DNA of 64,000 nt, taken from NCBI GenBank assembly GCA_041485695.1, contig JBGPJZ010000002.1, forward strand, positions 1,499 to 65,498, read 5' to 3'. Under the pieces are notes generated by a model, which was not told where the DNA came from, searched no databases, and saw nothing but the letters and a program-made list of their open reading frames with translations. Within the stretch, counting starts at the first letter, position 1, and each line of letters starts with the position of its first letter. Positions 1-64,000 of the stretch are shown here, one piece after another. Both the position numbers and the translations under genes were made by a program. The DNA is from Minisyncoccia bacterium. Lineage in GTDB: Bacteria; Patescibacteriota; Minisyncoccia; Phycocordibacterales; Phycocordibacteraceae.

Positions 1-476
1 TTGGCGTAGACGACGGGGAAGTTTGACTGCTCATCAGTAGCACCAAGCTCCAAAAAGAGCTCGAGTACTTGCTCTTCGCAGAGTGCGGGGTTCGCCGCGG
101 GCTTATCTATCTTGTTGATGACAACGATGGGCTTGAGCCCCAGCTCAAGCGATTTCTTGAGTACGAAGCGCGTCTGCGGCATCGGCCCCTCTTGCGCGTC
201 GACGATGAGGAGTACGGAGTCGATCGAGCGGAGCACGCGCTCCACCTCGCTCCCGAAATCCGCATGCCCCGGTGTATCAACGATATTTATCTTAGTGCCC
301 TTATATTCAACTGCCGCATTCTTGGCATAAATGGTGATACCCCGCTCGAGTTCGAGCGTGTTTGAGTCCATCGAGACGCCCTCTTGCGCCGCACCTGTTT
401 GGCGCAAAATAGCATCAGTAAGCGTAGTCTTACCGTGGTCGACGTGAGCGATAATCGCAATATTCCTGATTTCCAT
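1..476 (-). CDS. typA: Translational GTPase TypA/BipA, N-terminal ~158 aa (partial, runs off window start)
   Basis: Minus-strand translation from 476 gives [19 protein letters not shown]...[15 protein letters not shown]...[12 protein letters not shown]1, G3 and G4 motifs and overall order match TypA/BipA rather than LepA, EF-G or RF3. There is no stop before position 1, so it is absent from the ORF track. Confidence 0.8.
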
Positions 477-616
477 AAGTAAGCTTTCTTTCTGCGCTCG
501 CTCGGAAAAATGAAGTACTAACTCCACTTTTCACTCATCCGCTTGTTAGTAAAAAATAAATGGCCCCGTGGCCAGTAGAGATACTCTAGCACACAATCTG
601 GCTTGAGGGAATCCGC

Positions 617-1003
617 TTACCCGCCGTAATGCTCGCCCTCATCCGCTTCGGCTTCAGCCTTCGTCTTGTGGATGGTGCCGTCTTTGTGATTCGGGGGCGC
701 GTACAAAGTGTAGAGCTTCATCGGCCGCTCGCTCGAAGTGTTGATGATGTTGTGCCGCGTACCTTGGGGGATGACGACCACCGAGCCGTCGCGGAGCTCG
801 TGCTCTTCGCCATCTAAGACTGACGTGCCCTCCCCTGCCTCGACGCGGATAAACTGGTCGAGCTCATGCACCTCCTCGCCGATATCCTCATTCGGCTTCA
901 AGCTCATGACGACGAGCTGGAGCCGCGCGTCGGTATAGAGGACTTTTCTAAAATACTCATTCTCAACCGATGCCTGCTCGATATTGGTGACGAATCCTTT
1001 CAT
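617..1003 (-). CDS. Cupin-domain protein
   Basis: 128 aa small acidic protein with cupin_2-like core (…VHELDQFIRVEAGEGT…GSVVVIPQGTRHN…). Confidence 0.5.
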   Translation of the reverse strand: MKGFVTNIEQASVENEYFRKVLYTDARLQLVVMSLKPNEDIGEEVHELDQFIRVEAGEGTSVLDGEEHELRDGSVVVIPQGTRHNIINTSSERPMKLYTLYAPPNHKDGTIHKTKAEAEADEGEHYGG

Positions 1004-1015
1004 ACCGCCATTGTA

Positions 1016-1612
1016 CTACAGGTCCTTGATGTCCCTCACGATCTCGGGGAATTTTTCAGTATGAAAATGCCCTTTATTTTTAAAGATTCGTACAAGAGCT
1101 TGCGGCAGCCCTTTTTGGTATTTCTTAACGTCTGAAATAGGCACTATTTTGTCATCTTTACTTTGGTAAAGAATTATCGTATCCGACTGCTCCGCAAACC
1201 GTTTGAGGGGTGCTATCAATACAAAATCTGCCTTTTTGTACTTTTTTCGAGTTAAAAAGGGCGCAGCGACAAGCAAGGTTGCCTTGATGGATTTCGGGTA
1301 GCGTTCCTCTGATAAGAATTTTGAAAGAAAAATTCCCCCAAGGGAATGCCCTACGAAAATGGTATCCGGCCGAAAGAAACGGAGATTGTTCTTGAACCAA
1401 ATCTTCCATTCAAGGTACTTTGCGTTCTGCGCGTTAGGCATAGGAAGCGGGACTACATCGAACTTTCGCCCGAGTTTCTTCGCAAGGCGTGACTTCCATC
1501 CTTTAAAGGCAAGCCGTTTCAAGTCAATCTTTTTCTTTTTAAGATCGCGCACATAGTCATCGTAGGAGTCAAAAATATTCCCGCCGTGTATCACCACCAC
1601 CTGTTGTTTCAT
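1016..1612 (-). CDS. Alpha/beta-hydrolase fold serine hydrolase (YdeN/RBBP9-like)
   Basis: 198 aa with VVIHGG start, nucleophile elbow GHSLGG and a C-terminal His (NKGHFH). Confidence 0.5.
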   Translation of the reverse strand: MKQQVVVIHGGNIFDSYDDYVRDLKKKKIDLKRLAFKGWKSRLAKKLGRKFDVVPLPMPNAQNAKYLEWKIWFKNNLRFFRPDTIFVGHSLGGIFLSKFLSEERYPKSIKATLLVAAPFLTRKKYKKADFVLIAPLKRFAEQSDTIILYQSKDDKIVPISDVKKYQKGLPQALVRIFKNKGHFHTEKFPEIVRDIKDL

Positions 1613-1647
1613 TAGGGCAAGTGTAGCGCATGAGGTAGCATACGGCG

Positions 1648-1872
1648 ATGGATATCAGGGTACGGGTCAAGACGGGCGCGAGAAGGGAGTCAGTCATTGA
1701 GCTTGATGCGAAGAGTCTCCAGATAGTCGTCAAAGAGAAGCCGCAAGATAATGCGGCGAACCGCCGCGTCCTCGAGCTCGTGGCGGAGCACTACCGATGC
1801 CCGCTCAAGAACGTGCGCATCACCCGCGGCCACTCTGCGCCGCTGAAACACCTCCACTTGCAGCGGAGCTGA
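1648..1872 (+). CDS. DUF167/YggU-family small protein
   Basis: 74 aa; …DNAANRRVLELVAEHYRCPLKNVRITRGHSAPLK resembles the UPF0235/DUF167 consensus. Confidence 0.45.
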   Translation: MDIRVRVKTGARRESVIELDAKSLQIVVKEKPQDNAANRRVLELVAEHYRCPLKNVRITRGHSAPLKHLHLQRS

Positions 1873-2469
1873 TTACTGCACTTTTATGTCGGCGCCGTTA
1901 TAGAACGGCACGGTAACGGGCGGCGCGAATTTTGCCGGGTCAGGAGTCCACGGCGAGCATTTGACGTTCACCTGGCTCCATGGGTCGACGCCCCCGTAGC
2001 TTGAGACAACGCTCCCGCCCGAGCTCACATTCGCGAGTACACGCAGGCCATTGCCTCCTGACGACTTCCAGGCGTACACATAGACCCCGTCGTCAATCAT
2101 ATCTACGGCGTTCGCGAGATTCGCGCGCGCCTTCGTGCCTGAAAGGTAGAGCGTACCGGAGTGATACGGGCTTGGCGAAACGGTTGTGAACGAACACGAA
2201 TAGTTATTATCCTTAAGCGTCAGGAGGTGGACGATGCTGTCGACACTGCTCAACTTGATGTTCGCGACAGGGACAGGAACGGTTGATTTAGTCGCCGCTT
2301 TCGTACCTGACGTGCTCTTCGCCGGCGCAGAGGGCGCCGTAGTCGTCGAGGCCAGGGGGAGAGTGAGGGTGAACTGGTCGGAGCCCATCCGGTTCAGATA
2401 CCAGACGCCGATGCTAGCTACCGCGATGAGCCCGACTATCACAATAAAGAGCGTCATTTCGTTCTTCAT
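1873..2469 (-). CDS. Hypothetical secreted/membrane-anchored protein
   Basis: N-terminal TM/signal anchor MTLFIVIVGLIAVASIGVW followed by a Thr/Ser/Pro-rich linker and a C-terminal Cys pair. Confidence 0.4.
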   Translation of the reverse strand: MKNEMTLFIVIVGLIAVASIGVWYLNRMGSDQFTLTLPLASTTTAPSAPAKSTSGTKAATKSTVPVPVANIKLSSVDSIVHLLTLKDNNYSCSFTTVSPSPYHSGTLYLSGTKARANLANAVDMIDDGVYVYAWKSSGGNGLRVLANVSSGGSVVSSYGGVDPWSQVNVKCSPWTPDPAKFAPPVTVPFYNGADIKVQ

Positions 2470-2491
2470 AGGAGTTATTACGATTGGTAAA

Positions 2492-3256
2492 TCATGCTGC
2501 GAGCCAGCCGCCGTCTACATAGAGCGTCGAGCCAGTGATATAGCTCGCTTCTTCAGACGCAAGGAACACGACTGCGGCCGATACCTCTTCGGGCCTCCCG
2601 ATGCGCTTAAGCGGGACCCGAAGATTAATCTCGTCGGCAGTTTCTGGCATCAGATCTTTACCCGGTTCACGCACCATCGGCGTATCAATCGCCCCCGGAG
2701 CTATCACATTGACCGTGATCCCGTACTGCGCCCATTCATCAGCAAGCGACTCTGTCATCCCGACGATACCGCCCTTTGATGCCGCGTAATGAGTGGCTCC
2801 CATAAATCCGATACCGAGCCCGCCCGAAGCAATCGAAGAGATGTTGATGATGCGACCCCACTTATTTTTTAACATCTCCTTCGCGGCACGTTGGGCGCAG
2901 AGGAATTGCCCTTTGAGATTGATATGGATGGTGCGCTCCCACTCCTCTTCAGTAAGTTCGAGTGCAGGTTTCGGTTCGTAAATGCCCGCGTTGTTAACCA
3001 AGATATCAAGCCGTTCGAAGTTCTCCACTGTTTCATCGAACATTGCTTTGATCTGCAATGCATCGGTGACATCCATAGCAAAGCCGATCGCCTCGCCGCC
3101 CGCGGCCTTGATTTCTGCAACAACCTCCGCGCAGTCGTTCGCTCTATTGGTCGCCACAACCTTCGCACCCTGTTTCGCGAGCGCGAGCGCGTGCGCCTTG
3201 CCCATCCCGCGGCGGGCGCCGGTGACGAGCGCTACTTTGCCAGTGAGGTCGAACAT
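2492..3256 (-). CDS. SDR-family NAD(P)-dependent oxidoreductase (FabG-like)
   Basis: Rossmann motif VTGARRGMGKA, NNAG, and catalytic YAASKGG (YxxxK). Confidence 0.85.
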   Translation of the reverse strand: MFDLTGKVALVTGARRGMGKAHALALAKQGAKVVATNRANDCAEVVAEIKAAGGEAIGFAMDVTDALQIKAMFDETVENFERLDILVNNAGIYEPKPALELTEEEWERTIHINLKGQFLCAQRAAKEMLKNKWGRIINISSIASGGLGIGFMGATHYAASKGGIVGMTESLADEWAQYGITVNVIAPGAIDTPMVREPGKDLMPETADEINLRVPLKRIGRPEEVSAAVVFLASEEASYITGSTLYVDGGWLAA

Positions 3257-3519
3257 CAGCGCTTGTGCACCCGATTCCAGATCATCGCAAAGGCGTAGCC
3301 CGCGATGTAGCCGACGATAGCGGTAACGATGATGAGTGAGACTGCTGTCCCGAAATCAAAGGGCCCCACCGTAAGTGAAAGGTGAATCATGTGGACGCGA
3401 AGGATGAAGGCGAGGAGCCCCTGCCCCCACCCGAGTAGAACTAAGACCGACCAAACGAGATGCCAAAGGCCAAGCAAAGCGCCGAGCGCTACGCCTGCCT
3501 TCATAGGATTAATGTGCAT
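3256..3519 (-). CDS. Small membrane protein (2-3 TM), hypothetical
   Basis: 87 aa hydrophobic ORF whose stop abuts the SDR start codon. Confidence 0.3.
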   Translation of the reverse strand: MHINPMKAGVALGALLGLWHLVWSVLVLLGWGQGLLAFILRVHMIHLSLTVGPFDFGTAVSLIIVTAIVGYIAGYAFAMIWNRVHKR

Positions 3520-3574
3520 GAGAATCAGCTAAGCGAGTAACCCCTTTAGTATACCTCCTCCGAGTACGGCCCTT

Positions 3575-4120
3575 TTAGATATCCTTGAATGACGGGTTGT
3601 TTATGTAGTCGGCCTTGCTTATCGGTATGCCGTTCTTACGGACAAGCGCGTAGGCGGTCACGAAATGAAAGAAGAAGTTCGGCACGCTGAACTCACGTAC
3701 GTATTCGAAGCCAGTGAAGACCCTATTCGGGAAGTAGGGCATCGTAATTTTTCGCTCGCTCGCACCCGCGAAACTTTCGAGGGTGACTGTCGAAAGAAAG
3801 GCGAGCGTCTTGTCGATGCGCGCCTGAAGCTCTGCAATCGTCTTTTCGGTGTCCTCGAACTTCGGCGCTTCAGTGCCCGAGAGGCGCGCCGCGGCGCCCT
3901 TAGCGTTGTCGCACGCGATCTGCACCTGCCTCGCAAGCGGATACATATCAGGCGCAAGGCGGTCATTGAGGAGCATCGACTCATCGATGCCGTGCTCGCT
4001 CGCCTTCTGGAGTACGTTCTTTAACCCTCCGAGACTTCTCGCGAAAATAGGGATGGTGAAATCATAGATGCTTTTATCCATAGATAAAATATTGCGTTGA
4101 TAGCCTGCGGAGTGTATCAC
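3575..4120 (-). CDS. DUF1993-family protein
   Basis: 181 aa helical protein with …LAPDMYPLARQVQIACDNAKGAAARL… pattern resembling DUF1993. Confidence 0.4.
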   Translation of the reverse strand: MIHSAGYQRNILSMDKSIYDFTIPIFARSLGGLKNVLQKASEHGIDESMLLNDRLAPDMYPLARQVQIACDNAKGAAARLSGTEAPKFEDTEKTIAELQARIDKTLAFLSTVTLESFAGASERKITMPYFPNRVFTGFEYVREFSVPNFFFHFVTAYALVRKNGIPISKADYINNPSFKDI

Positions 4121-4181
4121 GCGGGCTCTGAACGCAACTGGGGATAGCTTATATCTTTTCGACGACGATAGGTGCCTCGAG

Positions 4182-4252
4182 CTGCCAGACTTGGATTCGA
4201 ACCAAGATACCGAGATTCAGAGTCTCGGGTCCTACCATTAGACGATCTGGCA
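4182..4252 (-). tRNA. tRNA-Gln (anticodon CTG)
   Basis: Reverse complement TGCCAGATCGTCTAATGGTAGGACCCGAGACTCTGAATCTCGGTATCTTGGTTCGAATCCAAGTCTGGCAG folds as a cloverleaf. Acceptor stem is 7 bp, the D-loop contains GG, the anticodon loop is CTCTGAA and the T-loop is TTCGAAT. Confidence 0.75.
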
Positions 4253-4314
4253 ATAGTGGCGTGCAGGAGCACGCCACTACATTGACGATACGAGAAAAAC
4301 GCTAAAGAGACAAG

Positions 4315-5115
4315 TTACTGCGTTTGCGCGCTCGATGACGCGTTCTGGTTCGCGCGGACGCCTGCCGCGGCGCCCTTAAGGCCCGAGATGATGGCCGCGA
4401 TATCCTGGCGAGCCGCATTGAGGTCTTTGATGGCGAGCTTAATCTTCGACTGCGCATCCTTGAGCGCGGCGCGGTTACTTGCAGCGATCTTCGCGTCGCC
4501 ATTATCCGGCTGGAGCGCCGCGACGACTCCGACGGCGGCCGATGCCTGCGTGTTCGCGTCGGTCACCTTCGCCTTGAGGTCGGTATCGGCGGCGATAAGC
4601 GCCGTCGTGTCGCCGGTCGATGAGGCGATACGCATCGCAAGCTTCCCTTCCAGCACTGCCATCTGCTGCACGGTAGTGACCGAGCGGTCAGCGGCGGCGA
4701 TGACATGGATCTGCGGCAGGAGGAGCGCGTAGACGCGGTACGATTTCGTTATCGACTGTACGTCCGACTTAAGGTCAGCAAGGACGGAGTCGGCATCAAT
4801 CTTGGCCTTGAGCGCGGTCAAGGTCGTGATTTCGGCCGAAACGGTCGACTGGAGGTTTGCCTTATCAGTATCGTTCACTTTCTTCATTTCACCGATGCGC
4901 CCGAGTACCTCATTGAGGTTCGTGGTGCGGCGATCGATTTCTTGGTCTCCGCGTGCCTTCGCCTTTGTCTCGAAGGTTGCGCTGGCCTGACCAGAGACGG
5001 CGGTGCCACCCGGAGTCGTAACAGTAGTAGTTACGGCAGCGCCCGTGTCCTGCGCAAGCGCGAGCATGGGGAGAGCAAGGAGGCCGAACGTAAGCAGGAT
5101 GGTGGATGATTTCAT
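4315..5115 (-). CDS. Secreted alpha-helical protein (hypothetical)
   Basis: Signal peptide MKSSTILLTFGLLALPMLALAQ at an internal Met; Ala/Thr/Lys/Asp-rich helical segments. The ORF-track extension to 5232 is probably not translated. Confidence 0.45.
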   Translation of the reverse strand: MKSSTILLTFGLLALPMLALAQDTGAAVTTTVTTPGGTAVSGQASATFETKAKARGDQEIDRRTTNLNEVLGRIGEMKKVNDTDKANLQSTVSAEITTLTALKAKIDADSVLADLKSDVQSITKSYRVYALLLPQIHVIAAADRSVTTVQQMAVLEGKLAMRIASSTGDTTALIAADTDLKAKVTDANTQASAAVGVVAALQPDNGDAKIAASNRAALKDAQSKIKLAIKDLNAARQDIAAIISGLKGAAAGVRANQNASSSAQTQ

Positions 5116-5134
5116 AGCATCAATGGTGAGTGGA

Positions 5135-5398
5135 TTAATAAGTCTGCGAAACCGGCTGATCATTGAGGCTTGCATCCAAGCTTGCGCTGTCGGAGGTGAG
5201 TCCTGACATCTGTGCATCGATTGCTGCTGCATCTTGCGCTACTCCGGCGTCTGATGTATCGGGAGCCGCATTCGTATTCTGGCTCGTGGTCGGTGGCGCG
5301 CCCGCAGGTGCGGCTCCTTGATGGGTATACCAATAATATGCGCCGCCAAGGATGACGATGGCAGCGACGATCCACGTGATGATTGTGCTCTTTGACAT
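5135..5398 (-). CDS. Small membrane-anchored protein (hypothetical)
   Basis: 87 aa; N-terminal TM helix IITWIVAAIVILGGAYYWY followed by a low-complexity Ala/Ser/Asp tail. Confidence 0.35.
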   Translation of the reverse strand: MSKSTIITWIVAAIVILGGAYYWYTHQGAAPAGAPPTTSQNTNAAPDTSDAGVAQDAAAIDAQMSGLTSDSASLDASLNDQPVSQTY

Positions 5399-5457
5399 AA
5401 AAATGATGAGGTTAAATAATGGCGAGCTCTGGGGAGAGTATACTATGAGAGTAAAAT

Positions 5458-6201
5458 ATGCTCCACGGCTCCCACCAGATACGAAGCGGCCGCCATCCGG
5501 GTAGGGCTTGGCGCAGGCGGCTGACGCACTCGTGGGCCATTATGGCGGTCATTCTCGCACCGCTGGCCGTGCTCGGGGTCTCGGGCTCCTTGGTCGGCAT
5601 CGACTGGATGGTGCTTGGCAAGGCCCTTGCGCTCTCATTCTTCTGCCTTATAGCGGCCTATGCCATCTCTCTCGTCATTGGAGTGAGCGTTGCTCTCCTT
5701 ATCGGGTGGAGCCCTTACACGAACGCCTTCCTCCCTTTCTTAGACGTCCTTCAGAACGTGCCCTCGTTCGCCCTCATACCGGTGTTCATCCTTCTTATGG
5801 GCTACACCATCCCGATGATTATCGTCTTTACGGCGACCTCAATCGTCTGGCCAATCCTCTTTTATGTCCTTTCCGCGATTCGTGCCGCCCATGAAGATCT
5901 AAACGATGCAGCGACGGTCTTCGGCGCACTCGGGCTGAAACGACTCCTCTACTATCTCATCCCGCTCTCGATCCCCGCCATCCTCACGGGTTCGATCGTC
6001 GGCATCTCGATCGGCTGGGAGGCCATCATCGGCGTCGAGATCATCGGGCACACGGGGGGTATCGGCACCTTTTTAAACTCGGCGCATAACAACCTGACGC
6101 TTATGGTCGGCATCGTCGCCATCCTTACGCTCGTCTTTATCATCAACCGGCTGGTATGGACCCCTCTTATTTCAAGTAATGCGCGCCACTATGCAGAGTG
6201 A
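5458..6201 (+). CDS. ABC transporter permease (NitT/TauT-type inner-membrane component)
   Basis: Six predicted TM helices with an EAA-like loop region; directly precedes and overlaps the cognate ATPase gene. Confidence 0.7.
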   Translation: MLHGSHQIRSGRHPGRAWRRRLTHSWAIMAVILAPLAVLGVSGSLVGIDWMVLGKALALSFFCLIAAYAISLVIGVSVALLIGWSPYTNAFLPFLDVLQNVPSFALIPVFILLMGYTIPMIIVFTATSIVWPILFYVLSAIRAAHEDLNDAATVFGALGLKRLLYYLIPLSIPAILTGSIVGISIGWEAIIGVEIIGHTGGIGTFLNSAHNNLTLMVGIVAILTLVFIINRLVWTPLISSNARHYAE

Positions 6202-6973
6202 TCCCCTCGGCCGTAGCACTACGGGCGAGGCGACTGTCGCACTCGCGCTCTCGCGGGTCTCGGCGCGCTTCCCTGACGATCACGACCACCACGGCTTTGT
6301 CTTGCGTGATATTTCCATTTCGATTGAGCGAGGGTCGTTCGTCTCTGTGGCCGGCCCGTCGGGCTCGGGGAAATCGACACTCATGCGTGTCATTTTAGGC
6401 CTCATGCCCCACGCGAGCGGCGAGGTGGTGCGCGCGTTCAAGCGGCCAGCGATGATATTCCAAAATTACGCCCTCTTTCCCTGGCTCACCGCCCTTGAAA
6501 ACGTCGCGTTCGGCCCTAAGATGCGCGGGACTAGGAAGAATAACCGCCTCAAGCTCGCACGTGAGAAACTTAACGAAGTCGGTCTTGAACATCTTGAGAG
6601 CCGCTACCCGGCCGAGCTCTCGGGCGGCCAGCGCCAGAGGGTCTCCGTCGCTCGCGCCCTGGCCGAGAACCCAGACTTTCTCGTCATGGACGAACCCTTT
6701 TCAAATCTCGATACGATAACTGCAGAGGAATTAAAGAAAGATATCCTGCGGATTTGGCGGCAGTACGGCATGACCATCCTCATGGTGAATCACCTGATTC
6801 CCGACGCAATCGAGCTCTCAGACAAGATTGTAGTAATGTCGGCCTCTCCTGGAGAAATTAAGAAAACCATCGTCGTCGACCTATCGCGCCCGCGCGATCC
6901 GCGCGATCCGCGATTCTTTAAATACGTCGATCTCCTCACCGCAGAATTGCGCGACCTTATGCACACTGCTTGA
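6179..6973 (+). CDS. ABC transporter ATP-binding protein (NitT/TauT-type)
   Basis: Walker A GPSGSGKST, Q-loop, signature LSGGQRQRV, Walker B FLVMDEPFSNLD. Confidence 0.85.
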   Translation: MRATMQSDPLGRSTTGEATVALALSRVSARFPDDHDHHGFVLRDISISIERGSFVSVAGPSGSGKSTLMRVILGLMPHASGEVVRAFKRPAMIFQNYALFPWLTALENVAFGPKMRGTRKNNRLKLAREKLNEVGLEHLESRYPAELSGGQRQRVSVARALAENPDFLVMDEPFSNLDTITAEELKKDILRIWRQYGMTILMVNHLIPDAIELSDKIVVMSASPGEIKKTIVVDLSRPRDPRDPRFFKYVDLLTAELRDLMHTA

Positions 6974-7007
6974 TAGCGGCTGTTCTGCTATACTGCCCCA
7001 GACTTTT

Positions 7008-7781
7008 ATGGCGAATGCATTAACCATTACGAACCTTAGGAAGCGCTATGCGGCCCAGGGCGGCCAGGGTGGTACCGAAGCGCTAAAAGGCGTTTCTCTC
7101 ACTGTCCCGCAAGGCGACTTTTTCGCGCTCTTGGGGCCAAATGGAGCTGGCAAGACCACTCTTATCGGAGTCGTAACGGGCCTCGTCAATAAAACTGACG
7201 GTAAAGTGAAGGTATTCGACATAGACATCGACACAGAACCAGAGGAGGCCCGCACCATGATTGGTGTGTGCGGGCAGGAGATAAACTTCAACCCGTTCGA
7301 GAAGCCTATCGACATTCTCGTCAACCAGGCTGGGTACTATGGCATCCCGCGCAAGATTGCTCTCCCTCGTGCCGAAAAACTTCTCACGGATCTTGGTCTC
7401 GGCGAAAAAAGGAACCAGACCGGGCTTAAACTTTCAGGCGGGATGAAGCGCCGCCTCATGATTGCACGCGCTTTGATACATGAACCGAAGTTTCTCATTC
7501 TCGATGAGCCCACGGCTGGCGTTGACGTTGAGCTCCGCCGAAGCATGTGGGAGTACCTCACCACGCTTACGCGTGCGGGTATTACCATCCTCCTCACCAC
7601 CCACTACCTTGAGGAGGCGGAGCAGCTCGCGAAGCACGTCGCAATCATCAATAAGGGCGAAATCGTGGCAAACGGCACCATGGACGAAGTGCTGGCCCTC
7701 CATAGCGGCGCTCCCTCAAAAGACGGCTATCGCGGCGGCAAGCTTGAAGAAGTGTTCGTGCAGCTCACCAGCACTACCTGA
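7008..7781 (+). CDS. ABC transporter ATP-binding protein (ABC-2 exporter type)
   Basis: Walker A GPNGAGKTT, signature LSGGMKRRL, Walker B LILDEPTAGVD. Confidence 0.85.
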   Translation: MANALTITNLRKRYAAQGGQGGTEALKGVSLTVPQGDFFALLGPNGAGKTTLIGVVTGLVNKTDGKVKVFDIDIDTEPEEARTMIGVCGQEINFNPFEKPIDILVNQAGYYGIPRKIALPRAEKLLTDLGLGEKRNQTGLKLSGGMKRRLMIARALIHEPKFLILDEPTAGVDVELRRSMWEYLTTLTRAGITILLTTHYLEEAEQLAKHVAIINKGEIVANGTMDEVLALHSGAPSKDGYRGGKLEEVFVQLTSTT

Positions 7782-7782
7782 T

Positions 7783-8559
7783 ATGCCTTTTGATAAACAA
7801 TTCGTCTCGTACTACACCATTCTCCGCAAAGGTATCGTGCGCATATTCCGCATCTGGCCGCAGACGCTTTTGCCCTCACTCATGACCTCCGTCCTCTACT
7901 TTGCGGTGTTTGGTTCTATCTTAGGTTCTCGCATCGGGCTCATCGGCGGCGTCCCGTACATCCTCTTTGTGGTGCCTGGCCTTGTGATGCTCTCCGTCAT
8001 CACGAACGCTTACGCCGATGTAGCAACCACATTCTTCACGTCGAAATTCTTCTCACGCAACATCGACGAGATTCTCGTCTCCCCTACCCCGCCGTGGATC
8101 ATCATCGCGGGATTCGTCTCAAGCGGCGTGGTGCGCGGCGTTATTGTCGGTTGCCTCGTCCTCCTCGTCTCGCTCTTCTTTGCGCTCCCTTCGGTCGCGC
8201 ACCCTTTCATCGTCTTCCTTTTCTTGGTGCTCTCGAGCCTTGTTTTTGCGCTTGGCGGGCTCATCAACGGCATCTATGCAAAAGGCTTCGATGGTATCTC
8301 TATCGTCCCTACCTTCGTGCTTACCCCGCTCGTCTACCTGGGCGGCGTGTTCTACTCCATAAAATCGCTCCCGCCGATGTGGCAACAAGTGAGCGCCTTA
8401 AACCCCGTCTTCTACATCATCAACGGCTTTCGCTACGGATTCTTGGGCTTCGCCGACGTCTCGGTCATCACCTGTTTTCTCGTACTCTTCACGCTCGCGC
8501 TTATCCTCCTTGGCATCAACTGGTACTTCCTCCAAAAGGGCCTCGGCCTAAAGCAATAA
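7783..8559 (+). CDS. ABC-2 type transporter permease
   Basis: Start at MPFDKQFVSYYTIL… immediately after the ATPase stop; about 6 TM helices. The ORF-track 5' extension (7480-) is an out-of-frame overlap with the ATPase and is rejected. Confidence 0.7.
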   Translation: MPFDKQFVSYYTILRKGIVRIFRIWPQTLLPSLMTSVLYFAVFGSILGSRIGLIGGVPYILFVVPGLVMLSVITNAYADVATTFFTSKFFSRNIDEILVSPTPPWIIIAGFVSSGVVRGVIVGCLVLLVSLFFALPSVAHPFIVFLFLVLSSLVFALGGLINGIYAKGFDGISIVPTFVLTPLVYLGGVFYSIKSLPPMWQQVSALNPVFYIINGFRYGFLGFADVSVITCFLVLFTLALILLGINWYFLQKGLGLKQ

Positions 8560-8643
8560 AAAGAAAGGAGGCACCGCCGCTTATGCGACGAACCTCCCGA
8601 AACTTACCTAACCTGAATCGAACTATAGGTAAGAAATCAAACC

Positions 8644-8676
8644 CGCTAGCTTTCGGGCAGACTAGCGCTTTTTCTT
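8644..8676 (+). terminator. Putative intrinsic terminator for the plus-strand ABC operon
   Basis: CGCTAG-cTTTCGGGCAGa-CTAGCG hairpin followed by CTTTTTCTT; it overlaps the pyrG stop codon on the opposite strand. Confidence 0.35.
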
Positions 8677-10314
8677 GCGGGCGATGGCCGCACGGATGAA
8701 TTCAGTGAAAAGGGGGTGCGGGGAGAGCGGGCGCGCTTGGAGCTCGGGGTGAAATTGGGTGCCGAGCATAAACGGGTGCTTATTTTTAGGCAGCTCGGCT
8801 ATCTCCATGAGTACCGAGTCGGGCGACATACCCGAAAAGACAAGGCCTGCCTCTTCAAGTCGCGGCACGTAGGCCGGGTTTATCTCGTAGCGGTGGCGAT
8901 GGCGCTCTTCAACTAGCTCTTTTTTATACGCACCCCTGGCAATCGTCCCCTTCTTCAAGTAGCAGGGGTAGACCCCAAGACGCATGGTGCCGCCGTACTT
9001 ATTGTCGGCCAAATGTTTCTTTTGCTCCAACATCACATCTACCACCGGCTCCTTGGTATTTTTTGCAATCTCAGTCGTATGTGCATCTTTAAGCTTCAAT
9101 ACGTGCCGCGCGTACTCGATGACCATGAGCTGCATGCCGTAGCAGAGGCCGAAGTACGGGATCTTATTCTTACGCGCAAACTCTATCGCCTTGATCTTGC
9201 CCTCGATGCCCGTCTCGCCGAAGCCGCCCGGCACCAGGACGCCGTCGTACTTGCGCAAGGTCTCAACTGACTTGCCCTTCTCGAAATCTTTTGCATTCAC
9301 CCAAGTAATTCTCGGCCGGCGCTTAAGGGCTGCTGCCGAGAATTTAATCGCCTCGATGACCGAGAGGTACGCGTCTGAAAGGACGAAGTCTCCCGTATCG
9401 AAATACTTGCCGACGATAGCGATATGCACCTCGGGCGCCTTCTCGTTCATCGCCGCCGTTGCGAACCGTCTCCACGCCGAAAGGCTCGCCTTCTTTTTGT
9501 CGGGTAGCTTAAGGGCATCAATGAGCATATTGCCGAGATTGTCCTTTTCGAAATTGAGCGGCACTTCATAAATGCTCTTTACGTCTGGCGCGGAGACGAC
9601 ATGCTCTTTCCGTACGTTGCACCAGATGGCGAGCTTCTCTTTGCGTTTATCGTCCAAGGGCTCCTTTGAACGCGCAAGGATAAAGTCGGGCTGGACCCCG
9701 TAGCTGTTTAGATCGCGGACAGCGGTCTGGGTGGGCTTCGTTTTCATCTCTCCAAGGGAGCCAGGGACAGGTAGGTACGAAACCATCACAAAGAGGACGT
9801 CGTCGGGGTTCTCCATCTTCATGACGCGCGCCGCCTCGATAAAGAGCGCGTTCTGGAAGTCGCCCACGGTCCCACCGATCTCAATGACCGAAATGCGGCT
9901 GCCGTTGTAGTCGGCAGCCGCTTCGATGCGACGTAAAATCTCATCACGCACGTGCGGGATTGCCTCGACGCATTTACCGCCATATTTAAGTGCGCGCTCG
10001 CGTTCGATGACGCTCTGATACACCATGCCCGAGGTCATGTAATCCTCTGCGGTAAGGTCGCGGCCGAGAAAGCGTTCGTAATTGCCCATATCCTGATCGG
10101 TCTCGAGCCCGCTTTTGAGGACGAATACCTCGCCATGCTCGGTCGGGTTCATCGTCCCCGCGTCGACATTCAAGTAGGGGTCAATCTTCACTAAATTCAC
10201 CGGGTAACCCTTCTGCTGGAGCAAGAGACCCATTGATGAAGATGCGATGCCCTTACCGACACCCGACATCACCCCGCCTAAGACGAAAATGTATTTGTGT
10301 CCGGTACGAGCCAT
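8662..10314 (-). CDS. pyrG: CTP synthase
   Basis: 550 aa; N-terminal synthetase domain (YIFVLGGVMSGVGKGI…) and C-terminal glutamine amidotransferase domain (GLCYGMQ…, HPE). Confidence 0.95.
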   Translation of the reverse strand: MARTGHKYIFVLGGVMSGVGKGIASSSMGLLLQQKGYPVNLVKIDPYLNVDAGTMNPTEHGEVFVLKSGLETDQDMGNYERFLGRDLTAEDYMTSGMVYQSVIERERALKYGGKCVEAIPHVRDEILRRIEAAADYNGSRISVIEIGGTVGDFQNALFIEAARVMKMENPDDVLFVMVSYLPVPGSLGEMKTKPTQTAVRDLNSYGVQPDFILARSKEPLDDKRKEKLAIWCNVRKEHVVSAPDVKSIYEVPLNFEKDNLGNMLIDALKLPDKKKASLSAWRRFATAAMNEKAPEVHIAIVGKYFDTGDFVLSDAYLSVIEAIKFSAAALKRRPRITWVNAKDFEKGKSVETLRKYDGVLVPGGFGETGIEGKIKAIEFARKNKIPYFGLCYGMQLMVIEYARHVLKLKDAHTTEIAKNTKEPVVDVMLEQKKHLADNKYGGTMRLGVYPCYLKKGTIARGAYKKELVEERHRHRYEINPAYVPRLEEAGLVFSGMSPDSVLMEIAELPKNKHPFMLGTQFHPELQARPLSPHPLFTEFIRAAIARKKKR

Positions 10315-10316
10315 AG

Positions 10317-11243
10317 CTAGACTTTAAGATACCTCCGTATGGCGAGGATGCTCGCCAGCCCGCCCAAACAAACACCCGAGACAAGCAGGATGATAAGGAT
10401 AATGAAGAAATGGCTCGTGTAATACGAAAAGATGTTGAACCCGTTAAGCAATCCTGCAGTTTTTGTTCCGATGTACCACGCTATCGGGAAAAGTGCGATG
10501 AGCACAGCCAACGTTGCGAGAATGCCCGTAATGACCCCGGCAACGATGAAAGGCCCGCGGATATAAGCATTTGAAGCGCCGACGAGCCGCATGACGCCTA
10601 TCTCGTCCTTAGCAGTGTAGATTGCCAACTGGACGGTCGCTAAAGCAATCATCACCGATGCAAGCGCAAACAAGATGACGATAATGAGTCCTCCGCTCCG
10701 CGTTACTGCGATCGCCTTGCTTAAATTGTCGATAGTTATCTTATTTTGCTTGTAATTGATACGATCGATGATAGAGGCCCCGCCAGCTGAAAGCGCCGGC
10801 GTCGTCTCAAGTGTCGAAGAGATGCTCTCATATTGCGATGGATCTTTCGCCTTTATCCCTAGATACGCCCCGAAGGGATTGTCACCGAGCTGTTCGAGCC
10901 CTTGCAGTATCGTTTGGTCGGTGGCGTGAAAGGCGCGGAAATCGGCAAGCACCTGTTCACGCGTGGTGTAGGTGACGCTCTTCACTTGAGGTAAGAGCTC
11001 GATCTTGCTCTTCAAGGCCAAGATATCATGTTCGCTCGCGGTCGTGACAAAAGACACTGAAATGTCTACCTGGTCACGAACGAAATCGAGGGTAAAGCTA
11101 AGGAGAGCCGAGAGAAAAATAAGGGAACTGATGATGCCGAGCGTCACCGTCATGATGACGACGGTCGCGACTGAGACGGCGCCTCCGCGGGCGAAATTCT
11201 TCCACCCTGCTCCTATCATCCGCCGCATGCTCATCGTGTTCAT
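10317..11243 (-). CDS. ftsX: Cell-division ABC permease-like protein FtsX
   Basis: N-terminal TM helix, periplasmic domain, then three C-terminal TM helices; immediately downstream of ftsE. Start chosen at an internal Met after the ftsE stop. Confidence 0.75.
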   Translation of the reverse strand: MNTMSMRRMIGAGWKNFARGGAVSVATVVIMTVTLGIISSLIFLSALLSFTLDFVRDQVDISVSFVTTASEHDILALKSKIELLPQVKSVTYTTREQVLADFRAFHATDQTILQGLEQLGDNPFGAYLGIKAKDPSQYESISSTLETTPALSAGGASIIDRINYKQNKITIDNLSKAIAVTRSGGLIIVILFALASVMIALATVQLAIYTAKDEIGVMRLVGASNAYIRGPFIVAGVITGILATLAVLIALFPIAWYIGTKTAGLLNGFNIFSYYTSHFFIILIILLVSGVCLGGLASILAIRRYLKV

Positions 11244-11262
11244 ACCTATAGTATAGCGTCCC

Positions 11263-11940
11263 TCATAAGACGTACTTGCCCGAGATATCATCGCGCACAA
11301 CCTTGCCCCTATCCATGGTGACGACCCGCCGCCCTATAGCTTCTACGACGCCTTTATTGTGGGTCGTGATGATGACCGTGGTGCCGAGCTCGTTGATCTT
11401 CTTCAATATCTCGACCACCTCGAAGGTATTGATGGGGTCGAGATTGCCCGTCGGCTCGTCAGCGACCACCACCTCGGGCTGGTTGATGATGGCGCGTCCT
11501 ATCGCGATCCGCTGCTGTTCGCCCCCCGAAAGCTGATTGGGGAAATTGTGCGCCTTGTCAGCCAGGTTCACGAGCTCGAGGATGTAGGGCACGTCGGAGG
11601 CGATCTCCGCATCGGTGCGGCCAGCCGCCTCCATAGCAAAGGCGATGTTCTCATACGCCGTCTTATTAGGGATGAGCTTAAAATCCTGGAAGACGGTGCC
11701 TATCTTGCGGCGGTAGTGGTGCAGCGAAGAGAGCGGGAGATCGTTCACATTAATCGACTCGAAGAAAACCGACCCGCCGGTCGGTTTCTCTTCAGCGAGG
11801 AGGAGCCGGAGGAGGGTCGTCTTACCGGCGCCCGAGTGGCCGACGATTGAGACGAACTCCTTGGGAGCCACCGAAAGCGTCACCTCTTCGACTGCTTTCG
11901 TCTCTCCGTAGTGCTTGCTGACCTTGTCGAAATAAATCAT
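11263..11940 (-). CDS. ftsE: Cell-division ATP-binding protein FtsE
   Basis: 225 aa; Walker A GHSGAGKTT, signature LSGGEQQRIAIGRA, Walker B VVADEPTGNLD. Confidence 0.9.
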   Translation of the reverse strand: MIYFDKVSKHYGETKAVEEVTLSVAPKEFVSIVGHSGAGKTTLLRLLLAEEKPTGGSVFFESINVNDLPLSSLHHYRRKIGTVFQDFKLIPNKTAYENIAFAMEAAGRTDAEIASDVPYILELVNLADKAHNFPNQLSGGEQQRIAIGRAIINQPEVVVADEPTGNLDPINTFEVVEILKKINELGTTVIITTHNKGVVEAIGRRVVTMDRGKVVRDDISGKYVL

Positions 11941-11976
11941 GTAACCTGCCTATTCTAACCCACGCGCTTGCATCTC

Positions 11977-12897
11977 TCAACTTTTCCCATCTAGGGGGCG
12001 GGTTCCACGCGCGAGCACAGCTTCCTGCACAAGCTGCGGCCAATCAATCGTCTGTGTGCTTTTAATCTCTTCGACCTGCGTTACGCGTCCATCGCTTAAG
12101 TGCACGATGCGATCCGCCATGCGGGCATAAGAAGGCTCATGCGTGACGAGTATGATGGTCTTGCCGTAGCGCGCATTAACCTCGCGCAGGAGCAGCATCA
12201 CCTGCTCAGCGTTTTGAGTATCAAGATGCGCCGTCGGCTCGTCGGCAAACAGGAGCGGGACCTCTTTAGCGATTGCTCGCCCGATGGCAAGGCGCTGCTG
12301 CTGTCCGCCTGAAAGTTGCGAGGGATAATTATGCGCGCGATCTTTGAGCCCCAAGAAGTCAAGTACTTCAAGCGCCTTCTTCTTCGCCTTGAAGGGTCCG
12401 ACGCCGTTCAGCTTCAGTTGAAACGTGATATTTTCAAGCGCGGTGTAATTCTCAAGCAAGTTGAAAAACTGAAATATGTAACTCAAGGTTTGCAAGCGAT
12501 ATTTTGTCTTTTGCCGCTCGGTCATCTGCGACACTTCGATCCCATTAAGGTATATCTCGCCCCGCGAAGGCGAGTCGATGAAACCGAGGATATTCAAGAG
12601 CGTTGATTTACCCGAACCGGATTGCCCGGTAATCGCCAGGAATTCGCCCTCATAGATATTAAGTTCAGCGATGCCGTTAAGCGCCGCGATGACAAGGTCA
12701 TCGGAGATGCTGTACTCCTTGTACAGCCCTCGTATCGCCATAATGATATTTCTTTCCTGAAATTGAGAGAATGCCTGCTCGAGAATCCCTGCTTCCCAGC
12801 CGGCTGATAGGAGGTTGCGCGCAATATCCTGATCTTGGATATTAAGGGCGCGGCTCTCGCGAATGTAATTGCTGATGAGGGTGCGTTCGTTCTCCAT
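11977..12897 (-). CDS. ABC transporter ATP-binding protein (MacB/LolD-like)
   Basis: Walker A GQSGSGKST, signature LSGGQQQRLAIGRA, Walker B LFADEPTAHLD; about 50-aa N-terminal extension. Confidence 0.85.
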   Translation of the reverse strand: MENERTLISNYIRESRALNIQDQDIARNLLSAGWEAGILEQAFSQFQERNIIMAIRGLYKEYSISDDLVIAALNGIAELNIYEGEFLAITGQSGSGKSTLLNILGFIDSPSRGEIYLNGIEVSQMTERQKTKYRLQTLSYIFQFFNLLENYTALENITFQLKLNGVGPFKAKKKALEVLDFLGLKDRAHNYPSQLSGGQQQRLAIGRAIAKEVPLLFADEPTAHLDTQNAEQVMLLLREVNARYGKTIILVTHEPSYARMADRIVHLSDGRVTQVEEIKSTQTIDWPQLVQEAVLARGTRPLDGKS

Positions 12898-12901
12898 AGC
12901 G

Positions 12902-14086
12902 TTATTCGTGGAGGACGTTGATGATTTCGGTACGCGCGGCCATGTAGGCGGGCACGAAGCTGCCCATGCAGCTTGCGATAAGGAGCGTCAGCGATGTCTG
13001 CTCGATATTGGTGATGTCGAATACCAGCATAAAGTCGCCGATAAGCGTAGAAATCGGGTGCGCTATCGAAGAGAGGTAAATCGCGTAGAAGAGCGCGAAG
13101 CCGATACCATAGGCGAGTATCGAGTACACCAAGGTCTCAAACATATACACCGCGATGATGAAGAGCCTGCTTGCGCCCATTGACTTCATAATGCCTATTT
13201 GCCGGCGCTTTTGGAGAACGCTGATAAAGATGATGACGCAGATGATGACGAAAACGGCGACAATCAAGAGACGATTTATCGTATAGGTAATGAAGTGGAC
13301 GACGCTCACAATGTCAGTGACGTAACCGGCGTTGTCCTTCCACGTCAATACGCGAGCATCGGGAAACGCATCCTGAATTTCAGCCTTTGTTTTTTCAAGG
13401 AGGCTCGTGTCCTTGAGTGTGATGGAAATCTCGGCATCTTTGAGGAAGGGCGCGGCGATATCGAGCTGCTTTTTGTCTAGGTAAAGAATCCAGTTGGGCA
13501 CGAAGTTCTTCGCGTCGAAAATCCCCGCGACTCGATAGGATTCAGGATATGGTGCGCCTAGAAAGCTTGCGTCGATGGTTTCTCCTACCGTAATGCGCTT
13601 CGTATCGTACGACTGGCCGACAAGAGAATCGGCCAATTCGGTGCCGAGAATGATGTCATGCGGCTTGTCATCGCTTAGGTACGTGCCGCTTACGAGTTCT
13701 GATGAAAGGTGCGTGGTCTCGTCCTCTTTTTTCGGGTCTATACCGCGAATGGTAAGCGGATTAATGTATTTATTCTTGTAATGGATGCTCCCAAGAGCGT
13801 AGGTACGAATGCTCCACGAGGAAACGTTCGGCATCACGTCTAACTTGTCAGTGATTGCGGCGATGTTAGTGAGCGCCGTAGAGGTCCCTGCCGGCCCGAT
13901 GATGATGTCCCCGCTGTCATTAATCGCGCCTTGATCAAGGATGCTTTCAAACCCGTTCAGTATGCTCGCAGAGGCAAGCACGGCGGCAAACGAGATACCG
14001 AGGCTAATGACGACGAGGGCTAGCACCACGCGACTCCTTGAGGCATCGCGCACCGCATACGACATAATGAGCCATAATTTACCCAC
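12902..14086 (-). CDS. ABC transporter permease (FtsX-fold, MacB-like)
   Basis: 394 aa; N-terminal TM helix, large extracytoplasmic domain, three C-terminal TM helices; paired with the downstream ATPase. Confidence 0.75.
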   Translation of the reverse strand: MGKLWLIMSYAVRDASRSRVVLALVVISLGISFAAVLASASILNGFESILDQGAINDSGDIIIGPAGTSTALTNIAAITDKLDVMPNVSSWSIRTYALGSIHYKNKYINPLTIRGIDPKKEDETTHLSSELVSGTYLSDDKPHDIILGTELADSLVGQSYDTKRITVGETIDASFLGAPYPESYRVAGIFDAKNFVPNWILYLDKKQLDIAAPFLKDAEISITLKDTSLLEKTKAEIQDAFPDARVLTWKDNAGYVTDIVSVVHFITYTINRLLIVAVFVIICVIIFISVLQKRRQIGIMKSMGASRLFIIAVYMFETLVYSILAYGIGFALFYAIYLSSIAHPISTLIGDFMLVFDITNIEQTSLTLLIASCMGSFVPAYMAARTEIINVLHE

Positions 14087-14104
14087 TCTGCGAAGTATAG
14101 CAGG

Positions 14105-15004
14105 CTACGTGCCTAGAGAGCCGGAAGTTATCGTGGTGGCGTCTATAAAATCGTCGAGGTCGCCTGCAAGCACCTTGTCAGGATTTGAGGACTCATGATT
14201 CGTTCGGTGATCTTTGACCATTTTGTATGGGTGAAGGACGTAGGAGCGAATCTGGCTCCCCCACTCGTTCGCCGTGGTTTTCGCAATCGAGCGGCCCTCT
14301 TTCAACGTTTTCGCGTCGGCCTCTTGTTTGGCGAACAGCTTCGCTTTGATGAGTTCGAGTGCTTTTTCTTTATTGGCTGCCTGGCTTCTCTCGCTTGAAA
14401 CGTGTACTGAAATGTTAGTGGGGATGTGGAGTATGCGTACTGCCGTCTCGCGTTTGTTTACATTTTGCCCTCCTGCCCCGCCTGATTTTGCAAATTGTAT
14501 CTCAAGCTCGTCCTGCTTCAGCTCAATCTTGTCGGTCGGTGCGAGCCTGGGGAGCACTTCGACAAGCGCGAAGGAGGTCTGGCGCTTGGCCTGCGCATTA
14601 AAAGGCGACTGGCGCACGAGGCGGTGCACCCCCGCCTCGTGCTTTAAACGACCATAAGGGCCGTTTACCCCGAGTGAAGTCGAGGGGCCAACAATCTCGA
14701 TAAGCACGCTTCGATACCCGCCCTGGGGGTTCTCATTTTCATCCAAGATTTTCGCTGTCCAACCTTTCTTCGCGGCGTAGCCCAGGTACATCGCGAGGAG
14801 CATCGCGGCAAAATCTTCAGCATCGTCACCACCTGCGCCAGCGAGGATGGCGAGCGTTGCATCGCCGCCATCATGGCCCTCGCCGCCTTCTTTAAGCTGC
14901 TGGTACTCACGCACGAGAGCCTGCGCCTTATCTTTATCCGCCCAAAAATCAGGTGATGCCATCATCGCCTCTAACTCTTGAAGTCGTTTCTCGTTTCCTT
15001 TCAT
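14105..15004 (-). CDS. prfB: Peptide chain release factor 2, short form lacking the usual N-terminal extension and frameshift site
   Basis: 299 aa; SPF tripeptide (VRQSPFNAQ) identifies RF2; GGQ motif SGGAGGQNVN. The start codon lies 1 nt from tRNA-Thr, leaving no room for the programmed +1 frameshift leader. Confidence 0.85.
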   Translation of the reverse strand: MKGNEKRLQELEAMMASPDFWADKDKAQALVREYQQLKEGGEGHDGGDATLAILAGAGGDDAEDFAAMLLAMYLGYAAKKGWTAKILDENENPQGGYRSVLIEIVGPSTSLGVNGPYGRLKHEAGVHRLVRQSPFNAQAKRQTSFALVEVLPRLAPTDKIELKQDELEIQFAKSGGAGGQNVNKRETAVRILHIPTNISVHVSSERSQAANKEKALELIKAKLFAKQEADAKTLKEGRSIAKTTANEWGSQIRSYVLHPYKMVKDHRTNHESSNPDKVLAGDLDDFIDATTITSGSLGT

Positions 15005-15005
15005 G

Positions 15006-15078
15006 AGCCGGGGGTCGGGATTGAACCGACGACCTAGGGTTTACGATACCCTCGCTCTACCAACTGAGCTACCCCGGC
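15006..15078 (-). tRNA. tRNA-Thr (anticodon CGT)
   Basis: Reverse complement GCCGGGGTAGCTCAGTTGGTAGAGCGAGGGTATCGTAAACCCTAGGTCGTCGGTTCAATCCCGACCCCCGGCT; canonical cloverleaf with anticodon loop ATCGTAA. Confidence 0.8.
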
Positions 15079-15086
15079 AAGCGAGT

Positions 15087-15110
15087 GAACATAGCAAAAT
15101 TAACATATTT
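15087..15110. repeat. 24-nt exact repeat GAACATAGCAAAATTAACATATTT, copy 1 (between the two tRNA-Thr genes)
   Basis: Identical 24-mer recurs at 16042-16065; both copies lie just upstream (minus-strand sense) of tRNA or tRNA-like genes. Confidence 0.7.
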
Positions 15111-15123
15111 GGTCGAAAACTGG

Positions 15124-15196
15124 AGCCGACGTCCGGGATTGAACCGGAGACCTCGTCCTTACCAAGGACGTGCTCTACCAACTGAGCTACGTCGGC
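15124..15196 (-). tRNA. tRNA-Thr (anticodon GGT), 3' CCA encoded
   Basis: Reverse complement GCCGACGTAGCTCAGTTGGTAGAGCACGTCCTTGGTAAGGACGAGGTCTCCGGTTCAATCCCGGACGTCGGCT followed by CCA. Confidence 0.8.
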
Positions 15197-15296
15197 GAAG
15201 CGAGGAAATGTGACTGCACATCCTCGTGTAGGCAAATTCTCCGAGCGAGCCTGCGTATGCCTACATACGTCGGCGTACGTCTATTTCTAACCTAAT

Positions 15297-15551
15297 TCAG
15301 CTATATTTCAAAATCCCGAAGACAATGGCGAAGTCGAGCGTAGCTAAGAGAAAGTTGGCGATAATGATGGGCTTGTCCTTATGTGCGATGCCATACACGA
15401 CCCACAAACTGTTAATCGCTCCGAGCATGAACCACGTTGAGATTGCGAGCCCAGCCGTGTCGTGCTTAAGGAACACTTGCGATGCTTGCGGCAAAAGCGC
15501 AAGGGGGGAGATGAGCGCAACCGCATAGATGACCTTATCTAAGAGGCGCAT
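15297..15551 (-). CDS. SemiSWEET/PQ-loop family small sugar transporter (putative)
   Basis: About 84 aa, three TM helices, with a PQ motif (ISPLALLPQASQVF) in helix 1. Start chosen at the internal Met MRLLDKVIY; the 113-aa track ORF has a non-hydrophobic leader. Confidence 0.5.
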   Translation of the reverse strand: MRLLDKVIYAVALISPLALLPQASQVFLKHDTAGLAISTWFMLGAINSLWVVYGIAHKDKPIIIANFLLATLDFAIVFGILKYS

Positions 15552-15792
15552 CCATGGGGTCCGCGCCGGGAAAGGCTCACATTTGGGAGCCGACTGCCGC
15601 TTTCGCAGCGATAAGTGATGCAATCCTCCTCCGTTCATTCTCTCCTAGTATACCCGATGCGCGAGGTGGGCAGGACATTTTTCGCAGTTTTTGCTAGGAT
15701 GCCCATAAGCGCTTGCGGTAGTAAGCCTGCGGACAGGCTTTCTCCCAGCGTTCATTCGCAATATAGAGCTTTGCTTCATATTGCTCATTCAC

Positions 15793-15866
15793 GCGGGAGT
15801 AGCTCAATTGGTTAGAGCGCCGCCCTGTCACGGCGGAGGTTGCGGGTTCAAGTCCCGTCTCTCGCG
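15793..15866 (+). tRNA. tRNA-Asp (anticodon GTC)
   Basis: GCGGGAGTAGCTCAATTGGTTAGAGCGCCGCCCTGTCACGGCGGAGGTTGCGGGTTCAAGTCCCGTCTCTCGCG; cloverleaf with anticodon loop CTGTCAC. Confidence 0.8.
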
Positions 15867-15882
15867 CACTATATTATTTTGG

Positions 15883-15954
15883 TGCCGGCGGGTGGAGTCG
15901 CGCCACCGTCTAGGGTTTATGAGTCCCTCGTTCTGACTCTTGAACTACACCGGC
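15883..15954 (-). tRNA. Atypical tRNA-like gene, anticodon CAT (Met/Ile2), CCA encoded
   Basis: Reverse complement GCCGGTGTAGTTCAAGAGTCAGAACGAGGGACTCATAAACCCTAGACGGTGGCGCGACTCCACCCGCCGGCA. It has a 7-bp acceptor stem, a 4-bp D stem and an anticodon loop CTCATAA. The D-loop lacks G18G19 and the T-loop reads CGCGACT instead of TTCRANY, so it may be a degenerate or pseudo-tRNA. Confidence 0.4.
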
Positions 15955-15965
15955 AAGTGAGAGAA

Positions 15966-15994
15966 CAGGTAAAAACTATCATAGTTTTTACCTG
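15966..15994. other. Perfect AT-rich hairpin (CAGGTAAAAACTAT-c-ATAGTTTTTACCTG)
   Basis: 14-nt arms, perfectly complementary, 12 nt upstream (minus sense) of the tRNA-like 5' end; no U-tract on either side. Confidence 0.6.
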
Positions 15995-16041
15995 TGAACG
16001 AACGCAGTCGGTGCAAGCCTACTTACACCGGCCTGGTGGGC

Positions 16042-16065
16042 GAACATAGCAAAATTAACATATTT
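16042..16065. repeat. 24-nt exact repeat GAACATAGCAAAATTAACATATTT, copy 2
   Basis: Identical to 15087-15110. It lies in the divergent region between the tRNA-like gene and the plus-strand lipase gene. Confidence 0.7.
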
Positions 16066-16091
16066 TGCCGTTTTTGCGTTGCCAAACGTAA

Positions 16092-18488
16092 ATGGAGTCG
16101 TATAGTGGCGTTATGCGCGCTCGCACGCTCGTGTTCGCTGTTCTTCTCTTCACTGTAATGCCAGCGGTCGCTGAGGCCGCTCCGCATCTGTTCTGGGGTA
16201 ATCCGGAGTGGGACCCTAATACGGGAGCCTTAATCCAGGCGAGCGTAGCCAGCATTACCGACAACACAGATGCCGCCGTGCCCTTTAACGTAAGCAAGGG
16301 CGTATGGGTTGAGTATGCGCCGAACCATGCGGGAATCGGGCTTTTATATTTCGTGCCGCAAGGCGGTGGGCCGCGGGAGCTCGTCGCGACCATCGGCGGC
16401 ATTGCCGGCGTCTCCGAACTCGCCTGGACGCGAGGAGGCTCTTACGAACTCGACGTCTACAATCCCCTTGTCATCATCGAGGTGCGCTCGAATGCCGAGC
16501 GCTTCTTCACATGGCTCTTTGGGGAACATGCGTATGCCCAAAACATAGGCAAGTATGTCGGAACCATTCATTTCAACATTCACGAAAAATCCGCTGATGG
16601 AGCTCCGAGCGTCCTATTCATCCCCGGCATGAAAGGCAGCGTGCTCAAGGTCGGTAACGACACGGTTTGGCCGCCAGATATATGGAGCGACGACCTCCCA
16701 GAGTTGGCGCTAACCGCTGCGGGAGAAAGCGTGAACCCGGTCGTCGTCGACGGCCCGCTTGAGACATTCTACGGCACCCCGATTTACGGTGGGTTTAGCT
16801 CTTTCATGAATGAGCTTGTCGCAACCGGCACGGTTGCCGAGTGGGAGCCTCTCCCCTATGACTGGCGATTCTCCCCTGAACGAATCCTTGCTGACGGCAT
16901 CCAGACACCTACCGGCACGGTCGACCCGGTTCAAGAAGTCGAGATGCTCGCGGCGCACTCTAGCACCGGTAAGGTGGTCGTCGTTGCCCACTCAATGGGC
17001 GGATTGCTTGGCAAGGCACTTATCAAGAAACTTGATGAAAAAGGTGAAGCGAATTTGATTGATTCATTCATCATGGTAGGCGTACCACAGCTTGGCACGC
17101 CCCAAGCAATCGCCTCGCTCCTTCATGGGGACGGCGAGGGGATTTTGGCTGGATTTATCGTGAACCCGGCTATCGCGCGCCAAATCGCACAGAACTTTCA
17201 AAGCGCCTACGACTTGCTGCCCTCCCCTCGTTACTTTGATGAAGTTACCGATGCTCCTATCGTGTTCGATCCAATTGCCGCATTTACGCAGGCGTGGCGC
17301 GACTATTGGGGCCCGGCGATTGATAGCTACGCTGAATTCTTCTCGTTCGTAACCGGAGGCGGCGTAGCACGCATTAAGCCTGATTTCAGTGATTTGCATC
17401 GGCCCGAAATACTTCGTACCGACCTAACCGAAAACGCGAGAGACTTTCACGCTACATACGATACCTATGTATTCCCTCCTTCAATACGCGTAGTGCAAAT
17501 AGCAGGCTGGGGTATCCCGACAGTAAAAACCATTGACTACAAAATGGAGCACTTCGCGCAAAACTACGAACCGCTTTTCACGATCGAAGGTGACGATACT
17601 GTCGTATATCCGAGTGCGACTTCTTCTGTCGCTGATGAGACGTATTTCTTAAATCTTGAGAAATATAGAAAAGAGAAGGATAAAAGCGCACATCATCGAG
17701 ACTTGCTCAGCGCAACTCCAGTTCAAGATATTGTTAATGCAACGATAAAAAATGAAATCATTACAGAAACGAATTATCTAACGCAGTCAAAACCAAGCGC
17801 AAACAACCTTATTGATCAGCTTATTGTAAGCGCCCATTCACCCGTCATTCTTGGTGCCTATGACCAAGGCGGGCACTTCAGCGGTATCAACCAGAATCAA
17901 AACCTGGGAGCAGACGTCCTTTCTGTTACTGAAGACATCCCAGGGAGCACCTTCTTATCTTTTGCCGACAGCCAGTATCTATTCCTCCCCAAAACCGGCC
18001 CATACACGATGGGCTTTAAAGGATTGGGGGCTGGCCTCGCAACGGTAGCTATCGAAAATTTCGCAGGTGATACCGCGACCCCTATTGCTACGTATTCAGA
18101 CATCCTGATTACCGCGAGCACCAGCGCGACGTTTGTCGTGAATAGCTCCTCACCGCAAGATACCCATATACAGGTGGACTCTAACAACGACGGCCAGGTT
18201 GACATGTATGTCGCTCCTGATAACCAGCCGCTCACTTTCAACGAACTTTTGGTAAATTTGAAGACCGTAATCCGAAATCTCGCCGTTAAAGACAAATTGA
18301 AAACTAACCTCCTCAAGAAAGTCGCAAATATGGAGAAAAAGATCGCAAAACAAAAGAACAAAAAGGCTTCAAAAACGGTTATGAACCTAGAGAAACAAAT
18401 AACGAGGAAGGCAAATAAAGATAAAATATCTGACACTGAAGCACAAGATATTCTGAATTTGCTGAGTCAGATAGAAAACGCGCTATAA
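16092..18488 (+). CDS. Secreted LCAT-like (lecithin:cholesterol acyltransferase family) lipase/acyltransferase with a Lys-rich coiled-coil tail
   Basis: Signal peptide MRARTLVFAVLLFTVMPAVAEA (probable start at 16113); PLPYDWR motif characteristic of the LCAT/PDAT family; nucleophile elbow VVAHSMGGLLG; C-terminal about 70-aa K/E-rich helix. Confidence 0.55.
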   Translation: MESYSGVMRARTLVFAVLLFTVMPAVAEAAPHLFWGNPEWDPNTGALIQASVASITDNTDAAVPFNVSKGVWVEYAPNHAGIGLLYFVPQGGGPRELVATIGGIAGVSELAWTRGGSYELDVYNPLVIIEVRSNAERFFTWLFGEHAYAQNIGKYVGTIHFNIHEKSADGAPSVLFIPGMKGSVLKVGNDTVWPPDIWSDDLPELALTAAGESVNPVVVDGPLETFYGTPIYGGFSSFMNELVATGTVAEWEPLPYDWRFSPERILADGIQTPTGTVDPVQEVEMLAAHSSTGKVVVVAHSMGGLLGKALIKKLDEKGEANLIDSFIMVGVPQLGTPQAIASLLHGDGEGILAGFIVNPAIARQIAQNFQSAYDLLPSPRYFDEVTDAPIVFDPIAAFTQAWRDYWGPAIDSYAEFFSFVTGGGVARIKPDFSDLHRPEILRTDLTENARDFHATYDTYVFPPSIRVVQIAGWGIPTVKTIDYKMEHFAQNYEPLFTIEGDDTVVYPSATSSVADETYFLNLEKYRKEKDKSAHHRDLLSATPVQDIVNATIKNEIITETNYLTQSKPSANNLIDQLIVSAHSPVILGAYDQGGHFSGINQNQNLGADVLSVTEDIPGSTFLSFADSQYLFLPKTGPYTMGFKGLGAGLATVAIENFAGDTATPIATYSDILITASTSATFVVNSSSPQDTHIQVDSNNDGQVDMYVAPDNQPLTFNELLVNLKTVIRNLAVKDKLKTNLLKKVANMEKKIAKQKNKKASKTVMNLEKQITRKANKDKISDTEAQDILNLLSQIENAL

Positions 18489-18498
18489 TTTCTACAGC

Positions 18499-18900
18499 AT
18501 GAAAAACAAACTTATCTTGGTTTTCTTTATCTTCTCTCTCATTGGTTTCGCAGTTGGATACTATTTGCTTAAAATCTACGACTGCGAATATAGCGTATTT
18601 TGCTACAATCTTGCAACAAGGGCCTTCGCTCTCTACTACGGAATGCCTGCTCTTGCTCTAGTCTTTTCCATGCTGCTCTTCATCCCACGTGCGCTTGATG
18701 CATGGAAGAAGTTTGCAATATGGTTTGTACCGCTTGCGGCTTTACTCTTTATTTTCTATCCAGAACCCGGCTCTGGTGACTTATTCTCGCCTTATCCCGA
18801 GCAAATCTTTCAATGGGTCAGTGCTCTATATGTCGTGGTAAGCGTCGTCATTATTGCGATTGTATCGTTACGTACATCAGAGCCGTTAACTAATCGGTAA
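18499..18900 (+). CDS. Membrane protein (3-4 TM), hypothetical
   Basis: 133 aa, hydrophobic, with a Cys-containing loop. Confidence 0.35.
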   Translation: MKNKLILVFFIFSLIGFAVGYYLLKIYDCEYSVFCYNLATRAFALYYGMPALALVFSMLLFIPRALDAWKKFAIWFVPLAALLFIFYPEPGSGDLFSPYPEQIFQWVSALYVVVSVVIIAIVSLRTSEPLTNR

Positions 18901-20481
18901 CTCAACGATGAAGCGAGAGCCTTTGCCAGGGCCGTCGCTTTCGGCCCAGATTGTGCCCCCATGCCCTTCAACGAGCTGTTTCGCGACGTAGAGCCCCAAG
19001 CCCGTACCGGTAGTGTTCACTTTGTTCGCGCCCCTGGCGCGCGTGAACTTCTCAAAGAGGCCACCTATCTCCTCCTTCGGGATGCCTATGCCGGTATCTA
19101 AAATAGTGACGCGCGCCTTACCGTTTTCGCCTTTTACGGCAACCGTCACGCGCCCCTTTTCGGTGTATTTGATGGCGTTATCGACGAGGTTTGAAATGAC
19201 TTGTTTTATCTTGCCTACGTCTGCAGTCACCTTGAGCGCATCGGATGTTTCAAGCGTGAGGGCAAGGCCGCGCCGCTCGGCCACAGGATGCAATTCTTCA
19301 ACCGTTTTTTTAGTCACATCGGCAAGGTCGAAACTGCTCTTTTCATACTTCATCCGCCCCTGTTCGATGCGCGAGATATTCAAATAATCCTCAATCGAGT
19401 TGGCCATGTTGCGTGCCGAGTCGTTAATGCGCGACAAGGGCTCACGCATCTTTTCTGACGTTTCGCCATAATCCCCCTGCAAGATAAGCGAGGCGTAGCC
19501 TCGTATCGCCGTAATCGGCGCTCGCAGTTGGTGTGAGGCAATCGACAAAAACTCACTTTTCGCCTGATCAAGCTCCTTTAATTTCTCGTTCGCAATCTCG
19601 AGATTGAAAGTATCTTGGACAATCTTGATGCTCCCCAAAAGGATGATGATGAAGGCGGCGATATTAATAGCTACCGCACTGACGTTTGTCGAGTATACGA
19701 TATTCACAAAACTGAACACGGTCACCATAAAACCTAGGAACGCCGTGGCTGCGACTTTCAAGTTAAATAAATGGTGGCGATAAATCGCATATGAAATAAG
19801 TGCAACGAACGGGAGAATAAATAGTGCGGCAAGAGGAATGAAGCTCACATTGGCAAATACATTTGGCAAAATCACGTTGAAATTAAGAATGAGAATGGCC
19901 ATGACCGTCATTCCTATGGATACAGCCGTAATCTGCCTGCGTTCAGATAACTCCATTGTCTCGCTTCTCTTTTTAAACAAGAAAACGATGCTCGCAATCA
20001 ATAGCCCAAAGGCAAGAAGCATGAAAAGGAGGACCCCAGGAGCAGGATCCGCCCGTGTTACCTGGCCAATGGGAGCAAGCGACGCGATACCTGAAAAGAC
20101 GAATGGTGTGAGCGTTAGGATAGCGACAGCCCCCACCGCGGGAACGAGAACCCACTTATACCAATGTGGGAACACTACTTTTTCTTTAGGAAATACGTAG
20201 GCGAACTGGAAAAAGATGAAGGCATATAAAGTCGAGAAAAAGAGATGGAACCTGAGCGCCCACAAAATGCCATTGACAGTAGTAAACCTGTATTCAAGAT
20301 AGTTGGAGATGCTCCAAATAACGGTAATGACTGCGAAAGCAAAAAAAGTCTGGTTGGTTATGCTGGTGCGATTATTAAAAAGGATAACCGCGCCAAGTAG
20401 CGTTATGCCAGCGATAGCTACACCGACGCTCAAAAGATCAAGATTTATCTGAACGAGCTGACTAACGCCAGAGATGCCCAT
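18886..20481 (-). CDS. Sensor histidine kinase with polytopic N-terminal membrane domain
   Basis: About 8 TM helices, then a HisKA H-box (SHQLRAPITAIRGY) and an HATPase_c domain with N-box NLVDNAIKYT, DTGIGIP and GTGLGL. Confidence 0.85.
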   Translation of the reverse strand: MGISGVSQLVQINLDLLSVGVAIAGITLLGAVILFNNRTSITNQTFFAFAVITVIWSISNYLEYRFTTVNGILWALRFHLFFSTLYAFIFFQFAYVFPKEKVVFPHWYKWVLVPAVGAVAILTLTPFVFSGIASLAPIGQVTRADPAPGVLLFMLLAFGLLIASIVFLFKKRSETMELSERRQITAVSIGMTVMAILILNFNVILPNVFANVSFIPLAALFILPFVALISYAIYRHHLFNLKVAATAFLGFMVTVFSFVNIVYSTNVSAVAINIAAFIIILLGSIKIVQDTFNLEIANEKLKELDQAKSEFLSIASHQLRAPITAIRGYASLILQGDYGETSEKMREPLSRINDSARNMANSIEDYLNISRIEQGRMKYEKSSFDLADVTKKTVEELHPVAERRGLALTLETSDALKVTADVGKIKQVISNLVDNAIKYTEKGRVTVAVKGENGKARVTILDTGIGIPKEEIGGLFEKFTRARGANKVNTTGTGLGLYVAKQLVEGHGGTIWAESDGPGKGSRFIVELPIS

Positions 20482-20483
20482 GG

Positions 20484-21416
20484 TTATTTATAATACTTCA
20501 AAAGATAGAACCCTGTCGTCCCATAAAAACTAATAACTCCACGACCCTTAGTATACTGGACGACATCTTTCTTACCGCGAAAGCGCAGATTTGAAAATAC
20601 CTCTCCATTGAGAAAATGGGGGTAGTTCCATCCAACAATGGCTTGAGGAAGCATAACTGGCCAGCTTTTATAGCCATCCAGTTCAATGTGCTGTTTAGCT
20701 ATCGTTTCGCAAGCTTGATCAAGTTTCTCTTGCTCCGGCAAATTAAGATGGTGACGAAAGAGAGAGTGGTAAACGAGGTCGAAATGCTTTGGTGGGAACT
20801 TGTTTGCGAGTTCAAATATATCGTTCGTGCACATGACGACAAGAATCTTCTTTTGTGATTTCTCTCGCATTCGTTTTAAATCTTCCGCGGTAATTTCACC
20901 GACCTCCACAATCTCTGCCTTTTCGGCGAATTCTTTCAAATTCTTATCCGCAATTTTGCGCGTTATCGAGGATTTATCTACGGCAACGATAGTCAGCGCG
21001 TGAGGATGATTTGTTTTGAGGGCCCATTCGATGACTTGCCTATCCACCTCCATGCCTCCTGCGCCGAGATCAGCAATTATAAGGTCTCGATTTTCGCTCT
21101 GAATGTATTCAGTAATTGCATTAACTAGTGGGGTTATGAGACCCGGATTTTTGCGTCTCTGCATCTCAATAAGCCGACTATGCATTTCTACATCCCATTC
21201 TTCGACCGGAAAGTCGGTGAGCTCAAGAAGTCGAGAGCCGTCGAGCTTTGGTGCTACGAAAAAGAGCCACCAGATATAGCCCGGCAAAGACCGCGCCGCG
21301 TTCAAAAAAACAATATTCGCATCTATCGCGTACTGCTGGTTCGCATAGACAGGGTCCTTTCTAAAAGACTCAAGTTTCTGAAGCGCCTGCTGTATCTGTC
21401 CAGTTCTGGCCGACAT
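20484..21416 (-). CDS. Hypothetical protein, possible SAM-dependent methyltransferase fold
   Basis: 310 aa, AT-rich coding sequence; LIIADLGAGGMEV resembles methyltransferase motif I. Weak evidence. Confidence 0.3.
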   Translation of the reverse strand: MSARTGQIQQALQKLESFRKDPVYANQQYAIDANIVFLNAARSLPGYIWWLFFVAPKLDGSRLLELTDFPVEEWDVEMHSRLIEMQRRKNPGLITPLVNAITEYIQSENRDLIIADLGAGGMEVDRQVIEWALKTNHPHALTIVAVDKSSITRKIADKNLKEFAEKAEIVEVGEITAEDLKRMREKSQKKILVVMCTNDIFELANKFPPKHFDLVYHSLFRHHLNLPEQEKLDQACETIAKQHIELDGYKSWPVMLPQAIVGWNYPHFLNGEVFSNLRFRGKKDVVQYTKGRGVISFYGTTGFYLLKYYK

Positions 21417-21592
21417 TTAGTAATTGTACCTCGAAGACAACTCTTGAAGAAGAGCGCCGTACAAAAAACCACTCCGGCCGTACCAAAAAAGCAGGTGTCA
21501 AGCCGAGTTATCCCCAGTGGGAGTTTACTTCCCTCTTACAATTGCCGGGAGTTTCTTCTACTCGATAGTAAGTTGACACCATAGATAGAGTA

Positions 21593-21874
21593 ATGCTAGA
21601 GTTGAACTGGGCCTTAAGGAGGTGGCCTAAAATGCGAGCGAAAAAGTTTAGTTTCTCAGTGCGTAACGAAGACTTCAAGTTCCCAGAATGTTCGAATCCC
21701 CTCTGCCTGGGTGGTTGCGTGCTGATCGCGATCAAACCAGAGGGTGTCGCTCTCCGTGACTCGAAGGACACGAAGGGACGAGAGACCACCATGTTCTTCA
21801 CGAATCTCGAGTGGGACCACTTTCTCAAGGGCGTCAGGAATGGCGAGTTCGAAATCGCCGGCACCGTCGACTAG
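21593..21874 (+). CDS. DUF397-domain protein
   Basis: C-terminal …GGCVLIAIKPEGVALRDSKDTKGRETTMFFTNLEWDHFLKGVRNGEFE matches the DUF397 consensus (CVEVA…VAVRDSKDP…f…EW.aFl.gvk.GEFD). Confidence 0.5.
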   Translation: MLELNWALRRWPKMRAKKFSFSVRNEDFKFPECSNPLCLGGCVLIAIKPEGVALRDSKDTKGRETTMFFTNLEWDHFLKGVRNGEFEIAGTVD

Positions 21875-21919
21875 AAGTGATCCCACATGACGACATTCAT
21901 CGTCATGCTGTAGACTTAG

Positions 21920-21956
21920 GTGAGGGCGGACAGCAAATCCGCCCTCACTTTTTATA
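21920..21956 (+). terminator. Intrinsic terminator after the DUF397 gene
   Basis: GTGAGGGCGGA-cagcaaa-TCCGCCCTCAC (11-bp perfect stem) followed by TTTTTATAAT. A second 8-bp hairpin (CATGACGA…TCGTCATG) lies at 21886-21907. Confidence 0.7.
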
Positions 21957-22403
21957 ATGACAAAACCACTATTTATTCATGGGTTAGGCGAACAAGCGAG
22001 CAACTACCGAGCTCTCTCGCGTTCTTTTGATCTATACAATATCGACTGGAATCGACCGCTCACGAATCAAGTTGCAAAAATCCCTAAAAAATATGACACC
22101 ATTATTGGTTTTAGTTGGGGTGCAGTTGCCGCCTGTTTTTACGCGGGACAATTCCCAGTGAAATTCCTTATCTTGTGTTCTATGCCCTCAGGGGCGGACG
22201 CTGCTTACATGGCAAATTTGAAAGCTGAAAAAGTGATTTTTCTGTTTGGCCAGAAAGAGAAGTGGCCAGCGAAGGACAACCGCCGGATTACGAAGCAAAT
22301 GAAAAAGCAGTTCACTCGTCAGATTATTGTGGCGAACGAAGGGCATAGAATAACTAAGCCTTACCTTAAAACTATTTTAGAAACCATTAAGGATGTAGCT
22401 TGA
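21957..22403 (+). CDS. Small alpha/beta-hydrolase-fold protein
   Basis: 148 aa; LFIHGLG, nucleophile-elbow-like GFSWGA, C-terminal EGH. Confidence 0.45.
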   Translation: MTKPLFIHGLGEQASNYRALSRSFDLYNIDWNRPLTNQVAKIPKKYDTIIGFSWGAVAACFYAGQFPVKFLILCSMPSGADAAYMANLKAEKVIFLFGQKEKWPAKDNRRITKQMKKQFTRQIIVANEGHRITKPYLKTILETIKDVA

Positions 22404-22427
22404 TTCTAGCTAATCGACGCAAGTATT

Positions 22428-23810
22428 ATGAATCACGAAAGACCTACAACACCATCGCTACCCGCAGAGAAAGAAAGAGATACTATCATTGAAGAAGCGG
22501 GTGCCGCCGAGAGTAGAGTAAGCAGTGCTGCCGAACAGCAAGTCGAAAAATCGAGCGCGCAGCATTCTGAACACAACGATTATGGTCTTTTAGATCACGC
22601 GAAATATCGTGATCGAATGTTGCCTGAACTTATTGAGAATAAAGAGCTAGATCTGAACGGGAATGATTTAGAGATAGTCAGGGAGTACCTTACCAAGCAA
22701 GATCCCGCCTTTGTAGCCGATTTGAGATTAATGATAGGAGGTCAGAAAGCTATGAGTATGGGGGTTGAAACAGTCATTACAATTCCCTCTTATCAAGAAG
22801 GGAGAAATTTGGAAAAGACTCTGCGGAATTATGCAAAATTGAACAATAGAAATGGTTTTGAGATCGTAATTTTGGAGAATCATCCAGAAGGCGTTAAGCG
22901 AGATAATTCTGCTGATATTATCGACAGCGTTAGGAAAGAATTTCCGGATCTTAATATCGTTCATCTCTACAAAGTTTTCAAAGAGAAACCGGCCATTGGC
23001 GGAGTTCGTAAATATCTGGTTGACGCCGTGCTATTAAGAAAATCAGAAAGTAATATAGAGAAGTCGATTGTTATTGTAAGCAACGACGCAGATCTAGAAG
23101 ACATCAGCGAGGATTACGCAAATCAATTGAGCGCGGCGTTCCAGAAAAATAAGAATGTGGATGCAATTGAAGGAAAGCGGGATTACCCAGCCGAGACCTA
23201 TAGAAAGTACCCACTACTGCATGCGAGCCAACGCCTATGGAATTATCTTGATATTGCATTCAAAAAATACCATTTAAAGACAGAAGAATTGACCGGAACC
23301 AACAGTGCATTTCGCTCCGGTATCTATGCGGCGATTGGCGGATACAACGAGAAAGCGCAGCTCGCCGAAGACTGGGAACTCGGTCAATTAATCAAGGAGG
23401 CGCGAGGGGGTGACTCCGAGCGCATCAAGCATCTTAACTCAACATGGCTTATTTCGAATCCGCGACGGGCTGTTGTGACCATGCTTTCTGGTCGTAACTT
23501 GATTCAGCAACACGAGGATTTCCATGTAAATGAGGAGGTGCGCAAAACCTCAGTAGAAGACTTGTTACGAGAAAAGCGAGATCTAGATGAGAAGGAATTT
23601 ACTAATGAGGTTCAGGCCACGTATGAGCATTGTGCAAGATGGAAGAAATCAAAAGGAGGATCGGCTGACGATGAATACATCAACAAGTCTTTTGACCGTG
23701 CAATGCGATTCCTGGGCGTAAATTATGAGATTGTGAATGATAAAGTCATAATTTCGGATATAGCGCGTCTTAGAGAAGGGTTAAGGAAATATGAATTAAA
23801 GAATTCTTAG
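22428..23810 (+). CDS. Family-2 glycosyltransferase with ~100-aa disordered N-terminal region
   Basis: GT-A core VITIPSYQEGRNLEKTL…FEIVILENH and DxD-like SNDADLED; AT-rich codon usage. Confidence 0.55.
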   Translation: MNHERPTTPSLPAEKERDTIIEEAGAAESRVSSAAEQQVEKSSAQHSEHNDYGLLDHAKYRDRMLPELIENKELDLNGNDLEIVREYLTKQDPAFVADLRLMIGGQKAMSMGVETVITIPSYQEGRNLEKTLRNYAKLNNRNGFEIVILENHPEGVKRDNSADIIDSVRKEFPDLNIVHLYKVFKEKPAIGGVRKYLVDAVLLRKSESNIEKSIVIVSNDADLEDISEDYANQLSAAFQKNKNVDAIEGKRDYPAETYRKYPLLHASQRLWNYLDIAFKKYHLKTEELTGTNSAFRSGIYAAIGGYNEKAQLAEDWELGQLIKEARGGDSERIKHLNSTWLISNPRRAVVTMLSGRNLIQQHEDFHVNEEVRKTSVEDLLREKRDLDEKEFTNEVQATYEHCARWKKSKGGSADDEYINKSFDRAMRFLGVNYEIVNDKVIISDIARLREGLRKYELKNS

Positions 23811-23822
23811 GGGTAAAAGGTG

Positions 23823-24902
23823 TTAGGAATCTTTCTTGGGTCTAATCGTCACAGTGTCCACAAGCGGGAAGCGGACGGCCTGTGCTGAAGGCGGCTCGCC
23901 CTTGCCGACACGAAACATGAATGCGAGGTGACGATCTCCCGCTTTGAAGATATCTACGGCTACTTGGTACGCACTTAGAATCGTGTCTTTTTCTTTTGTT
24001 GAAAAGTCGCTACCCTCCCCTCCTTTAATTTTGAGCTTGAAAAAGAGTACACCCGTCATCGGTTGAAATGAGAGGCCAAGCGAGGTCGCGATGAGCCAGA
24101 GCCGCTCTACTGCGCGGCCTACTTTTACAAAATCGATTGGCTCTGTCCCGCTAACCGTGAGGCCGCCGATAGCACTCGCGGCCGCATTCGTCACCCCGTT
24201 TTGAATAGCCACGACTCGATTGAAACCGAGGACTAAGAACAGGCGCATGATGCCCCACTTCTTAAAAAGCCTAAACATTATCTGTGCGGGTGGCGGTAAC
24301 TCGAGCGTCTTGATATAAAAACCGATTTTCTTTTTGTCATCCTCTTCTTTTGTCCAATTTATATGACTAAAGAAAAAGCTGTGGAGCGACTGGTTCGCAA
24401 GCATGACCTCTTCGTTCGTCGAACCGACGCGCCCCAGGCACCTAATATCTTCAGGAGCCTCTACGAGCGTCAAAGCACCTTGCCCGGCGGCCATAAGTGC
24501 CTGTCGCGCTTCGCTCGAAAGAGGCTCCTTACCGTACGGCTTACGATTTGAGACGCGCTTAAAAATAAAGAATGTAAGTGGGTCGGGCTTTACGGTCGAA
24601 TCTTTTGTAAGAGTGAGCGTCGCAACATGGTACTTGTCAGTTGAGTTGGGGAAGTATGCGACATCTACTCGATACCCCTTGCCGCTTGCGGCAATAATCA
24701 TATTTTCTATTGCGGCACCATTAGCGAGATAGGAGCCCCTTTGACCCCAACCGTAGGCAGATTGATCTCGCTCTGGTAGTACATGAACTTCGACAGTGTT
24801 GGCCAACACGACAAAATGCCAGGGCTGACAATTCTCCCCCGAGGGGGCCTGACTCCCCGCCACCAGAATGCGTTCAAGCTCCTGGGAGAGGCCAGAGATC
24901 AT
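23823..24902 (-). CDS. Nitroreductase-fold (SagB/McbC-type dehydrogenase-like) protein, apparent tandem two-domain form
   Basis: N-terminal APSGENCQPWHFVV (canonical nitroreductase FMN-binding motif); a second RxSNRKPY-type start near residue 115; 359 aa is long for the fold. Confidence 0.65.
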   Translation of the reverse strand: MISGLSQELERILVAGSQAPSGENCQPWHFVVLANTVEVHVLPERDQSAYGWGQRGSYLANGAAIENMIIAASGKGYRVDVAYFPNSTDKYHVATLTLTKDSTVKPDPLTFFIFKRVSNRKPYGKEPLSSEARQALMAAGQGALTLVEAPEDIRCLGRVGSTNEEVMLANQSLHSFFFSHINWTKEEDDKKKIGFYIKTLELPPPAQIMFRLFKKWGIMRLFLVLGFNRVVAIQNGVTNAAASAIGGLTVSGTEPIDFVKVGRAVERLWLIATSLGLSFQPMTGVLFFKLKIKGGEGSDFSTKEKDTILSAYQVAVDIFKAGDRHLAFMFRVGKGEPPSAQAVRFPLVDTVTIRPKKDS

Positions 24903-26083
24903 AGGCCGAATATTTTGGCAAAGTCTGCAGCAACTTGCTTGCGATGCGCTACTGATTCTGGACTGTTGTAGTCGGGAACGAGTTTCTCGTCCATAGATAT
25001 GAGTGCGCGATTGGCTTCAAGTGGCTGGCCATTCAAAATTTTGCGTGCACAATAGGCGACCGCCACACCGTTAATCATGGCGGCACCACCTAGTTGAGGC
25101 CACGACACTATGGTCTTGCCCATTTCTTTAAGTGAGTTTTGCATTCGCTCGGTAACGTTCTCTGGGGCCACGTGCTTCGTGATCATCTTGCCGATGCCAA
25201 ATTTATCTAAATTCTTTAACATGTCGTACGAAACTTCACCCATGCGTCCGTGGAAAAACGGCATGTCTGGCTCAAGGTCGTAACGCTCGATGTCGACTAC
25301 TGCATTGTCGCCATTATCTGCCGCCATAAGAACGGGGATGTGGTGCTTTTTTGCCTGTTCACGAATCAAATATTTCACCGCGAGATTGTCGAGCTCGTCG
25401 ATAACAATGTCGAGGTCGCTACAAAATGCCTCTATGTTTTCTGGATTTAACCCTTCTGAGTGTAGTTCGACTTCTGCGTATGGGTTGAGCTCATAAATCG
25501 TACGTGCTGCAATCTCAACCTTAAGTACGCCGAGCCGATCTGCGCCAGCGAGGATACGGTTCGTATTCGTAAGCGCCAGCCTGTCCATATCGGCGAGTTT
25601 CAAGCGCTTCCCTCCCCCCTGCAAAACAATTGCAAACGCTACTGAAGAGCCGACCGAGAGGCCACCGATACCTATAGTCGCGTTATAAAATTTCTCTTGC
25701 TCCCCTTTCGTAATCAGGTTCTCATTACGTGCCGTACGCACAAGCTGAAACTCCTCTTCAGGCAGGATATGCGTCGCTAAATACCGCCAGGGGAAGTAGG
25801 CCCAGCGACCGTCTTGCCAAAGCGGCTTCTGCGCAGAAAGGGTCTTGAAGTATGTCGCAAATTCCTCTTTAAACGTCGGGGTGTAGACGTGCGAAGGGTT
25901 GCGAATGCCAAAAAGCTCGAGCTGTTGCTCTTCGTAATCGTCTGATATCTGCTTGATTGCACCCGAGGCAATGAGCTCCTCAAAGCGGGTGCGGTCTGCC
26001 TCTAGAGATAGATCAAGGATGACTGGGACGGAGGCGGTGGAGGCCTCCTTTAGCTTGTTTAATTTCCCTTCAAGAGAGTCCAT
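24899..26083 (-). CDS. ThiF/MoeB/HesA (E1-like) adenylyltransferase-family protein with ~130-aa N-terminal extension
   Basis: Nucleotide-binding GIGGLSVGSSVA and ADMDRLALTNTNR (E1 D-x-D…NR signature). Translationally coupled to the nitroreductase gene (4-nt overlap). Confidence 0.7.
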   Translation of the reverse strand: MDSLEGKLNKLKEASTASVPVILDLSLEADRTRFEELIASGAIKQISDDYEEQQLELFGIRNPSHVYTPTFKEEFATYFKTLSAQKPLWQDGRWAYFPWRYLATHILPEEEFQLVRTARNENLITKGEQEKFYNATIGIGGLSVGSSVAFAIVLQGGGKRLKLADMDRLALTNTNRILAGADRLGVLKVEIAARTIYELNPYAEVELHSEGLNPENIEAFCSDLDIVIDELDNLAVKYLIREQAKKHHIPVLMAADNGDNAVVDIERYDLEPDMPFFHGRMGEVSYDMLKNLDKFGIGKMITKHVAPENVTERMQNSLKEMGKTIVSWPQLGGAAMINGVAVAYCARKILNGQPLEANRALISMDEKLVPDYNSPESVAHRKQVAADFAKIFGL

Positions 26084-26111
26084 ACCCCCATATTACCACC
26101 ACCCCCTGTAG

Positions 26112-27683
26112 CTATTCTTTTGAGCGAATGACCCACTTTTGCTTAATGCCTGGGTGGAAATATTTCGGGTGCTCGTGGGGCCAAAACGTGATTTTCGGGA
26201 TAACCTTCTCACCCATTGCGCTCAAATTGTTCTGGTACTCGGCACTATTACGTGCAAGGCTTTCGACGACCGCAGCGACAACTGTTTTTTTCAAGTCATC
26301 GGTAGCCTCTTGCTTTGCTTGAAGCTCTATATTGAGTTCAAGATACTCGTTGTGCTTCGAGTCATGTTCGGTCGTCATCGTGAAGCGGCCAGTGATAGAG
26401 CGTTCGAGCTCTGACTTTTGGAGCCCGATTTTTACATGCTCAGGAAAAATGATGGCGCCGTAGAGCTTAACCGAGAGGTCCGAGCGTTCATACACATATA
26501 CAAAGGGGAGCTGGTGCACTGTCTCTGCGATACCGGCGCGTTTAATCTCTGCCCCAAGATTAATGCCGGCATCTTTAGCTGCCTCTTGTACCTCAGTAAA
26601 AGTAAACACCCCACCTTGATCCCCGATGTCGTAGCGAATAAAGGGCAACACGGTACCATCGGTCGCGTAGATGCGACCATCTTCGCTTTCTTCAAACGAA
26701 ACGAAGCTCGGGATGTATTGCGCAAGGGTCGGGAGCCGATGCGCCTCCTTAAAAATCTTGCGATAGAAGGTGTCGTTCTTGAGTGCGAGGCGGCGTACGA
26801 GTATCGAGAGCGGCGTCTCGGTCGCCATAGTACCGAGCTCCGCACTCCCGTAGATGTTCATGACACTGCGGTACGGATCCTTGGCCCCTGTCTTTTGCAT
26901 CAAATAATCACGGAAATGTTCTGAAAATGCCTCTGCAGCACAGACGATGCGGACATCCCACCGCTTCCATTCCACACCGAACAACGGGCCATCATCAATA
27001 AGATCCTTCATAAAGGGCGGGTAGCCGCAGAGTATGAGCTGATCGTACGAGGGCGCGATGTGCGTAAGAGCCTCGAAAATCTCCTTTTTATTAACGCCCG
27101 GGGTAATAACCGTGAGCGGGCGGCCGTCTTTAGAGATTCGGCGGAATGCCTCGTAGGTCAAAAGCCCCCCTATCCACACGCCCATGCCAAAACAAACGAC
27201 CACCAAGGTCGACTTTTTTGGGTCAAGACCGCTCCGCTCTACGAACAGGCGGTGGTAGAGCATTGACTGCTCATGTACGTCATCAGTGCGCGGGATGTAG
27301 AACGGCTGACCAGTTGAACCAGAGGTGGAGGTCATCACGAGAGGTTCATGAGTGAGAGCTCCCGCTACACAAAGCTTATCCCACGGATGCACGCGCAAAT
27401 AATTTGTTTTAGAAGTGGGTGGAATCTTCTGTAAATCTTTAACGGTACGTATCTCCGTGCCATCGACGCCCATCTGCCCCAAGAATTTCCGATAGCCTGG
27501 TACGTTTTTGAAAGCGTTTTTGAAATGCTTGATTATTGCTGCGTTTTGAACGCGTACCCAATCAGCACTGTCGTTCATGGTCAATTCTGCAAGAAAAGCT
27601 GCAGGGGTTGACACTTCCCGCTTCGCTACCTTGGTTTTATGCGCCACCGGGCGAGTTTTCATTGAAAACGAACTATACCACAC
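26112..27683 (-). CDS. Adenylate-forming enzyme of the PaaK / coenzyme F390 synthetase / LuxE-like family
   Basis: TSGSTGQPFYIPR (ANL P-loop-like motif), overall PaaK-like length and order. True start possibly at internal Met MNDSADW. Confidence 0.6.
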   Translation of the reverse strand: MWYSSFSMKTRPVAHKTKVAKREVSTPAAFLAELTMNDSADWVRVQNAAIIKHFKNAFKNVPGYRKFLGQMGVDGTEIRTVKDLQKIPPTSKTNYLRVHPWDKLCVAGALTHEPLVMTSTSGSTGQPFYIPRTDDVHEQSMLYHRLFVERSGLDPKKSTLVVVCFGMGVWIGGLLTYEAFRRISKDGRPLTVITPGVNKKEIFEALTHIAPSYDQLILCGYPPFMKDLIDDGPLFGVEWKRWDVRIVCAAEAFSEHFRDYLMQKTGAKDPYRSVMNIYGSAELGTMATETPLSILVRRLALKNDTFYRKIFKEAHRLPTLAQYIPSFVSFEESEDGRIYATDGTVLPFIRYDIGDQGGVFTFTEVQEAAKDAGINLGAEIKRAGIAETVHQLPFVYVYERSDLSVKLYGAIIFPEHVKIGLQKSELERSITGRFTMTTEHDSKHNEYLELNIELQAKQEATDDLKKTVVAAVVESLARNSAEYQNNLSAMGEKVIPKITFWPHEHPKYFHPGIKQKWVIRSKE

Positions 27684-27741
27684 GCCTCTATATTAAGCAA
27701 GCACCACAAAAAGGTTATCCCCACCCCCTTGTAAAGAAAAA

Positions 27742-27765
27742 CGGAGGCCCAATTATGGGCCTCCG
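27742..27765 (-). promoter_or_regulatory. Leader hairpin with U-tract (terminator-like) upstream of the PaaK-like gene
   Basis: CGGAGGCCCA-atta-TGGGCCTCCG (10-bp perfect stem). On the minus strand it is followed by TTTTTCTTT and lies about 60 nt 5' of the start codon. Confidence 0.4.
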
Positions 27766-27925
27766 CCAGAGATGAGACCAAAATCAAGGGTTTTGACTAT
27801 CGACGAGACTACTATAAGGCATGTAAAAAAGCAAGTTTGGATAATCGGAACAAAATGCTATGCTCGCGGGAAGTGTCCTTTGACGAAATTTTTCGTCTGT
27901 CGCTCAAACAAAGAGGATCTAAGAA

Positions 27926-28474
27926 ATGATGTGCGTACAAGAAGACGCTCACGACCTGTTCAAACTGCTTGAAGAGGCCTACCCGTTCAGCGAGACGCTG
28001 TATGCCGGATGGACCGCATTGAGCCCCGAGCAAAGACGTGCTTTTGCTCTCACAACCATCGTGCGGAGGATGCATCGCGCTATCGACGATGCACGCAACA
28101 GCCCACGCCGGTACAGCGTCCGAGCATTTGCTCTTGCCGCGAGAGCAGCGACCATCGTTGAGCTCCCTCTTGCGCGATTCTCGGATGCGCTTGAAAACGC
28201 CGAGCTGGCCGCCAAACTCATTCGCGTTGCTGATGGCAGAGGGCTCGAAATGACCGACGCGCTTACTTGGTCGGTCATCGAGCTTTTCTTACGCTGCGAG
28301 TCGTTCGTACGGCATAATCGTGGAGGAGAGTCCTTGCATACTGCCGTCACGAATGTATGCGTTCTCGCGGCGGCGTTCGCCTCATATAACGGCGCAACCT
28401 TCAACGAGGTTCTCGTTGAAGTTCGTCGAAAAGCGCGAAAAGCTGCACCTGCGAACCTTATGACGATAGATTGA
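27926..28474 (+). CDS. Hypothetical protein
   Basis: 182 aa, preceded by AAGAGGA RBS; no recognisable motif. Confidence 0.45.
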   Translation: MMCVQEDAHDLFKLLEEAYPFSETLYAGWTALSPEQRRAFALTTIVRRMHRAIDDARNSPRRYSVRAFALAARAATIVELPLARFSDALENAELAAKLIRVADGRGLEMTDALTWSVIELFLRCESFVRHNRGGESLHTAVTNVCVLAAAFASYNGATFNEVLVEVRRKARKAAPANLMTID

Positions 28475-28494
28475 CTCGCTGTCGGTAGCTAGCA

Positions 28495-28526
28495 ACGGCG
28501 CTCTCGAGTGAGGGCGCCGTTTTTGT
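28495..28526 (+). terminator. Intrinsic terminator
   Basis: ACGGCGC-tctcgagtgag-GGCGCCGT followed by TTTTGT immediately before the next ATG. Confidence 0.55.
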
Positions 28527-29585
28527 ATGAAAACGCTCTATACTGAGCAGATGGCTGTCCCACAAAGAATCTTCGTAGCAATCGCCTTGGCGGGGCTCCT
28601 TGCCCTGCCCTTTTCGGCCATGGCGGCAACGAAAACATCAGCCTACCACCCTGTACGCTTGTTTTATTATACCGACGGCAAGGTAGCGAAAAAAGATTTC
28701 TTCGCGCACGCAAGCTCAATCGACATCTTCGCGCCGCAGATATACCAGATCGAGCCTGACGGCACCCTAAGCGGCACCCTAAACCAAGACCTCATCGACT
28801 TCGCTAAAAAACACAAGATTAAGATCATGCCGCTCGTAACGAATGACGGTTTTAGCTCAAAGGGCCATGAAGCGCTCCTTGAAAGCACCTCGACACAAGC
28901 GCTTGCCTTAAATGCTCTCGTCACTGAAGCCAGAAATAAAGGCTATGCCGGGTGGCAGTTCGACTTTGAGCAGATGGATGCGAGCTACCGCGACAAATTC
29001 TCGACGTTTATTACGCGTGCGGCCGAAGCTTTTAAGCAAGCGGGACTTACCTTAAGTGTCGCGGTTGTGGCCAAGACCTCTGATAACCCGAGCGATTACC
29101 CGAACGACCTCTGGCAAAAGCTCATCGGCGCGTACGACTATGATGCCCTCGCGAAGAGCGCCGATTTCATAAGCGTGATGAGCTACGACGACCCGACCTC
29201 GCACGGCCCCTCCGTACAGTTTGCTTGGTTACAAAAAGTCCTTACCTACTCGCTTGCGCATATACCAAAAGAGAAGTTGTCTCTCGGTCTCGCCCTCTAC
29301 TACTGGGCGCGAGATACGGCGACCGGCAAGCTTATCGGCATCGGCGGTAATGAGACCATCGATAGGATTTTCGCCAAACGGAAGGTCGTCGTTACCTATG
29401 ACACCGTCAACAGGATGCCGGTCTTGCATTACCAGGCCGACGGTACGCTCTACTCGCTCTGGTATGAGAACGCGCGAAGCATCAAAGAAAAACTCGCGCT
29501 TGTTAAAACGAACAAGCTCTATGGCTTTTCAGCATGGTCGCTTGGTCTCGGAGTACCAAGCGTCTACAGTACGCTACGCAATTAA
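28527..29585 (+). CDS. Secreted glycoside hydrolase family 18-like protein (chitinase/YaaH-like)
   Basis: Signal-like hydrophobic segment; GH18 catalytic-motif variant GWQFDFEQ (DxxDxDxE); overall (beta/alpha)8 length. Confidence 0.6.
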   Translation: MKTLYTEQMAVPQRIFVAIALAGLLALPFSAMAATKTSAYHPVRLFYYTDGKVAKKDFFAHASSIDIFAPQIYQIEPDGTLSGTLNQDLIDFAKKHKIKIMPLVTNDGFSSKGHEALLESTSTQALALNALVTEARNKGYAGWQFDFEQMDASYRDKFSTFITRAAEAFKQAGLTLSVAVVAKTSDNPSDYPNDLWQKLIGAYDYDALAKSADFISVMSYDDPTSHGPSVQFAWLQKVLTYSLAHIPKEKLSLGLALYYWARDTATGKLIGIGGNETIDRIFAKRKVVVTYDTVNRMPVLHYQADGTLYSLWYENARSIKEKLALVKTNKLYGFSAWSLGLGVPSVYSTLRN

Positions 29586-31108
29586 ACAAAACCCGGGAAA
29601 AAGTCTGTTTTGATGTGGCGCTTCGGAATATCCATGTCGGCGAGGATTTCCTCAAATGCGGTAACCATGCCGTGGGGGCCGGAGAGGTAGAAGGTGCACT
29701 CTGCAAAATCAGGCACTTCCCTCTTAATGACGCCAGCCGTAATCGCCGGCACTGCGCTCGGAAGTTCTTGCGGCACGGCGCCCGGGTCAGTAAACGCGTA
29801 CACTGTCTTTATGCCGAGCTTCTCCTTGGCAAGAGCCAGCATCTGGTGATACGCGACGTCAGCGGGCGTCTTATTCGCATAAAAAAGCGTAATGGGACGA
29901 ACTTCTTGGGTATCTAAGAGATATTGTATTTGGCTCCGAAAGGGAGTAATGCCGATGCCGCCTGCGATAAAGACGAGCTTCTTCTTTATATCTTTGGGCA
30001 GGACGAAGTTTCCGCCTAGTTGAGAGGCGATGATGGTGTCGCCCGGCTTCATGGTGAGCAGACGTTTTTTAAAGGTGCTCCCGTTTTGGTAAAACTTTAC
30101 GCCGAGCCGTAATTCGTGCTCGGTGGGAGACGACGCTATCGTAAAGAAACGCCGGATGCCGCGCGTGTCGGGCCACGCATGAGCTAGTGTCCATTCGAGA
30201 TACTGCCCTGGTTTAAATAAGAGCGGTTTTTCGCTTGTGAATACTAAGTCGAACGTGTCTCGGGTAAGACGTGCCCGCCCTTTCAAGGTCAAAATGAGTT
30301 TGCGCTTAGGGCTTACGAGGTACGAAAAGGCGTTGCCGACCAGGAGCGCAAGCTCGGGGGTTGAGTAGATCGACCCGAGGTGCACAAACGGCGCGAAGAG
30401 GAAGCCAACCAACCCGCCATAGGTTATGCGGAGCAACTTTGAGGGCGGCGTGGTAAAGGGCTCGGTAAGCATCACCGATGCAAAGAAAATTAAGGGCGCA
30501 GTGACAAGGCCGCTGTTGAGGGAGGCGAGAACATTCCCGCCGACGCTTACCGCGCGAGCCATGATACTGATAAGCGCGACGATGAAGAATGCCCAAAAGA
30601 GATCGAGCCGTCGCATCTTATGGATAACGAGGAAGCCGCCGACGATGACGAACGGCAGCATGACCCCTGTGCCGACCCACCAGCTCGCTCCGAGGCCGAG
30701 CGCGAGCGAGGTTGCCGCAACACCGAATGCCGCCGGATTAAAGAGGTGTTTTTTGCCGATGGCAAGGATATATTTCGACCCCGTCGAGAGAGCCGCCGCC
30801 CATCCGGCAAGAATCAAAAATCGAGCATCGACGTACGAAGAGGGCGGCGCAATGATGAGCGCCAAAATGAGAGCGGTGATATAGAGAGATTCTGGGTTCG
30901 AAGGTGCTCTAAATGCCCACGCGAAGGCTTTGTTAACTACCCACGAGACAGCAAGCAGGTAGACGATCGAAAGCGCGAGGAACTGCGGTAAGAAAGGGAG
31001 CTGACCGAAATACGAGAGGGACTCGGCAACGATAAGTAAAAAGATCAGCTCGTATAAGGCGAGCCGATACATCGTGATTCTATCGACGACGGAATCAATC
31101 CATTTCAT
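29582..31108 (-). CDS. Membrane-bound oxidoreductase: polytopic N-terminal domain fused to ferredoxin-NADP+ reductase-like FAD/NAD(P)-binding domain
   Basis: About 8 TM helices (residues 1-260) then the FNR signatures RRFFTIASS (RxYS-type FAD site), GGNFVLP and GGIGITP (NAD(P) site). Confidence 0.6.
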   Translation of the reverse strand: MKWIDSVVDRITMYRLALYELIFLLIVAESLSYFGQLPFLPQFLALSIVYLLAVSWVVNKAFAWAFRAPSNPESLYITALILALIIAPPSSYVDARFLILAGWAAALSTGSKYILAIGKKHLFNPAAFGVAATSLALGLGASWWVGTGVMLPFVIVGGFLVIHKMRRLDLFWAFFIVALISIMARAVSVGGNVLASLNSGLVTAPLIFFASVMLTEPFTTPPSKLLRITYGGLVGFLFAPFVHLGSIYSTPELALLVGNAFSYLVSPKRKLILTLKGRARLTRDTFDLVFTSEKPLLFKPGQYLEWTLAHAWPDTRGIRRFFTIASSPTEHELRLGVKFYQNGSTFKKRLLTMKPGDTIIASQLGGNFVLPKDIKKKLVFIAGGIGITPFRSQIQYLLDTQEVRPITLFYANKTPADVAYHQMLALAKEKLGIKTVYAFTDPGAVPQELPSAVPAITAGVIKREVPDFAECTFYLSGPHGMVTAFEEILADMDIPKRHIKTDFFPGFV

Positions 31109-31854
31109 GCTGTGCGGGTATACGCATCAAAACCGCTCGTCATGGTAGCAATCCCTTGTGGGTCGATAGCGTACGCTTCAAAGCCAGGAAGCCGTTCGAG
31201 AAACTCGAGCCCTTTCATCCCCATGGCAAACGCGGCGGTTGCAAATCGGTCCGCCTCAAGCACATCAGGGCCGATGACCGTAAGGCTCACGATGTCGTCT
31301 ATAACAGCGTTGGGGGCATGCGGGTCGTAGATATGCTGGCCGCGAATATAGGTGCCCGAGGTGGCTACCCCTGAACCTCGCGGATAGATGACTTTCACGA
31401 TTTGATCTCGATTGAACGGGTTCCGAATGCCGACGTTCCACTCCTCACCCTCGGCATTCTTGCCATTTGAAGCGATGTCGCCGCCCGCATCGACATAAAA
31501 ATCTTCAAACCCCCGTAAACGCAACATCTCGGCGGCGTTCAGTATCGCCCAACCCTTCACCACGCCCGAGGGGTCGAGCGTGCCATCAGATTTTTTGATA
31601 TCAAAGTAACCACCGGTTTCTTTTTTTGTCTTCTCTGCTAGTTTGAAAATCTCTCGCATGTCGTCACTGCACTCCTCCTTCACAAGCTCGCCCCGGTTAA
31701 TTCGCATGATTTCGCTCTCGGGTTTGTAGGTGCTGAACCGCTTATCAACTGCGATAAAATATGAAAAGACTTCTTCTAGGCCCTCTTCGGTCGCCAACGC
31801 ATCCGCAATGTCGACCGTGATGGGCATGCCCATGATGTCTTTCGTGGCGCGCAT
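31105..31854 (-). CDS. apbE: FAD:protein FMN transferase (ApbE family)
   Basis: ApbE signatures VKGWAI, YVDAGGDIASNG and ATSGTYIRGQHIYDP; overlaps the downstream oxidoreductase gene by 4 nt. Confidence 0.8.
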   Translation of the reverse strand: MRATKDIMGMPITVDIADALATEEGLEEVFSYFIAVDKRFSTYKPESEIMRINRGELVKEECSDDMREIFKLAEKTKKETGGYFDIKKSDGTLDPSGVVKGWAILNAAEMLRLRGFEDFYVDAGGDIASNGKNAEGEEWNVGIRNPFNRDQIVKVIYPRGSGVATSGTYIRGQHIYDPHAPNAVIDDIVSLTVIGPDVLEADRFATAAFAMGMKGLEFLERLPGFEAYAIDPQGIATMTSGFDAYTRTA

Positions 31855-31857
31855 GCG

Positions 31858-32460
31858 TTATACCTTTGCCTTCGCGAGCGCCGAGGCGAGCGACTCGCGA
31901 AAGGCGATGCTCGAATCGGTCGCACCCGAGATAATATTGACAGAGGCGTTTTGGGCTGTAATCGCCTCCTGCTTCAAGTACGGCATAGCTTGGCTGTTAA
32001 TCTCGCGCGAAGTACTGCGATCGTTCGGGTATTGCAAAAATCGTACGTCCACGATTTTCCCTCCCGAAATGATGGTCTCGACTTGAATGAGCCCGTAATA
32101 CGCGTCGGCTACGGTGCCTACAAAAGTGCCGTCAGCATATTGGCCTACTGGTTTAGGTGCAGGCGTTGGCGCAGGTGCCGGAGCAGGAATAGCGACTGGA
32201 GCGGGAGCGCTTACAGAACCTCCTTCATTTTCCGAGTCGCTAGACCCCTCCCCCCGCCCTTCGTCGCTGCCCCCCGTGATTACGGGCGAAGGAGGAGCGG
32301 CAGTGGGAAGCGTGGCATTTGTCACCCCAGTATTTGAGATTGCTCCGCTTGGTGCTGGCGTCAGGCCCGTCGCAGAGGCAACGGGCCCGTAGAGGTGCTG
32401 GTAGAGGGCTTGGGCCGCGAAAGCGGACACGAAAACAAACGAGAATAGAGCCTTCCTCAT
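31858..32460 (-). CDS. Secreted FMN-binding domain protein with an ApbE flavinylation motif
   Basis: Signal peptide; Pro/Ala-rich linker; FMN_bind-like domain DGTFVGTVADAYYGLIQVETIISGGKIVDV…; IISGATDSS contains the [S/T]GA[T/S] Thr-flavinylation motif used by ApbE. Confidence 0.65.
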   Translation of the reverse strand: MRKALFSFVFVSAFAAQALYQHLYGPVASATGLTPAPSGAISNTGVTNATLPTAAPPSPVITGGSDEGRGEGSSDSENEGGSVSAPAPVAIPAPAPAPTPAPKPVGQYADGTFVGTVADAYYGLIQVETIISGGKIVDVRFLQYPNDRSTSREINSQAMPYLKQEAITAQNASVNIISGATDSSIAFRESLASALAKAKV

Positions 32461-32496
32461 TGCCTCTATAGTACGCTTAAATGGCCTAATAGTTGC

Positions 32497-32524
32497 AAAA
32501 ACCGCCCTCTCTGGCGGTTTTTGC
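32497..32524. terminator. Bidirectional intrinsic terminator
   Basis: AAAAACCGCC-ctctct-GGCGGTTTTTGC: GC stem flanked by an A-tract and a T-tract. Confidence 0.7.
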
Positions 32525-32642
32525 TAACTTGTTGCGGGGGGCCGACTTGCACGGCCATCTCGAGGTTATGAGCCTCGCGAATTACTATTACTCTACCCCG
32601 CTATCAGCCGCAGTATAGTGGCGAAAAATACAAATTGCAAGA

Positions 32643-33212
32643 TTAGATAAATCCGAATTCGCGAAAGACGAGCTCATAGCGCGCCATGGTGCGGCGTGCG
32701 AGCGTCTCAGAGAGGTCGAAGGCCGAGCCATTGTGGGCAATTTGATTACGCACTTTGTGCGCCTCCCACGCATCTTGAAGCGTATCGAAGTCGGAGGGCT
32801 CGACTTGCTTCAGCTTCTCCCCCACCCCGTCGCCCGAGTAGCCCTGCCGCGTGAGCATCTCATCAAGGATGATGTCGGCTTCGATGATGGCCTGGCGCCA
32901 ATCAGAAGGCTCCTTGCTCGCCATCAAGGTCTCGATGTGTTCCCAGCGGGCATTCGGTCCCGAAGTCTCTTCGGAGACGTGGATTTCGCCGAGCTGCTCT
33001 TCTTCGCGCTTTCGCAAATCATAGATCTTCACCATCGCGTACGTGATGAAGAGGAGGCCGAGGACGATAACGATGTAGCCTATCCACGTAATCCACAGCC
33101 AGATCGATGCAAGAAGCGTTCCCCAATTGCCACCGACGGCGCAACTGCCAGTGAAGCATTCGTAAATGACACGGAACCAGTATTCGAGATTGATGCCGGT
33201 CTCATTGCCCAT
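32643..33212 (-). CDS. Membrane-anchored hypothetical protein with C-terminal Rx4H motif
   Basis: Two N-terminal TM helices, then a soluble helical domain ending …WEAHKVRNQIAHNGSAF. Confidence 0.4.
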   Translation of the reverse strand: MGNETGINLEYWFRVIYECFTGSCAVGGNWGTLLASIWLWITWIGYIVIVLGLLFITYAMVKIYDLRKREEEQLGEIHVSEETSGPNARWEHIETLMASKEPSDWRQAIIEADIILDEMLTRQGYSGDGVGEKLKQVEPSDFDTLQDAWEAHKVRNQIAHNGSAFDLSETLARRTMARYELVFREFGFI

Positions 33213-33220
33213 GCTTCAAA

Positions 33221-34720
33221 TTATACGGCACTGGCGATTGAAAAAAGGCGTTCTTCAGCCTGGTGAGGCGCAGTGAAGTGGATGCCAACCGGAAGGCCAT
33301 TTACGTCTCCCATCGGCACCGAGATGGCGGGCATGCCGGTGAGGTTCGCGGTGACGGTGAAGATGTCTTCGAGATACATTGCAACCGGGTCCGACTTCTC
33401 GCCGATTTTGAACGCCGATGCGGCGGTCGTCGGGAATGCGATGACATCGCATTTTTTGAAAGCCTCATTGTACTCGCGACGCAAAAGCTCTCTCGATGCG
33501 TCGGCCTTGCGATAGTAGGCATCGATATAACCCGAGGAGAGGACGAAGGTGCCGAGCAAGATGCGGCGGCGCGTTTCGGGGCCGAAACCTTCGGTACGCG
33601 ACTTTATGTAATCCTCAAGCAAGGTCGCACCGCCCCTCGTCAGGGACTTCGCTGCGTCGCGTGCGGCGTGACCATAGCGCATACCATCAAGCCGCGCGAG
33701 GTTGGTCGAGACTTCAGCCGGCATCACGACGTAGTAGGACGCGAGCGCATACTCGCTCGTGGGGAGTTTAATATCCACTATGTCATACCCCTCTGCTTTC
33801 AGCTTTCCGATTGTTTTTTCAAATGCCGAGAGTACTTCTGCATCAATGCCCTTCTTGAGTAGATGTCGCGGGACTCCGATTCGCATGACCCGTATCGTTC
33901 CAGAGCCAGCGCCTGCGAAAAAGTCCTCGGGTCTCCCGTCTGGGTCGGGCCAGACTGTTTTCTCGGCATCTGTCTCCTTCACTACATGCGCGCCGAGTGT
34001 TTGCGAATCCATCGCGTCTCGGCCAGCGATTGCGTCGTATAAAATCTTCGCGTCCTCGACTGTTTTTGCCAGTGGGCCGATCTGGTCGAGCGAGGAGCCC
34101 ATCGCGATGAGGCCGTAGCGAGAGACGGCGCCATAGGTGGGCTTCAGGCCGACGATGCCGCAGTGCGCCGCAGGCTGGCGAATAGAGCCGCCCGTATCGC
34201 TCCCTAAGGCCGCGATGCAGAGATGTGCGGCGACTGCGGCGGAGGAGCCGCCGGAGGAGCCGCCGGGCACGCGCGAGGTATCATGCGGATTCTTCGTCAC
34301 GCCGAAGGCCGAGTGCTCGGTCGAAGAGCCCATCGCGAACTCGTCCATGTTGGTGCGGCCGAGGAAAAGTGCGTTTTGAGTTTTGAGTCTCGAGATGACG
34401 GTCGCGCTGTAAGGGGCACGATAGTTCGCGAGCATTTTAGAAGCGGCACTCGCGATTTTCCCTTCAATCAAGATGTTGTCTTTGATTGCGAGCGGGATGC
34501 CGCAGAGAAGTGGCGCAGCATCCCCTTCCCTCTCGATGCGTTCTTGCGCCGCTTTTATCGCCGCATCATCAGCATTAAAAATCTCGAGGTACGCATTCAA
34601 TTCAGGATTCTTCGCGTGCGCGACCTCTGCGCACGCGTCCCACAGTTCTTGCACGCTAAATTCTTTTGCCCGCAATCCTCGAGCAGCATCAACAATCGTC
34701 AGTTGATTCAGCTTACTCAT
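33221..34720 (-). CDS. gatA: Glu-tRNA(Gln)/Asp-tRNA(Asn) amidotransferase subunit A
   Basis: Amidase signature GGSSGGSAAAVA…SDTGGSIRQPA, full length (499 aa). Confidence 0.95.
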   Translation of the reverse strand: MSKLNQLTIVDAARGLRAKEFSVQELWDACAEVAHAKNPELNAYLEIFNADDAAIKAAQERIEREGDAAPLLCGIPLAIKDNILIEGKIASAASKMLANYRAPYSATVISRLKTQNALFLGRTNMDEFAMGSSTEHSAFGVTKNPHDTSRVPGGSSGGSSAAVAAHLCIAALGSDTGGSIRQPAAHCGIVGLKPTYGAVSRYGLIAMGSSLDQIGPLAKTVEDAKILYDAIAGRDAMDSQTLGAHVVKETDAEKTVWPDPDGRPEDFFAGAGSGTIRVMRIGVPRHLLKKGIDAEVLSAFEKTIGKLKAEGYDIVDIKLPTSEYALASYYVVMPAEVSTNLARLDGMRYGHAARDAAKSLTRGGATLLEDYIKSRTEGFGPETRRRILLGTFVLSSGYIDAYYRKADASRELLRREYNEAFKKCDVIAFPTTAASAFKIGEKSDPVAMYLEDIFTVTANLTGMPAISVPMGDVNGLPVGIHFTAPHQAEERLFSIASAV

Positions 34721-35003
34721 GGCTGATGACCTGCTTCACCACAAGCGCATTGCCCTCTTTCTCCGGAAATGCTTCCACGAGCTTTTCCGTCCACGTCCCT
34801 GCAGATGTGGGGTTCTCATCCGCACGGAACACGTTCCGTAACGCTGGCATGCTTTTTAAATCTTTAGGCAAATCTAATTTCTCTAACTGCCCCACATACG
34901 CCAAAATTGCCTCAAATTCTTTCGTGAATTTCGGCAATTCCTCCTCGCTCACTTCTATCCGCACCAAGCTCGCAAGTTTTTTTACCTCTTCAGCCGTTGC
35001 CAT
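34713..35003 (-). CDS. gatC: Glu-tRNA(Gln)/Asp-tRNA(Asn) amidotransferase subunit C
   Basis: 96 aa; typical GatC start MATAEEVKKLASLVRIEVSEEE; overlaps gatA by 8 nt. Confidence 0.85.
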   Translation of the reverse strand: MATAEEVKKLASLVRIEVSEEELPKFTKEFEAILAYVGQLEKLDLPKDLKSMPALRNVFRADENPTSAGTWTEKLVEAFPEKEGNALVVKQVISHE

Positions 35004-35015
35004 ACGCCTACTCTA

Positions 35016-37605
<2,590 letters not shown>

Positions 37606-37615
<10 letters not shown>

Positions 37616-38247
37616 GGCGAAAGGTAATCAGTAAGAACGATCGAATTCGTTACCCCATGGTAGGTCCATGACACGGTCGATACCACTTCGACCTCTGGAC
37701 CGAAGCTATAGAACCGGAGCGATCGAGTAAATAAAGGGGCGCCTGAAGCCGTAAGCGTGTACTGCCCGCCCGAGAGGTAGAGGGTTGGACACGAGTTCAC
37801 CGATGGACAGACCTGGAGTGCCTTGCCAGACCCGATACCAATCGCGAATGAAGGGTCAAGCGCACAGGCAACCGTACCGTCACCTCCCGGAGAACCCCCA
37901 GGATTACTGATTGCATTATAGGGATTGCCTTCGCATCCATAAATCGAAGTATCCACCCCGCTCACGCCGTTGGTAAAGTCATCATAGAACGCGGTCGACG
38001 AGAGATCGGCGACGTTGTTCTGGTAATCGGCGAGATAGGTATTATCGCGGAGCATTCGGACATATTCGATGCCCTCTTGAGCCAGATACGAGGCCATCAG
38101 GCGGTTCTTAGAATCGACCGCGGCGAGGTATGAGCGTACTGAAGACGAGAACGGCCCCGCTATCGCAACCGTAACGAGAGCAGTCGCAACCAAGGCCTCA
38201 ATCAAGGTGAATCCCGTCCTTTTGCATGTAGACAAGGCTGGGATCAT
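37606..38247 (-). CDS. Type IV minor pilin-like protein
   Basis: Prepilin motif RTGFTLIEALVATALVTVAI. Confidence 0.65.
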
Positions 38248-38807
38248 ATATCGATGCCGCGCGTCGTCGCTGCCGACTCGATCGAGAACGAAAACGTCTG
38301 TCCTTTCCCTGCGACGGCAGTCCCTGTTATGGTCATGCGCACAAAAGGCTGCGTATAGTTCCCTGCGCCAGTCCCAGCCGAGCCGGTAAGGTAAAACGCG
38401 AGCGACGTGATGTTGACTCTCGTGTCGGTGAGCGAGAACGAGCTGCCTGCAACTGTTTCCCGGATGTAGCCATTCACCCCGCCCGCGGCCGGCACAAAGG
38501 TGTAGGTGATATTCTGACCGCCCGCATCGACGAACGAAAAGGCGGTGCCGCCCACACAGTCAGTGCCAGCAGCAAGGCATCCGTACCCCGAACCGGTACG
38601 AATCGAGCGGGTCATATTTTCAAACACGAAAGAAATATTATCGGCAGCGAGCGCTGTCGCTTGGGCATGCGCATTGAGGTCGATTATCACCAGGTACGCG
38701 CCGGCGGAAAGTGTCATAATAACTGCAAAGATGCCCACCGACACGAGAAGCTCGACGAGCGTAAAGCCCTGAGAGAGGTGGCGCTGGCGGGGGGAGGTCA
38801 TGGGCAA
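38244..38807 (-). CDS. Type IV minor pilin-like protein
   Basis: Prepilin motif SQGFTLVELLVSVGIFAVIM. Confidence 0.65.
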   Translation of the reverse strand: MPMTSPRQRHLSQGFTLVELLVSVGIFAVIMTLSAGAYLVIIDLNAHAQATALAADNISFVFENMTRSIRTGSGYGCLAAGTDCVGGTAFSFVDAGGQNITYTFVPAAGGVNGYIRETVAGSSFSLTDTRVNITSLAFYLTGSAGTGAGNYTQPFVRMTITGTAVAGKGQTFSFSIESAATTRGIDI

Positions 38808-39484
38808 GTTGAGGTGGCAGAGATTTCGCCCACCTGATTAACGAATAGGGAGCGAGTAGCGCCCTCGGGGCTCGAGACCTTGACGCATGCCACGGTAAAG
38901 GGGACTCCGCCAGTCGTCGTCGCACCCGCCCCTACATTCCCCACTCCAAAGACCGCCGTCGTGTTGGGGCGCGTGAAGACGATTGAAAGATGCTGGGTCG
39001 AGTTCGCTCCACCGGTCTTGCAGTACGATGTGGCGGGCATAAGAGTGAAAGCGCAGAAATTGCTTATTTCCATTCTGTTATTCAGCGTGAATGTTTGCAC
39101 GAGGGAGTCAGCGCCAGAAATAAAATAGCCGTTGCCGGGGGTGCAATTGGGCCTGACGCACGCCGCCGCCGGATCGGTGTCCGCAAAAAAGACGAACGAG
39201 CCCGGGGCGGCACTGTCGAAGTCGAGGCCATACCCGGCATTGCTCACGACCCCGATCGTACGGCTCCCGATGCCGTAGATCTGGGCATTGCGAAGAGTCA
39301 GGGCGATGTCTGCGGCTGTGGTCGAAAGGAGGATCGTACGGCTAAACGAGCTCTGGCCTAGGATGACGACGATGCTTAAGACGGCGATGATGGCAGCAAC
39401 GACCACTAGTTCGACAATGGTGAACCCAGCACTCACGCGCCGAAAGCGCGAAAGAGAGAAGCGACGAGTGCGAAAGCGTCCCAT
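38798..39484 (-). CDS. Type IV minor pilin-like protein
   Basis: Start at internal Met MGRFRTRRFSLSRFRRVSAGFTIVELVVVAAIIAVL. The 116-aa upstream ORF extension is Arg/Cys-rich junk overlapping pilD and is rejected. Confidence 0.6.
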   Translation of the reverse strand: MGRFRTRRFSLSRFRRVSAGFTIVELVVVAAIIAVLSIVVILGQSSFSRTILLSTTAADIALTLRNAQIYGIGSRTIGVVSNAGYGLDFDSAAPGSFVFFADTDPAAACVRPNCTPGNGYFISGADSLVQTFTLNNRMEISNFCAFTLMPATSYCKTGGANSTQHLSIVFTRPNTTAVFGVGNVGAGATTTGGVPFTVACVKVSSPEGATRSLFVNQVGEISATSTCP

Positions 39485-40215
39485 GAGGTGAAGTGTGCGA
39501 GAAGGAAGCCGGCCGCCAGATATGGGGCGAACGGCACCTCGCTCTCTATGGTAGCGCCGAGTGCCCTTCGCGCCAATAGGATTATCCCGATAACCCCGCC
39601 GATCCAAAACGAGAAGATGAGGCCAGAGAGCGCAAGCGGCGAACCAGCAAGGAGAGCGAGCCCGAATGCTAAGGGAGCGTCGGCAAGCCCCATCGCGCGC
39701 CCGGAGGAGGCAAGGTGCACTGTCGCCAACAAGGAACCGAAAAGAAGCGCTGTACAGACAGTGAGTGCGAGTGCAATCACGGAGGGAGCTGCGGCTACCG
39801 CCACGTAGGCCGCGCAAGCTACAAATAGCCACAGGAGAGTGGGCGGCAAGATGGAATGGGCTAGGTCATAGAGTACGAGCCCGGTGAGGAGGACAAGCGC
39901 GAGCAAGAGGCCGGGGAGTACGGGCGAGAGACCGACCTTGAGGTAACTAAGTGCGAAGAGCGTCCCGAGCATCACCTCAGCGAGAGTTGATGTAGGAGAG
40001 ACTCGCACCAAGCAGGTACGGCAACGCCCGAGGGAGATGAGCCACGAGAGTATCGGGATGAGCGCTAAGGGAGAGAGCGTTACACCGCAGGCATCGCAAT
40101 GCGAGCGCCCTCGCACGAGCGGCGCGCTGGTATACAAGCGCGCCGCTATGAGCCCGATAAAGCTCGCGGAGATGGCGCCAAGTACGAAAAACAACCCCGC
40201 GGTAAGCGCAGCCAT
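39433..40215 (-). CDS. pilD: Prepilin peptidase (A24 family)
   Basis: Polytopic membrane protein with an N-terminal tetra-Cys motif CDACGV…CRTC and aspartate-containing loops. Start placed at Met after the upstream pilin stop. Confidence 0.75.
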   Translation of the reverse strand: MAALTAGLFFVLGAISASFIGLIAARLYTSAPLVRGRSHCDACGVTLSPLALIPILSWLISLGRCRTCLVRVSPTSTLAEVMLGTLFALSYLKVGLSPVLPGLLLALVLLTGLVLYDLAHSILPPTLLWLFVACAAYVAVAAAPSVIALALTVCTALLFGSLLATVHLASSGRAMGLADAPLAFGLALLAGSPLALSGLIFSFWIGGVIGIILLARRALGATIESEVPFAPYLAAGFLLAHFTSWDAFALVASLFRAFGA

Positions 40216-40217
40216 CC

Positions 40218-40709
40218 CTAGCGCACCGTACACGGAACGCACGCGTTCCCGACAATAGGTGTCGCCAAATCTCCCGCGTTGCCATCGTTCCCACACTTGA
40301 GACCAGTCGAATCAGCGCACCAGAACTTTGAGCTTGCACCCCCTGGCCGGGTCACTGCAACGGCATATTCGGGAGCGGCCGAGATACAGAACGTGGACCC
40401 GCCTGCCGAGGCCTGGAGCGCTGCTGCAATTGCGGCCTCTACGTTCGGGTCATGAAAGACCGAGTTACCGGAGACATCACCCGGCAAGGGGCACGGAGCT
40501 GGGCTACCGCCCGCGTCGAAAGCGTCGTAGGTCTGGCCGTTGTCATAGAAGAGGGTCGCTTGGGTTGCAACCGTACTCACGTTTGCTTTTATAGCGGCGT
40601 CATCCCCCTTCCCGCGCGCGGTGTTGAGGGAGGCGAGCACAACCGCCGCAAGAATACCGATGATGGCAATCACGACGAGGAGCTCGATTAGGGTAAATCC
40701 CTTTCTCAT
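40218..40709 (-). CDS. Type IV major pilin paralogue 3
   Basis: MRKGFTLIELLVVIAIIGILAAVVLASLNTARGKG; C-terminal Cys pairs. Confidence 0.8.
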   Translation of the reverse strand: MRKGFTLIELLVVIAIIGILAAVVLASLNTARGKGDDAAIKANVSTVATQATLFYDNGQTYDAFDAGGSPAPCPLPGDVSGNSVFHDPNVEAAIAAALQASAGGSTFCISAAPEYAVAVTRPGGASSKFWCADSTGLKCGNDGNAGDLATPIVGNACVPCTVR

Positions 40710-40722
40710 AGGTGAGATAAAA

Positions 40723-41208
40723 TTAAGGACAAGCGGTGGCATTCGCTCCTAAATAGGTAGCCGCGGGGGACGCTTTCGAGACCCCGGCGCTGTCTACGCA
40801 CCACATATTTGCGGGATTAGATTTGAGAGGAGCCTCTGCCGCCCAGGCATTGGCAGTGGAGTGGCAGGTAACCTTCCCCGAAGCACCAGGTGTAGCGATA
40901 GCGATAACCACCGCGCCAGCATTCGTTATGCTTGCGGCGGCGCTCAGCATGTCACCAAGCGGCTTTGTCGAGCCTATGGCAGTGGTACCGCACACATCGT
41001 GCGTCGCATCAATAAAGTACTTATTGCCATTCGCGTCATAAAAGAGCTCCGCCTGCGGGCGGGTGGCTGCCATTTGGCTTTTAACTGTCGCATCGGCGCC
41101 TTTGCCGCGCGACGTATTCAAGCTCGCCAGCACTATCGCTGAAAGGACGCCGAGAATGGCAACGACGACCAGGAGTTCGATAAGGGTAAAGCCGCGTGGA
41201 AGAATCAT
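40723..41208 (-). CDS. Type IV major pilin paralogue 2
   Basis: MILPRGFTLIELLVVVAILGVLSAIVLASLNTSRGKG; C-terminal Cys pairs. Confidence 0.8.
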   Translation of the reverse strand: MILPRGFTLIELLVVVAILGVLSAIVLASLNTSRGKGADATVKSQMAATRPQAELFYDANGNKYFIDATHDVCGTTAIGSTKPLGDMLSAAASITNAGAVVIAIATPGASGKVTCHSTANAWAAEAPLKSNPANMWCVDSAGVSKASPAATYLGANATACP

Positions 41209-41310
41209 GTAGCTATCGTACCAGACCATTCCTGACAACGGCAAGAGAGAGCCTGGGGAGAACAAAAAGACCCCTTTTGGGGTCTTTTTGCTCCAAAAGA
41301 AAGACGGACT

Positions 41311-41778
41311 TTAGATACAAGCGGTGGCAGCCGCAAGCATATACGTACCTTCAGCCTTTGAAGCTCCGGTGCTATCAACGCACCACATACCGCCGGCCTT
41401 AATTGGAGCATCTACTACCCACGCCGATACAGGAGCGGCGGCCGTGTCGTGACAGGTAACCTGCGTCAGAGTACCTACTTGGGAAGGCGGGTTAGCTGAA
41501 GACAGCAAGTTTGTAGTAGCACCTGACGACGAGGCGGCTGCAGTGCGCATGTTTGAGAAACTGGCTGATGCGCAAAGACCGTTATATGTTGTGCCGTTAT
41601 CGTAGAAGATTTCAGCCGCCGCACGCATACTTGCCAACTGGCTCTTGGTCGCGGCGTCAGCACCCTTGTTACGGGCGGTGTTCAAGGAGGCCAAGACGAC
41701 GGAAGAAAGAATCCCAATAATGGCAATGACGACGAGAAGTTCAATAAGCGTGAAGCCGCGTGAGCGAATGTGTTGCAT
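41311..41778 (-). CDS. Type IV major pilin paralogue 1
   Basis: MQHIRSRGFTLIELLVVIAIIGILSSVVLASLNTARNKG; C-terminal Cys pairs. Confidence 0.85.
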   Translation of the reverse strand: MQHIRSRGFTLIELLVVIAIIGILSSVVLASLNTARNKGADAATKSQLASMRAAAEIFYDNGTTYNGLCASASFSNMRTAAASSSGATTNLLSSANPPSQVGTLTQVTCHDTAAAPVSAWVVDAPIKAGGMWCVDSTGASKAEGTYMLAAATACI

Positions 41779-41872
41779 AGTAAATCTATTGGTTAATGGA
41801 CGTAGTATACGCTACCTAGAGGGAGAGCAATACTGGGGTGTGGATATCCCTCTGCCTAGGGGGACAGGCCGC

Positions 41873-43078
41873 TTAGATAGCGCCTGCCATGTTGTAAATT
41901 GGCATAAGGATGGCAGCGAGGAGTGTACCGACCCCGAGGCCGAGGAGGACGATCATGAGGGGCTCGATAAGCCCAATCAGGGTATCGACCGCGTTGCTTA
42001 CTTCGCGATTGTAAAACTTGGCGAGGGTGATGAGTATTTTGCCGAGCTCGCCCGTCTCCTCCCCCACGCGCACCATGGCGACCATGATGCCCGGGATCTC
42101 TCCGTGGCGCGAGAGTGCGTCAGAAATGGCTGCCCCGCCCTTCACCGCCTCGGCAACCTCTTTGAGGATTTTGCTGTAGACAGAGTTCCCCACCACTGAA
42201 GCCGTGATGTCGAGCGCCTCTACGACAGGGACCCCGGAGATAAGCATAGTGGAGAAGTTGTCGGCGATGCGCGCGAGGAACAGCTTGTGGTAGAGGTCAC
42301 CCACGTACGGCACCCCGAGCTCTAAGGAGTCGAGGATGTACTTCCCGCCTGGGGTGCGTGAAAGCTGGAAGCCATAGGCGACGACCGCAAGAATCGCTAT
42401 CAAAACGAAAACGCCATAATGGAGGAAGAAATCCGAGAGCGCAATCACAATCCTGGTATAGATGGGCAGCTCTTGGCCAGAATCGAGCAATATCGTGGAG
42501 ATCTGCGGTACGACGTAGGTAAGCATGAGTATCATCACTGCGATAAAGACGCAGATGACGAAGGCTGGGTAGATGAGCGCGTTCTTAGCCTTCGTGACGA
42601 CCTCGTAGGTACGGTCGAGATAATCGGCAAGGTACCCGAAGGTTTCAGAGAGCTTGCCCGACTCTTCGCCGGCACGCACCATATTGACGTAAAAGGCGCT
42701 AAAGGCCGCCGGGTGCTTTGAGAGCGCCTTGCTGATGGGGCTCCCGCCCTGGAGATCGTCGGCAACTGAGGAAAGGATGCTCGCGAGGCGCTTATTCCCT
42801 ACCTCGCTTGCGAGGAGGCGAAAAACGCGTAGCGCCGAGACCTGCGCCTCGAAAAGGGTGGCTATTTGGCGTGAAAGGATGACGACGTCTTTGTTCTTGA
42901 TATGGGTGAAGATGTTTATCTCAAACGAGAGTCCGGCCTTCTTTTCGGGGGTGCTGATCGCAGAGATGACGAGGCCGCGACGCTGGAGCGCCGTCACCGC
43001 AACCTCTTGCGAGAGGGCCTCGATAGTGCCCTGCCGCTCGTGGCCGTCTTGGTCGATGGCTCGATACGTAAACAGCAT
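41873..43078 (-). CDS. pilC: Type IV pilus inner-membrane platform protein PilC (GspF family)
   Basis: 401 aa with two T2SSF repeats and three TM segments. Confidence 0.9.
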   Translation of the reverse strand: MLFTYRAIDQDGHERQGTIEALSQEVAVTALQRRGLVISAISTPEKKAGLSFEINIFTHIKNKDVVILSRQIATLFEAQVSALRVFRLLASEVGNKRLASILSSVADDLQGGSPISKALSKHPAAFSAFYVNMVRAGEESGKLSETFGYLADYLDRTYEVVTKAKNALIYPAFVICVFIAVMILMLTYVVPQISTILLDSGQELPIYTRIVIALSDFFLHYGVFVLIAILAVVAYGFQLSRTPGGKYILDSLELGVPYVGDLYHKLFLARIADNFSTMLISGVPVVEALDITASVVGNSVYSKILKEVAEAVKGGAAISDALSRHGEIPGIMVAMVRVGEETGELGKILITLAKFYNREVSNAVDTLIGLIEPLMIVLLGLGVGTLLAAILMPIYNMAGAI

Positions 43079-43080
43079 AG

Positions 43081-44139
43081 CTAGAGATAGCGCTCGAAGG
43101 TCTTGGGGTCGAGCGCGTGAAGCACGGCTTCTTCAGCCGCAACCTCTCCGCGGCGCACGAGCTCTGCAAGCGAGCGGTCCATATCGATCATCCCCTCTTG
43201 CGAGGAGGTCTGGATGACGGCTGTAATCTCGTGCGTCCTGGCCTCGCGGATGAGGTTGGAGACCGCATTGTTGTTGATGAGGAGCTCGTAGGCCGGGATA
43301 AGCCCGCCCGAGATGCGCTGCACCAACCGCTGGGAGAAGATGCCCGCCATGGAGCCAGCGAGCTGGACCCGTACTTGTGCCTGCTGCTCGGCCGGGAACA
43401 TGTCGATGATGCGGTCGATGGTCTGCGCTGCGTTATTGGTGTGCAGGGTGGAGAAGACGAGATGCCCTGTCTCTGCGGCGGTCACCGCCGCAGAGATAGT
43501 CTCATAATCGCGCATCTCACCGACCATGAGCACGTCAACGTCTTCGCGAAATGCCACTTGGAGCGCCGCATGGAAATCTTCCGCATCGATATGCACCTCG
43601 CGCTGGTGAATAAGCGATTTCTTGGGCGTGAAGAGGTACTCAATCGGGTCTTCAATCGTGAGGATGTGCTCCCCGCGACTCTCATTGATACGTTCGATCA
43701 TCGCGGCCAAGGTCGTCGACTTGCCCTGCCCTACCGGCCCCACGACGAGAAAGAACCCCTGCGGTCTGCCAGCAAATGTCTCAAGGATGGGCGGAAGGTT
43801 GAGTTCGGTAAGCGTACGTATCTTAGCCGGGATAAGGCGCATGGCTATCACCGTTACTCCTTGAGCCCTATACCCATTCACTCGAAAGCGTCCATCCTCT
43901 TTGTGGGCATATGAGAAATCGACGCTCTGGTTCTTCTCGAACACTTCCCATCTGCTCGATGGGACGATGTTTTTCAAGATTTGCTCGGTTTGCAAGGGTG
44001 TTAAGACTTCGTGAGTCGAGAGCGGGATGAGCTTCCCCGATACGCGAATGACGGGCGGGGATCCGGGCGAGAGATGGAGATCGGAGCCGTCCTGCGAGAT
44101 GACAGCGTCTAGAAGGTCGGCGAGGCGGATATCGGCCAT
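43081..44139 (-). CDS. pilT: Type IV pilus retraction ATPase PilT
   Basis: Start at MADIRLADLL…; Walker A GPVGQGKST, Asp box and His box (HLVFSTLHTN). The 106-aa Arg/Ser-rich 5' ORF extension is rejected. Confidence 0.85.
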   Translation of the reverse strand: MADIRLADLLDAVISQDGSDLHLSPGSPPVIRVSGKLIPLSTHEVLTPLQTEQILKNIVPSSRWEVFEKNQSVDFSYAHKEDGRFRVNGYRAQGVTVIAMRLIPAKIRTLTELNLPPILETFAGRPQGFFLVVGPVGQGKSTTLAAMIERINESRGEHILTIEDPIEYLFTPKKSLIHQREVHIDAEDFHAALQVAFREDVDVLMVGEMRDYETISAAVTAAETGHLVFSTLHTNNAAQTIDRIIDMFPAEQQAQVRVQLAGSMAGIFSQRLVQRISGGLIPAYELLINNNAVSNLIREARTHEITAVIQTSSQEGMIDMDRSLAELVRRGEVAAEEAVLHALDPKTFERYL

Positions 44140-44140
44140 A

Positions 44141-44527
44141 CTAGGAGCGAGTCTTTTCGATGGTCGCGACCGTCTCTGCAAGCACCTCGGACGGGATTGC
44201 GGACGCTTTAACGATGTAACCAACGGCTCCGAGCGCCTTTGCCTTCTCGAGGTCAGACTCCTGCCCCTGGTTCGAGAGGATGATGATGCGCGCCTTCTCG
44301 GCGAGGTGCTCTTTGCGTATCGTTTCAAGGACTGCGAAGCCATCGATGCCCGGCATGATGAGATCGAGGAGTATGGCATCCGGTTCAGCCTCCTTTTTGC
44401 GAAGTACGGCGAGGAGTTCATCGCCTCCGGAGAACGTGAGCACCTCGTGGCCCGCATTCTTGAATTTCACTGCGTAGAGGTCGAGAAGGAATCGGTCATC
44501 GTCTGTGAGGTAGATGCGATAGGCCAT
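44141..44527 (-). CDS. Single-domain response regulator (CheY-like receiver)
   Basis: 128 aa; acidic pocket DDD, phospho-acceptor LLDLIMPGIDG, conserved Thr/Lys (ILSNQ…GYIVK). Confidence 0.8.
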   Translation of the reverse strand: MAYRIYLTDDDRFLLDLYAVKFKNAGHEVLTFSGGDELLAVLRKKEAEPDAILLDLIMPGIDGFAVLETIRKEHLAEKARIIILSNQGQESDLEKAKALGAVGYIVKASAIPSEVLAETVATIEKTRS

Positions 44528-44549
44528 AGTAAGGGTACGTAAATAGTGG

Positions 44550-46340
44550 TCAATACTCGTCTTCCGGGAAGAGTTCGCCGCCTAAGGTATTCACCTCCTC
44601 AAACGGAATCTCGCCAGCGAGTGCTCTCATGATAGCATCCTCGCGCATGGTGAGCATGCCGTCTTCGCGCGCCGCCGCGTAGACCCGCTCCTCAATCGGT
44701 TCCTTGAGGAGTATCTGCTCGAGCTTCTTGTTCATCCGCAGTATTTCATACACGGCGGTGCGGCCGCGCACCCCAAGAGGACAATCCTCGGTGGGCATCG
44801 CGTGATAAAACTCCTTCAAGGGCGGGAGCCCCCGGCGATACTGTTCAGGCAGATCGGCGAACTCTTTCTCGATAAGCATGCGGATGCTGTCTTTGATGGC
44901 AAACGGCTTCCCGGCTCCGTCGCACAATTTCTTCACGAGACGCTGGCCAATAACCGCAATTAAGGTCGGTGCAATCAGGTAGGGGTCGACTCCCATGTCG
45001 ACCAAGCGCGGGATGGCGCCTGCGGCGGTATTGGTGTGGATAGTTGAGAAGACGAGGTGGCCGGTAAGCGCAGCTTGCACCGCAAGCTGCGCTGTCTCCT
45101 TATCGCGTATCTCACCCACCATGATGACGTCCGGGTCTTGGCGGAGGATGGAACGAAGACCCGAAGCGAAGGTGTATCCTATTTCTGGACGCGTTTGCGA
45201 TTGCGAGACGCCGGGGATCTGGTACTCAACAGGGTCTTCAAGCGAAACGACGTTCATACGCTCGCGGTCGATCTCCGAGAGCATGGCGAACAAGGTCGTC
45301 GACTTGCCCGACCCAGTAGGGCCTGCAATGAGCACGATGCCGTACGCACTTTTAAGCATCTCGCGTATGCTTGCGAGCTTGTCACCCCGAAGCCCTACCG
45401 TCTCTAGGGTTGTGGTCGCCGCGGTCTGATCGAGGATGCGCATCTCTACTTTTTCTCCGTACTCGGTCGGGAAGGTGGAGACACGGAAGTCGATGCGGCG
45501 CCGCTTCTCTACCATCGCCGAAAAGCGGCCGTCTTGCGGTTTTCTCCTCTCGTCAAGCCGGAGCTGCGAAAGGATCTTGATGCGGGCGACGACGGCCTCA
45601 TGCACCTTTGCCGGCAGCTCAAGCGAGGTATGGAGCTCTCCGTCCATGCGGAAACGCACGCGCGTCTTCTCCGGAGTGGGCTCAATATGGATATCGCTCG
45701 CCTTGCCCTCAATGGCGTATCGCAAGATGGTTGAGACGATCTTGGTCACCGGCGCATCCTCCTTGAGCTTCCCCATAGTCGCGCTGCCCGAGAGATCGAG
45801 CGTCGCTTCGCTTTCTGCAACTGCCGCCGCTACGGCTTTTTTCTCCTCCTTCGCATCGGTCGATGAAGCACGGCTCACGGTCTCGAATTCAGAGAGCGCG
45901 GCGCCTACCTCGCCCGAAAGGTTCTTATACGCATCGATGACACGGTCGAAATCCGAAGGCGATATGAGGAAGAGCTTGTAGGGCATCCCGACTTTGGTCG
46001 AGATGAACTGCAAGGCATCCAATGCCTCGATATTATCTGGATCGACGATGCCTACCTCGAGAGCTCCGTTGTCTATCCGAAGCGGAGCGAACTCGTAGTG
46101 GCGTGCCGATTCCTCGGGAATATAGCCAAGCGCATCCTGGTCGACGGGCGGTTCACCGAGTACGCGACCCGGGATGCCGTATTCTTCACCGGCAATCCGG
46201 AGCGCATCGGCGAGCGCAACCCCATGCTCGTTCAAGACGTCTTCGAGCGAACGCTTCTGCTTAGAAATCGCAGCCTCCATGCTCGCACGATCTTTGGCTG
46301 AGATGAGACCCTTTTCTTCGATGAGGGCGAGGAGGTTCAT
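44550..46340 (-). CDS. pilB: Type IV pilus assembly ATPase PilB (GspE family)
   Basis: 596 aa; N-terminal GSPII_N-like region; Walker A GPTGSGKST, Asp/His boxes, tetra-Cys-like CxxC region. Confidence 0.9.
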   Translation of the reverse strand: MNLLALIEEKGLISAKDRASMEAAISKQKRSLEDVLNEHGVALADALRIAGEEYGIPGRVLGEPPVDQDALGYIPEESARHYEFAPLRIDNGALEVGIVDPDNIEALDALQFISTKVGMPYKLFLISPSDFDRVIDAYKNLSGEVGAALSEFETVSRASSTDAKEEKKAVAAAVAESEATLDLSGSATMGKLKEDAPVTKIVSTILRYAIEGKASDIHIEPTPEKTRVRFRMDGELHTSLELPAKVHEAVVARIKILSQLRLDERRKPQDGRFSAMVEKRRRIDFRVSTFPTEYGEKVEMRILDQTAATTTLETVGLRGDKLASIREMLKSAYGIVLIAGPTGSGKSTTLFAMLSEIDRERMNVVSLEDPVEYQIPGVSQSQTRPEIGYTFASGLRSILRQDPDVIMVGEIRDKETAQLAVQAALTGHLVFSTIHTNTAAGAIPRLVDMGVDPYLIAPTLIAVIGQRLVKKLCDGAGKPFAIKDSIRMLIEKEFADLPEQYRRGLPPLKEFYHAMPTEDCPLGVRGRTAVYEILRMNKKLEQILLKEPIEERVYAAAREDGMLTMREDAIMRALAGEIPFEEVNTLGGELFPEDEY

Positions 46341-46358
46341 GACGGTCCTCGATCTGGA

Positions 46359-46640
46359 TTAGTGGCCAATCGGTGCAAACGGGTCTTTGCGCCCCTTATT
46401 CTCAGGAGCAATCGGGGTCGCCGGATTCGTCAGAGACAGGAGGCGGGGATCGGAAAAGATGCTCGTGTCAAAAGAGATGGAGCTTAATTTCCCCGAAAGG
46501 TCAATGAACTGCTGCTCAGCGGGGCTCACAGGTTCCGAAGCGGTCAAGGGCTCGCTCGGAGGCGTACCTGTGAAAAAATACCAATAGCCGCCGATAAGGA
46601 GTAGCACCGCCGCGAGAAAGAAAAGGGGAGTTCTGGTCAT
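46359..46640 (-). CDS. Small membrane-anchored protein in pilus operon (PilP-like position)
   Basis: 93 aa; N-terminal TM then Pro/Ser-rich region. Confidence 0.35.
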   Translation of the reverse strand: MTRTPLFFLAAVLLLIGGYWYFFTGTPPSEPLTASEPVSPAEQQFIDLSGKLSSISFDTSIFSDPRLLSLTNPATPIAPENKGRKDPFAPIGH

Positions 46641-46650
46641 AATGTAGTCA

Positions 46651-47190
46651 TTAGCGGAGCCAATAGAGGCGCACCGTCATGTCGTAGCCGTACACGCCGG
46701 TATCGGAGCCTTTCACAGTGAGGTTCGTGACATCGAGCAGACGCGTGCTGTGTTCGATGCCTGTTATGAAGGTCCGGAATGCTTGATAGCTCCCGGTCGC
46801 TGAAAACGTCATATCGATCGAACCCACCTCGGTGGGTGGGGTTGTGACGTCACCCGCGCCTTGCGTCGGCTGGGGGACGCTTATGCTTGAAATCTGCACG
46901 CCTGAACGCGCGGCGAGAGCGGTGAGGCTAAGAATGGCACTTACGTTGTCGACCGAGCTTGGGAGCAAGGTCTCGAGACGCGCAATGTCTTCCGGCGTTA
47001 TGCGGTTCTTTTCCTCGGCAAGCGTTTTTTGCTTATCCCCGAAACTGGCGGCGGCATTAAGCGCTAACTGCTCGCGCGCGATGGTCGCTTGAATCGTGGT
47101 AACAGGGCCGGAGTAGGTAGGACTTATGTAGATGAAAAAAACTACGAAGGCTAGCACCAGTCCGGCAGCGGGTAGCATCCGGTTCATCAT
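46651..47190 (-). CDS. pilO: Type IV pilus biogenesis protein PilO-like
   Basis: 179 aa, N-terminal TM, coiled-coil, C-terminal alpha/beta domain; gene order after pilN. Confidence 0.6.
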   Translation of the reverse strand: MMNRMLPAAGLVLAFVVFFIYISPTYSGPVTTIQATIAREQLALNAAASFGDKQKTLAEEKNRITPEDIARLETLLPSSVDNVSAILSLTALAARSGVQISSISVPQPTQGAGDVTTPPTEVGSIDMTFSATGSYQAFRTFITGIEHSTRLLDVTNLTVKGSDTGVYGYDMTVRLYWLR

Positions 47191-47840
47191 GGCGTTTGGG
47201 ATGCTGAAGTCGTGGCGGTGGCTCCTGCGGACGGCAGCGACCCGGACGCGTCAGCAGCGCTACTTACCGAAAACGTGGTCAGGCTCTGGTCGAGATTGGC
47301 AGTAAGTGAAAACGAGACTTCCCCGTTCTTACCGATGCCGAGACCTGAAAATACGGCGTTCTTAATCTGGCTCTCTCTGCCTAGTGCGTCTGAAAATACG
47401 GCAAGGGCGTTGAAACTTGCTGCCGAACCTGTCGAGGACAGAACCGCGGTGTGGGCGTCGCTCGTCAAGATAGAAATCGAAGTAAGACGTACGGTCGTTG
47501 GCGCAAGGGACGCGATGAGGTCGAAGGCCTTCGAAAATATGAGGTGCCCGCTCAGAAGCCGCTTGCCCTCAGAGAGGTGGGTGTTAAGGCGGATAAAACT
47601 CTCCACCGTAGACGTATCGATCGACGTCTCGGCTTTTTGAAGATCGGCTTGCTTCGCTGCCTCTACGGTGCCGAGATACCAGTTGTAGGCGAATAGACCG
47701 CCTGCCGCGAGTAGCGCGAGGACAAAAGCCCCGTAGCCCAAGAATGCAAACGCGCCGCCAAAGTCAAAAGCGCTGTTCTTAAATGATAAAGACCCCGAGC
47801 GAGGCACGAACGAGGTCGGCACCGTAGGAGGAACTGCCAT
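47187..47840 (-). CDS. pilN: Type IV pilus biogenesis protein PilN-like
   Basis: N-terminal TM (FAFLGYGAFVLALLAAGGLFAYNWY) then periplasmic domain; overlaps pilO start by 4 nt. Confidence 0.6.
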   Translation of the reverse strand: MAVPPTVPTSFVPRSGSLSFKNSAFDFGGAFAFLGYGAFVLALLAAGGLFAYNWYLGTVEAAKQADLQKAETSIDTSTVESFIRLNTHLSEGKRLLSGHLIFSKAFDLIASLAPTTVRLTSISILTSDAHTAVLSSTGSAASFNALAVFSDALGRESQIKNAVFSGLGIGKNGEVSFSLTANLDQSLTTFSVSSAADASGSLPSAGATATTSASQTP

Positions 47841-47899
47841 AGTCAAAGTATACGGCACACACGCCACGCTTGGGCGGAGTGCGTGTGCATAAAGATGCG

Positions 47900-48982
47900 C
47901 TATCGGTGCTCCTCGAGTTTGCGGAGCGCAATGCCTACGGCGACGGCGAACTCCGGGCCGATTTCTTTCAAGACCGGGCGGATAAATGCGGGCGCCTCGG
48001 TCTTTGCAAAAGGGTCGGCGACCCGCACCTCTACCGAGAATGCCGACTGCGCATAGGTACCGAGGCCCTTGGTGACACCGCCCCCGCCTGTGAGTATCAC
48101 AGTAGCGATTGCCTTCCCGTGCACCGATTCATACTGCGCGAGGGCTCGGCGCGCTTCGCCGAAGATGCGGGAGTATACGAGTTCAATCGAGGAGTGTACG
48201 TCGAGGACGCCGTCCGCGGCTCCTGTGAGACCCTGCTCTTTTTTAAGAGCCTCGGCGGCGGCAATCGAAAGATTATTGCCTACGGCAATCGCCCGCGTCG
48301 CGTCTTGGCCGCCTGAAGTAATCGTATGCGAGAGCGCCACGACGCCGTGTTCGACAACGTAGGCTTTCGTCGTCGATGCGCCGATATCAAGAACCATGAC
48401 TGGCTTCACAGGCTCGTCGACAACCGCACGTATGGTGCTGAATATCTCTATTTCATAAAAACTCGCCGCGAGGTCTGCGCTCCGCACCACGTTTTGGAGC
48501 AGCGAGAGCTCATCGTTATGCACCGCGACGAGGAGGACGCGTACCCTTTCTTTGGCAGTACCCGCTAAGCTATCGTCAGGCACGACAAACCAATCGAGCT
48601 GCACTTCGTTAATGGGCACCGGGATATATTTACGCGCTTCAAGCTCGATAATCGTCTTCTGCTCCTCTTTGTTCTGTCGGCGCGGCAGCTCGATCAAGGT
48701 CAAGAGCGAACGGGCGAACGGGATACCGACCCCGCACTCTTTGGTCGTCACTTTCGCCTCGCGTATGAGGTCGCGCAAGGTCTCGGCGATTTTTTCAGCC
48801 GAGAGATTCGTCGCCTGCCCTATCTCGAGGTTCGCATAGGGGCCGAGCGCGAGCTCGCCATAGGTCTCAAGGACGGCTTTGCCGCCTTGTTTCTTGAGTT
48901 GCACGACTTTCAAGGACGATGAGCCGATGTCAACGCCGAGTACGCTAGTGCTTTTGCCGCCGAAAAGCCCGAAGAACGCCAT
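47900..48982 (-). CDS. pilM: Type IV pilus assembly protein PilM (actin-like ATPase fold)
   Basis: 360 aa; LGVDIGSSSLKVV phosphate-1 motif and VLDIGASTTK phosphate-2 motif. Confidence 0.9.
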   Translation of the reverse strand: MAFFGLFGGKSTSVLGVDIGSSSLKVVQLKKQGGKAVLETYGELALGPYANLEIGQATNLSAEKIAETLRDLIREAKVTTKECGVGIPFARSLLTLIELPRRQNKEEQKTIIELEARKYIPVPINEVQLDWFVVPDDSLAGTAKERVRVLLVAVHNDELSLLQNVVRSADLAASFYEIEIFSTIRAVVDEPVKPVMVLDIGASTTKAYVVEHGVVALSHTITSGGQDATRAIAVGNNLSIAAAEALKKEQGLTGAADGVLDVHSSIELVYSRIFGEARRALAQYESVHGKAIATVILTGGGGVTKGLGTYAQSAFSVEVRVADPFAKTEAPAFIRPVLKEIGPEFAVAVGIALRKLEEHR

Positions 48983-48996
48983 GTCAAAATAGTACC

Positions 48997-49614
48997 ATGT
49001 GGCAACGATTGCTAGATTTCATTTTTCCCATCCGTACCGACGAGGAGATTGTCCGAGCACTTACACTCGAGCAATTTCTTTCCCGCCTTGAACCGCAACT
49101 TGAGGAGCGTACCAATCCGGCAACAGTGGCTCTCTTCCCTTTTACCGACCGGCGGGTACGCGCCGTCATCCATGAAGCCAAATATCACGGCAATACGAAA
49201 GCCTTTGATTTCTTAGCTGCAGCGCTCGCGGAATATCTACGTGATGATGACCGCTTTGACGGCTTAACTGATTGTGTGCTTGTGCCGCTCCCGCTTGGGG
49301 CAAAGCGCCGCCAAGAGCGCGGATTTAACCAAGCCGAAGAGATTGCGCGGCGAGTGGCACAGGAGCTCGGCCTCCCGCTTGTAACCGACCTCCTTATTCG
49401 CACTCGCGAAACAGTTTCGCAAGTATCCCTGCCGCGCGAAGCGCGAGCTAAGAATATGCGCGGCGCTTTCAGCGCCGCGCATCCTGCCAATCCAAAACTC
49501 ACTTATATATTGATTGACGACGTCACGACCACCGGAGCTACCCTCTCGGCCGCCATCTCTGCCCTTAAGGCAGCTGGCTCTACCCAAATCCTCCCCATCG
49601 CCCTTGCTCATTAA
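48997..49614 (+). CDS. comFC: ComF-family phosphoribosyltransferase-domain competence protein
   Basis: PRTase motif YILIDDVTTTGATL at the C-terminus; divergently transcribed from pilM. Confidence 0.75.
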   Translation: MWQRLLDFIFPIRTDEEIVRALTLEQFLSRLEPQLEERTNPATVALFPFTDRRVRAVIHEAKYHGNTKAFDFLAAALAEYLRDDDRFDGLTDCVLVPLPLGAKRRQERGFNQAEEIARRVAQELGLPLVTDLLIRTRETVSQVSLPREARAKNMRGAFSAAHPANPKLTYILIDDVTTTGATLSAAISALKAAGSTQILPIALAH

Positions 49615-49700
49615 GCCCCTACCTACGGGCTCGTTTAACTTGACAGCGAGCCCTCTCTGTGCTAATATGGATGGCGAACCATTAGACCCAGGAGGGGTGA

Positions 49701-50144
49701 ATGAGGAAGGTTCTTTTCGTCTGCTTTGGCAACACCTGCCGGAGCCCCATGGAGGAGGCGATTTTCCGTGAGATGCTTGAAAAGCTCGGCATCGAAGATC
49801 TCAGCGTCGAAAGCGCTGGCGTCAATCAAGCTTCTGCCGGCCAACCGATTGCTCCCTTCTCGGCGCAAGAGCTCCGGAATCGCGGCATCAACCACGATCG
49901 TCACACGAGCCGGTATGTCGGCGACATTGGCCCACTTGACGACTTCATCCGCATCATCTGCGTTGGAGACAAGGAGGCAGCGACTCTCACCGCCCTCTTC
50001 CCTGATGTCGTGAATCGAACATCAGTCATGCCGATCGACAACCCGTGGGAGAAGGGTGAAGAAGCCTATCGCCTCTGCGCGATTCAAATCGAGGAGCTCA
50101 TGGGCGCACTCGTCGACAGTGTCGTCGCCGAAATCAGGCGCTAA
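49701..50144 (+). CDS. Low-molecular-weight protein-tyrosine phosphatase / ArsC-like
   Basis: P-loop CFGNTCRSPMEEA (C-x5-R-S) at the N-terminus and a DP-like motif region. Confidence 0.8.
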   Translation: MRKVLFVCFGNTCRSPMEEAIFREMLEKLGIEDLSVESAGVNQASAGQPIAPFSAQELRNRGINHDRHTSRYVGDIGPLDDFIRIICVGDKEAATLTALFPDVVNRTSVMPIDNPWEKGEEAYRLCAIQIEELMGALVDSVVAEIRR

Positions 50145-50169
50145 CCCTCAATAATCAGTTCAACCAACC

Positions 50170-50206
50170 GGACCTGTAGCTCACGCTACGGGTCCGCTCT
50201 TTTTTA
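50170..50206. terminator. Bidirectional intrinsic terminator
   Basis: GGACC-t-GTAGC-tcac-GCTAC-g-GGTCC compound hairpin followed by GCTCTTTTTTATAAT; it overlaps the stop codon of the minus-strand gene. Confidence 0.5.
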
Positions 50207-51722
50207 TAATCGTTACAATTCCCTTTTCGGCGTCTATCTCAATCTCATCGCCGTCTTTCAAGACTTTAGTCGCGATTTTTGTTGCGATGACACAGGGCTT
50301 ATTAAATTCACGCGACATGATGGCAGCGTGAGAAAGGAGCCCTCCCTCGTCGGTCACTATGGCTGATGAGCGTTTCATCGCTGGGACGTAATCAGGGTTC
50401 GTCATCGGACACACAAGTATTTCACCCTCAAGGAGCGTATGCGCCTGGGTTGGGTCGAGCGCCACTCTCACTTTCCCTCGTACAAATCCTTTACAGGCGA
50501 CCTGGCCGCGTAGTTCAGTAATTGTGGTGTCAACTTTATTGAGCTCCGTATCAATCCAGGTGCTTATCGCGTGCCCCTCCTCTCCTACCGCCAAGCGTTG
50601 TTCGCCACCGATAATAGCCATCGCAAATCCTTTCCTTCGTTCCTCTATCACTTTCGCCAAGACGGTTTTATCTGTCATGAGAGCTTCAAAGATTTCTCTC
50701 GAGAGAAGAAATTTCATGTCGACAAACGCGACGCCGATTCTTTTTGCAACTAACTGCATAAAGTCGAGATAGCGCGATGATGAAATATACGCCTCTTCAA
50801 TCCCCGCAGTTAACCCATAACCGAGTTCTCGAGCATTTTCAATATGAAGAACCAGTTGCGAATCCGTTTTAATCTCTTCAATGATTCTTTGCGCGATGTG
50901 CTCATTCTTCTCTGCGGCCTTCTTTTGTATCTCGAGGTTCTCTTTGAAATTCTCTTTTTGAGCCTTGTGTACCCTCTCGACGAGTTGGGCATATGACATC
51001 GGGAGGAGTGGGCTTAAAATAAATGTTGTGAGCCAATCATACTTTTCTAAGTACTCCTTTGCTTCTGCCTTAAACCGGGGGTCATTTGCAAAGTCATCAT
51101 TTTTATCAGCAAGCGAGACAAGCTTGCACATGTCCTCTTGTTCAAGCTGAAAGGCTGTTTTCTTTATAGGGAACACCAGCGTAAGTAAAGCTTCATCAAT
51201 AGCAACAATCGCCTCTATTTCTTTTCGATGCTTCTCGAGTCCCTCTTTAACTCGGTCAGTTAAGATGTTCTCCTTAGAGACGTACCAAGGGTAGTAGAAC
51301 CAGGGCACGAGTTTGATAAAACTCGCATCCATCTTTTGCCAATATGATGCAAGCTCTTCATTGGTGATGCCCTCATTTTGTATTGCTCTGTTCACTATGT
51401 CAGCTTCTGCATTAAATGTTCTGGGGAACTCTACGGTAGATTTTAGAAAGTGCTGCAGAGCCTCTGGATTATCTAGCTTCTCCCTCAATCCTTTAAATAA
51501 GATTTGTTTTTGTGTTGGGATATCGTACCCCTTGCTTGAATCGGTGAAAAGATAGTCGAGCGTATCTGTGGTACCCGTTATCCATGGGATGAGGTATTGC
51601 GAAAGGGCGCGGCAAAAGAAATCGCAGAGGGAGATTGGCTGTTCTCCGCGCTGTTGAAACTCATACTCCCATTGTGTTAGGTCGATATCCTCCCGTTTGA
51701 GCGTTTTGACTTCGTAATCCAT
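50181..51722 (-). CDS. Protein with unknown ~380-aa N-terminal domain plus C-terminal PEP-utilising-enzyme mobile (phosphohistidine) domain
   Basis: C-terminus …CPMTNPDYVPAMKRSSAIVTDEGGLLSHAAIMSREFNKPCVIAT… has the GGxxxHAAIxxRE phosphohistidine swivel-domain signature. Its start overlaps the stop of the upstream gene. Confidence 0.7.
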   Translation of the reverse strand: MDYEVKTLKREDIDLTQWEYEFQQRGEQPISLCDFFCRALSQYLIPWITGTTDTLDYLFTDSSKGYDIPTQKQILFKGLREKLDNPEALQHFLKSTVEFPRTFNAEADIVNRAIQNEGITNEELASYWQKMDASFIKLVPWFYYPWYVSKENILTDRVKEGLEKHRKEIEAIVAIDEALLTLVFPIKKTAFQLEQEDMCKLVSLADKNDDFANDPRFKAEAKEYLEKYDWLTTFILSPLLPMSYAQLVERVHKAQKENFKENLEIQKKAAEKNEHIAQRIIEEIKTDSQLVLHIENARELGYGLTAGIEEAYISSSRYLDFMQLVAKRIGVAFVDMKFLLSREIFEALMTDKTVLAKVIEERRKGFAMAIIGGEQRLAVGEEGHAISTWIDTELNKVDTTITELRGQVACKGFVRGKVRVALDPTQAHTLLEGEILVCPMTNPDYVPAMKRSSAIVTDEGGLLSHAAIMSREFNKPCVIATKIATKVLKDGDEIEIDAEKGIVTIIKKSGPVA

Positions 51723-51723
51723 G

Positions 51724-54700
51724 TTACTTAAGAATCGTCACGATTCCCGTGTTGGCGTCCATTTCGATTTCATCGCCATCTTTTATTACCTCGCTTGCGT
51801 TACCAGTGCCGACGATGCAGGGAATATTTAACTCGCGGCTCACGATTGCTGCATGCGAGAGCATGCCGCCCTGGTCGGTGATGATGCCTCCTGCTTTTTT
51901 GCACGCTGGCATTAATTCGGGCGAGGTCGTCTCTGCAATCAAGATATCGCCCTTCTGCATAGCATCCATCAGGTGATGCAGTGTATCAAAGTTGTCGTAG
52001 CCCGAAACGATGATTCGCGCCCTGCCCCGCGCAATACCCGGGTGAGCTGTGGTGCCTGTTACCGTCTCGCCATGGCTAGCGTTGCCTACGAAGCTCTCAA
52101 TCGCGTGCCGAGCCGAGGGGCCTGTTTTACGCACCGTGCTACCTTCGACACCTATGATGTAAAAAGCATTCTCGCGATGCGCGATCTCCTCTTCGGGCAC
52201 TTTCGCGGCGTCAAAAAGGTTGAGGATCTCTTGGCGCGAATATTGCTGCAGGGTGCGCTCGGATATGTTGAAACGCTCCCCAAGACTCTTTAACAGTTTC
52301 GGCAAAACAGCGTCAGCGCCAAAAAAGATTGAATTCAAGAACTCTCGACCCTCGTTCTTCAGTTCGCCCATGAGCGAGAGTCTCTCTTCAATCCCTTTGT
52401 CTTTCGTCTCTTTTGATTTTTTGTACGCGCCGTCCATATAAAAGAACTCCGTCTTCGAATAGTAGAAAAAGAGCCGGGCGATATCGTTGAGCAAACGCTC
52501 TACTTCCTCTTTTGAGAGCTTGCTGTAGGCGAGGCTTTCCGCAATCATTCGTATCTCTTTCATGTAGGCGCGGAATGCGTTTTGAAAGTGGGTGAAGTCC
52601 GCAGCATCTGAAATGAGTCTGGCTCCTTCGGCAAGAGTTTTCTGTACAGTCGTATGCGAAAGATAGCTGGTGTAAAAATCATCAATAACCGTGGTCAGGG
52701 CACCGAGCGTTTGGTAATGCTCCATCCAAATGTCGTCGATAAAGTAGCGCAGGCCCTGCACGCGAAAGAGCCGTTGCCACTCATCTTTGCTTCCAAATGG
52801 ATGACTCCGTTTGAGAATTGCTACTGTCCCCTTCTTTGTATCAACTTCGATCTCATCTCCATTATTGAGGATTTTCGTAGCGAAGCCCGTCTCGACTATA
52901 CAGGGTATCCCCATTTCGCGGGCGGTGATAGCGGCATGCGAAAGCATGCCGCCGGCGTCAGTAACAACTGCAGCCGCTTTCTTAAACGCTTCTATAAGCT
53001 CTGGGTCTGTACTATCTGAGACCAAAATTTCTCCCTTTTGCATTTCGTGCATCTGCCCTTGCAAGATTTCCCGGTTGCTATAATCACGAATAATTTTACG
53101 CACCTTCCCGCGGACAGTCGGCCCTGTATGCGCTGTCTTACCGGTAAGCACTTCTATAATTGAGTCCCCAACATTCTCAACTTTGGCGATAAACCTCTGG
53201 GCGGCATCCCCTACAAGAAACTCCACACCACCTTTCGTCTTATGGAGTACCCAGGCCTGCGTGCGCGCCTCGAGCGCTTGCTCGCTAACATGGGTACCAC
53301 CAAACAACGCGAGTACTTCGGCTCCTCGATACCAGTTCACAGTTTCGGTGGTAAGCGAGCGTTGTTTGGCGACTTTTGCTACTAACGTTTGCAGGTATGA
53401 ATCCGCGCCGAAAAAGATTTTCTCCATGCGCTCGCGTATCTCGTTTTTAAAACTCTCAACCAGAGCGACGTTCTCTTTCGCCGCCGGGTCGGTAGCGCTT
53501 CTCTCGAACACTTTATCCCAATACATATAGTCGAAGTAGGCATACTGCCCGCAAATCTTACTGATGAGCGTAAATACATGCTCCGCATCTTTGCGCGCAA
53601 TCTCCTTCTTTTGCCTTAGCATCTTGATTTCTCCCAGCCCTTGCTCAACGAGCGCCGTAAGCGACGCGATGACCTCCTTAGTATCGGCAGGAGTGCGTCT
53701 AAGCCCGATGTCTCGAGCTTCTTCTGTGGTTTTCTTCTCCCAGTAAGAGAGCTCTTTGCCGCCATGGCCTAACACGGCTGATTCAACAGGCATGTAACCC
53801 TCATTGACCACATCCTCGAAAAGAAATGGTGTCCCTTGAGCGCTGAATGCAAAAACAAACTCCGGCTCGGCTCTGGCATTTAAAATGCGTACGATGCCGT
53901 TATCAGCATCGACTTCAACTAAGTCCCCATCTTTTAAGACTTCAGTCGCGATTTTGGTGCCTACGATACACGGCTTCTTCATTTCGCGTGAGACGATTGC
54001 TGCGTGGCAAGTTAAACCGCCTTCGTCGGTAATAAACGCGGCTGCTTTTTGCATATAGGGCACGTACTCTGGGTTTGTCATCGGAGCAACAAGGACATCG
54101 CCCACGCCGATTTTGGCAATCTCTTTTTTATTCATCACCAAGCGCACCGTACCAGCAACCTTCCCCGGGTACGCTGTCTGACCTTTAATCTCTTTTGCGC
54201 CGTCTGCATCAATCTGCTCGAGCTTCAGGTTCTTTTCTTTAAGAATCTGCTCAAGCTTTGAAAGCGGCCAGATATCACCCTTAATCAAGAAGCACCCCTC
54301 TTGATACCTCTGCTCAAGTGTTGCGATAAGCTCTTTGTCTGCATGTTTTGCAAGCTTTACGGCCTCCTCTGGAGTGATGACGTACGAGAACTTTGCATAC
54401 TCGGGGAACTCTGTCTCCCAGAATTCGACAAAATTTGAGCTCATCTTGTCTGTGTACTGCTCGGTCTCCTCACGAATCTTCAAGATACTTTCTCTAAAAT
54501 CAGGCTGCAAGTCGGGATTATTCGGAAGTTCGAAAAAGACTGTGTTCATCGCAGACCAAAAATCAACGATGTGGCGGTAGTATGAGTACATCTCGTCAAC
54601 GCTCTTAAGTTTCTGCGAGCCTGACAGATACTGTGCTGCTTTAGCCCATGACTTCTCCATCTTTTCTACAACGCGAAGCCGAAGGTTCGCATCATCGTGC

Positions 54701-56541
54701 AATTTTTGAATTGAGATCTTTGAAAGTCTCCCCAGTTCTTTTTGTGAATACCAAACGTCGCCCTGCTTCTCCTTGCCTCGTTCGATGAAAAGGTTTGCAT
54801 TAATTTCTTCACCCAAAAACTCCTTTATCCCTTCCCTATCGCACAGATCCCACAACGAAAAATAGAAGAGAGCCTTCTCTCTCGAATAGACTTTTGAAAG
54901 TGTCGTTTGCCCAAGTTGCCAATTCTTTTCTTGAAGTTCTTTTGGTAAGTTTTTGAGGAGCCCGAACGAATCGTTCGTGAGGTACCAGCCTTTCAGGCGT
55001 TCTTGGAGCTCGGCGGTTGGAGGAAAGTTACCACTCGTCGCTTCTTCAGGCGTGAGTACGTACGCGTATTCAGCCATGTGCGGATAGAGGTGTTTGACTG
55101 TCTTCAGATAGAGTTCGTCCGACTTGTCAGAGTATTCTTGCGTTTCTGCCCGTAGAGCCAGAGCTTCATCACGAATTTTTTGTGGCAACGCCGAGATATC
55201 TGGGGTAATAAACATAACCACCATAGGTGCCCACCATTCGAAAAAGTGTTGGGTGTAATCGCGAAACTCCTCGCGAGTGAGCGGTTCTTTTTTCGTAAGA
55301 TAATGGAGCATCACCTTCCAATGGACGTTGAAAGTTTTGGTGACTTGAGGGAACCATTGTGGGTCTGACGCTTTCTTAACTACATTTTCTTCATAGATAT
55401 CGAACTCGTATTGCGAGTAGTAAACGTAAAGCAAATCTCGAGTATCCGGCCGTATAAAAAGTGCCTCCTCGGTATTGCGTCCTGCCCATGCCGCCTCCGT
55501 TTTACAGTTCCCATCACGCCAAGCTACTGCTTCGTATAAAGAAAGCTCCCTCGTAAAATACTTCTCGAGCACTGCAGGTATCACCGCCTTAGATTTCTGC
55601 GAGAGGGTGGTGATCGGGCGGCTTTGGACAATATAAAACGTGCTGCCTTCAAACGCCCACTCGATATCGCAGGGGAAGCCGTAGTGATTCTCGATTTTAA
55701 GGATGAGTTCGGAGAGTTCGAGAACTTGTTTTTCGGTGAGTACTTGCGACGAGGCTCGCGGCTCGGGGATATCCTTCCACTCATTCCCCCCACCACTTGC
55801 TCGATACAAGGCACGGGTTTGCGAACTTACGTTGGTATCAATGATCCGCCGCGGAGCTTTCTCTACCACGTAACTATCGGGCGTTACTTGCCCCGAAACT
55901 ATTGCCTCGCCAAGCCCAAACCCTGCTTCAATGATGAGTTGATTATAATCTTCAGTGACAGGGTGCACCGAAAAGGCGATGCCCGACACTTCGCTCGCGA
56001 CCATTTTTTGTACGACGACCGCTACTGAAATCTTTTGTGTGTGGAGATTCTTTTCAAACCGGTAAAAGATTGCGCGGGGGGTAAAAAGCGATGTCCAGCA
56101 TCGCTGCACATTCGTAAGCAAGGTCTCTTTCGTCGTATTCAAATAACTATCAAGCTGCCCAGCCCACGCCGCCGAAGCAGAGTCTTCAGCAGTTGCGCTT
56201 GAGCGCACTGCCACATATTCGGCGCCCAATTCTTTAAAATTCTTTTCAATATCTCGTGCAATATCGTCGGGCATTTTCGCCCCAAGAATCATCTGCTGAA
56301 TCTTTTGCGAAGCTTGCTCAACCGTATGCATCTCTTCGCGATTCACGGTGTGAAGCGCCGTATCTATTTCAGCCAGCAAATCTGTCTCTTCAAGGAATCG
56401 GTCGAAGCTGCTCGAAAGTACGACAAACCCGGGCGGTACCTGTATCCCAGCTTGGGTCATTTCTCCTAAGGACGCACCTTTCCCTCCCGCTATCGCGGCA
56501 TCGTTTTTACTTATCTCCCCAAATGGTTTTATGAGGGTCAT
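51724..56541 (-). CDS. Giant (1605 aa) PPDK/PEP-synthase-like protein: N-terminal ATP-grasp (PPDK_N-type) domain followed by three repeats of [unknown domain + PEP-utilising phosphohistidine domain]
   Basis: N-terminus GGKGASLGEM…VAVRSSATAEDS…EAIVSG…WAFEG…IVQSRPIT matches PEP-synthase/PPDK/rifampin-phosphotransferase nucleotide-binding domains. Three swivel His domains: [48 protein letters not shown] and [24 protein letters not shown]. Confidence 0.75.
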   Translation of the reverse strand: MTLIKPFGEISKNDAAIAGGKGASLGEMTQAGIQVPPGFVVLSSSFDRFLEETDLLAEIDTALHTVNREEMHTVEQASQKIQQMILGAKMPDDIARDIEKNFKELGAEYVAVRSSATAEDSASAAWAGQLDSYLNTTKETLLTNVQRCWTSLFTPRAIFYRFEKNLHTQKISVAVVVQKMVASEVSGIAFSVHPVTEDYNQLIIEAGFGLGEAIVSGQVTPDSYVVEKAPRRIIDTNVSSQTRALYRASGGGNEWKDIPEPRASSQVLTEKQVLELSELILKIENHYGFPCDIEWAFEGSTFYIVQSRPITTLSQKSKAVIPAVLEKYFTRELSLYEAVAWRDGNCKTEAAWAGRNTEEALFIRPDTRDLLYVYYSQYEFDIYEENVVKKASDPQWFPQVTKTFNVHWKVMLHYLTKKEPLTREEFRDYTQHFFEWWAPMVVMFITPDISALPQKIRDEALALRAETQEYSDKSDELYLKTVKHLYPHMAEYAYVLTPEEATSGNFPPTAELQERLKGWYLTNDSFGLLKNLPKELQEKNWQLGQTTLSKVYSREKALFYFSLWDLCDREGIKEFLGEEINANLFIERGKEKQGDVWYSQKELGRLSKISIQKLHDDANLRLRVVEKMEKSWAKAAQYLSGSQKLKSVDEMYSYYRHIVDFWSAMNTVFFELPNNPDLQPDFRESILKIREETEQYTDKMSSNFVEFWETEFPEYAKFSYVITPEEAVKLAKHADKELIATLEQRYQEGCFLIKGDIWPLSKLEQILKEKNLKLEQIDADGAKEIKGQTAYPGKVAGTVRLVMNKKEIAKIGVGDVLVAPMTNPEYVPYMQKAAAFITDEGGLTCHAAIVSREMKKPCIVGTKIATEVLKDGDLVEVDADNGIVRILNARAEPEFVFAFSAQGTPFLFEDVVNEGYMPVESAVLGHGGKELSYWEKKTTEEARDIGLRRTPADTKEVIASLTALVEQGLGEIKMLRQKKEIARKDAEHVFTLISKICGQYAYFDYMYWDKVFERSATDPAAKENVALVESFKNEIRERMEKIFFGADSYLQTLVAKVAKQRSLTTETVNWYRGAEVLALFGGTHVSEQALEARTQAWVLHKTKGGVEFLVGDAAQRFIAKVENVGDSIIEVLTGKTAHTGPTVRGKVRKIIRDYSNREILQGQMHEMQKGEILVSDSTDPELIEAFKKAAAVVTDAGGMLSHAAITAREMGIPCIVETGFATKILNNGDEIEVDTKKGTVAILKRSHPFGSKDEWQRLFRVQGLRYFIDDIWMEHYQTLGALTTVIDDFYTSYLSHTTVQKTLAEGARLISDAADFTHFQNAFRAYMKEIRMIAESLAYSKLSKEEVERLLNDIARLFFYYSKTEFFYMDGAYKKSKETKDKGIEERLSLMGELKNEGREFLNSIFFGADAVLPKLLKSLGERFNISERTLQQYSRQEILNLFDAAKVPEEEIAHRENAFYIIGVEGSTVRKTGPSARHAIESFVGNASHGETVTGTTAHPGIARGRARIIVSGYDNFDTLHHLMDAMQKGDILIAETTSPELMPACKKAGGIITDQGGMLSHAAIVSRELNIPCIVGTGNASEVIKDGDEIEMDANTGIVTILK

Positions 56542-56565
56542 GTCTCGCTAATATAGCGCTTTTCA

Positions 56566-58254
56566 TTAGAGAATTCGAACGGTGCCGTGGTTGGCGCGGA
56601 CTTCAACTAGGTCGCCAGTTTTGATGACTTGGGTCGCATTTTTAGTGCCAATCACACAGGGCTTACCAAGCTCGCGAGAGACGATGGCGGCATGGCATGT
56701 AATGCCGCCTTCATTTGTGACAATCGCCGCCGCTTTCTTCATAAGCGGTACGAACTCTGGTCGCGTCATGCCGGTGACGAGAATCTCCCCTTCTTTGAAT
56801 TGATCGAATTCTTTTTGAGAGAGGATTATACGCGCGATACCTTTCGCAAAACCCTGCGAAGCAGTCTGCCCCGTTAAGGTCTTGCTCACTCCGCCAGCGA
56901 GAATCGCTTCAAAACCGGTTCGGATAGACACAGCCTCTTTACCCTCATACATTTTGTAATGACCGTCCTCCACGGCCACCATCACCCCTTCGGTCGCACG
57001 ACGCTCAAGTACTGAAGGCGGGATGAGCCCTTTCTGCACATTCTCGACTTCGTCGAAACTTAGGTACTGCAAGTGGTTGCGCGGGATACCGGTGTGGAGT
57101 GCGATTGATTGGAGCACGGCCTCGAGGATATGAAAGCCCATGAGGTTCACCTTTTTACGATGCTCACGCCAGTATGTAAGGCGCTGAAAAAAGAAGAGCG
57201 GGTTCGTCGTGAGCTTGTGGGCATGTAATACCGCATTTACCGCACGCGTCTTCTTCACCGCATAGGTATCGAGTTGATCAAACTCTTCTGCAAAGAGTTT
57301 CTTGTCACGAGTGTAGTGCAGGATTTCCTCCTTCACATCAGCCACGCTTATGTGATTGATGTACGCGTAATTAGATCGGTAGTAGTCGAACGCGGCGCGA
57401 TACTGGTCAATCTTAGCCGCGTTTTTATGGACGAATTCATCCACGCTCTTCTCGGCAATTGTGGTACGACTCGACATAAGCTTCTTGATAAGAGAGAGGA
57501 GCGCGTATTTACGCTCGTCGGCAAAAGTTGGCTCGGTCGGAGTGGTGAGGATTTGAATTTCTTCTTTAGTGAACGAGTGTTGCTTTGCGATCTCTTCAAT
57601 CTTTTCGTGATCTACGCCGATATCGAACGCATCGATAAAAAGACTCGTGCTCCAAAACGCGTCGTAGAGCGCACGAACTTTTTCGAAAAGCGCGTTAAAT
57701 TTTGCAGCGTCAAGTGAGGCTGGCGTTATTTGCTGTGTCTCGAGATAGAGCTGTTCTATGTCAGAAGCATGGCCAAGATATTTGTGATAGAGATTTTCGT
57801 ATGCGGGAGAATTTGCGTACTCTGCATAAAACGCAGTTGCGAGCGAGCGCAGCGACTCGGTATTCCAATAGATCTCCCCATAATCGCCCTTATAGAAGGC
57901 GTTTAAGATGCCGTAACCATATTCGGCTCCCTGATGGAGAAGTCGATAGGTCCCAGCACTCAAGGACCACGGCCAGGCGGTATAGGGGACGATATTCCCC
58001 TCCTGCTTATAGACCTGCTTGGGGTACACAATGGACGCTTCTTTTTTGGGCTCTGGAATGTCGAGCTCCACGAGCTCGGAAAGGGGTACGCGGTAGGCAT
58101 GAGAGATGCTTTCGAGGGTGCTAAGACGTATGCCATCGGCTTCCCCCCGTAGGAGCGCCCCTATGGTATTGCGGTTGAGCCCGGTATCCGCAGCCATTTC
58201 TAGCCCGGTTTTACGTAGCTTTTTAGCCAATTCAGCTATTTTGAGTTTTGCCAT
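56566..58254 (-). CDS. XRE-type HTH fused to unknown domain and C-terminal PEP-utilising phosphohistidine domain
   Basis: N-terminus [37 protein letters not shown] is a Cro/C1-type HTH; C-terminus [24 protein letters not shown] is a swivel His domain. Start placed at MAKLK (58254), downstream of the predicted promoter, rather than the 58284 track start. Confidence 0.65.
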
Positions 58255-58269
58255 ATGCCTAGTTAGATA

Positions 58270-58303
58270 GGCAATATATAGCATATTGCCACTTTTTATG
58301 CAA
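58270..58303 (-). promoter_or_regulatory. Putative sigma70-like promoter with overlapping palindromic operator for the phosphohistidine-array operon
   Basis: Minus-strand TTGCAT (58298-58303), 17-bp spacer, TATATA (58275-58280). The perfect inverted repeat GGCAATAT-atagc-ATATTGCC (58270-58290) overlaps the -10 element. Confidence 0.35.
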
Positions 58304-58318
58304 GTAAAATAGATGTGT

Positions 58319-58334
58319 GACTGTTTTAACAGTC
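58319..58334. promoter_or_regulatory. Second perfect palindrome GACTGTT-TT-AACAGTC in the divergent control region
   Basis: 7-bp perfect inverted repeat with 2-nt spacer, between the divergently transcribed SixA-like and HTH genes. Confidence 0.35.
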
Positions 58335-58441
58335 TTTTGATACTGAAAAGCTATTGACTTTAAAGTCCGTTATGCTAAGCTATATCCAGGTTAAAAGTTC
58401 GCCTAAAAATCTCTCAACCGCCAAACCCATAGGGGGACCAA

Positions 58442-59026
58442 ATGGCAGATACGAGAATAACGATTCTTCGTCACGGAAACGCCGTGCCGCCTACGGATGA
58501 TTCACATCAAGCCGATATGGCTCGAGCACTCTCCGGCAAAGGCCAGGGGCAAGCCGAGTTGCGTAGGAAGATTCTTGGCAACCCGAAGTTCGACCTCATC
58601 CTTTCGTCGCCAGCGGCCAGGGCGGTCCAAACTGCCCTCATCGTCAGCGATCAGCCCGAAAGTACGGTGCAAAAGATGCATCAGTTGTGTTGGACAGAAG
58701 GATCCGACTTCGCGAAAGCGATTGACGCGATGTTCCGTGAGCTCGGCTACAAGCCGCTCGCGGATTATCGGAAACATCCGCAAGGCCATCTGCTCGACGA
58801 GCAGGCCGGCGAGACGTGGACGTTGTTCCAAGCGTTTCCGTTCAGCGGAAAGTCCGCCCTCATCACCGGACACGCCGTCATGAGCAATGCTCTCGCCTGC
58901 CAAGCCATCGGCGGATACGATCCTTCCGAATGGCGCTACCTGTCGGAAACGTCATTCGGCGAGTGCGAGGGCGTGACTCTCGAGTTCCGTACTGGCGAGT
59001 TCGTCGGGATGGACGTGCACGTGTAA
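58442..59026 (+). CDS. Histidine-phosphatase superfamily protein, SixA-like (putative phosphohistidine phosphatase)
   Basis: ITILRHGNAV (catalytic RHG), …DLILSSPAARAVQTA… matches the SixA/PGAM branch 1 pattern; 194 aa. Confidence 0.6.
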   Translation: MADTRITILRHGNAVPPTDDSHQADMARALSGKGQGQAELRRKILGNPKFDLILSSPAARAVQTALIVSDQPESTVQKMHQLCWTEGSDFAKAIDAMFRELGYKPLADYRKHPQGHLLDEQAGETWTLFQAFPFSGKSALITGHAVMSNALACQAIGGYDPSEWRYLSETSFGECEGVTLEFRTGEFVGMDVHV

Positions 59027-59082
59027 GTCGGCAACGACACAGATTAAAAGAGGGCTGCCCTAACCGGTGGCCCTTTTGTTTT

Positions 59083-59126
59083 ACAAAATAAAAAGAACGC
59101 CCCTGCCGGCAAGACCGGCAGGGGCG
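59083..59126 (-). terminator. Intrinsic terminator for purQ
   Basis: CGCCCCTGCCGG-caaga-CCGGCAGGGGCG (12-bp perfect stem) followed on the minus strand by TTCTTTTTATTTTG. Confidence 0.75.
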
Positions 59127-59139
59127 AAACAGCAACCAT

Positions 59140-59928
59140 CTAGAATCGAGAAGCGAACTGAATCGCGTTTTCAAATATCAAAAGCCCGTGAGGTCTCTCG
59201 ATATTTGCCCGGCGCCAATTTGATTGTTGGACTTGATCCACATGCCGTTCTGGGTGCGGCATGATGCCGAGGATATTGCCGGCGGGGTTACAAAGAGCGG
59301 CGATTCCGTGAATAGAACCGTTAGGATTCGCCGGGTACTCGCTTGATTTTGCCCACTTCCCGTCAGCTCGCGCATAACGATACACGACGAGTTTCTCCGC
59401 CTCCACTTGATTGAGCACCATTTTGGTCGCTGCGATCCTCCCCTCGCCGTGGGCAACAGGAACAATGATAAGAGGCGGGGTTCCCTTCGTGTAGACGCAA
59501 GGGCTTTCCTCGCAGACAAGCCACACATCCCGATGCTCGAAGTGAGCTCCGGAATTTATTGCGAGCGTTAGCTCCATCTGCCCAAAGACGAAGCCGGGCA
59601 AAAGCCCTGCCCGGACAAGGACTTGGAACCCATTGCAAATCCCGATGATACCCCTGCCGCTTTCAACAAAGCGCAGTAGTTGATCAACAAGACAGACCAT
59701 GAGCTCATTCGCCAGGATCCTCCCCGACTTCACGTCATCTCCGTAGGAGAACCCGCCGGGGATAATGAGAAGATCGTAGTCCAACAGAGACACCGCACTC
59801 GTCCGTAGTGCATTGATGTGGACGATGTGCGGGTCTCCACCGGCACGTCGGCAGGCATATGCGGTTTCTTCTTCGCAATTGATGCCGTCCGTTTTAAGGA
59901 TACATATTTTAGGCGGCCTCTTTTGCAT
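59140..59928 (-). CDS. purQ: Phosphoribosylformylglycinamidine synthase I (glutaminase subunit)
   Basis: Start at MQKRPPKICILKTDGINCE; class I GATase triad region GICNGFQ…HPE. Confidence 0.8.
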   Translation of the reverse strand: MQKRPPKICILKTDGINCEEETAYACRRAGGDPHIVHINALRTSAVSLLDYDLLIIPGGFSYGDDVKSGRILANELMVCLVDQLLRFVESGRGIIGICNGFQVLVRAGLLPGFVFGQMELTLAINSGAHFEHRDVWLVCEESPCVYTKGTPPLIIVPVAHGEGRIAATKMVLNQVEAEKLVVYRYARADGKWAKSSEYPANPNGSIHGIAALCNPAGNILGIMPHPERHVDQVQQSNWRRANIERPHGLLIFENAIQFASRF

Positions 59929-62773
59929 GACCGAATACCTCCAACATGGGTTGCTTCCAAATACACCGTAACCGATCTGTCTCAATCGAAAACAGCGTGG
60001 GCGCACTCTCCGAGAGATTTTGCCGACCAATGATTGCGCGACGAGGAGATGTTTTCCCAATCACGCGCACAAGACCCGGCAACTCTTGAACCATACCAAG
60101 ATGCTCGCCCTTTACTTCAAGCAACAAACATCCTGATGTTTCGTTGAAGAATGCGTGACGTGGGTCAGCGTGTAGATGAGACGACACGCCGATTTCTGCC
60201 CCGACATCGCCGCCAAAACACATTTTGGCGAGCGCAGCAGCAAGACCTCCTTCACCGATGCTTTTGGCTGCGAGGATTTTGCCCTCGTTTACCCACCGAT
60301 GCATCGTGTCGAAAACCCTTGGTGCATTTTCGAGATCAGGTTTTGGGAGTCGGTTACCCACATACCCGAGAGTGTCGTAGTACACCGAACCGCCGAGAGC
60401 CCCGATACGTTGGCGACCCAAGAGCAGCAGGTGCGAATCCGAACGTTTGAAATCGGCCGAAACCGTTTTCATCACGTTCGGGATACGACCAAACATAGAA
60501 ACGCAAAGCACGGGAGGGATTTTTATAACCATCCCATGTCCACGATACGTGCTCGATAAGCTGTCTTTCCCAGAAATGAATGGCAGCTTAAAGACGTGCA
60601 TGAGCTTCACGCACGCATCTACGGCCTCGTCTAAGGCCGCAAGCGACTCTTCGTCAGGAAACGGCCAGATGAAGTTGTCGATAAGAAACGCTTCACCCTG
60701 TGCAATCCTGCCGCCTGCCGCTACATAGTTCGACATCGCTTTGACACCTGCCCAAAGGGACCCCCAGTACGGATCGATCCGATTTAAGATCGGATTTAAC
60801 CCTTGACTAAGGACAAGCCCGTAGGGCTTGCCGAGAAGTGGTCGCAAAACCACCGCATCGTTTGGGCAATCATTGAAGACGCCGGTGAAGGGCGCCAAGG
60901 CACTCGTACCCTGAACGCTTTGGTCATAGAGGCGAGCCACCGGTTCGCGTGACGCAACATTGAGGTGCCCCACGACCGCTTCAAAAGAGGCAACGAAATC
61001 TTCCTCTCTATATAGCGGAATCTGCGGTTCAGGGAAGCTTTCGTTTTTGAGTTCTGCTTTCATAACCCGCCGCGGGAGACCGTGATGCACGAATTCCATC
61101 GACAAATCGCACACGATCTCATCGCCATAGCTGACGACGAGTTGGTGGTCGTTCGTGATGACTCCGATTACGGCGGCCTCGACGTTGTAGAGCTTGTATG
61201 TTTCGAGAACCGTAGGGAGGTCTTCGGGTCGAATGATGATCACGTCTCGTTCTTGAGATTCGGATATCCAGATTTCACTTGGTGAAAGCCCGGCGTATTT
61301 GACCGGAACTTTTTTAAGGTCAACCCTGACGCCCGTTTGACTGCCAAGTTCGCTCACGGCACAGCAAAGACCTCCAGCGCCACAGTCGGTCTTTGCTCGG
61401 ATGCAATTCTTGTCACGAATAACCAGATTTGCATCGAACAAACGCTTTTCTTCAATAGCATTGCCGATTTGCACCGCTCCGCTATTGACCAAGCTTGTCC
61501 GATCAGTCGTTTCGCCAGAAGAAAACGTTGCGCCATGAATGCCGTCGCGACCAGTCCTACCGCCAGCAACAATAATGAGATCGCCAGGTTGTGGGACCCC
61601 TTTCTTTGCTCTTGCTGTCGGGAGAATGCCAAACGATCCGACGATTACCACCGCATTTGCGCGGAAGTCATCGTGAAAGTGGGTCGACCCGAGAACGGTG
61701 GGTATACCCATTCGGTTACCGTATCCACCGACGCCAACAACGACGCCTCGATAGACGCTTTCCGGCAATAACACACCGGGTGGCAATCTCTCTGAAGGCG
61801 TCTTAGGTGATGCGAGGCAATACGTCTCCGAAGAAGCGACAACTTTCGCTCCTTCGCCAAGGCATTCATCGTCACGGAGGACTCCCCCTGTCCCGGTAGC
61901 AGCACCACCAACGGGGTCAATGTTGCTCGGCTTGTTGTGCGTTTCTACCTTGCCGCACAGTGACCAGCCTTCGTAGAACTCGCCGGCTCCCGCATTGTCG
62001 ACAAACGCAGACACTACGCCACGGCTGTAGCGTGCAGAGGTTTGTTTGAGTCGCGTCATGAAAGGCGTTTTTCTTTGGCCGTTTCTCATGATTTCAGCAT
62101 TGAAGGTTTTGTGGCAACAATGTTCGCTCCACATCACCCCCGGTGTCTCTAGTTCGATGTCCCTCGGATCACGCCGCAAGACATCGCGGAAGTGCCCTTG
62201 GATCGTGCGCATCTCGTCCAAAGTAAGGAAGAGGGTGTCTTTCGAAAGTGCCCTCAGTGCCTCGTCGTCGAGGTCGCGGATGGGAACGATTGCAGCAGGC
62301 GGAGTCGTCGCGGTTATGATGAGCGTTTTGGGCTCTTCGGTAACCACGTGTTGAACCGCCGCGTTCATCAAGAGCCTGTCCACAACGACCACAACATTTT
62401 TGTTTTCGATGTCACCGAAGAAGTGGTACTCCATGCTTGAGTCTGCGGCGAGCAGAGTACGGAACCCCAAATCACTGCCCATTTTCATGAGCGATGCTGA
62501 TTCAGGGTTCATAATGCCTGGCCGATACGCGACCTCGACAACCGTGGTCGCGCCATTTCTTATGGGCTCGTTCACCATGTAGAATTCGTCCACATCCGCC
62601 AAGCGGCTTGCAAACATCTCTGCATCCGCTTCTGCAAGCCCTTCAAAGCGATAGACTTTTACGGTCTTAACGTCGCTGAAGTTTCCGAGATTGAGGCGTC
62701 GTATATCACGAAGCACCTCTTCACCGCGCGGGTCTTCATGTCCGCGACTTGCGATTCGTATCTTGTGAATCAT
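59909..62773 (-). CDS. purL: Phosphoribosylformylglycinamidine synthase II with N-terminal PurS-like domain (PurS-PurL fusion)
   Basis: 954 aa; about 90-aa PurS-like N-terminus, then the duplicated PurM-like AIRS/AIRS_C domains of FGAM synthetase; overlaps the purQ start. Confidence 0.85.
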   Translation of the reverse strand: MIHKIRIASRGHEDPRGEEVLRDIRRLNLGNFSDVKTVKVYRFEGLAEADAEMFASRLADVDEFYMVNEPIRNGATTVVEVAYRPGIMNPESASLMKMGSDLGFRTLLAADSSMEYHFFGDIENKNVVVVVDRLLMNAAVQHVVTEEPKTLIITATTPPAAIVPIRDLDDEALRALSKDTLFLTLDEMRTIQGHFRDVLRRDPRDIELETPGVMWSEHCCHKTFNAEIMRNGQRKTPFMTRLKQTSARYSRGVVSAFVDNAGAGEFYEGWSLCGKVETHNKPSNIDPVGGAATGTGGVLRDDECLGEGAKVVASSETYCLASPKTPSERLPPGVLLPESVYRGVVVGVGGYGNRMGIPTVLGSTHFHDDFRANAVVIVGSFGILPTARAKKGVPQPGDLIIVAGGRTGRDGIHGATFSSGETTDRTSLVNSGAVQIGNAIEEKRLFDANLVIRDKNCIRAKTDCGAGGLCCAVSELGSQTGVRVDLKKVPVKYAGLSPSEIWISESQERDVIIIRPEDLPTVLETYKLYNVEAAVIGVITNDHQLVVSYGDEIVCDLSMEFVHHGLPRRVMKAELKNESFPEPQIPLYREEDFVASFEAVVGHLNVASREPVARLYDQSVQGTSALAPFTGVFNDCPNDAVVLRPLLGKPYGLVLSQGLNPILNRIDPYWGSLWAGVKAMSNYVAAGGRIAQGEAFLIDNFIWPFPDEESLAALDEAVDACVKLMHVFKLPFISGKDSLSSTYRGHGMVIKIPPVLCVSMFGRIPNVMKTVSADFKRSDSHLLLLGRQRIGALGGSVYYDTLGYVGNRLPKPDLENAPRVFDTMHRWVNEGKILAAKSIGEGGLAAALAKMCFGGDVGAEIGVSSHLHADPRHAFFNETSGCLLLEVKGEHLGMVQELPGLVRVIGKTSPRRAIIGRQNLSESAPTLFSIETDRLRCIWKQPMLEVFGHAKEAA

Positions 62774-62902
62774 GTGCTTCCCTTCTCTCTAGAATGGATT
62801 GCCAAAAAACGAATACGCACCCTGAGGTGCGTTCCGTCACAAACCTTACACCTTTTCGAGGTGGTGCGAAAGTGAGCGCTAGGTGCTACTTTGTACGGAC
62901 AC

Positions 62903-62991
62903 GGAGAGGTGGCTGAGCGGCTGAAAGCGGCAGGTTGCTAACTTGCTAAACGGGTAAAACCGTTTCGAGGGTTCGAATCCCTCCCTCTCCG
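62903..62991 (+). tRNA. tRNA-Ser (anticodon GCT), long variable arm
   Basis: GGAGAGGTGGCTGAGCGGCTGAAAGCGGCAGGTTGCTAACTTGCTAAACGGGTAAAACCGTTTCGAGGGTTCGAATCCCTCCCTCTCCG; class II tRNA with anticodon loop TTGCTAA. Confidence 0.8.
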
Positions 62992-62996
62992 CACAG

Positions 62997-63509
62997 ATGG
63001 AAATTATCCCTGAAAAAGACGTTCATCTTGCGTTTCGCTTAAGCCTTTTCGCGAAGGGCGCGTTCGCTATCGCCGAGATCGTGGGCGGCGTCCTCGCCTA
63101 CTTCGTTTCTCAAGACTTTCTCTACTACCTCGCGTCGACCGTCACGCAAAACGAGCTTACCGAAGACCCGAACGATATCTTGGGGAATTTTCTCTTGCAT
63201 CTCGCGCAAGGTTTCTCGATCGGCGCCCAGCACTTCACGGCGTACTACCTCGTGAGCCACGGGGTCGTGAAGCTCTTTCTCATCGCCGGTCTTTTGAAGC
63301 GAGTCATGTGGGCCTACCCTGCCGCGCTCATCGTCTTCACGCTGTTCATCATCTACCAGCTCTTTCGCTATAGCGTCACGCACTCGCCGTGGCTCATCGT
63401 CATCTCGCTACTCGACCTCATCGTCATCGCCCTCACCTGGCATGAATATCGTTATATGAAAAAGATTGGAAGCGCCCCGGTTACTGATTCGCAAGCCACA
63501 CGCCGATAG
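62997..63509 (+). CDS. DUF2127-family membrane protein
   Basis: 170 aa, four TM helices, conserved DUF2127-like N-terminus (…LFAKGAFAIAEIVGGVLAY…). Confidence 0.5.
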   Translation: MEIIPEKDVHLAFRLSLFAKGAFAIAEIVGGVLAYFVSQDFLYYLASTVTQNELTEDPNDILGNFLLHLAQGFSIGAQHFTAYYLVSHGVVKLFLIAGLLKRVMWAYPAALIVFTLFIIYQLFRYSVTHSPWLIVISLLDLIVIALTWHEYRYMKKIGSAPVTDSQATRR

Positions 63510-64000
63510 CGACGAGAATTGCGGCGGCGGCCTTTTGTACGAGATTCGGGAGCGAGAGATCCTCGCGGCCGAGGCGCGGGATGAACGTGGTAAGCAAGAT
63601 GCCGAAGAAGAAGACGAATAAGGTCGTCGTCGAAGAGATGGCGGAGATGAGCGCGACAGGGACGAAGAGCGACGCGTAGCGGACGCCGAGCCCGCCGCCG
63701 AGGTTGATGAGCTCATTTGCCGCATTGACGCCGATGACCGGCCCCGGATGCTGTTGGAAGAGTGCGGTGAACTCGCGGAAGTAGGCCGGTACGAGGAGGA
63801 TGCCTACGCCGAAAACCGCTTCGCCGACGAAGGTCCAAAAGATGGTCGCCCAGAAGCTATCTTCGAGCGCGAAGAACTTGAAAAGGACGGCGGCGAGGGC
63901 GAGGATGAAGGTGCACCAGAGCATCCGCATAAGGAGCGGCATCTTGCACCTAAAACAGTCGATAAACGAATCAGCCGATATCGTGAGCGCACCGACGATG
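63481..64000 (-). CDS. Polytopic membrane protein, C-terminal part (possibly EamA/DMT-type transporter); open to window end
   Basis: Five or more TM helices. The frame stays open upstream of the first Met to position 64000, so the N-terminus probably lies outside the window. Confidence 0.35.
   Translation of the reverse strand, partial: IVGALTISADSFIDCFRCKMPLLMRMLWCTFILALAAVLFKFFALEDSFWATIFWTFVGEAVFGVGILLVPAYFREFTALFQQHPGPVIGVNAANELINLGGGLGVRYASLFVPVALISAISSTTTLFVFFFGILLTTFIPRLGREDLSLPNLVQKAAAAILVAIGVWLANQ

Follow-up and report, generated by a model that had tools for sequence, protein, structure and literature searches.

Three neighboring minus-strand genes (A, B and C) in the window, the 64-kb stretch of DNA analyzed here, together encode a single ATP-grasp domain and five phosphohistidine "swivel" domains (His) that follow further domains, designated X. 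What the X domains are, and what a single ATP-grasp domain might do for five swivels, is the question raised by this locus. A sequence-only reading had offered two hypotheses, an RPH-like small-molecule kinase family and a His-phosphorelay with a helix-turn-helix (HTH) protein as its output. We reassessed both.

Layout of the operon and its flanks

The features of the locus are as follows.

49701–50144, plus strand: LMWPc (low-molecular-weight phosphatase) gene, convergent (PF01451, E 1.7e-19)
50169–50196: terminator-like hairpin, 12-bp stem with 8 G-C pairs, at the operon 3' end between C and LMWPc
50181–51722, minus strand: gene C, stand-alone X-His, 513 aa (ORF, Pfam)
51724–56541, minus strand: gene B, ATP-grasp-X1a-X1b-His-X2-His-X3-His, 1605 aa (ORF, Pfam)
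51727–52044, minus strand: swivel domain 3 of B, His1563, GGMLSHAAI (Pfam, motif)
52045–52806, minus strand: X3, short class, residues 1246–1499, motif K-N-E-G-R-E-F-L-N
52807–53124, minus strand: swivel domain 2 of B, His1202, GGMLSHAAI (Pfam, motif)
53125–53877, minus strand: X2, short class, residues 889–1139, motif I-R-E-R-M-E-K
53878–54195, minus strand: swivel domain 1 of B, His846, GGLTCHAAI (Pfam, motif)
54196–55578, minus strand: X1 (X1a and X1b, tandem short-class units), residues 322–782 (module identity, motifs)
55579–56541, minus strand: PPDK_N/ATP-grasp nucleotide-binding domain of B, residues 1–321 (PF01326, sole copy in the window)
56566–58284, minus strand: gene A, HTH-X-His, 572 aa (ORF, Pfam HTH_26 and PEP-utilizers)
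56569–56889, minus strand: swivel phospho-His domain of A, His531, GGITCHAAI (PEP-utilizers E 1e-25, motif)
56890–58032, minus strand: X domain of A, long class, about residues 85–465 (Foldseek, alignment)
58063–58236, minus strand: XRE/Cro-type HTH of A, about residues 17–74 (HTH_26, HTH_3, Foldseek)
58255–58441: divergent promoter region between A and the His_Phos_1 gene
58442–59026, plus strand: His_Phos_1 (histidine-phosphatase superfamily) gene, divergent (PF00300, E 5.9e-12)

The three ORFs are exactly those first described, with protein lengths of 572, 1605 and 513 aa, and the 24-nt gap between A and B was confirmed. The stop of B and the start of C, claimed to overlap, are in fact separated by 1 nt (TAA-c-ATG). 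Pfam searches bore out the proposed domain content: one PPDK_N (PF01326), one HTH and five PEP-utilizers swivel-His domains, of which one is in A (E 1e-25), three are in B (E 5.9e-79) and one is in C (E 4.2e-25). As had also been expected, PF02896, the PEP/pyruvate TIM barrel, gave no match in A, B or C at E values up to 1. According to phmmer annotation, the 64-kb window contains no further ATP-grasp or swivel domains outside these genes. The phospho-carrier His (A531, B846, B1202, B1563 and C465) is conserved in all five GGxx[CS]HAAI motifs, although the proposed restriction to Leu or Met after GG does not hold for A, which reads GGITCH. The GC content of the operon is 0.47–0.50 compared to 0.55–0.58 in the flanks, and its neighbors in the window are pilus, ComF-like, purL/purQ and phosphatase genes.

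Gene A probably starts at Met11 (58254), since the consensus of 51 orthologs starts there and residues 1–8 have pLDDT below 50 in the AF2 model (overall pLDDT 92.7). Residues 26–74 match HTH_26 (E 6.7e-8) and HTH_3 (E 3.6e-4), and in the model the HTH resembles those of CylR2 and Stl (Foldseek, TMt 0.83–0.87). With this N-terminal HTH_3/HTH_26-type domain A belongs, as judged from sequence and model, to the XRE/Cro-C1 type and is predicted to bind DNA. A perfect inverted repeat, GGCAATAT-N5-ATATTGCC, at 58270–58290 is a candidate operator only; it is not kept in orthologous loci, and no palindrome is shared upstream of HTH-X-His genes among nine loci.

In B, the PPDK_N match spans residues 17–321 (E 5.9e-98), and this region aligns to the ATP-grasp domains of both PEP synthase (PEPS) and rifampin phosphotransferase (RPH). 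There is no swivel between X1a and X1b, X1a having none of its own; identity is 44% between X1a and the leading module of P0010 and 54% between X1b and the leading module of P0007, and the motifs R-D-E and F-R-E-S-I-L-K can be read in X1. A protein identical to B is present in a public collection. Canonical PEPS/PPDK identity was ruled out by the absence of the TIM barrel. With 620 bits, the TIGR01418 PEPS model falls short of its cutoff (739.75), and NF005057 reaches 648 against 598 solely by summing four repeated stretches. RPH models also stay below cutoff (NF041857, 458 vs 999 bits, summed over four stretches; NF000283, 333 vs 1700). Thus, by sequence, B does not qualify as a rifampin phosphotransferase proper, that is, an equivalog with a full-length match above the curated cutoff.

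The two flanking phosphatase genes are possibly associated with the system. The divergent arrangement of the His_Phos_1 gene recurs in L001, L084 and L085, and members of the blast cluster to which it belongs lie next to the system in L047 and L048; a search seeded with the His_Phos_1 protein of the window returned that protein alone. LMWPc genes are found in or adjoining arrays at six other loci.

Fold, catalytic block and divergence of the X domains

The X domains had been taken for an unrecognised family. Modeled fold and a conserved Arg-Glu block identify them instead as homologs of the RPH substrate-binding domain. Six Listeria RPH structures top the Foldseek lists for the AF2 models of both A and X3-His3 (pLDDT 94.3 for the latter), with E values from 5.5e-13 to 2.3e-8. 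For A, the top six matches are all RPH (E 5.5e-13 to 1.9e-11) and extend over 563–648 columns, while the remaining matches of both models cover the swivel or HTH only. The suggested comparison with the rifampin-binding domain therefore recovered the RPH fold, and, lacking PF02896, the X domains are not PEP/pyruvate TIM barrels in PEPS order.

Arg666, Glu667 and Lys670 of RPH carry out the second phosphotransfer, and distant non-rifampin clades retain them (Stogios 2016, PMC4844700). The full Arg-Glu-x-x-Lys block is present in A (R373-E374-H-R376-K377) and is invariant in a 51-sequence alignment of the A family. X1a, X1b, X2, X3 and C have Arg-Glu or Arg-Asp, with Lys shifted or absent. In C, X spans about residues 1–401 (long class) and the swivel residues 402–513 with His465; residues 231–506 align by phmmer to RPH residues 601–866 (E 2.6e-17), such that A-R-E of C falls on R666-E667. 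Family-wide, 379 of 380 modules have the phospho-His. At the catalytic positions of 355 modules, Asp/Glu occurs in 258, Lys in 248 and the adjacent Arg in 271, with Gln at the Arg666-equivalent position in 89; these counts come from an iterated local HMM, a global MAFFT alignment of 380 modules being too gappy (2799 columns). The Gln-bearing modules, together with X2, X3 and C, where Arg-Glu is retained and Lys is missing or shifted, suggest that some modules could be inactive carriers.

The modules are also more divergent than first estimated. Instead of 300–380 aa, X lengths are 387 (A), 463 (X1), 251 (X2), 255 (X3) and 403 (C), and the swivels are 40–57% rather than 50–70% identical; X2 and X3 share 25% identity. 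Recent tandem duplication, deduced from the higher values, was ruled out by module orthology: the closest orthologs elsewhere reach 60% for X3, 56–57% for C and 54% for X1b, compared to at most 25% for paralogs within the operon. On this sequence evidence, the modules are ancient, non-redundant types. The matches of C at 56–57% are internal fused modules of giant proteins in other genomes, implying that fused and free modules are interchangeable.

X-His arrays in CPR and DPANN genomes

The architecture, first regarded as a one-off, turned out to be widespread, yet it is annotated only generically, as "PEP-utilizing enzyme". All 120 best homologs of B carry 2–5 swivel domains, and the HTH-X-His fusion of A is found in about 50 full-length orthologous clusters at 40–61% identity. 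In 83 CPR and DPANN loci there are 396 X-His modules versus 41 ATP-grasp domains. The largest arrays contain at least 14 modules; within one protein there may be 8 or 10, the ten-module protein reaching 4768 aa, and 15–22 kb can be given over to X-His modules in a single locus. Adjacent pairs are nearly always co-directional (296/303). Stand-alone ATP-grasp genes of about 315 aa occur within arrays of related loci, and L006 combines HTH-X-His with HD-like and ATP-grasp components. In six of nine loci, an array or ATP-grasp cluster opens with HTH-X-His as its first co-directional gene.

The best match lies in another genome for 363 of 376 X domains. These 376 modules fall into 240 types, nine of them common to CPR- and DPANN-labeled loci, and within an array each type is represented by one copy (13/13 in L047, 11/11 in L058).

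Stand-alone X-His proteins as such are not new, as HpeH, CreH, PpsA and NCBIfam PRK08296 were already known. Tandem-swivel proteins, X-His arrays and HTH-X-His were not described in the literature searched, which included CPR/DPANN genomics. It is the scale that seems not to have been reported before, namely large arrays, multi-module proteins and an HTH-X-His family heading arrays. Anti-phage defence was ruled out for lack of a PADLOC match, the PADLOC defence models giving weak HTH-only matches for A and nothing for B or C. No viral copies of C were found, and the A-family profile matched giant-virus MAGs in the swivel domain only.

Proposed phosphotransfer system and its known relatives

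Based on sequence, structural models and analogy, we consider a multi-acceptor ATP-dependent dikinase system of the RPH/HpeHI type the preferred reading, with a probability of roughly 0.55. The ATP-grasp domain at the N-terminus of B would phosphorylate the swivel His from ATP, releasing AMP and Pi, and would serve five swivels, the three of B in tethered form and the ones in A and C in trans. Once charged, every swivel would dock on its own RPH-type X domain, where the conserved Arg-Glu(-Lys) site would pass the phosphoryl group to an acceptor bound in X. The most likely acceptors are small molecules, phosphorylated for scavenging, activation or neutralisation, and, since the five X domains are old and mutually divergent, each module should have a different one. 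Charging in trans is suggested by HpeHI, CreHI and PpsAB, for which it is established; in these systems the H protein (X-His) and the I protein (ATP-grasp) form no stable complex, and HpeH by itself moves phosphate between substrates (PMC12167813). We infer a regulatory role for A from the position of HTH-X-His at the head of arrays; A most likely controls the operon by ligand and/or its own phosphorylation state. His_Phos_1 and LMWPc may recycle products or reset His~P; next to a kinase devoted purely to detoxification, phosphatases would defeat its purpose. The RPH-like kinase hypothesis is thus favored by the RPH-type X fold and the conserved Arg-Glu, minus its assumption of recent duplication.

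The same chemistry could instead serve as a chemical-immunity or resistance repertoire, each module using phosphorylation to inactivate a distinct antibiotic or xenobiotic, in the way that RPH inactivates rifampin. We regard this as unlikely, even though RPH is the closest solved fold, the one-of-each composition of arrays (240 types/376 modules) resembles immunity and resistance gene arrays, and the lower GC content of the operon suggests transfer. Types common to CPR- and DPANN-labeled loci and the XRE-type regulator fit as well, and CPR resistome surveys report rph-like genes (PMC8651080). However, RPH models remain far under cutoff (458 vs 999 bits), a distant RPH clade member confers no rifampin resistance (Stogios 2016, PMC4844700), and neither a PADLOC match nor a viral copy was found. 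Moreover, genes for phosphatases, phosphotransacetylase, TrmB-type regulators and sugar metabolism that lie within or beside arrays point to metabolism. An activity of the PigC/RedH type, activating a carbonyl for condensation, or a glucan-water-dikinase-like action on a polymer seems very improbable. The superfamily does contain such enzymes, NCBIfam PigC and RedH models match B (E 1e-133 to 1e-134) and there is a faint GWD1_pHisD match, but the scores (about 446–450 bits vs cutoffs of 1300–1350) are driven by the ATP-grasp and swivel domains, and no biosynthetic cluster, carbohydrate-binding module or polymer-handling genes are nearby. To our knowledge, CPR genomes also generally lack secondary metabolism.

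A His-phosphorelay would comprise an ATP-grasp autokinase, X-His proteins as ligand-sensing carriers or phosphate sinks, HTH-X-His as the output, and SixA-like and LMW phosphatases for reset. A conserved family that heads arrays and joins an HTH to a phosphorylatable swivel speaks for it, as does the recurrent divergent His_Phos_1 neighbor, whose best NCBIfam match is the phosphohistidine phosphatase SixA. PTS enzyme I, moreover, hands phosphate from the same swivel fold to HPr, and VadK is a PPDK-derived regulatory histidine kinase (PMC13400623), showing that a protein with ATP-grasp and swivel but no TIM barrel can have a regulatory function rather than phosphorylate a metabolite. Yet the SixA match (34.6 vs a 74.5-bit cutoff) covers the N-terminal 70 residues only, the HTH is present on just 9 of 396 modules, and arrays holding at least ten modules, each of a different type, do not fit a relay easily. 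The substrate-transfer catalytic block, furthermore, is kept throughout the family, with A itself having the most complete version. Nor do we know of any precedent for swivel-to-swivel transfer. We therefore find a relay quite improbable as a general explanation, though it may still apply to the HTH member.

Under the dikinase reading, the HTH-X-His proteins would be a new kind of one-component regulator with a dikinase module as sensor. Should the modules prove to be kinases for many different acceptors, they would show what the symbionts take up, activate or detoxify, and would offer enzymology and engineering a large natural library of swivel-dikinase specificities on one charging domain. 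More tentatively, and with the odds rather against it, CPR and DPANN may share an unrecognised PTS-like, ATP-driven branched phosphotransfer, in which one ATP-grasp domain feeds a dozen or more non-redundant modules per genome, phosphorylating a wide range of host or environment molecules, and HTH-fused modules link its state to transcription. Such a branched system would trap, activate or neutralise molecules by phosphorylation and take up a few percent of minimal genomes, a signature of the episymbiotic lifestyle; tiny as they are, these genomes nonetheless spend 15–22 kb on modules in single loci. Routine "PEP synthase" or "PPDK" labels on these genes can distort metabolic reconstructions of CPR/DPANN.

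Among known systems, PEPS/PPDK provide the best PDB sequence matches (PEPS 8a8e and 9dae, in ATP-grasp and swivel), and the GGxTCH motif with the regulatory-Thr position recurs in A and in module 1 of B. In contrast to these enzymes, the system is multi-module and has no TIM barrel, its swivels being C-terminal to another substrate domain. The PTS, with one swivel-His energy-coupling enzyme feeding many substrate-specific branches (enzyme I to HPr to EII), is a functional analogy only: here the donor would be ATP instead of PEP, the carrier itself, in paralogous copies, forms the branches, and HPr, EII and a membrane component are missing. VadK (Rv1127c) of Mycobacterium tuberculosis, a regulatory histidine kinase that autophosphorylates, likewise has ATP-grasp and swivel His without the TIM barrel (PMC13400623), but it has just one module, lacks an RPH-type X domain and an HTH, and does not form arrays.

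RPH and PRK06241-type "PEP synthase" share the ATP-grasp, the helical substrate-binding domain and the C-terminal swivel His. RPH also has the Arg-Glu-x-x-Lys block, and X domains of both size classes come closest to its fold. The substrate-domain fold, catalytic block and C-terminal phospho-His, as seen in models and sequence, place the system in the RPH-type dikinase superfamily. Nevertheless, RPH consists of just one module, X domains of the short class (about 250 aa) are cut-down forms of its substrate-binding domain, and the swivel and ATP-grasp sequences are nearer to true PEP synthase. Each X-His unit equals, according to models and sequence, the H component of the two-component dikinases HpeHI, CreHI and PpsAB, since fold matches beyond the swivel are to RPH only and the RPH Arg-Glu(-x-x-Lys) block is conserved. 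A and C show the H layout, an RPH-type substrate domain followed by a C-terminal swivel His, and the separate I component also exists as ATP-grasp genes in related loci, whereas the sole ATP-grasp of the window is fused to three H modules. HpeHI, CreHI and PpsAB have phenolic substrates and a catabolic context (carboxylase, phosphatase), while aromatic-catabolism genes are absent here. Finally, H and I are paired one to one in those systems. The loci described here have about ten H modules for each ATP-grasp, many fused in tandem behind it; one H carries an HTH, and the hosts are CPR bacteria and DPANN archaea.

Operon layout and domain content

An ORF check confirmed the three minus-strand genes proposed by the sequence-only reading. 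Here X denotes the domain preceding a swivel (phospho-His) domain, the two together form an X-His module, and X domains fall into a long and a short size class.

56566..58284, minus strand: gene A, HTH-X-His (572 aa)
51724..56541, minus strand: gene B, ATP-grasp-X1a-X1b-His-X2-His-X3-His (1605 aa)
50181..51722, minus strand: gene C, X-His (513 aa)
50169-50196: strong hairpin at the operon end

The spacer between A and B is 24 nt, as originally read, but the supposed overlap between the stop of B and the start of C turned out to be a one-base gap. Pfam detected a single PPDK_N ATP-grasp domain, located in B (E = 5.9e-98), together with PEP-utilizers swivel domains in A (one, E = 1e-25), B (three, E = 5.9e-79) and C (one, E = 4.2e-25). 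The N-terminus of A matched the XRE-type HTH_26 family (E = 6.7e-8), and no PEP/pyruvate TIM barrel was found in A, B or C. A motif scan located five GGxx[CS]HAAI motifs, with their His at A531, B846, B1202, B1563 and C465, and phmmer annotation of all six-frame ORFs revealed no further ATP-grasp or swivel domains in the 64-kb window. The initial picture of one ATP-grasp domain, five swivel motifs and an HTH on A is thus confirmed. Two estimates required correction: the swivel domains share 40–57% identity rather than 50–70%, and the X domains span 251–463 aa rather than 300–380 aa.

Residues 322–782 of B (window 54196-55578) comprise two short-class X domains in tandem, X1a and X1b, without an intervening swivel domain, which suggests either that a swivel was lost or that an extra substrate domain was inserted. 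A comparable double X (35% identity) occurs in the homologous protein P0015. The position of the regulatory Thr of PEPS/PPDK (GGxT[CS]H) is occupied by Thr in 291 of 380 modules across all loci; in the window, Thr is present only in A and in module 1 of B, the other three modules having Leu.

The GC content of the operon is 0.47–0.50 versus 0.55–0.58 in its flanks. The true start of A is probably Met11 (58254), and just upstream of it lies a perfect inverted repeat, GGCAATAT-N5-ATATTGCC, at 58270-58290. This repeat is a possible operator; no palindrome resembling it was conserved among eight orthologous loci. Immediately downstream of the operon (44550-49614) is a type IV pilus assembly cluster (PilB-like ATPase and PilO-, PilN- and PilM-like proteins) with a ComF-like phosphoribosyltransferase, a gene set typical of CPR genomes. 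A second low-GC patch, unrelated to the operon (18–24 kb, GC 0.44–0.47, including 18886-20481 on the minus strand), encodes a 7TM-type sensor histidine kinase, a methyltransferase and a glycosyltransferase; among the ORFs scanned, no response regulator adjoins the kinase. Four tRNA genes (Thr-CGT, Thr-GGT, Asp-GTC and Met-CAT) lie on both strands within 1 kb at 15005-15954.

X domains and their catalytic residues

Residues 231–506 of C align with residues 601–866 of Listeria rifampin phosphotransferase (RPH; 5FBS) with a phmmer E-value of 2.6e-17. We also built an alignment of 51 orthologs of A and an AlphaFold2 model of A (pLDDT 92.7, pTM 0.83). The top Foldseek matches of this model in PDB were six RPH entries (E = 5.5e-13 to 1.9e-11, 563–648 aligned columns, TM up to 0.51), and non-RPH matches were restricted to the swivel domain or the HTH. 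Both X size classes are therefore RPH-type substrate-binding domains, the short one in reduced form.

In RPH, the second phosphotransfer is carried out by Arg666, Glu667 and Lys670, with Gln337, and the Arg-Glu...Lys block is kept in distant clades inactive on rifampin (Stogios et al. 2016, PMC4844700). In the phmmer alignment, A-R-E of C falls on Tyr665-Arg666-Glu667 of RPH, and W-R373-E374-H-R376-K377 of A is invariant among the 51 orthologs. The corresponding motifs are R-D-E in X1a, F-R-E-S-I-L-K in X1b, I-R-E-R-M-E-K in X2, G-R-E-F-L-N in X3 and A-R-E-L-G in C; the dyad is retained in all X domains of the window, and the Lys is complete solely in A. An iterated local profile (consensus LTYWRDERK) captured 355 of the 380 modules collected from 84 loci. 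Among those captured, Asp or Glu occupies the Glu667 column in 258 and Lys the Lys670 column in 248, and an adjacent Arg occurs in 271. The phospho-carrier His is found in 379 of the 380 modules.

Distribution, arrays and genomic neighborhoods

B has more than 6000 homologs. The best 120 of these are all 1000–2700 aa long with one ATP-grasp domain and 2–5 swivel motifs, and those named belong to Patescibacteria (CPR) and DPANN archaea. For A, there are about 50 full-length orthologous clusters (40–61% identity), the named ones all from Patescibacteria. A scan of species-representative genomes yielded 76 loci, whose record titles, taken as they stand, label 27 explicitly as CPR, 23 explicitly as DPANN, 11 as unspecified and 15 otherwise, mostly from one automated TPA series. 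Eleven TPA MAG loci (L008, L009, L038, L039, L058, L059, L064, L076, L029, L041 and L056) are labeled 'uncultured Gammaproteobacteria' or 'Methanosarcinales'. These labels are probably wrong, since the HTH-X-His proteins of L008 and L009 are 51–53% identical to that of the window.

Using window domains as queries, we annotated 83 loci and found 396 swivel modules versus 41 ATP-grasp domains; exactly one ATP-grasp domain is present in 37 loci and more in two. Adjacent system genes are co-directional in 296 of 303 cases, with a spacing of at most 20 nt in 175. Modules reach 14 per locus by one count; by another, at least 15 stand-alone X-His genes follow one another over 22 kb in L047 (Candidatus Taylorbacteria, 1-21800), where the locus end cuts the array. 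ATP-grasp genes standing alone (about 315 aa) also occur inside arrays. Two giant ORFs represent the far end of module fusion in this system: 4768 aa with an ATP-grasp domain and 10 swivel modules in Nanoarchaeota (L069:1319-15625), and 3761 aa with an ATP-grasp domain and eight modules in Woesearchaeota (L062:5192-16477). The window operon is a mid-sized, well-preserved example of this wider family. In six of nine loci (the window, L006, L007, L011, L012 and L026), HTH-X-His leads the co-directional genes of an array or ATP-grasp cluster.

The modules had been taken for recent duplicates, but their X types are mutually divergent (X2 and X3 share 25% identity) and have their closest relatives outside their own locus. 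X3 shares 60% identity with a module of the homologous protein P0006 and X1b 54% with one of P0007; for stand-alone C the figure is 56–57% against fused modules inside P0042, P0005, P0002 and locus L004. Overall, the best match lies in another locus for 363 of 376 X domains, and arrays hold a single copy per type (13/13 in L047, 11/11 in L058, 5/5 in the window). This non-redundant pattern is at odds with recent duplication. Nine types are common to CPR- and DPANN-labeled loci. An exhaustive search with the X domain of C returned only 102 representative clusters among 1.84 billion; single types are thus both rare and highly divergent. The overall pattern fits distinct specificities that have been maintained, along with frequent fusion and fission.

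A divergent His_Phos_1 gene lies on one side of the window operon and a convergent LMWPc gene on the other, and the order His_Phos_1/A/B is identical in two further metagenome contigs. L047 also has members of both these phosphatase families within its array, on the opposite strand (His_Phos_1 at 8210-8884, LMWPc at 16387-16872). Genes in or beside arrays encode TrmB-type regulators (12 loci, archaeal arrays), HAD hydrolases (10), HD-like proteins (10), phosphotransacetylase (9), His_Phos_1 (9, plus five with a weak SixA-like 301-aa family), LMWPc (7), hexapeptide transferase (6) and isochorismatase (5). At least one phosphatase-family gene is present in 28 of 83 loci; this is a raw count, and a reciprocal search with the His_Phos_1 protein of the window returned that protein alone, so we treat the association as a lead, short of a result. 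A TrmB-family regulator of the sugar-sensing type often lies opposite-strand to DPANN arrays (e.g., L056:7785-8519, L022:8270-8998, L014:16457-19652), and a set of Woesearchaeota arrays also includes phosphotransacetylase, hexapeptide transferase and two unknown proteins, one about 360 aa long and the other about 323 aa. In a Patescibacteria genome (L005:10001-19570), about 800 bp separate a solitary HTH-X-His gene from a downstream run of co-directional genes (2-hydroxyacid dehydrogenase, RpiB, Rpe, transketolase, FBP aldolase and GAPDH), which hints at a tie to sugar-phosphate metabolism.

Functional readings and known systems

The best-supported reading, to which we assign a probability of roughly 0.55, is a dikinase system with a shared charger and multiple acceptors. 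The ATP-grasp domain of B would charge the swivel His in every one of the five modules, acting on the three tethered within B itself and, in trans, on those of A and C. Each charged swivel would then return to its own X domain, whose Arg-Glu site would pass the phosphate on to an acceptor particular to that module. A would be an X-His module doubling as a transcriptional regulator.

The same chemistry might instead serve antibiotic or xenobiotic resistance, a reading supported by both the diversity pattern of the modules and the RPH fold of X, yet phosphatases and metabolic genes embedded in arrays make this rather improbable. Somewhat less probable still is a phosphorelay with A as its output: VadK provides a precedent and a SixA-like gene is a neighbor, but the catalytic block is conserved and an HTH is carried by only 9 of 396 modules. 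Roles like those of PigC or GWD seem very unlikely.

The literature searched contained no description of many tandem H modules fused behind one ATP-grasp domain, of genomic arrays with a ~10:1 ratio or of an HTH-H fusion family, and no account of the apparent concentration of such modules in CPR and DPANN. Database annotation of the multi-module and array proteins is generic only. Stand-alone X-His proteins, which the sequence-only reading took to be without precedent, are already known. Dexter et al. 2025 (PMC12167813) group HpeHI, CreHI and PpsAB as a subfamily of RPH-like dikinases with two components. The H protein, an RPH substrate domain joined to a swivel, is charged by an ATP-grasp protein (I) that is encoded separately and acts in trans; the two form no stable complex, and H alone can move phosphate between substrates. 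Together with PRK08296, a stand-alone X-His family in NCBIfam, these systems establish both stand-alone X-His proteins and charging in trans; the dikinase chemistry and the H/I split are already known.

Follow-up and report, generated by a model that had tools for sequence, protein, structure and literature searches.

The window, by which we mean the whole 64,000-nt stretch of DNA that was analysed, contains a gene for a histidine-phosphatase-superfamily enzyme that is transcribed divergently from an operon of swivel-domain genes, as the initial annotation had proposed. This array operon is headed by a minus-strand gene combining an HTH and a swivel domain, which lies back to back with the phosphatase gene. 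The main features of the locus are as follows.

49701-50144, plus strand: LMW-PTP-type phosphatase gene (PF01451, E=1.7e-19), convergent with the array and 36 nt away from it
50181-51722, minus strand: 513-aa middle domain + swivel protein, the last array gene
51724-56541, minus strand: 1605-aa array protein, a PPDK_N ATP-grasp domain followed by three (middle domain + swivel) modules
56566-58254, minus strand: 562-aa HTH-swivel protein, with an Xre-type HTH (HTH_26), an RPH-like middle domain and a phospho-His swivel (PEP-utilizers)
58431-58437, plus strand: Shine-Dalgarno-like AGGGGGA, 4 nt 5' of the ATG at 58442
58442-59026, plus strand: 194-aa branch-1 histidine-phosphatase-superfamily enzyme of an unnamed, array-linked subfamily
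59048-59083, plus strand: intrinsic terminator behind the phosphatase gene (12-bp stem, then UUUUGUUUU)

The phosphatase begins with MADTRITILRHGN, and we place its start at 58442 because of the AGGGGGA element, read directly from the sequence, and because its homologues align from residue 4. In this case automatic annotation is misleading: the NCBI gene call is a protein of only 169 aa starting at M26, which would lose the catalytic RHG and with it the catalytic histidine. The gene seems to be a monocistronic unit, since the terminator behind it is well supported (-18.8 kcal/mol, z=-3.4, with 1 of 200 shuffles equally stable). Pfam His_Phos_1 (PF00300) matches residues 6-168 with E=5.9e-12 and 46.1 bits, above the gathering cut-off of 21.7 bits. 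The catalytic quartet is complete (R10, H11, R60 and H144) and aligns with its counterparts in CobC and PhoE. The AF2 model has the α/β/α fold of the superfamily with a pLDDT of 96.8 (only 37 when predicted from the single sequence); against the PDB it gave 318 matches at E<=1e-3, and all 50 of the 50 matches listed are branch-1 enzymes. R60 and H144 are 84 residues apart, the model has a three-helix insert at residues ~79-137 (helices 89-101, 106-110 and 116-130), and a C-terminal hairpin carries the sequence GECEG. The canonical Glu/Asp proton donor after strand 3 is not conserved in the family alignment: the phosphatase has Q81 at this place, and across the family the column is E, Q, S, D, A or L. 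The near-invariant E174 might serve as a substitute general acid. We take it to be a catalytically intact, cytoplasmic enzyme of the histidine phosphatase superfamily.

Members of this superfamily use a phospho-His enzyme intermediate and some of them are mutases. On this precedent H11, corresponding to the active-site His described for the superfamily (PMC7948535), could conceivably take a phosphate from a swivel phospho-His and pass it onward as a mutase or relay protein would, so that the phosphate relay is lengthened, and the poor conservation of the canonical hydrolysis-promoting acid would suit such a role. However, no acceptor is evident and the similar-sized branch-1 proteins in the profile match list are mostly hydrolases; we regard this as improbable.

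The initial annotation considered the protein to be SixA-like, but membership of that family has to be abandoned. The sixA model (TIGR00249) scores 34.6 bits, far below its NCBIfam equivalog cut-off of 74.5 bits, and it aligns over model positions 2-70 of 154 only, that is, over the N-terminal half of the phosphatase; even the top sixA score among 40 family members (E=2.8e-11) is under the cut-off. SixA enzymes have a minimal architecture (~155-170 aa, SixA itself ~160 aa) in which the second Arg and the second His are not separated by a cap insert, whereas the phosphatase has 194 aa and both the three-helix insert and the GECEG hairpin in addition. In the same vein, the family profile matches E. 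coli SixA with 35 bits over the N-terminal half only and the SixA-type PDB chains cover just profile positions 4-86; its full-length matches are to CobC (63 bits), PhoE (57) and PspA (51), over profile positions 4-158. The suggested comparison of the SixA branch with the PGAM, cobC and phosphoserine phosphatase branches ended with every other equivalog cut-off widely missed as well: CobC alpha-ribazole phosphatase (TIGR03162) 29.9 bits versus 162.9, PspA 25 versus 350, the archaeal dPGM 26.9 versus 225 and the dPGM PRK01112 13.8 versus 320.

The CobC/PhoE/PspA-type enzymes (PDB 6nru, 1h2e and 4ij5) are alike in size (~200 aa) and have their cap where the phosphatase has its insert, but this cap fails to superpose (TM ~0.6, rmsd ~6 Å), their catalytic Glu is not conserved here and the gene has no cobalamin or serine pathway around it. 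The best superposition is with the SixA-like structure 2rfl, over the minimal core only (rmsd 3.6 Å, TM 0.75 normalised to the target), and the phosphatase also resembles SixA in its RHG...R...H core and in having no conserved canonical Glu acid. The likeness to PGAM5, a mammalian branch-1 enzyme, is limited to 29-30 bits in the N-terminal part and a structural match (3mxo) with an rmsd of ~5 Å; PGAM5 differs in being eukaryotic and mitochondrial and in having other oligomerisation motifs. The phosphatase thus belongs to a distinct, unnamed branch-1 subfamily outside SixA.

We have defined this subfamily, A2, by a length of ~185-205 aa and by the motifs RH[GAC], SSPxxR, LFxxLGYxPLxxY, GH[AG] and GECEG, all of them present in the window phosphatase (LFxxLGYxPLxxY at residues 97-109, GECEG at 173-177). 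The motif in the cap, though non-catalytic, is strongly conserved in the alignment. With a word-indexed homologue search the phosphatase retrieved only itself and the family profile three proteins, and a pattern-based scan for the phosphatase in genome contigs gave no match; an exhaustive HMMER search yielded 92 representatives at E<=1e-10. In a search for domain fusions that might hint at the substrate, tandem His_Phos duplications were all that was found.

Seven of the eight A2 members looked up adjoin PPDK_N/PEP-utilizer (swivel) genes, with five divergent from the PPDK_N gene, and the exception (L089) is unlinked and has lost its catalytic His and Arg (RPG and RPS). A phosphatase on the opposite strand beside such genes is found in the window and at loci L081-L088, L091, L015, L057, L065 and L069; the strand is opposite to the array in 13 of 13 independent loci, and the linkage is kept across at least 13 independent loci in two strand arrangements. 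The A2 gene usually abuts the shared PPDK_N charging gene and is never co-transcribed with any one swivel paralogue. Seen from the side of the arrays, in 15 of 78 independent loci a His_Phos ORF is no more than 500 nt from an array gene, and such ORFs occur at 0.063 per kb up to a distance of 1.5 kb versus 0.004 farther out, which is 16 times the density of the distal flanks (p=9e-7). The two closest relatives of the HTH-swivel gene, at L091 and L092, both have a His_Phos gene, and at L091, the nearest (61% identity), the divergent phosphatase/HTH-swivel layout is identical. The co-occurrence that had been proposed as a check is seen across the related loci compared, and the view of phosphatase and phosphohistidine-carrier array as one functional unit is strongly supported.

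It could be argued that this is an unrelated housekeeping phosphatase of CobC-, PhoE- or PSP-like function with an accidental position, and since it passes no equivalog model a generic role is compatible with its sequence. Nevertheless, such a role would not account for linkage in so many independent loci, and none of the adjacent genes belongs to cobalamin, serine or glycolysis metabolism (there are no cob genes beside the phosphatase, whose neighbours are purQ/purL and the swivel array). Chance adjacency is largely refuted by the co-occurrence tests and we consider it very unlikely. Because the subfamily adjoins such clusters in most of the related uncultured bacteria tested, the phosphatase is very likely the arrays' dedicated phosphate-removing partner, and its functional coupling to the PPDK_N/swivel arrays is the reading in which we have high confidence.

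With respect to the array itself, the five phosphohistidine carrier domains attributed to it do occur, as five PEP-utilizer swivel domains with the motif GGxx[S/C]HAAI: one in the HTH-swivel gene (56566-58254), three in 51724-56541 and one in 50181-51722. The 1605-aa protein has a strong PPDK_N match (E=5.9e-98), and a PEP/pyruvate TIM barrel is absent from the array, there being no match to PEP-utilizers_C; this protein passes a PEP-synthase model solely by virtue of its repeated domains, so that annotation too is misleading. PPDK_N, catalytic-His swivels and no TIM barrel are the hallmarks of a split dikinase of the RPH/PEP-synthase type. The array proteins share, in addition, part of the rifampin-binding domain of RPH, whose structure 5fbs aligns at profile positions 315-558. 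Elsewhere, arrays hold 2-14 swivel paralogues having only the swivel domain in common, and at L057 the 14 array genes occupy essentially the whole of the 22 kb retrieved; if CPR genomes are about 1 Mb, as we estimate, that array would be a sizeable share of its genome. Other hydrolases recur in arrays as well (HAD in 10 loci, HD in 10 and LMW-PTP in 2), and since a homologue of the LMW-PTP gene at 49701-50144 sits inside the L057 array on the opposite strand, this gene is possibly a second phosphatase of the unit. PADLOC found no known anti-phage defence system at the locus. A literature search on PEP-utilizer/swivel arrays in CPR/DPANN found nothing relevant, a CPR resistome survey merely counting 'rph' matches (PMC8651080). 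Such arrays of RPH-like swivel paralogues with one ATP-grasp module are apparently a large, undescribed gene system.

The known systems closest to this organisation are the split dikinases (AcvAB with AcvF; PpsAB, HpeHI and CreHI), which likewise have separate ATP-grasp and swivel/substrate-binding parts, the GGxx[S/C]HAAI His and a cluster-encoded phosphatase (PMC12167813; bioRxiv 10.1101/2022.04.28.489975). Each of their clusters, however, contains a single dikinase pair, and its HAD phosphatase is co-transcribed in an aromatic-catabolism operon, while here there are five swivel paralogues (elsewhere up to 14), an HTH-fused member and an opposite-strand His_Phos enzyme, in CPR/DPANN hosts with no aromatic-catabolism genes nearby. 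Another conceivable target is a regulatory phospho-Thr/Ser at the Thr that precedes the catalytic His of the swivel motif by two residues (GGxT[C/S]H), by analogy with PSRP/PDRP of PEP synthase/PPDK; the role of the regulatory-Thr swivel motif has been described (PMC12167813). Two of the five motifs have this Thr (GGITCH and GGLTCH), but the other three have Leu and no regulatory kinase is evident, and we would be surprised if this were the function of the phosphatase.

The automatic gene callers start the HTH-swivel gene at 58284 (572 aa), but the ATG at 58254 agrees better with the family consensus and with the usual length of 555-568 aa, and it is with this start that the region between the two divergent genes has the 187 bp previously given for it. 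The following elements lie in this region.

58256-58273: palindrome 3, TGCCTA-N6-TAGGCA, abutting the start of the HTH gene and containing CTAGGCAT
58270-58290: palindrome 1, GGCAATAT-N5-ATATTGCC, enclosing the -10 of the array operon; a candidate operator
58275-58303, minus strand: promoter-like element of the array operon, TTGCAT (58303-58298), 17 nt, TGC + TATATA (58283-58275; TATATA at 58280-58275)
58319-58334: palindrome 2, GACTGTT-TT-AACAGTC, unique in the window
58354-58381, plus strand: probable phosphatase promoter, TTGACT (58354-58359), 16-nt spacer, extended -10 TGC-TAAGCT (58373-58381)
58356-58367: GACTTTAAAGTC, a perfect palindrome of 12 bp that overlaps both the -35 and the spacer of the phosphatase promoter

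Palindromes 1 and 2 are those of the initial annotation, and both are present in the intergenic region; palindrome 3 and GACTTTAAAGTC are two more that it had overlooked. When the 187-bp region was shuffled 5000 times with its dinucleotides preserved, the probability of one inverted repeat with arms of at least 8 was 0.041 and that of two distinct repeats with arms of at least 7 was 0.009, so the palindromes modestly exceed chance. On the housekeeping explanation they would be accidents of an AT-rich spacer, for which figures this modest leave some room; the cis-elements common to the window and L091 speak against it. These are the GGCAATAT half-site (within a GCAATA-T-TATTGC palindrome in L091), a TTGCAT -35, the 20-nt distance from -10 to ATG and CTAGGCAT; palindrome 2 is not conserved in L091. 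The frequency of CTAGGCAT is 0.012 per kb overall, yet it precedes the HTH gene in the window, at L091 and at L016, and at L016 it forms a palindrome with 9-bp arms. The GACTTTAAAGTC palindrome resembles the GACT..AGTC and TTGACTAGTC elements of L009, L030 and L013, and GACTAGTC-type palindromes cluster 5' of the HTH-swivel genes in six of ten loci. Across the window GACT-N0-8-AGTC is not enriched (8 found versus 6.5 expected, two of the eight in the 187-bp spacer), and as a pattern chosen post hoc it deserves little weight.

The TTGCAT-17-TATATA promoter proposed for the array is present and does overlap palindrome 1, but it matches the consensus at only 3/6 and 4/6 positions and was not called by the promoter scan. 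Its -10 ends 20 nt before the ATG of the HTH gene, the same distance as in the L091 counterpart, TTGCAT-N16-TATACT, and it is this comparison that supports the element. For the phosphatase, TTGACT-N16-TGCTAAGCT is probably its own promoter; we prefer it to the sole call of the scan, TTGATA-18-TAAAGT (58337-58366), because the former recurs in related loci, a TTGACW-N16/17-(TGC)TAnnnT pattern being found 5' of family members in L081-L088 and L091, whereas the latter is at chance level (1 found versus 1.3 expected). Transcription is predicted to begin near 58268 on the minus strand and near 58388 on the plus strand. The palindromes score as terminator-like on the plus strand, but we do not take them for terminators: no plus-strand gene lies 5' of them and they are upstream of the phosphatase promoter. 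Rfam gave no match at the gathering score, with none located in the intergenic region, and no 5' UTR structure was detected (z=+0.8). The HTH-swivel protein, first gene of the array operon, is a candidate regulator, and autoregulation by way of these palindromes, as the initial annotation suggested, is plausible and has comparative support.

What, then, does the phosphatase act on? Bacterial SixA (TIGR00249) removes phosphate from phospho-histidine on NPr of the nitrogen PTS, and if the window phosphatase acts on a phospho-His at all, this would likewise be located downstream of a swivel enzyme of the PEP-utilizer type. To our knowledge sixA is not clustered with its own pathway; here, by contrast, the phosphatase gene is tightly clustered with its candidate pathway. 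We favour the interpretation, at a probability of about 0.4, that the enzyme is a dedicated array partner acting preferentially on the phospho-His of the swivel modules. There is one phosphatase to an array of 2-14 paralogues that share nothing else than the swivel; its gene is mostly found right beside the charging gene that they have in common and, in all 13 independent loci, is on the opposite strand. Moreover, the proton-donor Glu is not conserved (Q81 here; S, Q, A or L in others), as in SixA, the cap motif is highly conserved despite being non-catalytic, and the best superposition of the core is with a SixA-like structure. Both SixA and PGAM5, of the same superfamily, are phospho-His phosphatases, and PGAM5, with its activity on NDPK-B, demonstrates that capped branch-1 enzymes can act on protein phospho-His (both in PMC7948535).

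Against a phospho-His target it may be objected that discharging a catalytic phospho-His intermediate wastes ATP, and that E174 might be a general acid after all. A serious competitor, to which we also give somewhat less than an even chance, is that the phosphatase hydrolyses phosphorylated small molecules made by the array, either as the next pathway step or in reversal, as AcvF does for AcvAB (bioRxiv 10.1101/2022.04.28.489975). Its cap insert is placed as in small-molecule phosphatases and its best full-length profile matches are CobC, PhoE and PspA; furthermore, the array proteins are homologous to the substrate-binding and swivel part of RPH and resemble HpeH-type components (PMC12167813), and because they share part of the rifampin-binding domain phosphorylated small-molecule products should exist. 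The HAD, HD and LMW-PTP hydrolases of other arrays point the same way, and the absent Glu would also suit good leaving groups such as aryl phosphates. Nevertheless, a single conserved enzyme would then need to serve up to 14 divergent paralogues, it is never co-transcribed with a particular one of them, and its cap motif is strongly conserved rather than variable.

If the swivel phospho-His is indeed the preferred target, the system could be pictured as a split dikinase array of uncultured Patescibacteria (CPR bacteria), akin to rifampin phosphotransferase (RPH) and to PEP synthase, in which a single PPDK_N ATP-grasp module would charge numerous paralogous 'middle domain + swivel' modules at their histidine. 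Subfamily A2 would be its dedicated, separately transcribed partner, stripping the phosphate that the array installs, including that on the general PPDK_N-linked module and on the HTH-fused regulator, and so resetting or draining the relay much as SixA does on NPr downstream of EI-Ntr. The HTH-swivel protein would probably bind the palindromes over both back-to-back promoters and thereby tie the expression of array and phosphatase to the phosphorylation or substrate state of the system. Substrate, direction of regulation and HTH binding are all points that we infer. More tentatively, the phosphatase, the PPDK_N charger, the swivel paralogues and the HTH-swivel factor may together be a reversible, ATP-driven His-phosphorylation relay of CPR bacteria that has its analogues in DPANN archaea.

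We know of no case among SixA, PHPT1, PGAM5 and LHPP in which the phosphatase is genomically tied to its own pathway. These four are the only phospho-histidine phosphatases with proposed in-vivo targets (PMC7948535). The enzyme described here is small and should be easily expressed, and with its candidate substrates encoded alongside, the question of whether it is an eraser of swivel phospho-His is directly testable. If it is, these arrays would be a third His-phospho signalling or group-transfer network, besides the two-component systems and the PTS, and one that comes with its own eraser.

The phosphatase gene of the initial annotation is confirmed, divergent from the gene for the HTH-swivel protein across a spacer that the annotation put at 187 bp. 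The locus, in which swivel denotes the PEP-utilizers phospho-His domain and PPDK_N the ATP-grasp module proposed to charge its His, is laid out as follows:

39433-48982: type IV pilus cluster upstream of the array (pseudopilins, PilC, PilT, PilB, PilM/N/O-like, prepilin peptidase-like), assigned from ORF translations alone
49701-50144, plus strand: LMW-PTP-type phosphatase, convergent with and 36 nt from the last array gene
50181-51722, minus strand: one swivel module; last array gene
51724-56541, minus strand: PPDK_N and three swivel modules, 1605 aa
56566-58254, minus strand: Xre-type HTH, middle domain and PEP-utilizer swivel
58431-58437, plus strand: AGGGGGA ahead of the phosphatase ATG
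58442-59026, plus strand: phosphatase, 194 aa
59048-59077: phosphatase terminator hairpin (-18.8 kcal/mol, z=-3.4), then a U-run

The 194-aa protein, which starts MADTRITILRHGN, matches Pfam His_Phos_1 at 46.1 bits (cut-off 21.7). This reading is right, since the ATG has AGGGGGA ahead of it and residue 4 is where homologues begin to align, and the JGI call is likewise the full 194 aa; the 169-aa NCBI call from M26 would remove the catalytic His and RHG motif (window 58442-58516). The 5' UTR is unstructured. On the other side of the spacer, the family consensus start (MIKIKL) and member lengths (555-568 aa) favour a start of the HTH gene at 58254, and with it the 187-bp figure. Relatives carry Patescibacteria/Parcubacteria annotations, which suggests a CPR origin for the window.

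All five swivel domains of the window keep GGxx[S/C]HAAI, and the window's array contains no PEP-utilizers_C TIM barrel. Only the summed contributions of PPDK_N and three swivel repeats lift the 1605-aa protein over the PEP-synthase equivalog cut-off of NCBIfam (648 vs 598 bits); lacking the PEP/pyruvate-binding TIM barrel, the array is not a true PEP synthase, and that label would be a misnaming. The array proteins are RPH/HpeH-like, with alignment to RPH structure 5fbs extending over part of its rifampin-binding domain and the swivel. The LMW-PTP gene adjoins the last array gene, so that two opposite-strand phosphatases bracket the array. The G+C content is 48.7% in the array (50181-58254) vs 53.8% in the flanking DNA, and GC3 in the two phosphatase genes (0.68-0.69) is like that of the pilus genes, which hints at different evolutionary histories for the array and its flanking phosphatases.

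An HTH-swivel profile scan of species-representative genomes gave 78 loci in CPR bacteria and DPANN archaea; with the window, 60 of 79 have 2-14 swivel genes and typically one PPDK_N gene. A His_Phos ORF occurs in the window and 16 independent loci; for 15 of these 17 the nearest array gene is no more than 500 nt away, and all checked ORFs but one have His_Phos_1, a few just under the gathering score. Up to 1.5 kb from array genes, His_Phos ORFs occur at 0.063 per kb, vs 0.004 farther out (binomial p=9e-7). In the reverse direction, the neighbourhoods of eight family members show five divergent from a PPDK_N gene (P0124, P0125, P0127, P0128, P0200) and two convergent with a swivel gene (P0134, P0154); the eighth, P0171, lacks an array in its surrounding 20 kb, and RPG and RPS replace RHG and the second Arg. 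Genes of the array-linked subfamily (A2) lie opposite to the array in 13 of 13 independent loci. Chance adjacency is thus largely refuted, and the functional unit proposed from sequence is strongly supported by co-occurrence in both directions. The exception P0171 (L089, 10001-10582, near an mraZ/division-cell-wall cluster), whose active site is dead, is probably a pseudo-enzyme departed from the array context. Longer relatives of about 300 aa are co-directional inside arrays L028, L060, L073, L080 and L092. Our literature search returned nothing on these swivel arrays or the A2 subfamily, and PADLOC no match.

These loci carry other recurrent genes. Tandem paralogues of about 480-500 aa combine a divergent N-terminal domain with a conserved swivel (2-14 copies, usually with a single PPDK_N gene, in CPR and DPANN: L057, L073, L045, L080, L028, L030 and others), and a short swivel protein of about 360 aa nearly always follows or is fused to the PPDK_N gene (L084 1535-3570, L088 1150-4607, L007 13394-15423, L080 12971-14960). 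The latter may be a general charging module apart from the about-480-aa paralogues, an arrangement suggestive of a His-to-His relay. Hydrolases recur as well: HD and HAD at 10 loci each, the HD protein being highly conserved (200 aa, inside or beside arrays), and LMW-PTP in the window and in L057 (Taylorbacteria; 16390-16875, minus strand), whose 14-gene array holds both this gene and an A2-type His_Phos on the opposite strand. TrmB-type regulators (14 loci) and a PTA_PTB and hexapeptide-transferase block (12-15 loci, mostly DPANN) also lie inside or beside arrays; examples of accessory genes are L013 14672-15271, L030 14054-14656, L020 3741-4376, L007 12526-13353 and L019 8908-9909.

An exhaustive HMMER search found 299 phosphatase relatives (92 at E<=1e-10), mostly of 185-205 aa and aligned end to end. 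Across 40 aligned sequences, R10, G34 and H144 are unchanged in all, and H11, R28, R60 and E174 in nearly all; LFxxLGYxPLxxY and GECEG are family motifs, and the canonical proton-donor Glu is unconserved (Q81 in the window's protein). In L084 (4935-5126) and L088 (5496-5735) the phosphatase gene is closely followed by one for a glutaredoxin, and the GECEG Cys is largely conserved, so redox control is possible. The SixA likeness first suggested must be rejected as family membership: the sixA model scores 34.6 bits vs 74.5, over the N-terminal 70 residues only. CobC identity fails too (29.9 bits vs a cut-off of 162.9), and no NCBIfam equivalog cut-off is reached; the family profile matches CobC (63 bits), PhoE (57) and PspA (51) in the PDB over positions 4-158, vs 35-47 bits for SixA-type chains, whose best stretch covers only 4-86. 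AF2 with the family alignment (pLDDT 96.8) predicts a branch-1 core that carries an insert of three helices (residues 89-130), and a hairpin at the C-terminus. Foldseek PDB matches are all branch-1 enzymes among the 50 listed of 318, with capped enzymes at TM about 0.6 and rmsd about 6 A, and the SixA-like chain 2rfl at rmsd 3.6 A (TM 0.75 normalised to target). We read the model as a SixA-sized core to which a family-specific cap is added; the protein is neither SixA nor an orthologue of any named enzyme.

Both palindromes described for the spacer are present, and two more occur beside them:

58256-58273: TGCCTA-N6-TAGGCA
58270-58290: first palindrome
58319-58334: second palindrome
58354-58381: phosphatase promoter pattern TTGACW-N16/17-(TGC)TAnnnT, recurring in L081-L088 and L091
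58356-58367: GACTTTAAAGTC

In spacer shuffles, P(arms >=8) was 0.041 and P(two repeats, arms >=7) 0.009; an Rfam search gave no match at gathering score, and none within the spacer. The suggested array promoter, TTGCAT-17-TATATA, is weak against consensus and uncalled by scan; it does have a counterpart at L091, the similarly divergent locus of the closest HTH relative (61% identity). There the -10 of TTGCAT-N16-TATACT is separated from the ATG by exactly 20 nt, the spacing also seen in the window; AACTAGGCAT directly precedes the ATG in both, and L091 has a palindrome, GCAATA-T-TATTGC, that includes GGCAATAT. Although CTAGGCAT averages 0.012 per kb across all DNA examined, it is found ahead of the HTH gene in the window and in both L091 and L016. 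For more distant HTH-swivel genes, GACTAGTC-type palindromes lie within 130 nt of the start at 6 of 10 loci; GACTAGTC / TGACTAGTCA palindromes (L006, L007, L009, L013, L016, L030) often overlap the -35 (TTGACTAGTC) or -10 and are a possible operator of the family. ACTAGT near these starts (9 observed vs 0.2-0.5 expected) and GACTAG upstream (12 vs 0.3-0.5) are enriched, and palindromes overlap the -35 of the phosphatase pattern in the window, L009 and L030. The L091 likeness, the recurrent palindromes and the shared phosphatase promoter pattern make operator function, and the autoregulation by the HTH-swivel protein proposed earlier, plausible on comparative grounds.

The literature describes split dikinases whose ATP-grasp component is separate (HpeHI, PpsAB, CreHI, AcvAB; PMC12167813), and the array is RPH/HpeH-like; the phosphatase is therefore very likely the phosphate remover of the array system. 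As its target we favour phospho-His on the swivel modules, with a probability of roughly 0.4, because one phosphatase accompanies many paralogues, its gene usually adjoins that of the shared charger and is transcribed separately, the cap motif is conserved whereas the canonical acid residue is not, and SixA and PGAM5 are phospho-His precedents (PMC7948535). Phospho-products of the array enzymes are a nearly as likely second candidate, to which the cap insert, the resemblance to CobC, PhoE and PspA, AcvF as a precedent (bioRxiv 10.1101/2022.04.28.489975) and the HAD and HD genes of other arrays all point; a relay- or mutase-type transfer role and a regulatory phospho-Thr phosphatase are minor alternatives. 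If phospho-His is the target, the protein could perhaps be a dedicated eraser of swivel-domain phospho-His in a CPR His-phosphorelay, a specific role that we consider rather unlikely.
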